From: Pseudoalteromonas tetraodonis
GTDB taxonomy: Bacteria > Pseudomonadota > Gammaproteobacteria > Enterobacterales > Alteromonadaceae
Length of the DNA stretch: 32,000 bases
Reading direction: 5' to 3'
Assembly (NCBI RefSeq): GCF_002310835.1
Contig: NZ_CP011041.1
Coordinates: 2,070,001 to 2,102,000, forward strand
Program-made: the position numbers and the translations under genes
Shown here: piece after piece, positions 1 to 32,000 of the stretch
Numbering within the stretch: position 1 is the first letter of the stretch
How the letters are laid out: each line of letters opens with the position of its first letter
Notes under the pieces: model-generated
Seen by the model: the letters and a program-made list of their open reading frames with translations, nothing else
Database searches by the model: none
Told to the model about the DNA's origin: nothing

Positions 1-1
1 G

Positions 2-526
2 TGGGGCAGCAAAGAGAAACATCTCAAAGAGGCTGTACTCTTTTTAGCTCAGCATCAAAATAGTATGCAAACCTTGGCGGCCATTAAGCTAAACGATAAA
101 CATCATGCTCATATTTTGCATAATTTAAAAGGTCTTGCCGGTAATTTAGCGCTCAATAATTTATCTTACTTAATTACGCAAGCTGAAAAACAACGTGATA
201 TAGCCAGTTATACTCAGTGCATATTAAAATGTCAGCAAGAGTGGCAGCAGCTAGCAGATGAATTATCACACTTACACATTGCTTTTAAAGAGAATGAATT
301 ACAAAAAGAAACCGTGTCAGATGCTGAATTTATTCACCAATTAACGCTTTTACTCAGCCAAGCTAAACGAGCAGAGTTGGATGATACGTTATTAAGTTAT
401 ATTGTAAGAATAACACCCGAACAACACAAAGTTGCTATTTTAAATATTTATGAGCAGTTTAATGACTTTGAATTTGATAATGCACAAACACAGCTCAACG
501 CATTATTAACAACACTCAATAACTAG
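2..526 (+). CDS. Hpt (histidine phosphotransfer) domain protein, probably 5'-truncated by the window edge
   Basis: The frame is open from nt 2 (WGSKEKHLKEAVLFLAQHQNSM...) into tracked ORF 65-526. The phospho-His motif HNLKGLAGNL (HxxKG) lies only 19 aa after the first Met. That is too close for a complete four-helix Hpt bundle, so the true start is likely upstream. It could be a free Hpt protein or the C-terminus of a hybrid kinase. Confidence 0.7.
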   Translation, partial: WGSKEKHLKEAVLFLAQHQNSMQTLAAIKLNDKHHAHILHNLKGLAGNLALNNLSYLITQAEKQRDIASYTQCILKCQQEWQQLADELSHLHIAFKENELQKETVSDAEFIHQLTLLLSQAKRAELDDTLLSYIVRITPEQHKVAILNIYEQFNDFEFDNAQTQLNALLTTLNN

Positions 527-543
527 CTCTTCTGAGGATACCG

Positions 544-1539
544 ATGGATCAATCGATAAGTCAGGCGCGAATATTAATCGTCGATGATGAACCTGCAAAT
601 TTAAAAGTAATGCGCGAGGTCTTAGCGAGTAACTACCGTTTATCGTTTGCTAAATCGGGGGCTGTGGCACTGCAATTAATAGAAAACGATCCGCCAAAAC
701 TCATTTTACTTGATGTAATGATGCCAGATATGAATGGCTTTGAAGTGTGCAAAATTTTAAAAGCTAATCCTAAAACCGCACACATTCCGGTCATTTTTGT
801 CACCGCCCTCACGCAAGAACAAGATGAATCGGAAGGGTTTTCGCTAGGTGCGGTTGACTATATAACCAAACCTATTAGCCCTGCGATTGTAAAGGCAAGG
901 GTAAAAACTCATCTTTCTTTAGTACAAGCCGAGCAACTAAAACAAGCACATGTAGATTTAGTTGAGCGATTAGGTCGCGCGGCAGAGTATAAAGATACCG
1001 ATACGGGTGAGCATATTGCACGAATGAGCCAATACAGCAAAGTACTTGCTTTAGCGTTGGGAATGAACGAACAACACGCAGAATTATTACGCCAAGCTGC
1101 GCCAATGCACGATGTCGGAAAAATAGGTATTCCTGATTCGATACTGTTAAAACCTGGCAAATTAACCCCCGACGAATTTGCACACATGAAAGAGCATGCC
1201 GCTATAGGGGCTAAAATATTGGCTAACTCACCTTCCCCCTTACTGCAACTTGCCCATGTGTTGGCTATTGAACATCATGAAAAATGGGATGGCACAGGTT
1301 ATCCTAATGGGTTAAAAGGCGAGGAAATCTCCATTGAGGGGCGGATTGTAGCGATTGCTGATGTATTTGATGCACTTACATCAAAACGTCCTTATAAAGA
1401 GCCTTGGAGCATTGAGCAAACACTAGAGCATATGCAACAACAAGCAGGAAAACACTTTGACCCTCAGCTGGTTGATCTTTTTATTAGCAAAATAGACGCT
1501 ATTTTAGCGATAAAAAAGGCTCATCAAGAACGCGATTGA
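544..1539 (+). CDS. Response regulator with receiver domain fused to an HD-GYP domain (RpfG-type c-di-GMP phosphodiesterase)
   Basis: The N-terminus is CheY-like (ILIVDDEP...LILLDVMMPDMNGFEV...KP). The C-terminus has intact HD (MHDVGKIGIPD) and GYP (HHEKWDGTGYPNGLKG) motifs. A GAGGA Shine-Dalgarno sits 6 nt upstream, and the gene starts 17 nt after the Hpt stop. Confidence 0.9.
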   Translation: MDQSISQARILIVDDEPANLKVMREVLASNYRLSFAKSGAVALQLIENDPPKLILLDVMMPDMNGFEVCKILKANPKTAHIPVIFVTALTQEQDESEGFSLGAVDYITKPISPAIVKARVKTHLSLVQAEQLKQAHVDLVERLGRAAEYKDTDTGEHIARMSQYSKVLALALGMNEQHAELLRQAAPMHDVGKIGIPDSILLKPGKLTPDEFAHMKEHAAIGAKILANSPSPLLQLAHVLAIEHHEKWDGTGYPNGLKGEEISIEGRIVAIADVFDALTSKRPYKEPWSIEQTLEHMQQQAGKHFDPQLVDLFISKIDAILAIKKAHQERD

Positions 1540-1586
1540 ATCGTCTCTTTTTTGAACAAATATTACTGCGCAAAGTTCAACAGGAC

Positions 1587-2015
1587 CTAGCCCCTTTTGG
1601 CATTGTGAGAGCCTAACGCTACAGCTGGAAAATGCTGTTTTATAATGCGGTAGTCATGGGAAGTGATCTCATGGCTATTGCCACTGTTATCTTTAAAATA
1701 CATAGAAAAAGTCACGCCATGATCAGCCAGTATCGTTTTAATTTCAAGCTGCTCAAAATGTGCTAACCACGCAATAAATTGCTCACCGGCTGCAGCAAAA
1801 GCGATTCCTTTACTTGTCCCTGGTGCCTCAAATAAAGCTAAACGTGTGGATGCGTTTTCATCTTCAAGCGTTAAAGGGCCTTTGCCTTTTTCATTCCAAA
1901 ATGCTAATTCCTCTACTACGGTAAAACCAAGCACCTTTTCATACCAATCAACGGCTTGGGTGAGGCTTTGAACATTTAAATGACAATGATCAATACCGCT
2001 CAATTTTGGCCTCAC
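1587..2015 (-). CDS. VOC/glyoxalase-bleomycin resistance-dioxygenase superfamily protein
   Basis: GIDHCHLNVQSLTQAVDWYEKVLGF is a typical VOC beta-alpha-beta-beta-beta N-terminus. The tracked ORF begins at TTG 2030. I prefer GTG at 2015, which is preceded by GGAGG and lies 4 nt after the upstream HD-gene stop. The start is uncertain (2015 vs 2030). Confidence 0.75.
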   Translation of the reverse strand: MRPKLSGIDHCHLNVQSLTQAVDWYEKVLGFTVVEELAFWNEKGKGPLTLEDENASTRLALFEAPGTSKGIAFAAAGEQFIAWLAHFEQLEIKTILADHGVTFSMYFKDNSGNSHEITSHDYRIIKQHFPAVALGSHNAKRG

Positions 2016-2019
2016 TGTC

Positions 2020-2676
2020 TTACCCTCCAATTTCAGATTTTAACTGCTCTAAAAAGTCATACATATAATCTGTTCTTCTAAGTGCTTCAGCTTTAGCTGA
2101 AGGTGTATTCATACTTTTTGCAATATGCAGCAACTTTATAAAAAAATGATCTAAGGTGTACTGTTTATCATCAGGTTCACGCTCTAAACAAAATGGATCA
2201 TTAGGATTGTACAAAAGTCGGCTTATTGAGCCCCCCACTTTCATACAACGACTAACACCAATAGCCCCTAAGGCATCCATTCTGTCAGCATCTTGTACAA
2301 TCTGTGCTTCAACGGTTTTAATAGCAATATTGGCGCTAAAACTATGCGCGGCTATGGCGTGGTGAATATCATCAAATAGCGCTTCATCATAGCCAATAGA
2401 CGCTAAAAAACTAATCGCTTTATCGGCAGCCATCGTTGAAGCTTTTGCCCTATCGGGATGGTTTTTTGCTACGGCCACACAATCATGTAACCACGCAGCA
2501 GGTAAAACAACATTCATATTGGCTTTTTCAGCAGTGCATAATTTAACTGCAACACGTACTACCCGTTCAATATGGGTAATATCATGGGCTACATCAGCAT
2601 GGATAAGTGCTGTTATAAATTCTCTGCATTGCTGATCAAGTTGCTTTAATGAAGGGCTAAGGGCTAAATTGTTCAC
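2020..2676 (-). CDS. HD-domain metal-dependent phosphohydrolase (YedJ/YpgQ-like)
   Basis: Contains H...HD motifs (ITHIERVVRVA ... AWLHDCV ... QDADRMDALG) at a size of about 218 aa. It is tightly linked to the downstream VOC gene. Confidence 0.75.
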   Translation of the reverse strand: MNNLALSPSLKQLDQQCREFITALIHADVAHDITHIERVVRVAVKLCTAEKANMNVVLPAAWLHDCVAVAKNHPDRAKASTMAADKAISFLASIGYDEALFDDIHHAIAAHSFSANIAIKTVEAQIVQDADRMDALGAIGVSRCMKVGGSISRLLYNPNDPFCLEREPDDKQYTLDHFFIKLLHIAKSMNTPSAKAEALRRTDYMYDFLEQLKSEIGG

Positions 2677-2815
2677 CGAGCTTCCAAAAATCTATTTAAA
2701 CGAGGTAATATCCCCTACTTTAACGCGATTTATAAGGCCCTTGCAAAACATTCATTGTATGTTGCGCGTGGCTTGACTAAAATACAGCGCTTATTTATTA
2801 CTACAGAGAAGCCCT

Positions 2816-4006
2816 ATGTCATCTGCCGTTTACCTGCAAGCTGGTCGCGATAAATCATTAAAAAGAAAACACCCTTGGTTATTTTCTAAAGCCATCAAAA
2901 AAATTAAAGGTAAACCTGGGTTAGGTGACACGGTAACCATACACGACAGTGAAGGTAAGTTTTTAGCCACCGCGGCTTACAGCCCGCATTCACAAATTCG
3001 CGCGCGTGTTTGGAGCTTTGATGAAAAAGAAGTCATAGATCAACATTTTTTCGAGCGTCGCCTACGTCGTGCTTTAGAAGCTCGCAGCCATGCGATTGAA
3101 GAAGGTGGACTGACCGGTTTTAGGCTTTGCGCCGCTGAATCCGATTATTTACCGGGTGTTACCATAGATAAATTTGATAACACCTTGGTTTGTCAGTTAC
3201 TCAGTGCCGGTGCTGAGCGCCACAAAGGTGAAATTGTTGGCGCATTAATGGCTATTTTCCCAGGCTCAAATATTTATGAGCGCTCAGATGTAGATGTGCG
3301 CACTAAAGAAGGCTTGGAGCCAATTAAAGGAGTGCTTTGGGGTAATGAACCCACAGCGCCAGTTATCATTGAAGAAAATGGTTTAAAAATTGAAGTTGAT
3401 ATTCTTGAAGGCCATAAAACCGGCTTTTATTTAGATCAACGTGATAGCCGTGCTGCACTGGAGCGTTTTTCAAAAGATAAAACCGTATTAAATTGCTTTA
3501 GTTATACGGGAACGTTTTCTCTTTATGCCCTGCGTGGTGGCTGTAAGCATGTAACCAATGTCGATGTTTCACAACCAGCTCTTGATACAGCAAAGCGCAA
3601 TGTTGAACATAACAACCTTGATTTAAATAAAGTCGACTTTGTAAAACAAGATGTATTTAAGTTATTGCGCCAATACCGTGAAGACGGCGTGATGTTTGAT
3701 ACGATTGTGATGGATCCGCCTAAATTTGCTGATAATAAAGCGCAGTTAACTGGGGCATGTCGGGGTTACAAAGATATTAATATGATTGCGATGCAAATAT
3801 TAAAACCAGGCGGCACACTGCTTACTTTCTCATGCTCTGGTTTAATGGAACAAAATTTGTTTCAAAAAGTGGTTGCAGATGCAGCACTTGATGCAGGTAA
3901 AGATTTGCTGATCATGGAGCGCTTAAATCAAGCAGCTGACCACCCTATTGCGGGCAGCTACCCTGAAGGCTTTTATCTTAAAGGCCTTATTTGTAAGGTT
4001 TACTAA
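2816..4006 (+). CDS. rlmI: 23S rRNA m5C1962 methyltransferase RlmI (PUA + SAM-dependent MTase)
   Basis: The N-terminus ([13 protein letters not shown]) and the SAM-MTase core ([12 protein letters not shown]...MDPPKF...LLTFSCSG) match the YccW/RlmI family. The 396-aa length fits. Confidence 0.9.
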
Positions 4007-4015
4007 ACACTAATT

Positions 4016-4312
4016 TTAGTTAAACTCAATAATTTCTAGCCCTGCGGTTATCGTGCCATCCTCTTCTGTGCTGGCACGTATCACCTTTGCAGTGGCTTTT
4101 AACGGTGCAATGCTTGGATGGGTTGATGCAATATCAACCGATAAAATTGAGTTAAGCTCTAATAAATCATCGAGCTGCAAGGAGAGCCCTGTTGCACTTA
4201 AGTCAAGGCAGGTGCCTGTGTAACTTAGTCCTGCGACGGGCTCAATCGAGGTTAACTTAGCGGGTGTGTTAACCTGCATACGTCTGTAGTTTCGCTTATC
4301 TTCAGTAAACAT
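4016..4312 (-). CDS. Stand-alone PilZ-domain protein (putative c-di-GMP receptor)
   Basis: Has an RxxxR-like motif (KRNYRRM) followed by D-x-S-x-x-G (DLSATGLS), the canonical PilZ signature. At 98 aa it is single-domain size. Its start is 8 nt after the receiver-gene stop, and the GAGGGA SD overlaps that stop. Confidence 0.75.
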   Translation of the reverse strand: MFTEDKRNYRRMQVNTPAKLTSIEPVAGLSYTGTCLDLSATGLSLQLDDLLELNSILSVDIASTHPSIAPLKATAKVIRASTEEDGTITAGLEIIEFN

Positions 4313-4320
4313 AATTCCCT

Positions 4321-4701
4321 CTACACAATATTATTAATTTTTTCTCGTAGTACGGCGATAGAAAAAGGTTTTACAACGTAAGCATCACACCCTGAGTCAA
4401 AGCCTGCTTGTTGCTCAAGCTCTGACTCAAGTCCTGATATCATCACCACCGGAATGTGTTTTGTCTCTGGCGTATGTTTAAGTATGCGACAGGTATCATA
4501 ACCATCAAGCCCCGGCATACATACATCAAGCAAAATAATATCAGGCGGATTAGCAATGGCAGATGCTAAACAACTTTTACCAGAATCAGCATAGCTTAAA
4601 TCAAATGTTGATGCTAACCCTGCTTTGAGTATTTCAAAATTGAAATACTCATCATCAACCACTAACAATTGTCGCGCTTGGTGTTTTAGTAATGAGGACA
4701 T
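4321..4701 (-). CDS. Single-domain response regulator (CheY-like receiver only)
   Basis: Carries LLVVDDE, the phospho-acceptor context ILLDVCMPGLDG, T/S (VVMISG) and KPF. There is no output domain. Confidence 0.85.
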   Translation of the reverse strand: MSSLLKHQARQLLVVDDEYFNFEILKAGLASTFDLSYADSGKSCLASAIANPPDIILLDVCMPGLDGYDTCRILKHTPETKHIPVVMISGLESELEQQAGFDSGCDAYVVKPFSIAVLREKINNIV

Positions 4702-4733
4702 AGCAATGTCATTTCCTTCTCAAGTTAGTCCCT

Positions 4734-4906
4734 TAGGGTCTGTTGACCGTTCAAGGTTGAATTTGCAGTAGCCTGTTTGGTATTTAGGCAAGGCAGAGCC
4801 TATGTGGTGTGGTTTTTACTTAGCCCACTAGGTTACAAACCTTGCGCCGCGATTAAACCGCCCTTAGTTTGAACAAATTTTAATCCACAAAGGTCAACAG
4901 ACCCTA
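4734..4906. repeat. 173-bp intergenic element bounded by perfect 15-bp inverted repeats (candidate MITE or structured RNA)
   Basis: TAGGGTCTGTTGACC at 4734-4748 is the exact reverse complement of GGTCAACAGACCCTA at 4892-4906. It can also be read as a 13-bp TIR (GGGTCTGTTGACC) flanked by TA on each side. Internal nested complementarity exists (CAAGGTT 4752-4758 with a downstream AACCTTG). No ORF is present. Confidence 0.5.
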
Positions 4907-4927
4907 GCTTAATAGCGAATAAAGGGA

Positions 4928-7900
4928 TTATTCAATTTCTTTTATCGCATTTAAAACACGTTTTGCTGAAATTGGATAAGGTGTACCTAAGGTTTGCGCA
5001 AATAAGGATACGCGTAATTCTTGCTGCATCCAAAAAATAGCCTCAACATCGTCAGGCAATGGCATTCCTTTAGGGGTTTTATTCGTCAGTTTTTTATATT
5101 CTTGCGCCACTTTTTCAAGCTCTAGCACACATAATCTATCACGATTTGGGTCGACGGGTAGCTTTTCTAGTCGTTTTTGAATCGCTTTTAAGTAACGAAT
5201 TAAATCGCCGAGCTTATCCGCCCCATGCTGGCTCACAAAACCTTTAAAAATAAGCGATTCTAACTGAGATTTAATATCGCCATGGGCAGTGATCATGGTT
5301 AAATCTACTCGCCCTTTCATTTTTTTATGCAGCGCATGAGCAATACTCAGTACTTGCTCTACTTGGGTTGCAATTGCTACTACGGTGTCGCCTAATTCGC
5401 CGCGAATATGCTCTTTAACCGCTTCAAATGCATCACTTGTACGAATATCACCATATTTAACTAATAGGCTATCAACACCCGATGCGATACAGTCATCAAT
5501 TAAATCTGCAATTTTACCAAAAGGATTAAAGTACAACCCTAGCTTAGCCTTGTTTGGTAAATTTTGCTGCAGGTATTTAATGGGTGATGGTACGTTTAAT
5601 AACACTAAACGACGCAACCCCTGCTGGTGCGCTAATTGCGCTTTAATTTCGTTATCGAATAACTCCACTGCCGCCGTTGATTTTTTATCCACCAGCGCAG
5701 GGTACGCTTTAATTTCGTACTGACCTTGCTTTTTCACATAGGATGTTGGTAACTCTCCAAAATCCCACTGTGTTAAATCGGTTTTTTCTATGCCTTTGTC
5801 GGCGACTTTAGATAAGGTGTCGGTGACCTTGCCTTGTAGCTGCGCTTTAAGTTTAGCTAAATCGAGTCCACGTGCCAGTAGCTTGTCGTGTTCATCGCGC
5901 ACTTCAAATTGTAGCCTTAAATGCGGAGCAAGCGCAGTTAAATCCCACGCCTCAGGGTCTACACGGACGCCGGTCATACGTAGTAATCGATTGCTTAGCG
6001 AGTCGATTAACGAGCCTTGTAATGGCTCTATAGCCGCTAACACCGCATCGGCATAATTGGGCGCAGGAACAAAGTTACGACGCAATGACTTTGGTAATGA
6101 CTTAATTAACCCACAAATTAACTCATGACGAAATGCCGGTATATGCCAATCAAAGCCACTTTCTTGCACTTGGTTTAACAGTGCAACGGGTATTTGTACG
6201 GCAACGCCATCAACCGCTTGGCCTGGATCAAAGTGATAGGTAAGCGGCAGCATCAAATTATCTTGCTGCCATGTATCTGGGTAGTCAAATTCGGTAATGC
6301 TGCTGGCGCCATGTTGCATGAGCTCTTCGCGCGTCATGTGCAGGTAGTGTTTGTCTTGTTGTTTTTGTGTTTTATACCACTTAATAAACGCAGCACGATT
6401 GTTAATATCGCTGGGTATTTTCTTCTCGTAAAACTCAAACAAGGTTTGCTCATCAACTAAAATATCGCGTCTACGAGACTTGTTTTCGAGCACTTGAATA
6501 TCTTCAATTAATTCGCGGTTATACGCTAAAAATGCTTCATTTAATCCAAGCTCTTGTTCAACCAGCGCCGAGCGGATAAATAATTCGCGGCTTACTTTAG
6601 GATCAATCTTGCTATACACACACCGGCGTTTATTAACGATAAGCAGGCCGTAAAGTGTTTGTTGCTCAAAGGCAATGACTGCACCGGGCTTTTTCTCCCA
6701 GTGTGGCTCTGTATAGCTTCGTTTTACCAAATGTTGAGCAAACGGTTCTACCCAGTTCACATCTATTTTGGCATTAATACGGGCATAGAGTTTACTGGTT
6801 TCTACCAATTCAGCCGACATCATCCACTTGGGGCTCTTTTTAAACAAGCCAGATCCTGGAAAAATATGAAATTGGCTATTACGTGCGCCTTTATACAGCT
6901 GCTTTTCGTCTTTAAAACCGATATGACTGAGCATGCCACTTAACAGTGCTTTGTGAATAAGCTCGCTGTCTGCAACATTAGTGGTGGCTTTCATTTTCAT
7001 TTCATTGCACACAGTGCTGATTTGATAAACGATGTCTTGCCATTCACGAATGCGCATATACGCTAAAAAATCTTTTTGACATAGCTTTCTAAACTGGCTA
7101 TTGGTCAGCTCACTTTGCTGCTCTTCGAGGTAATTCCACAAGTTTAAAAAGGCGATAAAGTCAGAGTCTGGATCGTCAAAGCGACCGTGTTTTTCATTCG
7201 CTGCCTGGCGTTTTTCTTGTGGTCGTTCTCGTGGGTCTTGAATTGAGAGCGCAGCAACAATAATAATCACCTCACGCAATGCACCCAGCTTATGCGCAGT
7301 CAGCACCATTTTTGCTAAACGCGGATCCACTGGCAAACGACTCAGCTCTCGACCAGATTGCGTTAAACTGGTTTTTTGATGACGTTTAGCTTCTTTTACC
7401 GCTTGTAACTCTTCAAGCAGTGTTAAACCATCGTTAATGTTGCGGCTATCTGGGGCTTGCACAAAAGGAAATTGCGCCATATCACCCAACCCTAATGCCA
7501 GCATTTGTAAAATAACTGACGCTAAGTTAGTACGCAATATTTCAGGATCGGTAAATTCAGGACGTGATAAAAAATCGTCCTCTGAATACAAGCGAATACA
7601 AATACCCGCTTCAACACGTCCACAACGCCCCATTCGCTGATTAGCACTAGCTTGCGAAATAGGCTCTATGGGTAAACGTTGAACCTTTGTACGGTAACTG
7701 TAACGACTAATACGCGCCGTACCCGGGTCAATAACATAACGAATACCTGGCACCGTTAGCGATGTTTCAGCGACGTTGGTTGAGAGAATAATGTGGCGGC
7801 GCGAATGCGGCGCAAAAATACGATTTTGCTCAGCGTTCGATAGCCTTGAATACAAAGGTAATATATCGGTGTGTTTTAAATTACGCTTACTTAGCGCATC

Positions 7901-8821
7901 GGCGGTGTCGCGTATTTCTCGCTCACCGTTTAAAAAGATCAGAATATCACCGGGGCCTTCAGCGCAAAGTTCATCGACCGCATCAAAAATCCCCTGTAAC
8001 TGGTCGCCTTCGGCTTCCATGTCTTCTTTTTGGATATCACTGATGGGGTTATAGCGTACATCCACAGGGAATGTCCGGCCTGATACTTCAATAATTGGCG
8101 CATCATCAAAGTGCTTAGAAAAACGTTCTGGATCAATGGTCGCTGAGGTAATAATAACTTTTAAGTCAGGACGTTTAGGAAGTAAATTTTTAAGGTAACC
8201 TAAAATAAAATCAATGTTTAAACTGCGCTCATGCGCCTCATCAATAATAATGGTGTCGTATTGATTCAAAAAACGGTCTTGTTGTATTTCAGCTAATAAA
8301 ATACCGTCGGTCATCAATTTTATATAACTGTTATTAGAAACCTGATCGCTAAAGCGAATTTTAAAACCCACTTGCTGACCAAGCTCGCATTGCATTTCTT
8401 CTGCTATACGATTGGCAACGCTACGTGCAGCTAAACGTCTAGGTTGAGTATGGCCTATATACCCATCAACCCCACGGCCTAACTCTAAACACATTTTAGG
8501 AATTTGTGTGGTTTTACCTGAGCCGGTTTCACCAGCAATAATCACCACTTGATTATTAGCAATGGCCTCTTTAATGGTGTCTTTTTTTTGACTGACCGGT
8601 AATTGCTCAGGATAAGTAACGTTAGGTAGCCCAGCTAAACGCTGCTCGCGAAGCGATTGACTGCGACTGATATCAGCCGTAATTTTTTCAAGCGCACTGG
8701 TAAGTTTTGCCTCGTCGGTAATTTTTTTTACGCCATGAAGGCGCTTTTTAAAACTGAATTGATCTTTTTTTAAGCACGTTTTTAGCTCGCCAAACAACTG
8801 ACCTAGGTTTACCACCTGCAT
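4928..8821 (-). CDS. hrpA: ATP-dependent RNA helicase HrpA (DEAH-box)
   Basis: 1297 aa. Contains the Walker A motif GETGSGKTTQ, the DEAH box IIDEAHERS, SAT, and QRMGRCGR. The long C-terminal extension is typical of HrpA. Confidence 0.95.
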   Translation of the reverse strand: MQVVNLGQLFGELKTCLKKDQFSFKKRLHGVKKITDEAKLTSALEKITADISRSQSLREQRLAGLPNVTYPEQLPVSQKKDTIKEAIANNQVVIIAGETGSGKTTQIPKMCLELGRGVDGYIGHTQPRRLAARSVANRIAEEMQCELGQQVGFKIRFSDQVSNNSYIKLMTDGILLAEIQQDRFLNQYDTIIIDEAHERSLNIDFILGYLKNLLPKRPDLKVIITSATIDPERFSKHFDDAPIIEVSGRTFPVDVRYNPISDIQKEDMEAEGDQLQGIFDAVDELCAEGPGDILIFLNGEREIRDTADALSKRNLKHTDILPLYSRLSNAEQNRIFAPHSRRHIILSTNVAETSLTVPGIRYVIDPGTARISRYSYRTKVQRLPIEPISQASANQRMGRCGRVEAGICIRLYSEDDFLSRPEFTDPEILRTNLASVILQMLALGLGDMAQFPFVQAPDSRNINDGLTLLEELQAVKEAKRHQKTSLTQSGRELSRLPVDPRLAKMVLTAHKLGALREVIIIVAALSIQDPRERPQEKRQAANEKHGRFDDPDSDFIAFLNLWNYLEEQQSELTNSQFRKLCQKDFLAYMRIREWQDIVYQISTVCNEMKMKATTNVADSELIHKALLSGMLSHIGFKDEKQLYKGARNSQFHIFPGSGLFKKSPKWMMSAELVETSKLYARINAKIDVNWVEPFAQHLVKRSYTEPHWEKKPGAVIAFEQQTLYGLLIVNKRRCVYSKIDPKVSRELFIRSALVEQELGLNEAFLAYNRELIEDIQVLENKSRRRDILVDEQTLFEFYEKKIPSDINNRAAFIKWYKTQKQQDKHYLHMTREELMQHGASSITEFDYPDTWQQDNLMLPLTYHFDPGQAVDGVAVQIPVALLNQVQESGFDWHIPAFRHELICGLIKSLPKSLRRNFVPAPNYADAVLAAIEPLQGSLIDSLSNRLLRMTGVRVDPEAWDLTALAPHLRLQFEVRDEHDKLLARGLDLAKLKAQLQGKVTDTLSKVADKGIEKTDLTQWDFGELPTSYVKKQGQYEIKAYPALVDKKSTAAVELFDNEIKAQLAHQQGLRRLVLLNVPSPIKYLQQNLPNKAKLGLYFNPFGKIADLIDDCIASGVDSLLVKYGDIRTSDAFEAVKEHIRGELGDTVVAIATQVEQVLSIAHALHKKMKGRVDLTMITAHGDIKSQLESLIFKGFVSQHGADKLGDLIRYLKAIQKRLEKLPVDPNRDRLCVLELEKVAQEYKKLTNKTPKGMPLPDDVEAIFWMQQELRVSLFAQTLGTPYPISAKRVLNAIKEIE

Positions 8822-8943
8822 ACCTTATAAAAATTAGTCAAAGAGCCCCGATTGTAGCAAATTAAATGGCTGGGGTTAATCCTGTAAAGGACATAACAAT
8901 CAGCGGATTATTATATAAACCTCCAGCCACTAAAGAAAAACGC

Positions 8944-9978
8944 TTATTCGTCGCTAAAAATACCTACATAAGTCGCTTGCGTATTCGATTTACTCGCACG
9001 GTACATGCCTGTGGTGTTAAACGGCAGGCTAATATTGCCTTTTGTATCAACAATAATAACACCGCCTGTGCCGCCAATCGGTTTAAGCACCCCATTTATT
9101 ACTTCATCCCCGGCTTGGGCAATGGTTTTACCTTGATATTTTACTCGTGCGCAAATATCGCTTGCCACATTATAACGAATAAAATATTCGCCATGGCCGG
9201 TTGCCGATACTGCACACGAGGCGTTTTCTGCAAAGGTACCCGCGCCAATAACTGGTGCATCACCAATACGGCCAAAACGTTTTGCGGTCATTCCGCCAGT
9301 TGACGTACCCGCGGCTAAATTACCTTGTTTATCCAGTGCCACCGCACCCACAGTCCCCATTTTATAATTAGCGGGTAACGCCTTGTGCGCTGCTTGATAA
9401 TCTTTATTGGTGCTTTTGCTCGCCTCTAGTTTTTCCTTTGCTTTTAATAAAGCTTCATAGCGATGCTTTGTATCAAATATATTATTCTCTACTAAGCTAA
9501 CGCCTTGCTCTTTAGCAAACTCTTCTGCACCTTGGCCACTTAACATCACATGCACCGATTTTTCCATCACTAAACGGGCAAGTTTAATTGGACTTTCTAT
9601 GTGCTTAATGCCCGAAACCGCTCCAGCTTGGCGGTTACGACCATCCATAATAGAGGCATCTAACTCATGGCTACCATCATAAGTGTATACCGCGCCGCGT
9701 CCGGCGTTAAAATAAGGCGATTGCTCTAACACTTCAATGGCTGCTGTGACTGCATCAAGGCTTTCTCCGCCTTGTTCAAGTTCCTTATACCCAGCCTCAA
9801 CAGCTTGAGCTAATTTATCGCGGTAAGCTTGCTCTTGAGCAGGTGTAAATTTACTTTTTTCGATTGTGCCTGCCCCGCCATGAATCGCAATGGCAAACGG
9901 CGTGCTCGCACTCAATGCAGATGAGCTCACACTCATTAAACTACCGCAAAGCAGTCCTAGTAATAGTGATTTTTTCAT
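8944..9978 (-). CDS. iaaA: Isoaspartyl peptidase / L-asparaginase (Ntn-hydrolase, plant-type asparaginase family), secreted
   Basis: Has a signal peptide (MKKSLLLGLLCGSLMSVSSSALSA), the autoprocessing/nucleophile site GTVGAVALD, and TSTGGMT and GAG motifs. Confidence 0.85.
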   Translation of the reverse strand: MKKSLLLGLLCGSLMSVSSSALSASTPFAIAIHGGAGTIEKSKFTPAQEQAYRDKLAQAVEAGYKELEQGGESLDAVTAAIEVLEQSPYFNAGRGAVYTYDGSHELDASIMDGRNRQAGAVSGIKHIESPIKLARLVMEKSVHVMLSGQGAEEFAKEQGVSLVENNIFDTKHRYEALLKAKEKLEASKSTNKDYQAAHKALPANYKMGTVGAVALDKQGNLAAGTSTGGMTAKRFGRIGDAPVIGAGTFAENASCAVSATGHGEYFIRYNVASDICARVKYQGKTIAQAGDEVINGVLKPIGGTGGVIIVDTKGNISLPFNTTGMYRASKSNTQATYVGIFSDE

Positions 9979-10060
9979 TGTGCGTTCTTTTGTTAGTTAA
10001 GATTAAAACTAATGTGAATGGTTACGTGGGGTTTTTCAAGTGAACTGAGTTTAATGGCAT

Positions 10061-10087
10061 AAAAAAAGCGCCCTGAGGCGCTTTTTA
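10061..10087. terminator. Rho-independent terminator downstream of the SapC gene (bidirectional shape)
   Basis: AAAAAAAGCGCC-CTGA-GGCGCTTTTT forms a GC stem with a 4-nt loop, and A/T runs lie on both sides. It sits 16 nt past the SapC stop. Confidence 0.7.
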
Positions 10088-10102
10088 AATTCTGTTTAAA
10101 AA

Positions 10103-10807
10103 TTACGCTTGTTGCGCTTTTAAACGTGCTAAACGTGCTACTTGGTGAGTAGACGTTAAGAAAGAATAGATAGGTGCTAAATAACCGCGTTTACGAAGCT
10201 CTAGAAAGTCTGCATCGCTTAGCTCATTTAGTTTTTTCTCATCGATAAGGTAAATACCGTTGATGTCTTTTTTCTCGCCTTTAATATCAACCGTTAGCGT
10301 TTGTGCTACTAGTAATTCTTTATCAGCAAGGAATTTAGTAAACGCATCAGTGACTTGTGAAAACTCAATGAACGATACTAACGCTTCTTTACGACGCTTA
10401 AGGTAATCAGTTTCTTCACCGTTTTCGAATAATGCATTACCCTCTTCTTCACCAACTAATGAGCTCGCTTCGTCAATTACAATACCAAATTGATCTTGCT
10501 CAGGGTGCTTTACTAAACCTAATGGGTAACGAGTCGTTGCCATAGGTGCAAATGCTGCTGTCCATTTGTCGCCATCAACAAATAAGTTTTCACCTGGCTC
10601 TAGGCCAAACATAGCAACCGCTTGAAAAGTACCTGTTTCGTTATTTTTAACAAAAGACATTGGAAACTCATTGGCGATACGCGCAAACTCGTGTGCTACA
10701 ACTGGCACTAAGTGTTGAGTTTTCATAAATTCGATATTGATGCCATTTTTAATTTTAGTGTTGGCATGTTTTTCGTTGTGTAAAGGCTGTACTTGTTGCT
10801 CCGCCAT
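10103..10807 (-). CDS. SapC-family protein (function unknown)
   Basis: The family-typical N-terminal half (HLVPVVAHEFARIANEFPMSFVK...AVAMFGLEPGENLFV...TTRYPLGL) matches SapC. No signal peptide is present. GGAG SD lies 8 nt upstream. Confidence 0.85.
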   Translation of the reverse strand: MAEQQVQPLHNEKHANTKIKNGINIEFMKTQHLVPVVAHEFARIANEFPMSFVKNNETGTFQAVAMFGLEPGENLFVDGDKWTAAFAPMATTRYPLGLVKHPEQDQFGIVIDEASSLVGEEEGNALFENGEETDYLKRRKEALVSFIEFSQVTDAFTKFLADKELLVAQTLTVDIKGEKKDINGIYLIDEKKLNELSDADFLELRKRGYLAPIYSFLTSTHQVARLARLKAQQA

Positions 10808-11013
10808 GTTACTGCTCCGTTATTTTATAAATTTGATTTTTTACTGTTAGTGCCCTAAGGCTAAAGGTTTTGGCAACAAAAAGGAAGTGAAAATTTTGTG
10901 GCAGTTTGTAGGATATTAATTAACAAAAAATTATCGTTGATTATTTCAACAAATAACCAATAAACGCCACTGAAGAAGAAATTCGTAAACACAATGAGCT
11001 CAAAAAGCGCCCT

Positions 11014-11041
11014 TTGACAACGCTGTCTTCGGTGGTATATT
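11014..11041 (+). promoter_or_regulatory. Near-consensus sigma70 promoter for the 2OG-oxygenase-like gene
   Basis: TTGACA (11014-11019), a 16-nt spacer, then TATATT (11036-11041). It lies about 60 nt upstream of ATG 11104. Confidence 0.5.
11015..11028. promoter_or_regulatory. LacI-type operator half-degenerate copy (TGACAACGCTGTCT) overlapping the -35/spacer
   Basis: 12/14 identical to the core of the perfect palindrome at 16103-16118. It keeps the TGnnAnCGnTnnC framework with a central CG. Confidence 0.4.
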
Positions 11042-11103
11042 AATTTTGTGCCTAAATAAAAAGTTCTCACTTAAATAAGCCCATCAAAAATAGACATTAA
11101 ATA

Positions 11104-11814
11104 ATGAAAAATTTAACTGTAAACCCAAACTTAGTAATTAAAAAGTTGATGATCCCAGGCACTAAACTATCAGCCTTCGTTGTAGATGATTTTCTTTTAG
11201 ATACCAATAGTGTAATGAATTTTGCCCATAACATAGCCTATTTTAATCCTATGTTTTCAGACAATTCTTTCTATCCTGGCATTCGCGACAATATGCCACA
11301 ACCGTACTTGAGGTTGCTGCACGCATTTTTTCAAAATGAAATACTGCCTAAAATAGACAATAAAAATTATCAAGAGTCTATTCTTCATAAAAGTTTACTT
11401 TCATTAGTTTCATGTAAACCGGCTAATTTAATTGTCGATCAAAAAGTGCCCCATATCGATTCATGTGATGAAAGAGACTATGCGTTTGTGCATTATTTAT
11501 CTGGTGAGGAACTCGGTGGCACCAGTATTTATAAATACATACCGCAAAACATTATTGAATTTAAAGAGCAACACAAACCACTATTGGCAGATATAGTTAA
11601 CGATGTTAAAAATAACCCTGATGAACATCAAGGCTATTTAGCGGGTACCACTAGCTTGTTTGAGCAGGTATTTAAAATAGATGCTAAATTTAATCGCCTT
11701 GTTATTTACCAAGGTAACTTATTACACAGTGCAAATATTTACTCTGAGCAAAGCTGCTTAGCCGATGCTAAAAAAGGCCGTCTGTCGATAGCCTCTTTTG
11801 CAAGTGTAAGATAG
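11104..11814 (+). CDS. Hypothetical protein with 2OG/Fe(II)-oxygenase-like HxD...H...RxS signature (possibly the DUF6445 family)
   Basis: H117-I-D119 (VPHIDSCD), distal H208 (GNLLHSA), and R226-L-S228 (KKGRLSIASF). Order and spacing are typical of double-stranded beta-helix 2OG oxygenases. There is no signal peptide. By eye the coding sequence is AT-richer than its neighbours. Confidence 0.7.
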   Translation: MKNLTVNPNLVIKKLMIPGTKLSAFVVDDFLLDTNSVMNFAHNIAYFNPMFSDNSFYPGIRDNMPQPYLRLLHAFFQNEILPKIDNKNYQESILHKSLLSLVSCKPANLIVDQKVPHIDSCDERDYAFVHYLSGEELGGTSIYKYIPQNIIEFKEQHKPLLADIVNDVKNNPDEHQGYLAGTTSLFEQVFKIDAKFNRLVIYQGNLLHSANIYSEQSCLADAKKGRLSIASFASVR

Positions 11815-11817
11815 GGC

Positions 11818-13353
11818 TTAGATTGACTGAAGCCCATACTGTTTAATTTTATTTAAAAGCGCTCTGTGATCAGGAAGCTTATTTATTAAATAGTGATCAA
11901 TCTCAGCTCTTTGTTTTAAACGCGCTAAACAGTGTGCCTGTTCTTTATCGGGGCTGTTAGACGCCTTAGTATTGTAATTCATTCCATAAAGTACAAATAA
12001 GAAGTTCTCTAGATAAAACACTTCAAACTGACTAAAAAAATCATCTCTGACTGGGGTAAACTCTTTCCACAAATTAAGTTTTTCTTTTAATGACGTGGAA
12101 ATAGTGTCTTGGTTTTTATTTGCTATCCAAAAAGCTGAATCAGTGCGGTCTGATATACAGTAGTGAAGTTTAATAAAATCAATCACCCGCTCCCATGCAT
12201 ACCCCATAGCATGATTAAAACGCTCTTCTAATTGCTCTAGCTGCGTTGTTGATGATGGGAAGCGCAACGTTAAAAATTTAGCTGAAAAGTCAGTTAATAA
12301 TATTGACGTTGCCTCTAATGGTTCTAAAAAGCCTTGCGCTAAGCCAAGGGCAACACAATTTTTATGCCAAAACTTTTTCCGGTAACCGACCCGCATTGGT
12401 ATTTTTCTGTAGGTAAGATCTTGCTTACTGTCACCTAAATAACGGTCAAGTTTTTCATGTGCCTGTTCATCCGTCATATGGTTATCTGAATAAACAAAAC
12501 CGACTCCACGCCTATTGGTGAGCGCAATATCCCAAATCCAGCCAGCTTGATGAGCGGTGGCAAGTGTATAAGGAGGAATAGCATCATCGGCTTTGGTTGG
12601 TACTTGCACCACTAATGCGCTGTTAATTAATAAACTCTCAGATACATCAACAAAGGGAATCTTTAACGCTTTACTCATAAGTAAAGATTCAAAGCCTGAG
12701 CAGTCAATATAAAAGTCAAACTCAAGCTCTTCATTGTTATCTGTAATAAGTGCAGCAATAGCGCCGTCATCGCCAAGCTTTACCTGTGTAACATGGGTGT
12801 GTATATGCTCTACAGAAAATTTTTCTTTTGCATTACAAGCAAGTAGTTGCGCAAACTTGCCTGCATTAAAATGATACGCGTAAGCCAACTCCCCTTCATA
12901 TTGAGCATTAGTGATATTTTTAGGTGCTAAGCCTGCCTCACAAATAACATGCTGAGAAGATAAGCCCTGCGCATAACTTTGACTTTTCTCTTTGTTATTT
13001 AACCAATAAGAAGTTAAATGCTTGGCATCATAAGAGCTTGGCACATCAAATAAATGATGAAAAAAGTTGCCTTCGCCATGTTTTTTCTTATCCATCCAGT
13101 TAATAAACTTTATTGACTGCTTGAACGTTGCATCACATTGCCTAATAAATTCATCTTCACGAATACCAAAGCTTTTTAGGGTATTCCTAATATCGGGGAC
13201 TGTGCCTTCACCGACACCAATTGGCGGTATATCTGGGGACTCTATTAAAGTAACAGATATACCTTTACGATTGAGCATCTCTTTGCCAATGTGGTTTGCA
13301 GCTAACCAACCGGCTGTTCCACCACCTACAATTGCAACTTTTTTTATATCCAT
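11818..13353 (-). CDS. Flavin-dependent 'tryptophan halogenase' family protein
   Basis: Has the N-terminal FAD fold VAIVGGGTAGWLAA, then GVGEGT, a lysine context ATFKQSIKFINW, GWIWDIAL (WxWxI-A instead of WxWxIP), and GFLEPLEATSI. 511 aa. Confidence 0.85.
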   Translation of the reverse strand: MDIKKVAIVGGGTAGWLAANHIGKEMLNRKGISVTLIESPDIPPIGVGEGTVPDIRNTLKSFGIREDEFIRQCDATFKQSIKFINWMDKKKHGEGNFFHHLFDVPSSYDAKHLTSYWLNNKEKSQSYAQGLSSQHVICEAGLAPKNITNAQYEGELAYAYHFNAGKFAQLLACNAKEKFSVEHIHTHVTQVKLGDDGAIAALITDNNEELEFDFYIDCSGFESLLMSKALKIPFVDVSESLLINSALVVQVPTKADDAIPPYTLATAHQAGWIWDIALTNRRGVGFVYSDNHMTDEQAHEKLDRYLGDSKQDLTYRKIPMRVGYRKKFWHKNCVALGLAQGFLEPLEATSILLTDFSAKFLTLRFPSSTTQLEQLEERFNHAMGYAWERVIDFIKLHYCISDRTDSAFWIANKNQDTISTSLKEKLNLWKEFTPVRDDFFSQFEVFYLENFLFVLYGMNYNTKASNSPDKEQAHCLARLKQRAEIDHYLINKLPDHRALLNKIKQYGLQSI

Positions 13354-13379
13354 AAATCACCAATAAAGTTTAACCTCGT

Positions 13380-13402
13380 AAAAAAGCCCAGCAATGCTGG
13401 GC
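13380..13402 (-). terminator. Hairpin + T-run between the TBDR and halogenase-like genes (terminator/attenuator)
   Basis: On the minus strand GCCCAGC-ATT-GCTGGGC is followed by TTTTTT. It lies 28 nt after the TBDR stop and 26 nt before the halogenase-like start. Confidence 0.6.
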
Positions 13403-13429
13403 CTAGGTTATTTTTACTCATTTAGCGTA

Positions 13430-16048
13430 TTAAAAACGCATTGTTACACCAAGTTTGTAACGTGCTTCACCTTCAAAACTCCACACTGGGAAGTCATTCA
13501 GTAAATCAGGGTTTGGTAATGAGGTAGATGCATCATTGTTACCCAACTGAACGCTGTCTTCCTCTGTTAGGTTAATCCCTTCGAAAGTAACATCTAAGTA
13601 ATCAGTTACAGAGTATGTTGCACTGAAATCTAGCTGTCCGTAGTCTTGATGCGCGCGGTTACCGTACCAACCTGGTGCTTCACGAATAATAAACTCTGAA
13701 CGCCAGTTATATGCTAAACGGGCAGAGAAATCATCATTTTCATAAAAACCAACTACGTTATAGCTGTTTTTAGATGAATCAGAGAATACCCCAACACGGT
13801 CTGGGTAATTCTCTGCTGGTGCTTTCGCATCTGAATAGGTGTAGTTAAATGAATAACCAAAGCCGTTATCGAATGAATCTTGAATTTGGAACTCAATACC
13901 TTCGATTGAACCACCCGTACCATTTGTTGATGAGCTTACTGTCCAACAGTCATATTGCTGAGCACCACACGGTGGCTCGCCGGCATCTGGGTTAGTCGTA
14001 TAAACGGGGATGTCGATACCAATTTGTTGGTTTGTTTGTTGTTGGGTAGAAATAAATGAGCTTACTTCTTTAGTGAAGTAAGTGACGCTTAACATAGCAT
14101 CGTCATCAAAGTACCATTCAACACCAATGTCTGCCTGGAACGCTTTAAATGGGCTTAAACCTACATTACCCGTATTTAACACTTCATTTAAAGGACGGTT
14201 ATCTGTATAACCCGCTAGATTACGCGTTGCAAATAAATCTGCGTAATTAGGGCGAGAGATAACTTGTGCTGCTGAGGTACGTAAGATTAAGTCGTCAGCT
14301 AAGTCCATAACCACGTTTAAGCTTGGTAAGAACTCACTGTAATCGGCTTTGTCTGTAGATAACGTCGAGTCGTAAACACCTTCATCACTTAAATCATAGT
14401 AATCTGACGAAATATCAGTTGATATGTAACGAACACCTAAATTACCGCGAATACCACCGGTGTCAAAATCAGCCATCGCATATAAAGCAAAATTTTCTTC
14501 TTCTATGGTGCCGTATGCTTGTGGACGTGCTGTATAACCTTCTGTCATTGCTAATGAATCAGCAATCATTAGATCCATATCAGGTTCAGGTATTACAAAA
14601 CCACCACCGGCAGTCACGGTACCAGGGTAGTATTCATTAGCATTACGTACAGGTACTAAATCGGCATTCACATTGGCTGCATTACCATCTTGTACAACTT
14701 TGTGATCGGCATATCTTAAGCCCGTTTTAATTGCGGTAATAACACCAAGCTCAACAGGAATTTCAAAGTCTAAATTTAAGTAACTTTCTTCATCTGAATC
14801 AGGGTTATATTCAGGCGCCCAAGTTTGTGGGCTGATGGTATCAGGTAAAATGCTAGCATCGTATGACTGGTTAGCTAAATTAAATCTAGTCACGTCGCCA
14901 GTCATATCAATAGACCCATTTAAGTCGCTATTGTTATTTGCAAACATACCATAGTTTGCCGTTGTTACATCACTGTCTGCGCTTGTTTTACCTACACGAC
15001 CTTTAAAGGTGAATAACTCTGAGTCATATTTCCAATCTAAGTCAACAGTATCAGACTTCATGCTTGCTTTACGCGCCCATGTTTGGAAAAAAGCCGTGCC
15101 ATTGCCGTCGATATTACGCGAAACACAGTTACCTGAGGCGTTCGTTTGTTCACATGAACCATCACCTGGGAATATAATGATTTGCGAGTTAGCATTGTTA
15201 GCATCTAGCTCTAAACTTGTATAAGTTAGACCTAAAACTAGCGAGTCTGATGGCTGATATTGCATAGCTACATTATACGCAGTACGCTCACGAGCTTGCT
15301 GGAAGGTTGTAGGTGCCATACCGCCACTCCAACCACCTGACGATTCAATACCGTTACGTTGATAATCTACTTCTGATAATGAACCCGCAGCTAAGATACC
15401 AAATGTTTCACTATCATTTTTCCAGCTGTACAAGCCAGAAAGCTCAGGATCTGTCTCTTCAGATACTGTACCGTAATCAGCTTTAACACTAGCAAATACA
15501 GTGTTTGCATCTAAATCTAGCGGTTTACGAGTTTTAACAATTACAGTACCGCCGATACCACCTTCAACTAGGTTAGCTTGAGATGATTTATAAACTTCTA
15601 AGCCACCTACTAATTCAGAAGGTAGTAATGAATAATTAAAGCTACGATCGACCGCTTGTTGATCGAACCAGCTAGTTGAGGCAACAGTATGACCGTCAAG
15701 TAATGTGCGTGTTAATTGTGCTGATGCACCACGGATAGATACTTGCTGACCCTGTCCAAATTGACGAGATACACTGACACCAGAAATACGACCAAGAGAT
15801 TCACCTACATCGCCATCAGGAAACTTACCAACGTCTTCAGCTGTTACAACATCAACAACGGCATTTGAAAAACGCTTGCCGTTTAAGTTTTCTTTATTTG
15901 AAGCGCGAATACCCGTAACTTGGATTACTTCAACATCTTCTTGAACTTTAGTTTCATCGGCTGCGAATGCAGCACCAGTGAACCCGGCTCCCATTACTAA
16001 GCCGATATTTACTGCTAATAAGCTTTTTTTAAAATTTTTAGCTAACAC
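13430..16048 (-). CDS. TonB-dependent outer-membrane receptor
   Basis: Has a signal peptide ending AFA, a TonB-box/plug (VEVIQVTGIRAS...), a long beta-barrel with alternating aromatic pattern, and a C-terminal ...GVTMRF. GTG start is preceded by AAGGGGA. Confidence 0.95.
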   Translation of the reverse strand: MLAKNFKKSLLAVNIGLVMGAGFTGAAFAADETKVQEDVEVIQVTGIRASNKENLNGKRFSNAVVDVVTAEDVGKFPDGDVGESLGRISGVSVSRQFGQGQQVSIRGASAQLTRTLLDGHTVASTSWFDQQAVDRSFNYSLLPSELVGGLEVYKSSQANLVEGGIGGTVIVKTRKPLDLDANTVFASVKADYGTVSEETDPELSGLYSWKNDSETFGILAAGSLSEVDYQRNGIESSGGWSGGMAPTTFQQARERTAYNVAMQYQPSDSLVLGLTYTSLELDANNANSQIIIFPGDGSCEQTNASGNCVSRNIDGNGTAFFQTWARKASMKSDTVDLDWKYDSELFTFKGRVGKTSADSDVTTANYGMFANNNSDLNGSIDMTGDVTRFNLANQSYDASILPDTISPQTWAPEYNPDSDEESYLNLDFEIPVELGVITAIKTGLRYADHKVVQDGNAANVNADLVPVRNANEYYPGTVTAGGGFVIPEPDMDLMIADSLAMTEGYTARPQAYGTIEEENFALYAMADFDTGGIRGNLGVRYISTDISSDYYDLSDEGVYDSTLSTDKADYSEFLPSLNVVMDLADDLILRTSAAQVISRPNYADLFATRNLAGYTDNRPLNEVLNTGNVGLSPFKAFQADIGVEWYFDDDAMLSVTYFTKEVSSFISTQQQTNQQIGIDIPVYTTNPDAGEPPCGAQQYDCWTVSSSTNGTGGSIEGIEFQIQDSFDNGFGYSFNYTYSDAKAPAENYPDRVGVFSDSSKNSYNVVGFYENDDFSARLAYNWRSEFIIREAPGWYGNRAHQDYGQLDFSATYSVTDYLDVTFEGINLTEEDSVQLGNNDASTSLPNPDLLNDFPVWSFEGEARYKLGVTMRF

Positions 16049-16102
16049 AGGATTCCCCTTGAATCATTTTGTTGGTTTTTGTTTATCATTTTGCCTACCG
16101 CC

Positions 16103-16118
16103 ATGACAGCGCTGTCAT
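16103..16118. promoter_or_regulatory. Perfect 16-bp palindrome ATGACAGCGCTGTCAT: LacI/GalR-type operator (NagR-box-like)
   Basis: It is a perfect inverted repeat with a central CG and fits TGnnAnCGnTnnCA. It sits 55-70 nt upstream of the TBDR GTG start. Confidence 0.55.
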
Positions 16119-16541
16119 AGTAGTAACAAACCATACATGCAAAATTACAATTTTGCTACATTTTTCCGCTCTTTTTGTATGAAAAATAGCTAGTTCAATA
16201 TTAAAATACTGATTTTAAAGGAATTAATTGTTGCGTGAAAAAGCCGAATTAAATTTGTTTAATTCGTTCATATTTCCAGCATGTACTTGAAGCATTTTTA
16301 AATTGATTTTGTTTAAAACAACGTGGTGAGTAGGAATTTTCAAACCGTAAAACATGCTTGTGAGTTAGTGTTTAATAAATTTAACCATTTGATTTTTTAG
16401 CTATAAGTAAAATTTATTCAGGATTTACAATCGGTGTAAAAGCCTATTTTATACTGCTCATTGTGGAGGCAATACTCAGCATTTCATCTTTATCTCTGCG
16501 CGGCTTTGTTTAATTCAGCAAAGAGTAAAACAGATCAGCAA

Positions 16542-16575
16542 TAAAAAAGGTCAGTAGCAAAAGCGACTGACCTTT
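16542..16575 (-). terminator. Rho-independent terminator of zwf-pgl
   Basis: On the minus strand AAAGGTCAGT...ACTGACCTTT forms the stem and is followed by TTTTTT. It lies about 50 nt after the pgl stop. Confidence 0.65.
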
Positions 16576-16627
16576 CATTAAACCATCAATACAAAGAGGT
16601 TTAGCGCACATCTAATTTATATTAAAA

Positions 16628-17338
16628 TTAGGGCGCCCAATACACTTCAATGTTGATCTCAGGGTGATTTAATACCGCACGTAACGGCATGTCATTCACA
16701 TCGCCCCCCGCTAAAGCTTGTTTATAAACAGCCAGCTTTTCATCGCCACTAATTAACAATTTAACCACTTTAGATTGTGCAATCGCATTTAACGTTAAGC
16801 TCATGCGCTCAGTAATACTGCCTGTTACGTCACTTTGTATCGCGTTGATAGCGCACACAAGTTGGCTTGAATCTAGGCCGTTTTTCAGGCCTTGTGCATG
16901 TGGGAATAATGACGCGGTGTGGCCATCTGGGCCCATGCCTAAAATAGTCACATCAAAAGGACGTTTTAATGCTTGAAACTGCGCTTCACAGGCATCAACC
17001 CCTTGCTCTGCAGTGGCTGCCGTATTTTTCATGCTAATAAAATTAGCCGCTGCACCATGGTTTTGTAACAAAGTACGCTTGATGAATGCTTCATTACTCT
17101 TTTCATGACTTGCCTCAACCCAGCGCTCATCAACCATAGCAACATCAATGTTTGCCCAATTTAAATCAAGGGTCGATAAATGTTTATAAGCCGGTTCTGG
17201 CGATGAACCGCCTGAAACCATTAATACTGCACGGCCATCACGCTCAATACCATCACGTAAAGCATGCTCTAACGACTGAGATAATTCATCAGTCAGCGCA
17301 GCTTTATCGTCAAAAAACTTTTCTACTATTGTTGCCAT
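16628..17338 (-). CDS. pgl: 6-phosphogluconolactonase
   Basis: Matches the Pgl/NagB-fold family (VSGGSSP...DERWV...[14 protein letters not shown]). ATG 17338 is 4 nt after the zwf stop; the tracked ORF starts at GTG 17341. Confidence 0.9.
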
Positions 17339-17341
17339 CAC

Positions 17342-18814
17342 TTATGCCTTATCGCCAGTATTAAACCAAACATGATTATTCTCTGCTAATAATTCATCTG
17401 CATCTTCAGGGCCCCAACTACCGGCTCTATACAGTGCTGGTTTACCTTTTTCTTGCCAACGTTCAATTATTGGATCAATCCACTTCCATGCTTGGCGTAC
17501 TTCATCACGATGAATAAATAATGATGGATTATTCGCTGCAGCATCAAGCATTAAACGTTTGTAAGCATCTGAGTGAAAGCCATTACTATATGCTTGCGAC
17601 AGCTCAATGTTCATCGTTACAGGTTCAAGTTGCATGTCTAAATTATCTAAACGCTTCGACATCAGCGTTAATTGAATGCTTTCTTGTGGTTGTAAACGGA
17701 TCACCAAACGGTTTGGCTCGATATTACCTACGCTGTCCTCATACACGTTATGAGATACTTTTTTATATTCAACCACAATTTCAGCGCAGCGCTTTGCCAT
17801 ACGTTTACCGGTACGCAGGTAAAAAGGCACACCGGCCCAACGCCAATTATCAATGTGCGCACGAATAGCCACGAAGGTTTCAGTTTTACTTGCTCCTTCG
17901 TTTAGCTCTTCTAAGTAACCTGGGACTATTTTACCGTTTAAATCACCCGGTACGTATTGCCCACGAATAATATTGTCATCAACATCGCTGCCCTCTAATG
18001 GGCGTAATGCTTCTAATACTTTTAACTTTTCATTGCGAATACTATTGGCTTTAAGTTTATGCGGTGACTCCATTGCGACTAAGCAAAGTAGCTGTAACAA
18101 GTGGTTTTGCACCATGTCACGCAAAGCACCGGCTTTATCATAAAAACCAGCGCGGCTCTCAAGCCCTACCGTTTCTGATAAGCTAATTTGGATATTATCA
18201 ATCGATTTAGCATCCCACATGTTTTCAAATAATGAATTTGAAAAACGCAATGCCATTAAGTTTTGAACGGTTTCTTTACCTAGGTAGTGGTCAATACGGA
18301 AGATTTGATCTTCGTCGAAGTACTGTGCAATTTTCGCATTAATAACTTCTGCAGACTCGCCACAATAACCAATTGGTTTTTCTACAACAACACGTGAATT
18401 GGCTGTTATTAATTTTTTAGTGGATAGAATTTCACAACAAGTGCCATACACAGCTGGCGGAAGAGATAAGTAAAACACACGAGATTTATCGCTGTCGTCT
18501 TCATCAAGAATTTTTTTCAGTACATCCCAGTTATCATCCGCTTCGGTAACATTACTCACTACAGGCACTAAAAACGCTGAGAACGATTTCCAATCCTTAG
18601 CGTTATACTCGCCTTCGCTTAAAAATTCTTGTAATGCTTTGTGTGCGGTATCAATGTATTCATCACATTTACTTTGTTCGCGCACGGTAGGCAAAATACG
18701 TGAGCCTTGCGGTAAGTTACCTTCTTGATATGCTCGATACATTGCAGGAAGTAATTTGCGTAACGCAAGATCACCACCGCCCCCAAAAATTATAATATCA
18801 AAAGGATTAAGCAT
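17342..18814 (-). CDS. zwf: Glucose-6-phosphate 1-dehydrogenase
   Basis: Contains FGGGGDLALRKL (the NADP site), RIDHYLGKE (the active-site motif), and EKP. 490 aa. Confidence 0.95.
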   Translation of the reverse strand: MLNPFDIIIFGGGGDLALRKLLPAMYRAYQEGNLPQGSRILPTVREQSKCDEYIDTAHKALQEFLSEGEYNAKDWKSFSAFLVPVVSNVTEADDNWDVLKKILDEDDSDKSRVFYLSLPPAVYGTCCEILSTKKLITANSRVVVEKPIGYCGESAEVINAKIAQYFDEDQIFRIDHYLGKETVQNLMALRFSNSLFENMWDAKSIDNIQISLSETVGLESRAGFYDKAGALRDMVQNHLLQLLCLVAMESPHKLKANSIRNEKLKVLEALRPLEGSDVDDNIIRGQYVPGDLNGKIVPGYLEELNEGASKTETFVAIRAHIDNWRWAGVPFYLRTGKRMAKRCAEIVVEYKKVSHNVYEDSVGNIEPNRLVIRLQPQESIQLTLMSKRLDNLDMQLEPVTMNIELSQAYSNGFHSDAYKRLMLDAAANNPSLFIHRDEVRQAWKWIDPIIERWQEKGKPALYRAGSWGPEDADELLAENNHVWFNTGDKA

Positions 18815-19049
18815 AGTTACTCTCTACGTTTATGCTACCTGCCACTACCGTATTGGTAATCAGTTATAGCGGTTTATTATCTGGATAATGCAGGCCTTAG
18901 CACAAAGCCTACTAATGTTGTTCGTTATATGCGCCATAAAAAATGGGTCTAGGGACACTGTAATTCCTCTCACAAAAATACAGGCCCTAGGACTCCAGCG
19001 CTACCCGTTCAAAGGTATTTGGTTACTTATTGTGTAATAAGTGAATGTG

Positions 19050-20696
19050 TTACTGCGTACGGTGTTGTTTGTAGTACGCCATTAAGCCCTGTGTTGAGCT
19101 GTCGTGCTCATTAACCACGTTATCGTCGGTTAATTCAGCTTCAATTTTAGAGGCTAAACCTTTACCAAGCTCAACGCCCCACTGATCAAACGAACATATT
19201 TGTAAAAGAATACCGTGGCAAAAAATCTTATGTTCATACAGTGCAATTAAACGACCCACCGCTTTTGCATCAACCGTGTCTAATAATATAGACGTTGTTG
19301 GGCGGTTTCCTTGATGAATTTTATGCTTTAGTAGCATTTCAATTTGCGCAGGCGTTTTGCCTTTGGCTGCTAAATCAGCGGTTATCTGCTGCGCATCTAC
19401 CCCGTTCATTAATGCTTCGGTTTGTGCAAAAAAGTTCGATAATAAAATATTGTGATGCTTATCAACGTTAACCTGTGGTTTTACAGAGCCAATAAAGTCC
19501 GCAGGGACAATTACATTGCCTTGGTGCAAACATTGATAAAACGCATGCTGGCCATTTATTCCCGTCATGCCCCAAATAATAGGCACGGTAGTGTAAGGTA
19601 CGGTTTGCCCATCAAAAGTGACGTGCTTACCGTTACTTTCCATTTCACCCTGTTGTAAATACGCAGGCAACATATGCAATGCTTGGTCGTAAGGTAAAAT
19701 AGCTTGCGAATCAAACCCTAAAAAGCTGGTATTCCATACACTCAACAGCGCCATAATTAAAGGAATATTCTGCTCAAGCGGTGCCGACTTAAAGTGCTCG
19801 TCAACTTCAAACGCCCCTTCTAAAATAGCTTCAAATGCTTCAAAGCCGGCATAAAGTGCAATAGGTAAACCAATCGCACTCCAAAGTGAAAAACGACCGC
19901 CAACCCAATCCCACATGGTAAATACGTTTTCGTCACTAATACCAAATGCCGCGGTTTTTTCTAAATTGGTGCTTACTGCCACAAAATGCTTTGCTATGGC
20001 GCTTTTATCTTTGGCGCTATTTAAAAACCAATCAACCGCTGTTTTTGAGTTGGTCATGGTTTCTGAGGTAGTAAAGGTTTTTGACGAAATAACAAATAAC
20101 GTTGTTTCAGGGTCAACTTTATTCAATACCGACGCGATTTGTACGCCATCAGCATTAGAAACATAATGAACGTTTAACGGCTTATCAACTAATGCTTTAA
20201 GTGCTTCAGTTGCCGTTTGAGGGCCTAGGTTTGAACCCCCTACACCAATACTCACTACATCTTTCACCGCTTTACCGGTGTAACCTAACCACTGTCCACT
20301 GCGTACTTTTTCAACAAAGGTTTTAATTTTAGCAAGTTCGCTATCGACCGCCTCAGTAATATTTTCACCGTCAACAATAAGCGGTGTATGGGCGCGATTT
20401 CTAAGTGCGGTATGCAATACGGCACGGTCTTCGGTGATATTTATTTTCTCACCGGCAAACATTTTTTCACGCCACGCTTCAATATCACACTCTTTAGCTA
20501 ATGAGATTAATTGAGCGAAAACTTTCTCATCAATACGTTGTTTTGAATAATCAAACAATACACCAGGAATGTGAGTAGAAAATTGAGAAAAACGAGAATC
20601 GTCTTGTGCAAATAAAGTTTTCAGATGTGTTTGTGCCATCTTTTGTGCACTATTTTCTAGTGCTTGCCAACTTACTAACTCAGAACGGCTCGCCAT
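19050..20696 (-). CDS. pgi: Glucose-6-phosphate isomerase
   Basis: 548 aa with PGI signatures (GIGGSNLGP, SKTFTTSET, GGRFSLWSAIG, ESNGK). AGGGGA SD is present. Confidence 0.95.
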   Translation of the reverse strand: MASRSELVSWQALENSAQKMAQTHLKTLFAQDDSRFSQFSTHIPGVLFDYSKQRIDEKVFAQLISLAKECDIEAWREKMFAGEKINITEDRAVLHTALRNRAHTPLIVDGENITEAVDSELAKIKTFVEKVRSGQWLGYTGKAVKDVVSIGVGGSNLGPQTATEALKALVDKPLNVHYVSNADGVQIASVLNKVDPETTLFVISSKTFTTSETMTNSKTAVDWFLNSAKDKSAIAKHFVAVSTNLEKTAAFGISDENVFTMWDWVGGRFSLWSAIGLPIALYAGFEAFEAILEGAFEVDEHFKSAPLEQNIPLIMALLSVWNTSFLGFDSQAILPYDQALHMLPAYLQQGEMESNGKHVTFDGQTVPYTTVPIIWGMTGINGQHAFYQCLHQGNVIVPADFIGSVKPQVNVDKHHNILLSNFFAQTEALMNGVDAQQITADLAAKGKTPAQIEMLLKHKIHQGNRPTTSILLDTVDAKAVGRLIALYEHKIFCHGILLQICSFDQWGVELGKGLASKIEAELTDDNVVNEHDSSTQGLMAYYKQHRTQ

Positions 20697-20971
20697 GTAA
20701 ACATCCCCTAATTTATTAATCTATTGATTTAAAGCGCTTTATTTAATTTTTTACGACGCAAAATAACCGAATTTTGTAAAAAGCAAAGCCCAATACTATA
20801 GCTTAAAAAGTCTAATTTGCGTTATTTTTATAAGCTTCGATGCAGATAATAGCGCAATTTTTTACTTTTGACACCGGTATCATAAAATTAAAAATTGAAT
20901 TTAACAACTGATCAGCCCTTCTCTTTAATGAAGATTTTATTAATTTCTAACTGATCCAAATTAAAGCGAGC

Positions 20972-21000
20972 AAAAAAAAGGCCGACAAATGTCGGCCTTT
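20972..21000 (-). terminator. Rho-independent terminator of the desulfurase-MBL-rhodanese gene
   Basis: On the minus strand AAAGGCCGAC-ATTT-GTCGGCCTTT is followed by a T8 run. It lies 15 nt after the stop codon. Confidence 0.8.
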
Positions 21001-21015
21001 CCTCTAAATAAACAA

Positions 21016-23271
21016 TTAACCGGTTAACGCTAAACCACCCGATAAGTTATAAACACTGCTGTAACCAAGCTCAGTCAAATTTGCTGCCGCAATTTTTGAA
21101 CGGTTACCACTGCGACACACTAAAATATACTGGTTGTTTTTGTCCAATTGGCCTTGCGTAAGTGCATGAGCCATTCGACTTAAAGGAATATTTAAGGTTT
21201 TAGCTATGGGTACGTTTAGCAATGCGCTTAAATTATTAGCGCCGTGTTCATAAGGTTCTCGGGTATCAATTAAATACGCATTGCCCTCTACCAGTATTTC
21301 TTTTGCTTGGTTAAAACTTAATTGCGAAGTTTCTATAGCAGGCTTAGCATTAACATAACCACAGAGCGTGTTGGCTTGTGTGTGTTGTTGTAAATCTGCT
21401 TGCTGTTTTTGTGCGGCAAATTCAGCGTCATCAATATCACCTTTAATTAGCTTTTGTAACAATGGCGTTTGCTGCTGTTGAACAGCCCAGTTCATTGCAA
21501 AGCACTGTTGGTAATCATGCCCTGAACACACCACACTTTGCGGATTAAGCTCTGCTGCTAACATCGTCAAAGAATGCGCCATTTTCATTGCATCCCCGCC
21601 ATCAAGCGCGGTATTTCCAAGCCCTGCAGGTAAAATTAAATCACCGCAAAAGCAATACTGAACATCTCCATTATTCGCTTTTAATAAATAACTCACGCTA
21701 TCTTGGCTATGCCCTGGTGTGGCTAGCTTTTCGAGTACGTGAGTGGTTAATTGCAATGTGTCGCTATTCGTTGGCCAGCCTAATTTATCAACCTCTCCAG
21801 CGACTAAGTATTCTTTAAGTGCGCTGCGCATTAAATCAAGTGCGCAGTGACGTTCTTGATGCTCATGCGTATTTAAAATAGCGGTAATAGTTAAATTTTG
21901 CGTAGTTACTATTTTTTCAAAGCGAGGGATCAGTTCAATAATCGGATCGATAATAAATGCATGTTGATCATCTGTTACATACAACCAACTACATGCACCT
22001 TGGTGTCTAAATTGGGTAAGCCCTAAAGCACATACTTCTTGCAAAGGAAAACTGCTATCAGAAATCACTAAACAGTTAGCTTGTAATACCGTTTTAAGCG
22101 CTCTAATTTGTTCACATGCATCATCTATTTGCGCCATCGTAGCAGCAGGGCCAAATGACAAACGAATAGCGTTTTCACTTTGCCAGTGTGAGGCTCCCAT
22201 CGCATCAAGCACAAAGCTCTGCGTAGCTCCCGTGCTGCATGCAGAGCCACCGCTGACCCTAATACCTGCAGCGTCAAATAAATCAATAACTTCTTTACTA
22301 GTTAAATCGTTAACCGCAAAATTAAGCGTTGTGGGCACAGAGCAGGCAAAGTCATGATTAAAGGTAATACTTCCAAAAGTATCAACTAAGGCGCTATGGA
22401 GTTTATCCCGATACAAGTTAAGTACATCTATTGATTTAAAAGTCTCGTCTTGTTTATCTAGCAGCAAACTAAACAGCTTATTGAGCCCAGCTATACCAGG
22501 CAGGTTTTCTGTACCAGAGCGCATGCCACTTTCTTGGCCGCCACCGGCTATAAAAGGCGTGTATGGGCTGCCTTGACGAATATACAATAAACCTATGCCT
22601 TTAGGTGCATAAAGTTTATGCCCTGAAAAAGGCGCATAATCAATCGTTGTTTCACTTAGGTTGAGCTGTTGTTTGCCAAGCGCTTGTACACAATCAACCA
22701 TCCAAGTGACTTGGCTATTACGACTACGAATCACCTTTTCTATGGCGCTTAGATCTTGGTAAACACCGGTTTCATTATTAACGGCCATCGTGCAAATCAT
22801 CAAAGCGTCATCAATATGCTGAGCAATAAAGTCTAAATCTAAAATACCATCACGATTAACCGGAATAGCAATAATATCAGCGTTAATCTCAAGCACTGTA
22901 TTCCAATGCTTTAGCGTATTAGGCACCGCTTTATGCTCAGTTGCCCCATACAATAAAACGGGGTTTGGCTTTGTATGGTGTTTTGCATTAATGAGCGTCG
23001 ATACGATGGCGGTTTGAATCCCCTCAGTGGCACCGGAGGTGAATAAAATATCACCTTGCTGCGCGCCAATGACGGTACGGGCTTTTTGCCTAGTTTGTTC
23101 TAATAAGTGCTTGGCTTGAATGCCGGTTATATGAGGACTTGAGGGATTACCAAAACAAATTTGCATAGCATGGCACACCACCTCTGCAATACATGGCAAT
23201 ACAGGTGTGGTCGCATTTGCATCGAGATAAACTTGAGCTTTGGGTTCATCTGGCAATAAAAACTCTGACAT
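21016..23271 (-). CDS. Tri-domain fusion: class-V cysteine desulfurase (NifS/IscS-like) + metallo-beta-lactamase-fold persulfide-dioxygenase-like domain + rhodanese
   Basis: aa 1-390: LDANATTP, FTSGATEG, PLP-Lys SGHK219, and the catalytic loop SGGSAC345S. aa ~425-600: THEHQERH (469-475), TPGH521S, CGD544, SGH585DY (ETHE1/glyoxalase-II-like spacing). aa ~655-751: rhodanese with the active-site loop C719RSGNRS. It is one uninterrupted ORF. Confidence 0.85.
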   Translation of the reverse strand: MSEFLLPDEPKAQVYLDANATTPVLPCIAEVVCHAMQICFGNPSSPHITGIQAKHLLEQTRQKARTVIGAQQGDILFTSGATEGIQTAIVSTLINAKHHTKPNPVLLYGATEHKAVPNTLKHWNTVLEINADIIAIPVNRDGILDLDFIAQHIDDALMICTMAVNNETGVYQDLSAIEKVIRSRNSQVTWMVDCVQALGKQQLNLSETTIDYAPFSGHKLYAPKGIGLLYIRQGSPYTPFIAGGGQESGMRSGTENLPGIAGLNKLFSLLLDKQDETFKSIDVLNLYRDKLHSALVDTFGSITFNHDFACSVPTTLNFAVNDLTSKEVIDLFDAAGIRVSGGSACSTGATQSFVLDAMGASHWQSENAIRLSFGPAATMAQIDDACEQIRALKTVLQANCLVISDSSFPLQEVCALGLTQFRHQGACSWLYVTDDQHAFIIDPIIELIPRFEKIVTTQNLTITAILNTHEHQERHCALDLMRSALKEYLVAGEVDKLGWPTNSDTLQLTTHVLEKLATPGHSQDSVSYLLKANNGDVQYCFCGDLILPAGLGNTALDGGDAMKMAHSLTMLAAELNPQSVVCSGHDYQQCFAMNWAVQQQQTPLLQKLIKGDIDDAEFAAQKQQADLQQHTQANTLCGYVNAKPAIETSQLSFNQAKEILVEGNAYLIDTREPYEHGANNLSALLNVPIAKTLNIPLSRMAHALTQGQLDKNNQYILVCRSGNRSKIAAANLTELGYSSVYNLSGGLALTG

Positions 23272-23378
23272 TAAAAACGCACCTTATTACTAAAAAATAT
23301 ATCTTATTCCCAATAGTACATAGTTTTGACAGGAATGAATAATAATCTTTAGTAATTAAAGTGCGTTTACTATACCTT

Positions 23379-24455
23379 TTAGTTACCGAGCTCTTGCGCG
23401 AGTTCTTCGTGTTTGGATGACCAGGCATTAATAAGTGCTTTGACTAATGATGCTAATGGAATGGCAAAAAACACTCCCCAAAAACCCCATAGCCCACCAA
23501 AAAATAGTACCGCAACAATAATAAATACCGGATTTAAATCAACCGCTTCAGAGAACAATAAAGGCACCAATACGTTGCCATCGAGCGCTTGAATAATGCC
23601 GTATATAATTAAAACGGTCCAAAATTGAGTTTCTAAACCAAACTGAAACAGCGCTACTGCGGCCACTGGTATAGTTACTAACGCTGCGCCCACAAACGGA
23701 ATAAGCACCGAAAAGCCTACGAGAACGCCTAAAAGCGCGGCGTACCGTAAGTCCAGTATGGTAAAAGCAATAAACGACACAGAACCAACAATTAAAATTT
23801 CAAATACTTTGCCACGAATATAATTCATGATTTGCTGATTCATTTCATGCCACACTTGTAAAATTAAGCGGCGTTGGCGTGGGATCATTTTAGCAATGCT
23901 GGCACTGAGCTCTACTTTATCTTTGAGCATAAAAAACACCAGTAGCGGTACCAAAATAAGGTAAATTAACCATGCTACAGCGTCTTTTAATGAATTAAGC
24001 GACGCAGACAATACCACTTGGCCAAAGTCGAGAACTTTGGTTTCAACGGTTACTACAATCGATTGTACTTGCTCTGCGCTAATAAGGCTGGGGTATTTAT
24101 CAGGCAGATCGAGTAAAAACGATTTACCTTGTTCGACCATATGCGGTGTTTCTTGGACTAGGTTACTGCTTTGCTGCCAAAGCACAGGGCCTATAACCAA
24201 TATTAAAGTGAGCATAATGCCAATAAATATCAGCATTACTATGCTGGTGGCAGTAAAACGCTTAAGGCCAAACCGTTCTAAGTGAACCACAGGCCAATCT
24301 AATAAATAAGCTATGATCAGTGCCACTAACACAGGCACAATTAATGGGCCAAAAAAATACAACATGGCAACCAGTGCCAACAATAAAAAAAGTAAAGTGA
24401 CTGAATCAGGATCAGAAAACTTTTTTTCATACCATGCTTTTACATATTCAAACAC
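23379..24455 (-). CDS. perM: AI-2E (UPF0118/PerM) family transporter
   Basis: A polytopic membrane protein whose N-terminus (FEYVKAWYEKKFSDPDSVTLLFLL) resembles E. coli PerM. It keeps the E. coli-like divergent neighbourhood with bepA-yfgD. GTG start overlaps the upstream gene. Confidence 0.8.
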   Translation of the reverse strand: MFEYVKAWYEKKFSDPDSVTLLFLLLALVAMLYFFGPLIVPVLVALIIAYLLDWPVVHLERFGLKRFTATSIVMLIFIGIMLTLILVIGPVLWQQSSNLVQETPHMVEQGKSFLLDLPDKYPSLISAEQVQSIVVTVETKVLDFGQVVLSASLNSLKDAVAWLIYLILVPLLVFFMLKDKVELSASIAKMIPRQRRLILQVWHEMNQQIMNYIRGKVFEILIVGSVSFIAFTILDLRYAALLGVLVGFSVLIPFVGAALVTIPVAAVALFQFGLETQFWTVLIIYGIIQALDGNVLVPLLFSEAVDLNPVFIIVAVLFFGGLWGFWGVFFAIPLASLVKALINAWSSKHEELAQELGN

Positions 24456-24666
24456 GTAACGGCTCCACTAATAACAACCCCTGTTGTTTATTTAACTTGT
24501 AATAATACGCTTTTTTTTGCAAATATCGTTCAATATCATCAGTGTTTTGTTCTTGTGAGATATTAAAGGTAATTGCTTGTTTTAACGATATTGCATCACG
24601 CAGCCCTAATTTAAACTGAATAAATTGCTGTGGGCATTTATAAGCGCGTAAATTTAGCTCTAGCAT
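24448..24666 (-). CDS. Small TusA/SirA-like protein (putative sulfur-carrier fold)
   Basis: 72 aa. LNLRAYKC11PQQFIQFK resembles the TusA LGLRCPEPVMMVRK motif (conserved Cys-Pro, helix, Lys). The stop overlaps the perM GTG (GTGTTTGA). The assignment is by eye only. Confidence 0.5.
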   Translation of the reverse strand: MLELNLRAYKCPQQFIQFKLGLRDAISLKQAITFNISQEQNTDDIERYLQKKAYYYKLNKQQGLLLVEPLRV

Positions 24667-24809
24667 ACTCGTTTCGCTACCTATTCACATTAATAATAAG
24701 TCCTATAACAGGGCCAATTGAGATTAACCGCAGTTAAATTTAACTTTTTCTTAAAACAACCTCTGCAATGGTTTATCCTTATAACATCGTTAGCTATCAG
24801 GATACGTTA

Positions 24810-25460
24810 ATGCCTAATTCGCATAATAAAGCGCAATTGCCTAGCAATCCAACTCTCAAAGAAATTAATTGGTTTAAAAAGCAAATTAATTGGGGGGAGC
24901 TGCCGCATTTTTATCATTTAGTGGCTTCGTCGGTAAGTGAATGTGAAAGTATTTTAGATCACGGATTTGATAATGCCATTAAGCGTATTATCGACAAACG
25001 CAATTGGAATTTAGAAGCGCTGGGAATAGACCCCAACGAGCTTTATGAAAAAGAAAGCAATAACAAACCACGAATTTCACTGCATCAAGTGTTTACCGAG
25101 CGTGGTTTTGAATTACAAGCCTTCCCTTTTTCTAATGATACCGCCATCGATAGGTACGCACGACATGATGAGACAATGGAGTTTAGATTATGGGATCCAT
25201 TGACGATGAAAACCGTTATTCGCATTAATCAGTTACATAAATTCATTGGCTTTTACTTAGACCAAGGCGATGAGGCAGATAAAGCGCTTATATTACATTC
25301 TCACAAAGTGGTTCATAAAATTATTGCTTTTTTACAAACTCAATTGAACATTGTTAAGGTTGATGGGGTCACAATAAAGGCGTTTTATCAACTATGTGAA
25401 AAGGACAGCCGTTTATACACAGATGATCCTTCAAGTGCTAGTGCCCCTGATAAAAAATAA
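24810..25460 (+). CDS. Hypothetical cytoplasmic protein, no recognisable motif
   Basis: The ORF is open from 24768. ATG 24810 has an AGGA SD 7 nt upstream, whereas 24768 has none. It ends 12 nt before bepA. No TM segment or signal peptide is present. Confidence 0.6.
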   Translation: MPNSHNKAQLPSNPTLKEINWFKKQINWGELPHFYHLVASSVSECESILDHGFDNAIKRIIDKRNWNLEALGIDPNELYEKESNNKPRISLHQVFTERGFELQAFPFSNDTAIDRYARHDETMEFRLWDPLTMKTVIRINQLHKFIGFYLDQGDEADKALILHSHKVVHKIIAFLQTQLNIVKVDGVTIKAFYQLCEKDSRLYTDDPSSASAPDKK

Positions 25461-25472
25461 ACAAGGAATATA

Positions 25473-26930
25473 ATGCAGCTAAAATCAGCCTTTATCACTT
25501 TATGCAGTGCAGCGCTTACATTTAGCCTACTGATAAGTGAGCCGTTAAAGGCACAAACCAATCTTCAACTGCCCGACTTAGGCACTTCAGCCTTACAAGC
25601 ATTGCCAATTGAAAAAGAAAAAGCGATTGGTGAAGTGATGATGATGCAGATCAGAGGCTCATCGCCTTTGATTAACGATCCGGTGCTTGATGAATACCTA
25701 ACAACTTTAGGTAGAAAGTTAGTTGCTAACGCCAATGATGTACGTTTTGGGTTTTCATTCTTTTGGTTAAATAATCCCGAAATCAATGCATTTGCATTTT
25801 ATGGCGGCCATGTTGGTGTACACACCGGATTAATAGCCCAAGCCGATAACGAGAGTCAATTTGCATCGGTTCTTGGCCATGAAATTGCACACGTTACACA
25901 GCGCCACTTAGCAAGGCGCATTCAGCAGCAACAAGATAATAGCGGGCTTACCATTGCCGGCATGATTGCTGGTATTTTAGCCGCGGTTGTAGCCCCTGAT
26001 GCCGGTATGGCTATTATTTCAGCCAGCCAAACACAATCAGCTTTCAGTCAGCTGACACATAGCCGTTCTGCCGAGCAAGAAGCAGACAGAATGGGCATGC
26101 AAACCCTCAACAACGCAGGGTTTGATGCCAGAGCATCAAGTGAATTTTTAACTAAACTTGCCGCACAAATTCGTTATAAATATAAACCACCGGCGTTTTT
26201 ACTCACTCACCCTCTTCCTGAAAGTCGTGTGTCAGATGTTCGCCTTCGCGCCGAGCAATACCCTAAACGCCAGGTAAGCTCGAGCCTTGATTTTGACTTA
26301 GCAAAAAGCCGAGTCCTGGCGCGTTACGATAACAAACCCGAAAACGCAGAAGCCTTATTTAGAAAGTTAATGCGCGAAAACACCTATAACAACGTAGCAT
26401 TACAGTACGGCTTAGCTATTAGTTTGCTTGATCAAAAAAAGACGGATGAAGCACAGCCTATACTTGATAAGTTACTAGCAGACGATCCTAAAAACTTATT
26501 TTATATTGATACCAAAACAGATTTACTCATTGCACAAAAAAAAGCCGCAGAGGCTGTTAGTTACTTAAGCGAGCTAAATAATTATCGGCCAAATAACCAA
26601 GTGATCACCTTAAATTACGCCAACGCGGCACTAGAGGCTGAGCAATATGAGTTAGCTGAAAATATATTAAAGTCGTTTTTACTGGAAAAACCCGATCACA
26701 GTTTAGGCAAACAGCTTTTAACTGACGCCTACAAAAAACAAGAAAAATTGGCGGCCTACCATGAAGCCAATGCCGATGTATTATCTCAGTATGGTGCGTA
26801 TTTAAAAGCGGCCGATGAAATACAAAAAGCGCTTAATTTTGTAGAGCCAAGTGAAAATGTTAAGCAACAGCGCTTAAAAGCGTTACTCACACAGTATCGG
26901 TTATTGCAAAAAGAGCTTGCGAGGCTTTAA
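25473..26930 (+). CDS. bepA: Periplasmic M48-family beta-barrel assembly-enhancing protease with C-terminal TPR region
   Basis: Has a signal peptide, the HEIAH zinc motif (GHEIAHVTQRH), a downstream E...ADR, and a TPR-like C-terminal half. Synteny with perM and yfgD/arsC matches E. coli. Confidence 0.85.
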   Translation: MQLKSAFITLCSAALTFSLLISEPLKAQTNLQLPDLGTSALQALPIEKEKAIGEVMMMQIRGSSPLINDPVLDEYLTTLGRKLVANANDVRFGFSFFWLNNPEINAFAFYGGHVGVHTGLIAQADNESQFASVLGHEIAHVTQRHLARRIQQQQDNSGLTIAGMIAGILAAVVAPDAGMAIISASQTQSAFSQLTHSRSAEQEADRMGMQTLNNAGFDARASSEFLTKLAAQIRYKYKPPAFLLTHPLPESRVSDVRLRAEQYPKRQVSSSLDFDLAKSRVLARYDNKPENAEALFRKLMRENTYNNVALQYGLAISLLDQKKTDEAQPILDKLLADDPKNLFYIDTKTDLLIAQKKAAEAVSYLSELNNYRPNNQVITLNYANAALEAEQYELAENILKSFLLEKPDHSLGKQLLTDAYKKQEKLAAYHEANADVLSQYGAYLKAADEIQKALNFVEPSENVKQQRLKALLTQYRLLQKELARL

Positions 26931-26984
26931 GTCTTTAGTGAGTTCACCTAAAATAGCCACAATTTATACTTTGGATGTATTTTT

Positions 26985-27332
26985 ATGTCAGTTACTATTT
27001 ATCATAATCCGCGTTGTTCAAAATCACGCGAAACCCTTAACCTATTACAAAGTAAAAACATTGAACCGAGTGTTGTTGAATACTTAAAAACACCCCTTTC
27101 TCATGAGCAAATTAGTACCTTAGTTTCTCAACTTGGGTTTAATTCGGCACGAGATTTGATGCGCATCAAAGAAGAGCAGTACAAAGCGCTTAATTTAAAA
27201 GATGAAAACAGCGAGTCAGTGCTTATTGATGCCATGGTCAATCACCCAAAACTAATTGAGCGCCCTATTGTAGTAAATAACAATAAAGCCGCCCTAGGTC
27301 GCCCGCCTGAAAACGTATTAAGCGTTCTATAA
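26985..27332 (+). CDS. arsC: ArsC-family (glutaredoxin-type) arsenate reductase / YfgD-like
   Basis: Carries IYHNPRC11SKSRETL and conserved Arg positions (LMRIKE, IERPIV, LGRPPE). 115 aa. Confidence 0.85.
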   Translation: MSVTIYHNPRCSKSRETLNLLQSKNIEPSVVEYLKTPLSHEQISTLVSQLGFNSARDLMRIKEEQYKALNLKDENSESVLIDAMVNHPKLIERPIVVNNNKAALGRPPENVLSVL

Positions 27333-27886
27333 TGAGCACAACCATCGTGGTGCTGTATCACTCAAGCCATGGCTCAGTAGAGGCTATGGCGCATGAGATT
27401 GCAGAGTCAATAGAGCAACAAGGCGCAACCGCATTACTGCGTACTTTTGTGGCCAAAAACCCGCATGACATTGTGATCAGTAAAGATGATTTAGTTGCCT
27501 GCGACGGGCTTGCATTTGGTACGCCGACCCGCTTTGGCATGATGGCCTCACAAGCAAAAACGTTTTGGGAAACCACCAGCGATCTTTGGCTCAAAGGCCA
27601 ACTTATTGATAAACCTGCCTGTGTGTTTTCATCATCAAGCAGTATGCATGGTGGCAATGAAGCAACCCTACTCAATTTGTCATTGCCTTTGTTACACCAT
27701 GGGATGATGTTGATGGGCGTACCTTACGATGTACCTGAGTTGCTCGGCACCGAAACAGGAGGAACACCTTATGGCGCCTCTCACGTTGCAGGTAGCAATA
27801 ACAGCTCAACCCTGAGTAAGGATGAAATTAAAATATGTCAAAGCGTAGGAAAACGCCTGACTCAAGTTGCGAGTAAACTTAAATGA
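27332..27886 (+). CDS. Flavodoxin-fold NAD(P)H:quinone oxidoreductase (WrbA-like)
   Basis: The flavodoxin-like N-terminus is IVVLYHSSHGSVEAMA; also FGTPTRFGMM and GGNE. The start shares one base with the arsC stop (TAATG). Confidence 0.8.
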   Translation: MSTTIVVLYHSSHGSVEAMAHEIAESIEQQGATALLRTFVAKNPHDIVISKDDLVACDGLAFGTPTRFGMMASQAKTFWETTSDLWLKGQLIDKPACVFSSSSSMHGGNEATLLNLSLPLLHHGMMLMGVPYDVPELLGTETGGTPYGASHVAGSNNSSTLSKDEIKICQSVGKRLTQVASKLK

Positions 27887-28335
27887 TTCAAGCAAGCGAG
27901 CCTGCTAAAAAACCGATTACCATTAAATTTCAGCGCCTAGCCTTATTTGGTTATATTGGTCTGCTTATTTTAATGCCGTTATGGATGTTTGTATTAGCCC
28001 CTAGAGACGGCCACAGTAACACCTTTCTTTTCTTAGTGTATGTATTGCCACTATTACTGCCATTAAAAGGCATATTACAAGATAAAACCTACACCTATGC
28101 GTGGGCTAATTTTATTGTTATGTTTTACTTTATTCATGGCTTTACATTGCTGTGGGTCGCACAAGATGAGCTTATATGGGTATTGCTTGAGTTATTATTT
28201 GCCTCATCTATGTTTATTGGCTGTACTTATTATGCGCGCCATAGAGGGCAAGAACTTGGGCTTAAAATTCGCAAGCTTAAAGATGAGCTCGCTGAAGAAA
28301 AAGCCGCACACGAGCACGATAAAAACAATCCGTAA
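27883..28335 (+). CDS. Small integral membrane protein (DUF2069-like)
   Basis: Has 3-4 hydrophobic helices and the motif LPLLLPLKGILQDKTYTYAWANF. It overlaps the wrbA-like stop in an ATGA arrangement. Confidence 0.6.
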   Translation: MIQASEPAKKPITIKFQRLALFGYIGLLILMPLWMFVLAPRDGHSNTFLFLVYVLPLLLPLKGILQDKTYTYAWANFIVMFYFIHGFTLLWVAQDELIWVLLELLFASSMFIGCTYYARHRGQELGLKIRKLKDELAEEKAAHEHDKNNP

Positions 28336-28352
28336 TAAATACCCTACAATGC

Positions 28353-28380
28353 AAAAACGCGCTAATTAGCGCGTTTTTTT
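28353..28380. terminator. Bidirectional Rho-independent terminator
   Basis: AAAAACGCGCTAATTAGCGCGTTTTTTT is a perfect palindromic GC-containing stem flanked by A5 and T7. It lies 18 nt from each of the two convergent stop codons. Confidence 0.8.
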
Positions 28381-28398
28381 GTAGCAAAATATTAACTT

Positions 28399-29736
28399 TT
28401 AAACTAACTCGCTTAAAGCTGCCAGCCCCACAATACAGGCTAAACCTAGTTGTGCAACAAGACTAAAAACAGACATCATTCGTATTAAAAACAATCCCCA
28501 TGGGTGTTTTACATGCGGATACAATGAGCAACGCTTTAAGTTCGTTGCAAAGAAAAAACACACCACCGCCGTCATGGTCATAAAAAGAGTAAGCTCACTT
28601 TTTATAGTGATGTTTTCATCAAAAAAGAAAAATAACTGTAGCGGTAATAATAAAGCCACAACCGCATGTAGCACATGCACCTTTTTAATTCGCTCTAGCT
28701 GCCCCTCTGGCGATAACTCTTTAATACCAAAGTCACGCTCAAGGCACTTAACTAAGTTGCTGGCTTTTATACTAACCGCTAATCGGTAACAACTTAACCC
28801 CTCGTTATTTCGCGCTCTAAAGTCATACCCTGCTTTGAGCAGTAAAATCATTAACGATTCGTTTTTACTTATCACCGCGTAATGCAGCGCCGTATTACCT
28901 TGGCCGTCTACCGCTTTTTTATCTTGGTACTGCAGGAGTGTTTCTACTAAATTTACGTAGCCTTTTTCTGCCGCCCACATAAATGCTGTTTTATTATCTT
29001 CATCGGTTAAGGTGCCCGTGGCGCCTTGCTCAATAAAGCGCATTGCCATGGTTTGCTTAGCTTTTTTCTTGTTTAAATGCGCAAGTAAGGCATTTTCTAA
29101 AAGCACAATAGAGTCAACATCAGGAGACACCTGAGTTAACAAAGTAAAGTAATCTTTGCCAGCAGCCACTTTTTCGCTGGTCAGCTCTGCTAAGTGGTCA
29201 ATATCAGCAATCGACTGGGGAATATGCGCACTTAAACGCTCTCTAAAATCGACCTCTTTCCAAATAGCTAAGGTATCTGCAGCAGAGAGCTTTGCACCTT
29301 GCTCTAGCGCATGCTCTATCAGAGTAAAAAAGCGTTTACTAAAAAATAAGCTATTTAAAGAAAGTGGCGTTTCAATGTTATTTTGTGCCGACACACTTGC
29401 ATACTTTTCAAGTCGCTGACACAGCATTAGCACAATATTTTCTATGCTGTAATCATTGGCAAAATAATGCTCTTTCAGTGCAGCAATATACTCTTGTGCG
29501 TTTTCATCATATTCAGAAATATGCTGAAAATAACACTCTTCAAATGGCTCTAAGGGGGTTAACCAGGTTAAATAATAAATTGGGGGTAAAACAGTAGTGC
29601 ATACACCATTATCTTCTTCAGTAGAGCGACAGGCGGGCCAAGCTTCTAAAGCATCTAAAATGAAGGCACCGTTTTGTTCAACCAGCCCTTTGACCAGTAA
29701 CGGGTATTCCTTTGGCCAAATTAGTACATTTTCCAT
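28399..29736 (-). CDS. Ankyrin-repeat protein with C-terminal transmembrane anchor
   Basis: About three ANK repeats (DNKTAFMWAAEKGYVNLVETLL / DGQGNTALHYAVISKNESLMILLLKAGYD / NNEGLSCYRLAV...). These follow a ~230-aa N-terminal region with no recognisable motif. They are followed by 3-4 hydrophobic helices (VLHAVVALLLPLQLFFFF..., LFMTMTAVVCFFFA..., LFLIRMMSVFSLVAQLGLACIVGLAAL). Confidence 0.8.
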   Translation of the reverse strand: MENVLIWPKEYPLLVKGLVEQNGAFILDALEAWPACRSTEEDNGVCTTVLPPIYYLTWLTPLEPFEECYFQHISEYDENAQEYIAALKEHYFANDYSIENIVLMLCQRLEKYASVSAQNNIETPLSLNSLFFSKRFFTLIEHALEQGAKLSAADTLAIWKEVDFRERLSAHIPQSIADIDHLAELTSEKVAAGKDYFTLLTQVSPDVDSIVLLENALLAHLNKKKAKQTMAMRFIEQGATGTLTDEDNKTAFMWAAEKGYVNLVETLLQYQDKKAVDGQGNTALHYAVISKNESLMILLLKAGYDFRARNNEGLSCYRLAVSIKASNLVKCLERDFGIKELSPEGQLERIKKVHVLHAVVALLLPLQLFFFFDENITIKSELTLFMTMTAVVCFFFATNLKRCSLYPHVKHPWGLFLIRMMSVFSLVAQLGLACIVGLAALSELV

Positions 29737-29882
29737 TAAAACAACACAACTCCAGTGTAGCTCGGGTGAGTAGTCAGTTATAACAGTATTTAGCTGACAC
29801 CACGCTTAATCAAAGAAGCCAATATTCTACCACAGCTAGGTAGCCAAGCTAGCGTAAACTCATGCAATATAGGCCAAAATAC

Positions 29883-29918
29883 AAAAGCAGCTAACGACAT
29901 ACGTCATTAGCTGCTTTT
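29883..29918 (-). terminator. Terminator hairpin downstream of the MlaC-like gene
   Basis: AAAAGCAGCTAACGAC-ATA-CGTCATTAGCTGCTTTT forms a 13-bp stem with 1 mismatch. A T-rich tract follows on the minus strand. Confidence 0.65.
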
Positions 29919-29945
29919 AGGTTGGAGCTGTTAATTGCAAAAGTA

Positions 29946-30539
29946 CTAACTTTGCTGAAGTTCTGCTGTGACTTGGTCTAATCCCACATCAGAAATACGT
30001 TGAATGATCTCTTTTTGCTTAGCACTGAGCAACGAAATTCCCTCTGCAACAATATCGTATACCTTCCACTGATTGTTATTACCTAAACGCAATTTAAAGT
30101 GCAAATCAATGGTTGGCTTATTCGGTTCAATAATTTGCGTTTTAACCGTAGCAAATTTAGAGTCGCTTGCAGCAGCGTCTTGCTCAAATATTACATCCTG
30201 CCCTGTGTACTTCATAAGCGCACCGGCATAAGTCCCTGTTAAGTAATGCTCTACAGCATTAATAAACGCAACACCTTGGTCGCGGTTAATACCTTTAATA
30301 TGCTTACCTAATAATTTAAAAGACACAAACTTAACATCAATATGTGGCATTAAACGCTGCTGAACAATTAACGACATGGCTTCTTTGCTGGCATCGCCTT
30401 TGGCATTTACCTGTCCAATATCGTTAAATAATGATTCTGCTACAGTTTGCAATAACTGCTTAGGTGATGGCTGCGTTTGTGCATACAAAGCGCTACTGAA
30501 AAAAACAGCAATAACCACTAAAAGCTTTATAAGTTTCAT
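29946..30539 (-). CDS. MlaC/Ttg2D-family periplasmic phospholipid-binding protein (orphan copy)
   Basis: Has a signal peptide. WKVYDIVAEGISLLSAKQKE and GLDQVTAELQ align with E. coli MlaC [20 protein letters not shown] / GIDGLTAQLK. No mlaFEDB genes are adjacent. Confidence 0.85.
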   Translation of the reverse strand: MKLIKLLVVIAVFFSSALYAQTQPSPKQLLQTVAESLFNDIGQVNAKGDASKEAMSLIVQQRLMPHIDVKFVSFKLLGKHIKGINRDQGVAFINAVEHYLTGTYAGALMKYTGQDVIFEQDAAASDSKFATVKTQIIEPNKPTIDLHFKLRLGNNNQWKVYDIVAEGISLLSAKQKEIIQRISDVGLDQVTAELQQS

Positions 30540-30595
30540 AAAAAATGCATAGTTTAAATAATTAATTTAAGCGTAATTTACGCAAATAACAGGCA

Positions 30596-30631
30596 ATAAA
30601 AAAGGCATAAATAAGCAACTTATTAATGCCT
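30596..30631 (-). terminator. Orphan terminator-like hairpin + T7 run upstream of the MlaC-like gene
   Basis: On the minus strand AGGCATTAATAAG-TTG-CTTATTTATGCCT (13-bp stem, 1 mismatch) is followed by TTTTTTT. No annotated minus-strand gene lies upstream of it. Confidence 0.4.
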
Positions 30632-30785
30632 AATTGGCACCAATTGAATTAATTAAATAAATTCAATTGGTTAAATAAATCAGTTAACAAGCCATATACA
30701 AGCGGCTTTTTGTCCTCATTGAAAACACCAATTCACCGCCCTTATTATCCCTTTACTATTTTGACTTAAACCCTAGTTGGCAGTT

Positions 30786-31322
30786 ATGAAAACCTCATAC
30801 AACAGACTTTTAGTTCTTGTTTTTACCCTGTTTATATTGGCTACCAAAGCCGCTTATGCATCCTCTAACCATGGTTATGCCGTCGATCTTTTAAAAGGAG
30901 AAGGCAATGTAACAGGGGCAAAGCTTGCGTATCAATATCACCCTCAAGGAATGCAAAACTTTGTTGGCGATGCTCGTTTTTATTTAGAAAGCAGCGTTAA
31001 CGTGTGGCAATACCGCCATGATCAACAATCACAATCCAACGTAGTCTTGGCTGTGTCACCGGTGGTGCAATTTCCAGCATTTAGTGTATACAACACCCCC
31101 TTTTATGTAGAGGCTGGCATTGGTTTTTCATTACTTGATGAGCGCTATTTTGCTGGTAAAAACCTAAGTACTCACTATCAGTTTGAAGATAGGATAGGCC
31201 TAGTGGCAGATTTTGGTGAAACTAATGTAGCGCTGCGAATTATTCACTATTCAAACGCCGGGTTTAAAGCGCCAAACCCAGGCATTAACTTTTTAACGTT
31301 ATCGGTGGCACAACGGTTTTAA
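30786..31322 (+). CDS. PagL-like lipid A deacylase / acyloxyacyl hydrolase outer-membrane beta-barrel
   Basis: Has a signal peptide (LVLVFTLFILATKAAYA), an alternating beta-strand pattern, the catalytic-type motif IIHYSNAG (His-x-Ser), and a C-terminal ...AQRF. I prefer ATG 30786 over the tracked TTG 30777. Confidence 0.7.
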   Translation: MKTSYNRLLVLVFTLFILATKAAYASSNHGYAVDLLKGEGNVTGAKLAYQYHPQGMQNFVGDARFYLESSVNVWQYRHDQQSQSNVVLAVSPVVQFPAFSVYNTPFYVEAGIGFSLLDERYFAGKNLSTHYQFEDRIGLVADFGETNVALRIIHYSNAGFKAPNPGINFLTLSVAQRF

Positions 31323-31407
31323 TTGCTTATTTACAGCCCTAGAGAGGATTGCAGCTTTTATTTAAAGTGGTCATAATTATCGCTTAATAAAAAATAAGAG
31401 CATCGCA

Positions 31408-31557
31408 ATGCAAATTTGGCAAATCGTACTCGTTATCGTGATTGTACTGGCTATTGTTATCGGCAATTTAGTACTGCTGCGTTTAAGTGCAAAAAGCGAG
31501 TTTAAACCCTCAGCACCACGCTCATCTGCGCAAAGCAAAGAAACAAAAAAGCCCTGA
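31408..31557 (+). CDS. Unlisted 49-aa small membrane protein (DUF2897-like?)
   Basis: ATG 31408 ... TGA 31555-31557 encodes MQIWQIVLVIVIVLAIVIGNLVLLRLSAKSEFKPSAPRSSAQSKETKKP, one TM helix plus a basic tail. An AAGAG sequence lies 8 nt upstream. A strong terminator follows. It is below the ORF-track length cut-off. Confidence 0.45.
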   Translation: MQIWQIVLVIVIVLAIVIGNLVLLRLSAKSEFKPSAPRSSAQSKETKKP

Positions 31558-31575
31558 ATAGTCAGGGCTTTTTTT
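31545..31575. terminator. Bidirectional Rho-independent terminator
   Basis: AAAAAAGCCCTGA-ATAG-TCAGGGCTTTTTTT. The TGA stop of the small ORF lies inside the stem. The terminator also sits 17 nt downstream of the convergent minus-strand gene. Confidence 0.8.
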
Positions 31576-31591
31576 CGTTTAAATGATTGTT

Positions 31592-32000
31592 CTAGCCAAC
31601 TAACCAGTGTGCCATTAAGGCAATAACTGGCAAGGTTACTAAAGTTCTGAGAATAAAAATAACAAATAACTCAAAAATATTAACCGGTATTTTACTACCT
31701 AATAAAAGTGCGCCCACTTCAGACATATAAATAAGTTGCGTTACACTCATTGCCGCAATAATAAAACGTGTTACATCGCTTTCAATTGAGCCTGCGGCTA
31801 AAATAGACGGAATAAACATATCTGCAAATCCCACCATAATCGTTTGCGCCGCCATTTCGGCTTCAGGTATTTGTAGTAATTCTAAAAATGGAATAAACGG
31901 CATACCTAAATATTGAAATATTGGCGTGTACTCAGCAATAATTAAAGCAAATGTACCCACAGCCATTACCACAGGTAATACTGCAAACACCATATCAAAT
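31592..32000 (-). CDS. Polytopic membrane protein, C-terminal part (YjiH / nucleoside-recognition 'Gate' domain-like); 5' end outside the window
   Basis: The frame remains open past the tracked Met to the window edge (…FDM…). The sequence is hydrophobic and helix-rich (FADMFIPSILAAG..., VIFILRTLVTLPVIALMAHWL). The family call is tentative. Confidence 0.45.
   Translation of the reverse strand, partial: FDMVFAVLPVVMAVGTFALIIAEYTPIFQYLGMPFIPFLELLQIPEAEMAAQTIMVGFADMFIPSILAAGSIESDVTRFIIAAMSVTQLIYMSEVGALLLGSKIPVNIFELFVIFILRTLVTLPVIALMAHWLVG

Follow-up and report, generated by a model that had tools for sequence, protein, structure and literature searches.

A predicted GlcNAc-oligomer receptor and its companion halogenase and oxygenase genes form a hypervariable cassette beside a fixed SapC gene in Pseudoalteromonas

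Comparison of the corresponding loci of 80 Pseudoalteromonas species shows that the mature part of a TonB-dependent receptor (TBDR), its halogenase gene or genes and DUF6445 or Cupin_8 together make up a hypervariable cassette, and that the adjoining SapC gene belongs to a fixed backbone. We tentatively interpret the locus, which lies in a window of 32,000 nucleotides of the Pseudoalteromonas tetraodonis genome, as the Pseudoalteromonas version of the omp_nag-trpX unit of the NagR regulon, in which a GlcNAc-oligomer receptor would be an exchangeable cassette together with a halogenase and DUF6445. The part of this interpretation that concerns uptake and regulation is very probable. That the enzymes have a receptor-matched target other than a sugar is a tentative proposal, and it sets our confidence in the whole. 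The features of the locus are as follows.

10063-10086, minus strand: terminator-like hairpin with T-run just 3' of the SapC stop codon (10-bp stem, 5 GC pairs)
10103-10807, minus strand: SapC-family protein, 234 aa, without signal peptide (PF07277, E = 4e-69)
10900-10999: left recombination breakpoint, near 10900 (identity to the related locus L010 drops from 95-100% to 33-58%)
11014-11041, plus strand: near-consensus sigma-70-type promoter of DUF6445 (11/12 matches; 63 nt upstream of the ATG at 11104)
11015-11028: predicted NagR-type operator TGACAACGCTGTCT, one mismatch, overlapping the -35 hexamer and spacer of the DUF6445 promoter
11104-11814, plus strand: DUF6445, predicted cytoplasmic 2-oxoglutarate/Fe(II) dioxygenase, 236 aa (PF20043, E = 3e-56)
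11815-11817: convergent stop-to-stop gap of DUF6445 and halogenase, 3 nt (GGC), without terminator (sequence read)
11818-13353, minus strand: flavin-dependent halogenase (trpX of the NagR regulon), predicted cytoplasmic, 511 aa (PF04820, E = 5e-136)
13380-13404, minus strand: intrinsic-terminator hairpin between TBDR and halogenase, 9-bp stem, loop AUU, U6 (folding)
13430-16048, minus strand: TBDR of omp_nag type, 872 aa, Sec signal peptide (Plug and barrel; TIGR01782)
15883-15983: right recombination breakpoint, near 15983 (identity to L010 back to 90-100% beyond)
16104-16117: predicted NagR operator, perfect, TGACAGCGCTGTCA, far edge 69 nt upstream of the TBDR start codon
20869-20882: related palindrome TGACACCGGTATCA upstream of pgi (palindrome search)

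A hypervariable cassette beside a fixed SapC gene

Profile searches placed four open reading frames in the families and at the exact coordinates given in a preliminary description of this DNA, and re-reading the sequence returned the same spacings: the halogenase gene starts 76 nt after the TBDR stop, the convergent stops lie 3 nt apart, and 296 bp separate the divergent DUF6445 and SapC genes. Isoaspartyl peptidase and hrpA genes form one flank, pgl-zwf-pgi the other. The four genes had been regarded as one island, but the variable segment is confined to DUF6445, the halogenase and the mature TBDR. SapC is 77-100% identical across the 80 species, including 25 that have no TBDR at the slot, and persists at 93-98% identity in species without the TBDR and both enzymes; it therefore lies outside the swapped unit. 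The hairpin behind SapC is symmetrical and could thus work in both directions. SapC belongs to a family with 6150 representatives at 50% identity, and a search of the PDB with its AF2 model (pLDDT 93) gave no fold match (best E 0.14, TM <0.2).

The breakpoints were obtained from sliding-window identity of a MAFFT pair alignment with L010 and from blastn pieces. Between positions 10900 and 15983 identity to this relative is 32-79%, and the right breakpoint falls about 22 codons into the TBDR gene, in the region of the signal peptide. Twenty TBDR lineages (at least 75% identity) occur among 52 loci. TBDR identity follows SapC identity only loosely (r = 0.24, compared with r = 0.78 for SapC and asparaginase), and in 45 species pairs SapC is at least 93% identical, yet the TBDR less than 70%. 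Each of the 54 loci in which a TBDR was called with confidence has a halogenase, DUF6445 and/or Cupin_8, and none of the 25 TBDR-less loci has any of them. Under the same predicted NagR promoter, the enzyme set ranges from zero to three halogenases, with DUF6445, Cupin_8 or neither.

The association of receptor and enzymes recurs in Shewanella, Colwellia, Gimibacter and metagenomic loci with GH3 or three halogenases, and a TBDR lies within 10 kb in 7 of 7 DUF6445-anchored loci from other taxa or metagenomes. Iyer et al. described in 2010 a neighbourhood of TonB receptor, Trp-halogenase, SapC and a Syn9-gp52-like 2OG oxygenase, and also noted its sporadic distribution and lateral transfer (PMC2938197). 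The window holds the same four families, and the Syn9-gp52-like label fits its DUF6445, whose closer fold matches are cyanophage proteins (TM 0.63-0.70). The association as such is therefore not new. What our analysis adds is the hypervariability of the cassette at a slot with fixed SapC, the sharp breakpoints, the conservation of the terminator, the retention of catalytic residues, the DUF6445 assignment and the lack of a PDB fold match for SapC.

Such a pattern might arise without functional coupling if the receptor diversifies under phage or bacteriocin pressure, or with niche glycans, and the enzyme genes hitch-hike in the recombining segment. The sharp breakpoints, the 20 receptor lineages at one slot and the conserved terminator would agree with this. 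We nevertheless regard it as highly improbable, since receptor and enzymes are found together in unrelated taxa and gene orders, Iyer et al. had come upon the association independently (PMC2938197), and the catalytic residues of the enzymes are under clear purifying selection. Against our own reading, however, linkage alone could let enzymes co-travel with a receptor under diversifying selection, and the cassette variants might simply be importers of different GlcNAc-containing glycans.

The receptor and its predicted control by NagR

The TBDR begins with a Sec-type signal peptide, as judged by reading the sequence (...GAAFA followed by ADE), and ends in ...MRF. It scores 625 bits against the carbohydrate-type model TIGR01782 'TonB-Xanth-Caul' (cut-off 310), but only about 30 bits against the FepA, CirA and BtuB models. 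Its 65% identity to the TBDR of the Shewanella violacea nag locus and its regulon context suggest that it is an outer-membrane receptor for chitin-derived GlcNAc oligomers. The hairpin with T-run previously seen in the gap to the halogenase gene is well formed: the arms GGCCCAGCA/UGCUGGGCU, followed by U6, fold with -24.5 kcal/mol (z = -3.9), a value that none of 200 shuffles equals. A GC-rich hairpin with T-run occupies this gap in nearly all of the roughly 56 related loci listed, with stems that vary in sequence and retain self-complementarity.

LacI-type palindromes had been reported upstream of the TBDR and in the divergent spacer, and both were recovered. With up to two mismatches the palindrome occurs five times in the window against 0.74 expected, and none of 100 shuffles reaches five. 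Irrespective of receptor lineage, nearly all TBDR-bearing Pseudoalteromonas loci carry a box, perfect or almost so, at about 69-72 nt from the TBDR start, and the box upstream of DUF6445, where the promoter reads TTGACA, 16 nt, TATATT with TG preceding the -10 element, lies at the equivalent position in Shewanella, Colwellia and the locus L033. The palindrome upstream of pgi is kept in 40 loci, including the TBDR-less clade, with a 20-nt context identical in the locus L005; it could be bound by NagR or by a different LacI-type regulator. In Shewanella and Colwellia the motif also precedes nagK, hex and the LacI gene, and in Shewanella violacea, Colwellia and P. luteoviolacea it is found upstream of nagK and of the TBDR, between the divergent hex and DUF6445 genes and in the pgi/LacI region. 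Thus, the earlier guess of an amino-sugar context was sound. In Shewanella and Colwellia, the same four genes are part of the nag locus, with hex-nagK-nagA-permease on one side and the LacI gene on the other. The window itself contains no nagR gene. Yang et al. reportedly also dealt with the NagR GlcNAc/chitin regulon of Shewanella in 2006.

In S. oneidensis, NagR was examined by EMSA on the SO3514 upstream region, and derepression in the ΔnagR strain was 11-fold (Rodionov et al. 2011, PMC3223726). The regulon of this LacI-family GlcNAc/chitin regulator as listed by Leyn et al. in 2016 comprises omp_nag, the halogenase trpX, sapC and a Pass1-related gene (PMC5343134), the latter with the locus tag ATW7_01305 from a Pseudoalteromonas-type strain; tables derived from RegPrecise give omp_nag in 24 genomes, trpX in 24, sapC in 10 and pgi2 in 2. 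The window shares with this Shewanella/Alteromonadales regulon (PMC3223726, PMC5343134) the operator motif and the order of TBDR, terminator hairpin and halogenase, and its TBDR, halogenase and DUF6445 share 65, 66 and 65% identity with their counterparts in the Shewanella violacea nag locus. We observe motif and context, and by extension from the S. oneidensis data the palindromes are predicted NagR boxes; the TBDR is apparently under chitin-sugar (GlcNAc) control. Compared with that regulon, the unit in the window stands apart from hex, nagK, nagA, nagP and nagR, with pgl and SapC as its neighbours; SapC is transcribed divergently from DUF6445 and not together with it, and there is no distal second box. 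Glycan-uptake TBDRs under a sugar-specific repressor are likewise found in Xanthomonas CUT loci and Bacteroidetes PULs, but the unit in the window has neither a CAZyme nor an inner-membrane transporter or regulator next to it, and SusD is also absent.

These features bear on the prediction of Iyer et al. that the enzymes make a halogenated, hydroxylated, siderophore-like amino-acid derivative, which a siderophore-like TBDR would re-import as a private ligand (PMC2938197). Co-variation of receptor and enzymes would then prevent piracy, as in pyoverdine loci, where receptor and adjacent tailoring enzymes of close relatives are likewise replaced together between conserved flanks (PMC2938197). The receptor and enzymes here do co-vary as a cassette, and relatives of the halogenase brominate indole. 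However, the receptor belongs to the carbohydrate type, its gene is preceded by a predicted box of a GlcNAc repressor, and the unit lies inside a chitin catabolic locus in Shewanella and Colwellia. No scaffold-forming enzyme, carrier protein or exporter is encoded in the cassette or within 10 kb, which also agrees with the earlier view that this is not a natural-product halogenation pathway. Unlike a pyoverdine locus, this one has no NRPS or exporter and no apparent iron regulation, and its conserved promoter carries a predicted sugar-repressor operator. We consider both the private product and its role against piracy quite improbable.

The two enzymes and their possible targets

The closest PDB sequence matches of the halogenase are 9lu2 (E = 2.5e-139), 2pyx (2.8e-121) and BrvH (6e-75), and named Shewanella and Colwellia proteins are 58-67% identical to it. 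[quoted passage not shown] Its GTVPDI and HLFDV motifs resemble those of the non-tryptophan 'group C' (BrvH, Xcc, MibH) and not those of free-tryptophan halogenases, and it differs from the BrvH/Xcc4156 group in reading WIWDIA instead of WxWxIP, with the P of the motif replaced by A. BrvH, whose substrate site is open to solvent, and Xcc4156 brominate indole in vitro and prefer bromide. With these relatives, and with 9lu2 and 2pyx solved, the earlier statement that no partner of the TBDR has a demonstrated reaction went too far.

DUF6445 is, as judged by its sequence and its AF2 model (pLDDT 96), a bona fide 2OG oxygenase of the HxD...H/Arg type. H117, D119, H208 and R226 do not vary among 36 homologues, and the top PDB fold matches are OGFOD1, AndA, NO66, P3H1 and Tpa1, among them the protein prolyl hydroxylases OGFOD1, Tpa1 and P3H1. 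The N-termini of halogenase, DUF6445 and SapC are not signal-like on reading, as had been proposed. The terminator-less 3-nt gap between DUF6445 and halogenase was also confirmed in the sequence, and with such a gap the 3' ends of the two transcripts must overlap; in 17 of 29 related loci the stop-to-stop distance is -35 to +9 nt.

The preliminary description proposed uptake of a compound, possibly an amino-sugar oligomer, and its oxidative tailoring. In such a model, the TBDR would import the amino sugar, and halogenase, DUF6445 and SapC would tailor it by oxidation, or break it down, in the cytoplasm. The predicted NagR boxes and the embedding of the four genes in nag loci speak for this, as do the SapC-nagB-nagA-nagP operon of Rheinheimera, which SapC heads and which has no TBDR, and three species in which SapC adjoins a GH20/amidohydrolase/PfkB cluster. 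Moreover, 2OG oxygenases in general are able to hydroxylate non-aromatic substrates. Flavin halogenases of this kind, on the other hand, are known for acting on electron-rich substrates, those characterised taking indole or tryptophan, and GlcNAc oligomers have no electron-rich site. The GlcNAc pathway of the NagR regulon (nagP, nagK, nagA, nagB) needs none of these genes, the enzyme set varies between species under one promoter and operator, which is unexpected for a fixed catabolic step, and a GH3/LacI locus outside the nag context likewise has a TBDR flanked by these enzyme families. We therefore regard tailoring of the imported sugar as improbable. Of that interpretation, the families, the LacI-type operators and the amino-sugar context hold, the tailoring fits poorly, and the lack of any demonstrated reaction and the membership of SapC do not hold.

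Alternatively, sensing of chitin products could trigger the halogenation or hydroxylation of an endogenous aromatic compound such as indole, to serve as a signal or niche-protecting antimicrobial. The indole bromination and bromide preference of BrvH and the Xcc enzymes fit this, seawater being a bromide source, and DUF6445, probably also the halogenase, would be under NagR control. Joint up-regulation of halogenase and TBDR is also reported from Colwellia metatranscriptomes. Yet this leaves unexplained both the constant adjacency of a TBDR, at this slot and elsewhere, and the joint swapping with the mature receptor, and we think it improbable.

Our leading guess, although itself not a likely one, is that the receptor polypeptide, or some other exported protein, is halogenated or hydroxylated by these enzymes prior to Sec export; that they act on a receptor-specific ligand is a second option of low probability. 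In AAH/AIDA-I, TibC/TibA and HMW1C/HMW1, a cytoplasmic enzyme that lacks a signal peptide modifies the exported protein of an adjacent gene before export. Those enzymes are glycosyltransferases acting on adhesins. To our knowledge, no TBDR has been reported to undergo halogenation or hydroxylation, and we know of no halogenated or hydroxylated outer-membrane protein. A Burkholderiaceae chitin locus with only DUF6445 and TBDR, and SapC genes without any TBDR in Rheinheimera and TBDR-less Pseudoalteromonas, count against our reading as a whole, as may the P-to-A change in WxWxIP. In the TBDR alignment no Trp column is specific to halogenase-linked receptors, W127 and W240 being invariant with or without a halogenase, which speaks against receptor-directed chemistry.

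Taken together, we envisage that in the absence of GlcNAc, NagR, encoded outside the window, would occupy the two boxes upstream of the TBDR and over the DUF6445 -35 element, and that GlcNAc would release it. Most TBDR transcripts would end at the conserved intrinsic terminator, so that the halogenase, expressed by read-through, would be made at a lower level than the receptor. Transcription of DUF6445 would run towards the halogenase gene, with overlapping 3' ends. Because all catalytic residues are kept and signal peptides are absent, both enzymes should work in the cytoplasm with the FADH2 and 2OG present there. Since their number and type change with the receptor lineage under a constant promoter, operator and signal peptide, the enzymes would serve the receptor and not sugar catabolism.

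Gene layout and predicted functions

ORF positions and profile matches confirmed four genes of the families that the preliminary description had placed in this island; their neighbours are hrpA and a homologue of isoaspartyl peptidases at one end and pgl-zwf-pgi at the other.

Genes of the locus (coordinates, strand, profile match)
10103-10807, minus strand: SapC (PF07277, E = 4e-69, 232.9 bits against a cut-off of 28.9)
11104-11814, plus strand: DUF6445, a predicted 2OG/Fe(II) dioxygenase (PF20043, E = 3e-56)
11818-13353, minus strand: halogenase of the trpX type (Trp_halogenase, PF04820, E = 5e-136)
13430-16048, minus strand: TonB-dependent receptor (TBDR) of the omp_nag type (Plug PF07715, 1e-15; barrel PF00593, 1e-32)

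Reading of the DNA likewise bore out their spacing, with 76 nt from the TBDR stop to the halogenase start, a 296-bp divergent spacer and 3 nt (GGC) between the convergent stop codons of DUF6445 and the halogenase. The hairpin claimed for the 76-nt gap comprises a 9-bp stem, a 3-nt loop and a U6 tail (-24.5 kcal/mol, z = -3.9); it was missed by a simple terminator scan and recovered by folding and locus comparison. As judged by eye, the receptor carries a Sec-type signal peptide and the three soluble proteins lack one, as had been proposed. The finding is thus real and was correctly described, apart from two statements: relatives of the halogenase, namely BrvH and Xanthomonas enzymes, do have in vitro chemistry, where no demonstrated reaction had been assumed for any partner, and the locus is not a single four-gene island, as SapC belongs to a conserved backbone and stays put while the other three genes vary.

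The 579-bp region upstream of the TBDR contains short ORFs only (33 and 43 codons), and an Rfam search of the window returned no RNA family. Directly 3' of the pgl stop codon lies a hairpin with a T-run (GGTCAGT…ACTGACC, then T6; 16549-16583, minus strand), which probably terminates the pgi-zwf-pgl operon, so that the TBDR would have its own promoter within the 579-bp spacer. At the other end, the gene at 8944-9978 (minus strand) encodes an isoaspartyl-peptidase/EcAIII-like protein with an apparent signal peptide (MKKSLLLGLLCGSLMSVSSSALSAS) and adjoins SapC in nearly all of 80 related loci. Its reading as a glycosylasparaginase acting on the GlcNAc-Asn link was rejected (isoaspartyl peptidase/EcAIII 5.5e-89, glycosylasparaginases about 3e-39). 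The lowest G+C content of the window falls on the DUF6445 region (0.346 at 11001-12000, against about 0.40-0.45 in the flanks), which is consistent with a foreign origin of the segment formed by DUF6445, the halogenase and the mature TBDR, hereafter the cassette.

The receptor scores 625 bits with the NCBIfam model TIGR01782 'TonB-Xanth-Caul' (cut-off 310) and only about 30 bits with the models of the siderophore and B12 receptors FepA, CirA and BtuB. It combines the Plug domain and 22-strand barrel of the TIGR01782 subfamily with a signal peptide (…GAAFA-ADETK), a TonB-box-like stretch (DVEVIQVTG) and a C-terminal aromatic residue (…GVTMRF), all three read by eye from the translation. Judging from its 65% identity to the TBDR of a Shewanella nag locus and from the NagR control of SO3514, the omp_nag of S. 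oneidensis, it is predicted to transport chitooligosaccharides.

Solved relatives of the halogenase in a PDB sequence search include 9lu2 (2.5e-139), 2pyx (2.8e-121), BrvH (6e-75) and Xcc4156 (8e-64); true tryptophan halogenases match at about 1e-80. Literature searches found nothing relevant on the entries 9lu2, 9ltb and 9luq and no paper pairing 'tryptophan halogenase' with CAZyme. The protein has the FAD motif G10-x-G12-x-x-G15, K78 within ATFKQS and the conserved glutamate stretch FLEPLEATS, and GxGxxG, K78, W272, W274, I276, E344 and E347 are kept in 64-67 of the 67 halogenases of the analysed loci; equivalence to PrnA (K79, E346; BrvH K83) was assigned by motif identity and through the 9lu2 and 2pyx alignments, not by direct alignment to PrnA. 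The WxWxIP region reads W272-I-W274-D-I276-A277; 66-67 of the 67 proteins keep both tryptophans and the isoleucine, and the motif ends in G, A or D in 58 of them and in P in just 7. The stretches GTVPDI and HLFDV of the window protein are similar to those of group C (ATIPTI/HPFGL, ATMPNI/HSFDS) and not ATFS[DT][IV]/HPFE[QR]. As the free-tryptophan motifs of Trp 5/6/7-halogenases are absent, we file it as a halogenase and not as a tryptophan halogenase. Halogenation dependent on halide, O2 and FADH2 is predicted by analogy to relatives, the only proteins in which it has been shown: BrvH, with a solvent-open substrate site, converts indole to 3-bromoindole in vitro (BrvH paper), and the Xanthomonas (Xcc) halogenases performed bromination only, likewise in vitro.

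DUF6445 is 95% identical to a protein from the P. tetraodonis group and has no PDB relative by sequence search. Across 36 sequences of 24-81% identity, H117, D119, H208 and R226 are invariant, corresponding to an HxD/E…H triad and the arginine that contacts the C5 carboxylate of 2OG in such enzymes. Its AF2 model (pLDDT 96.2, pTM 0.93) has as top PDB fold matches in Foldseek 2OG/Fe(II)-type oxygenases, first of all the protein prolyl hydroxylase OGFOD1 (1.8e-5), with Tpa1 and P3H1 also among them. Cyanophage proteins are nearer by fold (TM 0.63-0.70), which fits the label 'Syn9-gp52-like'. With triad, arginine and a modelled double-stranded beta-helix, DUF6445 has the features expected of a 2OG/Fe(II) dioxygenase.

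SapC is 100% identical to the SapC of a Pseudoalteromonas MAG and belongs to a family of about 6,150 clusters/representatives at 50% identity. Its model is confident (pLDDT 93) and has no PDB relative by sequence or by fold. An assignment as a cupin or another enzyme was rejected, since a confident model has no PDB fold match and the invariant residues (H14, E40, N74 etc.) suggest no known active site. No paper came up in a literature search for SapC, DUF6445, PF07277 and PF20043. SapC orthologues with 46-52% identity are found in Rheinheimera (locus L096, 9001-13228), where SapC heads a SapC-nagB(SIS)-nagA-MFS operon with no TBDR, and in Microbulbifer (locus L095, 6076-9717), where zwf-pgl-eda-gap-pyk is followed by TBDR-SapC. 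These contexts suggest that, even where no halogenase is present, this SapC subgroup goes with GlcNAc and central sugar metabolism. The idea that SapC stands in for the missing nagK of the Rheinheimera operon was dropped, as its conserved residues include no nucleotide-binding motif.

Predicted operators and regulation by NagR

Palindromes had been claimed upstream of the TBDR and in the divergent spacer, and both are present. The motif TGACANCGNTGTCA occurs perfectly at 16104-16117 and with one mismatch at 11015-11028 and 20869-20882; in total, the window holds five matches with at most two mismatches, where 0.74 would be expected. In a near-consensus promoter of DUF6445 (TTGACA, 16 nt, TATATT, with TG), the -35 hexamer and spacer are overlapped by the box at 11015-11028. 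Three related loci (L001, L003 and L005) have perfect boxes of this type ahead of nagK, hex, DUF6445, the TBDR and pgi/LacI. In Shewanella violacea and a Colwellia, the hex/DUF6445 divergent region holds two perfect copies, and further perfect copies precede nagK and the TBDR and lie in the stretch that separates pgi from the LacI gene. In nearly every TBDR-bearing Pseudoalteromonas locus, the TBDR start is preceded at about 69-72 nt by a box that is perfect or nearly so, and usually a second one lies about 385 nt upstream; the 579-bp spacer of the window has one box only, while most relatives have two. From motif and context in related nag loci, the window palindromes are predicted to be operators of NagR, the LacI-family repressor of GlcNAc and chitin genes.

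This assignment agrees with published regulons, in whose NagR tables omp_nag is listed for 24 genomes, trpX ('tryptophan halogenase') for 24, sapC for 10 and pgi2 for 2, along with a 'Pass1-related protein' (locus tag ATW7_01305) in the GlcNAc regulon (Leyn et al. 2016, PMC5343134, Table S3). In S. oneidensis, NagR binds upstream of omp_nag (SO3514) by EMSA, GlcNAc relieves binding as tested on a nagK fragment, and omp_nag is up 11-fold in a nagR deletion (Rodionov et al. 2011, PMC3223726). GlcNAc-dependent derepression, demonstrated in S. oneidensis only, is predicted for the window locus by analogy. SapC in Pseudoalteromonas has its own promoter and terminator with no box near the promoter and thus may not be co-regulated with the cassette.

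Profile searches of the ORFs found no LacI/NagR gene within the 32-kb window. A LacI gene adjoins pgi in four related loci (L005, L045, L056 and L058), and in a P. luteoviolacea locus syntenic with the window it diverges from pgi; the pgi-proximal variant site of that locus equals the window's over 20 nt. This variant, TGACACCGGTATCA (20869-20882), lies upstream of pgi (19050-20696, minus strand) and is kept in 40 related loci including a TBDR-less clade, with a perfect NagR box beside it in some loci only, among them those with a LacI gene next to pgi. Given this distribution, TGACACCGGTATCA may belong to another LacI-type regulator and not to NagR. In the clade of the window, the position of the LacI gene is taken by a gene (21016-23271, minus strand) for a 751-aa fusion of a NifS/IscS-like cysteine desulfurase, a metallo-beta-lactamase-fold (GloB-like) domain and a rhodanese; related species have a 755-aa ORF at the same pgi-adjoining position.

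Taken together, the uptake and regulatory part of the mechanism is well supported by comparison and by the Shewanella experiments: NagR would repress, GlcNAc would induce and the TBDR would bring in chitin-derived oligomers. The terminator in the 76-nt gap would hold the halogenase below the receptor level, and DUF6445 would be transcribed from its own promoter, occluded by NagR.

A variable cassette at a fixed chromosomal slot

A genome scan with a SapC alignment found the orthologous slot between pgl and SapC in 80 species, all of them Pseudoalteromonas. SapC, asparaginase, hrpA and pgl-zwf-pgi are conserved across these loci, and the pgl-SapC interval varies.

Content of the slot in 80 Pseudoalteromonas loci
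Nothing (SapC still 77-98% identical to that of the window): 25 loci
TBDR, halogenase, DUF6445: 20 loci
TBDR, Cupin_8, second SapC: 9 loci
TBDR and one halogenase: 8 loci
TBDR and two halogenases: 8 loci
TBDR, two halogenases, DUF6445, Cupin_8: 5 loci
Rarer forms: remaining loci

Oxidative enzymes are present in 54 of 54 loci with a confidently called TBDR and in 0 of 25 TBDR-less loci; one further locus (L084) has three halogenases and a partial TBDR match only. At an identity of at least 75%, the receptors fall into 20 lineages. Receptor identity follows backbone identity poorly (r = 0.24, against r = 0.78 for SapC and asparaginase), and 45 species pairs with SapC at least 93% identical have receptors less than 70% identical.

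The closest view of an exchange comes from L010, the locus of MAG Pseudoalteromonas sp. M30B23, whose flanks match the window with 95-100% nucleotide identity and whose counterpart of 10900-15983 matches with only 32-79%. The exchanged segment thus comprises the DUF6445 promoter, DUF6445, the halogenase and the mature receptor, while the TBDR promoter, operator, 5' UTR and signal peptide were not exchanged, nor was SapC. One breakpoint falls within the signal-peptide codons of the TBDR. The proteins of the two cassettes share 58% (TBDR), 53% (halogenase) and 40% (DUF6445) identity. The TBDR of L010 is divided between two ORFs, one of 100 aa and one of 763 aa, reflecting either a frameshift or a MAG assembly error.

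TBDR, halogenase and DUF6445 of the window are 65, 66 and 65% identical to those of Shewanella violacea, compared with 36-65, 40-70 and 29-62% for slot-mates of their own genus, which places the cassette nearer to Shewanella violacea than to almost all Pseudoalteromonas slot-mates. The P. tetraodonis group has a cassette of this type, in which the 3-nt and 76-nt gaps are identical. Two features are kept across lineages. One is the terminator hairpin 3' of the TBDR, with stems that differ in sequence and remain self-complementary, which Shewanella and Colwellia have as well. The other is a convergent halogenase/DUF6445 junction that is very short or overlapping: in 17 of 29 loci it measures between -35 and +9 nt.

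The gene combination itself is not new: neighbourhoods in which a TonB-class receptor and SapC accompany one to three tryptophan halogenases were published in 2010 (Iyer et al. 2010, PMC2938197), and an assignment to the NagR regulon was likewise already in print. Neither halogenase nor SapC nor Pass1 is mentioned in the main text of Blanvillain 2007. What is newly documented is the behaviour of the cassette at a fixed, operator-bearing slot. Breadth beyond Pseudoalteromonas was covered by ten contig look-ups outside the SapC-scan set and by Iyer et al.; for the Xanthomonadales and Caulobacterales named in the preliminary description, recurrence of the association is taken from the literature. 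In Shewanella violacea and Colwellia, the four families lie inside a chitin locus adjoining permease-nagA-nagK-hex(GH20), where DUF6445-SapC point away from hex and towards halogenase-TBDR, with a LacI gene beyond these and, in Colwellia, also pgi. The combination that defines a PUL/CUT (TBDR, CAZyme, inner-membrane transporter and regulator) does not occur within the window, unlike in this orthologous unit, which has GH20, nagK, nagA and the LacI gene, and an MFS transporter in Colwellia. A Burkholderiaceae chitin locus (GH18, nagK, GntR, nagA, SIS, GH3, MFS, HGSNAT) ends with DUF6445 convergent on a TBDR. One metagenomic locus combines a TBDR with three halogenases, two DUF6445 and Cupin_8, and another has LacI and GH3 followed by same-strand TBDR-SapC-Cupin_8-halogenase-DUF6445. 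In the alphaproteobacterium Gimibacter, LacI and glucokinase precede TBDR-SapC-halogenase-halogenase-GH20.

In P. caenipelagi and two other species (L050, 71-9828; L062; L063), a catabolic-type cluster precedes SapC, encoding a D-Ser-dehydratase-like protein, RpiR, an amidohydrolase, an SSF transporter, a PfkB kinase, GH20 and an SMP-30 lactonase. We take this cluster to resemble the published catabolic cluster for oxidised chitooligosaccharides (GlcNAc1A).

Possible targets of the cassette enzymes

By their conserved residues, lack of signal peptides and gene context, the enzymes appear catalytically intact, cytoplasmic and tied to the receptor, not to the sugar pathway. A less likely alternative is that they tailor the imported compound. 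The GlcNAc pathway in the NagR regulon list is complete without halogenase, DUF6445 or SapC. In the literature consulted, the characterised enzymes of the halogenase's kind use indoles as substrates, and nothing comparable is present in GlcNAc oligomers. In addition, the enzyme set shifts with receptor lineage while promoter and operator stay unchanged. On these grounds we prefer a target that is matched to the receptor and is not a sugar. Mere hitch-hiking of the enzyme genes would be in line with exchange of the segment as a unit; it has to be set against the recurrence of the association in unrelated gene orders and taxa and the conservation of catalytic residues.

Two further explanations invoke a small molecule. 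The enzymes could make a private ligand for the receptor, close to the earlier prediction of a pathway for a halogenated siderophore-like compound (Iyer et al. 2010, PMC2938197), or a halogenated metabolite triggered by glycan, as the predicted NagR control and the indole chemistry of BrvH would allow. Among the window ORFs and the related loci there is no scaffold-forming enzyme, carrier protein or exporter of a natural-product cluster, and the receptor itself scores poorly with siderophore models.

Our leading guess for the receptor-matched target, though still of low probability, is that the halogenase and the 2OG hydroxylases (DUF6445, Cupin_8) modify the co-inherited TBDR, or another exported protein, in the cytoplasm ahead of Sec export. 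A precedent is provided by autotransporters that are glycosylated in the cytoplasm by enzymes of adjacent genes. In that case receptor and enzymes of a cassette would form matched pairs by which surface chemistry is diversified, e.g. for tuning ligand capture or escaping phages and bacteriocins. A receptor tryptophan as the site of halogenation was rejected, as no tryptophan column is specific to halogenase-linked TBDRs; columns H449, Y541 and Y602 do differ with halogenase linkage, in a comparison whose halogenase-free group is largely one lineage.

Halogenase-like genes beside sugar-type TonB receptors are very common, with more than 7,900 homologues scored for the window halogenase, and their routine annotation as 'tryptophan halogenase' leads to false positives in natural-product mining. 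The behaviour of the cassette at a fixed slot opens a practical route to the biochemistry of these enzymes, and the locus is a clean experimental handle, with a predicted inducer (GlcNAc) and repressor by analogy to Shewanella NagR, a small cassette, natural variants with 0-3 halogenases at one slot and close relatives differing only there. If the enzymes make brominated small molecules on chitin, breakdown of the polymer would be tied to chemical defence. Receptor modification, if true, would be the first case of a halogenated or hydroxylated bacterial outer-membrane protein and would explain the widespread gene association. If the enzymes act on the receptor or on a receptor-specific ligand, this would revise the view of glycan uptake in marine and plant-associated Proteobacteria.

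Follow-up and report, generated by a model that had tools for sequence, protein, structure and literature searches.

A single-chain fusion of cysteine desulfurase, persulfide dioxygenase-like and rhodanese domains in Pseudoalteromonas: a candidate on-enzyme route for cysteine sulfur

A single polypeptide of 751 residues encoded in a 32,000-nucleotide stretch of Pseudoalteromonas tetraodonis DNA (the window) joins a type I cysteine desulfurase, a persulfide dioxygenase (PDO)-like metallo-beta-lactamase (MBL) domain and a rhodanese. Two-domain PDO-rhodanese and desulfurase-rhodanese (CD-Rhd) fusions are known already; the three-domain form combines all of them. Our tentative reading, held with slightly less than even confidence, is that cysteine sulfur would be taken and handled wholly on this fusion enzyme and converted to alanine and sulfite/thiosulfate without free H2S.

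Results and discussion

The open reading frame occupies positions 21016-23271 of the window, from an ATG start at 23269-23271 to a TAA stop at 21016-21018. The initial annotation had described an uninterrupted frame with exactly these limits, and this was confirmed; the assignment to the minus strand is an addition, since none had been given. All of the motifs that it named were found at the residues assigned to them, namely SGHK (K219), GGSAC (C345), TPGH (H521), CGD (D544), SGHDY (H585) and C719RSGNRS, and the three domains proposed for the chain were all detected by Pfam. The strong terminator attributed to the gene was also recovered as a predicted Rho-independent hairpin with a U-run, at 20971-21006 on the minus strand and 12 nt past the stop codon. 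The hairpin is GAGGAAAGGCCGAC-AUUU-GUCGGCCUUUUUUUU, with a folding energy of -22.3 kcal/mol (z = -5.6), and as stable a fold appeared in 0 of 200 shuffles. A sequencing or assembly frameshift that merges two or three separate genes would produce the same appearance, and no point in support of it was found. An independent Pseudoalteromonas genome encodes a 751-residue protein of 91% identity. More than 100 full-length orthologue clusters in Pseudoalteromonas carry the same unbroken architecture in 741-759 residues, and it recurs in many further genera and phyla. The artefact is ruled out by these comparative data.

The desulfurase domain, of the NifS/IscS-like type I, covers residues 12-395 (22087-23238, minus strand) and was identified from Pfam, PDB and Foldseek matches and from conserved residues. 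Pfam Aminotran_5 (PF00266) matched residues 14-383 with an E value of 3e-56 and 191 bits against a cut-off of 21.5. PDB entry 1ECX was matched at 2e-60 by sequence and at 1.6e-31 by Foldseek (TMt 0.87). The key residues H113, D193, Q196, K219 (the PLP-lysine, 22615-22617), C345 (22237-22239) and R370 are invariant across 118 orthologue clusters. C345 aligns with its counterparts in 1ECX and IscS and lies on a mobile loop, VSGGSAC345STG, which is flexible in the model (pLDDT below 50 for residues 342-365). Judged from its motif, this long flexible Cys loop (S-G-S-A-C-S/T) places the domain as type I, apart from type II/SufS. No other part of the three-domain protein is as well conserved as the desulfurase. 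The linker that leads to the MBL domain, residues 396-415 (22027-22086, minus strand), is less conserved than the desulfurase and appears flexible, since model residues 399-413 fall below a pLDDT of 50.

A type I fold with matches to NifS, IscS, DndA and selenocysteine-lyase models would suit a biosynthetic sulfur or selenium donor, that is, an IscS/NifS paralogue serving Fe-S clusters, tRNA thiolation, molybdopterin or another thio-cofactor. The IscS-ThiI (rhodanese domain) and IscS-TusA pairs of E. coli are known precedents. They share with the present protein a type I desulfurase, a swinging Cys loop and a persulfide passed to a rhodanese- or TusA-type Cys, and a TusA-like ORF lies near the query gene. 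In the E. coli relays, however, each partner is a protein of its own, acting in the thiolation of tRNA and cofactors, whereas the query carries a PDO-like domain. All NCBIfam equivalogs remained far below their cut-offs; the best match was NifS (279 bits against 530.75), and IscS reached 222 against 643 and DndA 224 against 480. In a neighbour-joining tree, which carries no bootstrap support, the fused desulfurase domains form one clade apart from stand-alone NifS/IscS. Assignment as a NifS or IscS orthologue was rejected on these scores and this separate clade. The ORF has no isc, suf, thi, moa, dnd or sel gene beside it in the window, and none recurs around its relatives. An IscX-family gene downstream in Thalassotalea crassostreae would favour a biosynthetic donor but was seen only once. 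Such a role is therefore considered highly improbable.

The rhodanese domain spans residues 646-749 (21025-21336, minus strand). Pfam Rhodanese (PF00581) matched residues 654-747 with an E value of 1.4e-10 and 42 bits against a cut-off of 22.2. Its loop, C719-R-S-G-N-R-S (C719 at 21115-21117), is of the catalytically active type, C-x4-R-(S/T) with the Cys present, and C719, R720, G722 and R724 are invariant in the 118 clusters.

The sole tested relative is the two-domain CD-Rhd of Pseudorhodoferax sp. Leaf274 (WP_056898193.1). It belongs to the same desulfurase subfamily and has the same order, with the desulfurase N-terminal and the rhodanese C-terminal; the rhodanese loops read CRSGRRS in CD-Rhd and CRSGNRS in the query. 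The two-domain CD-Rhd of the congener Leaf267 was used as a same-genus proxy in the comparison, and the query desulfurase is 51% identical to it over 392 residues (375 bits). Its Cys334 is at the same position as the catalytic Cys of the characterised Leaf274 enzyme (PMC12319549). The Leaf274 enzyme, a PLP homodimer, works at the highest rate reported for a desulfurase. Biochemical work showed that its desulfurase Cys passes the persulfide to its rhodanese Cys within the enzyme and that the rhodanese Cys is required for efficient hand-off; roGFP2 was also persulfidated (Selles et al. 2022, PMC8931425). The enzyme has also been used in the CyReB sensor (PMC12319549). In contrast to the query, CD-Rhd has no middle domain, and its catalytic cysteines are about 130 residues apart instead of 374. 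In the query, desulfurase and rhodanese are separated by a PDO-like domain some 230 residues long rather than joined by a short linker.

The PDO-like MBL domain with its C-terminal helices comprises residues 416-645 (21337-22026, minus strand), as delimited by phmmer, Foldseek and conservation. Pfam Lactamase_B gave 24.3 bits, barely over the cut-off of 22.7. With phmmer against the PDB, the domain matched MxPDO 4YSB (7e-18), BpPRF (1e-13), ETHE1 (1e-11) and human GloB (1.6e-7). The C-terminal half was modelled with a pLDDT of 90 and a pTM of 0.90, and a Foldseek search with this model ranked BpPRF best (E 2e-18), followed by other MBL-rhodanese fusions and then PDOs. The TMt was 0.72-0.76 for PDOs and about 0.55 for glyoxalase II (GloB). 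On the sequence and the model together, the MBL fold is closer to PDOs than to glyoxalase II or beta-lactamases. H469 (21865-21867), H521 (21709-21711) and D544 (21640-21642) align with the corresponding 2-His-1-Asp residues of 4YSB and BpPRF and are predicted to form an Fe(II) facial triad. Further residues of the site are H471, E473, R474, N553, H585-D586-Y587 and C637-G638 (21358-21363). Among 30 diverse members, D442, H469, H471, PGH521, GD544, HDY585-587 and C637-G638 were invariant. H471, H521, D544, H585 and C637 are retained together in 110 of the 118 query-type clusters and lost all at once in the same 8. This all-or-none loss is the pattern expected for one functional site.

Two features of this site were not part of the initial annotation. 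The first MBL motif, T468-H-E-H-Q-E-R-H475, reads HxHxER against the canonical HxHxDH, and Asn553 (in GLGNTAL) takes the place of the Arg in the PDO 'GRTDF' motif.

The complete H-x-H-x-D-H motif is thus absent from the query (H469-E-H471-Q-E473-R474), whereas canonical members of the wider family retain it. Across the 118 query-type clusters, position 473 is Glu in 77 and Asp in 29, position 474 is Arg in 96 and position 553 is Asn in 94. Overall, three canonical positions set the domain apart from all characterised PDOs. The Arg (R142 in BpPRF) is the sole GSH-stabilising feature common to all crystallised PDOs (PMC12934615), and the equivalence of N553 with BpPRF R142 and human ETHE1 R163 was derived from that paper, given that the numbering of 5VE3 is shifted by 20 residues. 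Exactly one basic residue, at 474 or at 553, is present in 109 of the 110 'alive' members. Judged by these residues, the pocket is remodelled in the Pseudoalteromonas subfamily, with Arg474 where the second-site His sits and Asn553 in place of the substrate Arg. Therefore, the substrate is probably bound otherwise than glutathione persulfide in ETHE1 or BpPRF.

The top Foldseek matches were PDO-rhodanese fusions (5VE3/5VE4/5VE5, 3TP9 and 3R2U). The best of them, BpPRF from Burkholderia (Paraburkholderia) phytofirmans (PDB 5VE3/5VE4/5VE5), aligns over residues 32-362 of its 373 with the C-terminal 350 residues of the query, rhodanese with catalytic Cys included. By this single alignment, the C-terminal half is arranged as in PRF/CstB-type PDO-rhodanese fusions. 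The 2-His-1-Asp positions, HDY, the C-terminal 'AN..CG' and the rhodanese CRxGxRS loop are common to both. On the other hand, BpPRF has no desulfurase, it carries HVHADH and the GRTDF Arg (R142) against HEHQER and Asn553 in the query, and identity in the structural alignment is only about 20%. The predicted domain orientation also differs (TM 0.52, rmsd 16 Å), which model uncertainty may explain. The separate ETHE1-type PDOs (human ETHE1 4CHL, Myxococcus PDO 4YSB and Arabidopsis 2GCU) have the same fold and putative Fe triad but act on glutathione persulfide, and the query is without their D-H dyad and Arg. Staphylococcus aureus CstB is a multidomain PDO-rhodanese that converts persulfides to thiosulfate (PMC12934615). 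Like the query, it is without most glutathione-binding features. Unlike the query, it is a type III PDO, and a more weakly matched one (the S. aureus homologue 3R2U is matched at 5e-9 by sequence and 3e-13 by Foldseek), it retains the conserved Arg, and its persulfide comes from outside for want of a desulfurase.

The similarity of the C-terminal half to full-length BpPRF could mean that the protein mainly processes thiosulfate or a persulfide from outside, with the rhodanese and PDO domains as its working part and the desulfurase supplying or draining persulfide in an accessory role. It would then serve to assimilate sulfur or to detoxify sulfide, the functions proposed for BpPRF and CstB. 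The Pseudorhodoferax CD-Rhd accepts thiosulfate as a donor too (PMC8931425), but its preference for cysteine is about tenfold, and it transfers sulfur from thiosulfate slowly (PMC8931425, PMC12319549). Moreover, the desulfurase, accessory in such a scheme, is the best-conserved part, and neither sqr nor any gene for sulfate/thiosulfate assimilation lies beside the ORF in the window or recurs around its relatives. Processing of this kind is very unlikely to be the main function.

The favoured on-enzyme oxidation of cysteine sulfur would proceed in four steps. First, the type I PLP desulfurase would convert cysteine to alanine with a persulfide on C345, as its intact residues and the tested relative suggest. 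Second, the persulfide would pass from C345 to C719 of the rhodanese, as it does in the two-domain Pseudorhodoferax CD-Rhd. Third, the PDO-like domain, with a predicted mononuclear Fe(II) on H469/H521/D544, would react a persulfide with O2 to give sulfite; its substrate would be a persulfide on a small thiol or a protein-bound one. Fourth, the rhodanese persulfide and sulfite would yield thiosulfate, as in BpPRF and CstB. The net role would be to break down cysteine aerobically, or to detoxify and control sulfane sulfur. A related route is known in plant mitochondria, where a sulfurtransferase and ETHE1 convert cysteine-derived persulfide to sulfite and thiosulfate, but there the persulfide is made from 3-mercaptopyruvate and no desulfurase takes part. 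That a PDO can act on a Cys persulfide bound to protein has a precedent in CstB, where a Cys-Gly of the protein itself, carried on a mobile loop, is the substrate at the Fe site and is then shuttled to the rhodanese Cys (PMC12934615).

Upstream of the fusion gene lies a leader of 107 nt (23272-23378, minus strand) with a conserved inverted repeat, AAACGCAC...GTGCGTTTTT, that ends 3 nt before the ATG. The leader folds at -29.6 kcal/mol (z = -4.6) and had no match in Rfam. It contains long invariant blocks across six Pseudoalteromonas species with coding sequences saturated at synonymous sites. The inverted repeat is a probable regulatory element. The next gene (23379-24455, minus strand) encodes a 358-residue AI-2E/PerM-family permease, syntenic in all query-type Pseudoalteromonas loci and possibly an operon partner of the fusion gene. 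Its start is overlapped by 8 nt by a TusA-like ORF of 72 residues (24448-24666, minus strand) with an invariant Cys11 in K-C-P-Q. The window copy scored 18 bits against the Pfam TusA cut-off of 28.6 and had no sequence match in the PDB. Its orthologues matched Pfam TusA in 7 of 7 cases (best E 2.8e-7), and the motif reads C-P-Q-Q/L, not the C-P-x-P of the TusA family. The product may tentatively be regarded as a possible persulfide carrier. No TauE, SQR, sulfite-oxidising or cysteine-import gene adjoins the fusion ORF in the window.

The three-domain architecture was found in many Gamma- and Betaproteobacteria, Planctomycetota, Verrucomicrobiota and Oligoflexia, altogether in hundreds of species. 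The initial annotation had stated that no characterised example was known; this still holds, no paper characterising the three-domain protein having been found in the literature searched, but the protein is not rare. A TauE/SafE-family exporter gene is adjacent in the loci of five relatives (Planctomycetota, Verrucomicrobiota and one Pseudoalteromonas). In Adhaeretor and about 29 betaproteobacterial loci, a divergently oriented Lrp/AsnC regulator is found upstream. A permuted fusion, MBL-rhodanese-desulfurase, has arisen independently; its desulfurase falls among the stand-alone enzymes in the tree. These neighbours and the permuted fusion lend indirect support to the route from cysteine through persulfide to sulfite/thiosulfate.

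Throughout the family, the desulfurase keeps its catalytic Lys and Cys, and the rhodanese its Cys, without exception. The PDO site or the whole domain, however, was lost in about 35 clusters (at 50% identity), in the P. rubra clade and in two-domain forms, all of which kept desulfurase and rhodanese. Three- and two-domain forms are interleaved inside the fused clade. CD-Rhd looks like a derived member that lost its PDO domain, because it is nested among three-domain betaproteobacterial proteins in the unbootstrapped tree; the genus Pseudorhodoferax also has a 750-residue three-domain form. The repeated loss implies that the conserved core of the family is the desulfurase-to-rhodanese transfer and that dioxygenation is dispensable for its core role.

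This pattern raises the possibility that the protein is a persulfide relay only, passing sulfur from desulfurase to rhodanese and on to an acceptor protein or a small thiol. The TusA-like candidate two genes upstream would fit as acceptor, and it is syntenic, with its invariant Cys, in 7 of 7 query-type loci, P. rubra with its dead PDO site included. The PDO-like domain of the Pseudoalteromonas lineage would then no longer be a dioxygenase but a spacer or scaffold, a metal- or O2-sensing module or a domain of changed chemistry. The departure from canonical PDOs at three positions and the lower conservation of the MBL domain than of the desulfurase agree with this, and the characterised enzyme without a PDO domain works well as a transpersulfidase (PMC8931425). 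Yet the putative Fe triad, H471, HDY and C637-G638 are kept in the 110 clusters and lost only jointly, and metal ligands would be needless in a mere spacer. The basic residue has been relocated (474 against 553), not lost. The non-synonymous rate of the MBL domain equals that of the intact, active-type rhodanese domain, an estimate that is rough because dS is saturated. The TusA assignment is also weak for the window copy. A pure relay is possible but somewhat doubtful.

Within the favoured oxidation of cysteine sulfur on the enzyme, a more specific version can be drawn, which we regard as unlikely. The protein would be a glutathione-independent 'cysteine-sulfur oxidase', in which the persulfide on the C345 loop is dioxygenated protein-bound at the Fe site, directly or via C637-G638, and the C719 persulfide resolves the S-sulfonate to thiosulfate. 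Arg474 would reshape the pocket to suit a substrate borne on protein, and C637-Gly638 would imitate glutathione from within the chain, as C201-G202 would in CstB. The TusA-like protein and the AI-2E permease, translationally coupled, would serve as a hitherto unrecognised carrier/exporter pair for the product.

Conclusions

Excess cysteine is toxic and free sulfide poisons respiration. The safe disposal of cysteine sulfur by aerobic heterotrophic bacteria is understood only in part. If the proposed reading is true, the fusion would be a compact single-protein route from cysteine to alanine and sulfite/thiosulfate with no free H2S, the bacterial equivalent of pathways that take several proteins in plants and animals. 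The family is tractable, with culturable hosts, a soluble well-expressing homologue and defined point mutants. It also offers a natural series, from a canonical through a remodelled to a dead PDO site and to loss of the whole domain. The series bears on PDO action on protein-bound persulfides, on how persulfides travel between domains, and on the cellular role of the highly active CD-Rhd, which is already a cysteine biosensor. With its wide occurrence in marine and soil bacteria, the family could be of importance for the turnover of organic sulfur.

Three-domain protein and its spread

The three-domain gene (21016-23271, minus strand) encodes a protein of 751 aa between an ATG start and a TAA stop. 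Pfam placed Aminotran_5 at residues 14-383 (3e-56) and Rhodanese at residues 654-747 (1.4e-10), and the Lactamase_B match was marginal (24.3 bits, cut-off 22.7). In NCBIfam, the N-terminus was best matched by the NifS, DndA and IscS models and the middle by GloB, every score being far under the curated cut-off. The ORF with three fused domains described in the initial annotation is real according to Pfam and the full-length orthologues. All of its motifs were found at the residues it named, namely SGHK (K219), GGSAC (C345), TPGH (H521), CGD (D544), SGHDY (H585) and C719RSGNRS. It left two departures from the persulfide dioxygenase (PDO) motifs unmentioned. The first metallo-beta-lactamase (MBL) motif reads T-H469-E-H471-Q-E473-R474-H475, in which HxHxER takes the place of HxHxDH, and the query has GLGN553TAL where the PDO motif has GRTDF. 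The stop codon is followed, after 12 nt, by a 16-bp hairpin with a U-run. The strong terminator ascribed to the gene is real because this hairpin folds at -22.3 kcal/mol (z = -5.6).

The best hit of the query was a 751-aa protein with 91% identity, and the Thalassotalea and Colwellia homologues are 49% identical. More than 100 full-length orthologue clusters were found (741-759 aa, 55-91% identity). They rule out an assembly artefact or a frameshift and confirm the single uninterrupted reading frame, for which a check in a second assembly had been proposed. Therefore, the chance that the fusion is an artefact is negligible. When 1.84 billion representative proteins were searched exhaustively, about 75 clusters at 50% identity exceeded the baseline of ordinary NifS/IscS proteins, and most were 600-930 aa in length. 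With a profile built from canonical members, over 120 additional full-length three-domain clusters came to light; Legionellales, Kangiellaceae, Rheinheimera, Chromatiaceae and Planctomycetota are among the named sources. A scan with one genome per species detected at least 468 relatives. Among the best 80 of these, the gammaproteobacterial sources were Pseudoalteromonas, Shewanella, Colwellia, Thalassotalea, Psychrobium, Marinobacter, Rheinheimera, Alkalimonas, Idiomarina and Lysobacterales. Betaproteobacteria were numerous in the same 80 (Roseateles/Pelomonas, Comamonas, Duganella, Janthinobacterium, Massilia), and Planctomycetota, Verrucomicrobiota and Oligoflexia were also present. Database annotation of the three-domain proteins is generic only. 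Full-text literature searches, with most subscription-journal papers outside their reach, returned no paper describing the protein. The claim that the architecture has no characterised example is upheld in the literature searched, but the architecture is not exceptional: it is widespread across phyla.

Desulfurase domain

The desulfurase of the query has the type I fold. Its top PDB sequence match was the Thermotoga NifS-like protein 1ECX (2e-60), which was also matched by Foldseek (E 1.6e-31, TMt 0.87). H113, D193, Q196, K219, C345 and R370 are invariant across 118 orthologue clusters. In the structure model, disorder is predicted for the loop that carries C345, in line with the swinging loop of type I desulfurases. 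Despite the fold, it is very improbable that the protein is a biosynthetic IscS paralogue. The NCBIfam equivalog scores are all far under their cut-offs, which excludes orthology with IscS, NifS, DndA, SufS and CsdA, and no isc, suf or dnd gene neighbours the query.

PDO-like domain and rhodanese

The C-terminal half was modelled separately because Foldseek with the full-length model gave desulfurase matches only. In phmmer searches of PDB sequences, this half matched the Myxococcus PDO 4YSB (7e-18), the Burkholderia PDO-rhodanese fusion BpPRF (1e-13, residues 32-362 of 373 aligned), human ETHE1 (1e-11) and glyoxalase II (1.6e-7). The model of residues 405-751 reached a pLDDT of 90 and a pTM of 0.90. 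Its Foldseek ranking was headed by BpPRF (2e-18), followed by two other MBL-rhodanese fusions, single-domain PDOs (TMt 0.72-0.76) and glyoxalase II (TMt about 0.55). Glyoxalase II was rejected as the identity of the middle domain, since GloB scored 66 bits against an NCBIfam cut-off of 200.8 and PDOs outscored it in both sequence and structure. In 30 diverse members, the PDO iron-triad positions H469, H521 and D544 are invariant together with H471, HDY585-587 and the C-terminal 'AN..C637-G638'. The rhodanese loop is of the standard CRSGNRS type with C719, R720, G722 and R724 invariant. With BpPRF as the leading structural match, thiosulfate processing of the PRF kind was considered, and we regard it as improbable.

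Among the 118 clusters of query-type proteins, H471, H521, D544, H585 and C637 are kept together in 110, and all five are missing from the same eight clusters (the P. rubra clade and one more). Loss of this all-or-none kind is what selection on one functional site would produce. Exactly one basic residue, at either 474 or 553, is present in 109 of the 110 members that keep the site motifs. R/K474 occurs with N/S/A553 in 100 of these clusters and R553 with Q/H/D474 in nine, and one cluster has neither. The two mutually exclusive positions correspond to 21850-21852 and 21613-21615 in the window. The pattern suggests a shift of the active-site arginine away from GRTDF to the place once held by the second-metal histidine. 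The charge looks relocated rather than lost, although just two or three evolutionary events may underlie the pattern. Non-synonymous divergence of the MBL domain (0.31-0.41) is on par with that of the intact rhodanese (0.28-0.37) and is higher than in the desulfurase by a factor of about 2-2.5. The comparison was limited to relative dN because dS was saturated (≥2 or undefined) in every available pair, and for the same reason the omega values of roughly 0.1-0.2 are indicative only.

An arginine is the one glutathione-stabilising feature common to all crystallised PDOs (PMC12934615), and the query has Asn553 there. The GRTDF arginine of BpPRF is R142, as mapped via a 20-residue offset between chain and paper numbering. 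HxHxER and Asn553 speak against a live PDO-like site in the query, and the joint retention of the five residues, the single basic residue and the dN of the MBL domain speak for one. The site is probably functional yet remodelled, and its substrate is probably held in another way than glutathione persulfide in ETHE1 or BpPRF. The dioxygenase-like MBL core proposed at first holds for the triad positions, but the site is not the canonical one, as HxHxER and Asn553 indicate.

Family history

Motif classification of representatives and loci divided the family into four groups. Group A has the canonical PDO site (HxHxDH, PGH, GRT(D/N)F, HDY) and includes Rheinheimera, Shewanella, some Pseudoalteromonas, Roseateles, Planctomycetota and Verrucomicrobiota. 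Group B, with a partly remodelled site, consists of the query type and some Thalassotalea, Colwellia and Alkalimonas. In group C (Janthinobacterium, Duganella, Idiomarina, P. rubra and the 675-aa protein of P. luteoviolacea S4054, among others), the middle region is similar or shorter in length and has no MBL motif whatever. The fourth group comprises short two-domain desulfurase-rhodanese fusions (CD-Rhd) of about 500-545 aa. In a neighbour-joining tree without bootstrap, the fused desulfurases form one clade apart from stand-alone NifS/IscS, and groups A, B and C and the two-domain forms are interleaved inside it. The interleaving implies that the PDO domain was apparently decayed or deleted repeatedly, with the reservation that the tree lacks bootstrap support. 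In the full-length tree, the query subfamily contains canonical Rheinheimera, partly remodelled Alkalimonas/Thalassotalea and dead-site Idiomarina/P. rubra proteins. A second, fully canonical Alteromonadales subfamily is separate from it and is present in some Pseudoalteromonas, Colwellia and Thalassotalea; both subfamilies are found within Colwellia and within Thalassotalea.

Some Pseudoalteromonas species carry a different, entirely canonical three-domain gene with HGHADH, GRTN and CRSGSRS (loci L005, L008, L010, L024, L027). This gene has a different genomic context from that of the window and groups with those of Shewanella, Colwellia and Marinobacter. A permuted relative, P0221 (768 aa, on a 142-kb metagenomic/NCBI contig), has the order MBL-rhodanese-desulfurase, with Lactamase_B at residues 8-170 (canonical HTHADH), Rhodanese at 267-357 and Aminotran_5 at 372-750. 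Its desulfurase groups with stand-alone NifS/IscS, and therefore the three activities were joined independently in this protein.

A natural CD-Rhd of Pseudorhodoferax sp. Leaf274 was studied by Selles et al. (PMC8931425). It is a PLP homodimer with the highest desulfurase rate reported to date and with thiosulfate sulfurtransferase activity, and its efficient cysteine-driven persulfidation of roGFP2 depends on the rhodanese Cys466 (PMC8931425). Its catalytic cysteines are Cys334 and Cys466 (PMC12319549). Two-domain proteins of Pseudorhodoferax Leaf267 and LjRoot39 were used as its stand-ins in our comparisons. The Leaf267 protein has the desulfurase cysteine exactly at 334 and is 51% identical to the query desulfurase. 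A three-domain protein of 750 aa occurs in Pseudorhodoferax too, with 42% full-length identity to the query. Unlike the query, the Leaf274 enzyme has no middle domain, and the sole tested enzyme of the family thus seems to be a derived form from which that domain was lost.

The desulfurase lysine and cysteine and the rhodanese cysteine are kept in nearly all full-length members. By this residue conservation, the conserved core of the family is desulfurase plus rhodanese. The three-activity reading of the initial annotation was reasonable, but the dioxygenase falls outside this core. The desulfurase-to-rhodanese relay might alone matter, perhaps feeding a TusA-like protein, with the PDO-like domain being a dioxygenase no longer. 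The repeated decay of that domain elsewhere in the family is in keeping with such a relay, and the joint retention of five site residues in 110 query-type clusters points to a working site. We consider the relay alone less likely than the full route proposed below, and the main rival to it.

Genomic neighbourhood and leader

Upstream of the three-domain gene, an AI-2E/PerM-family permease gene (23379-24455, minus strand) has an 8-nt overlap at its start with a 72-aa TusA-like ORF (24448-24666, minus strand). Downstream, past the terminator, are pgi, zwf and pgl. All seven query-type Pseudoalteromonas loci share the tusA-like/perM/three-domain order in synteny. The 72-aa ORF has an invariant Cys11 within [FY]-[KQ]-C-P-Q-[QL]-F-[IV]-Q-F-K. 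Pfam TusA was matched by 7/7 orthologues (best E 2.8e-7), the window copy being sub-threshold. A profile search gave no PDB match for this ORF, and jackhmmer with an approximate E. coli TusA seed gave no match in the loci. The TusA-like protein, translationally coupled to the permease, may form with it a carrier/transporter pair for sulfur compounds; the arrangement resembles the YeeD/YeeE thiosulfate-uptake pair.

The 107-nt leader between perM and the three-domain ATG (23272-23378, minus strand) has long invariant blocks over six species, whose coding regions are only about 70% identical in protein. The leader includes the inverted repeat AAACGCAC...GTGCGTTTTT. The arms AAACGCAC / GTGCGTTT and the additional pair ACTAA / TTAGT are about 55-75 nt apart, and the repeat ends in TTTTT right before the ATG and spans the likely ribosome-binding site. 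The leader folds at -29.6 kcal/mol (z = -4.6). Because both arms are invariant, there is no covariation to tell an RNA structure from a protein operator. The conservation suggests a regulatory element belonging to the three-domain gene. Rfam on 20900-24800 gave nothing meaningful, and a promoter/terminator scan, which missed the obvious terminator, found no promoter in the leader.

Clustering the neighbours of 75 relatives' loci showed that synteny is mostly lineage-specific, and it did not support operon partners conserved family-wide. A recurrent upstream ORF ('family 0') was dismissed as an antisense artefact of naive ORF calling in high-GC DNA, overlying the Lrp/AsnC gene. A gene for a TauE/SafE-family membrane protein adjoins the three-domain gene, with gaps of 17-229 bp, in Adhaeretor, a Planctomycetaceae MAG, two Verrucomicrobiales MAGs and Pseudoalteromonas sp. 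S2755 (loci L003, L080, L021, L034, L005). In Adhaeretor it has an Lrp/AsnC regulator gene on one side and the enzyme gene on the other. The TauE/SafE family is named for sulfite and sulfonate export. About 29 betaproteobacterial loci, and that of Adhaeretor, have a divergent Lrp/AsnC-type regulator upstream. Amino acids are the typical signals of these regulators, and the cysteine-responsive CyuR/DecR of E. coli is of this type. As evidence both associations are indirect, and in the window neither TauE/SafE nor Lrp/AsnC is associated with the three-domain gene. In Thalassotalea crassostreae (L001), a gene for a 66-aa IscX/Fe-S_assembly protein (PF04384; 8498-8698) lies directly downstream, in this one lineage only.

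Divergent from perM, the window carries at 24768-28335 (plus strand) genes for a 230-aa ORF, BepA (M48 protease with TPR; 660 bits, cut-off 570), an ArsC-family reductase, a WrbA-type NAD(P)H:quinone oxidoreductase and DUF2069. E. coli has the same perM/bepA/arsC-family neighbourhood, which indicates that the three-domain gene is an addition to an old syntenic block. Elsewhere, a cluster at 10103-16048 encodes SapC (10103-10807), DUF6445 (11104-11814), a tryptophan-halogenase-family flavoprotein (11818-13353) and a TonB-dependent receptor (13430-16048), a set common in substrate-uptake loci of marine Alteromonadales. A 445-aa ankyrin-repeat protein (Ank_2, 1.8e-12) is encoded at 28399-29736 (minus strand); such proteins are uncommon in free-living bacteria.

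Proposed route

The query joins two known fusion types, CD-Rhd and PDO-rhodanese, in one three-domain form. Domain identities, residue conservation, kinship to the tested CD-Rhd and BpPRF, and contexts in relatives were observed, and we infer every catalytic step in the query protein. Cysteine would be converted to alanine with a persulfide left on C345, and this persulfide would pass to C719. The PDO-like domain would oxidise persulfide to sulfite in an Fe/O2-dependent reaction, and sulfite with the rhodanese persulfide would give thiosulfate. The earlier reading is corrected in three respects: the architecture is widespread, the dioxygenase site is non-canonical, and the conserved core of the family is desulfurase plus rhodanese. 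Our preferred reading, held tentatively and with somewhat less than even confidence, is this whole route, whose net outcome would be the safe catabolism of cysteine sulfur.
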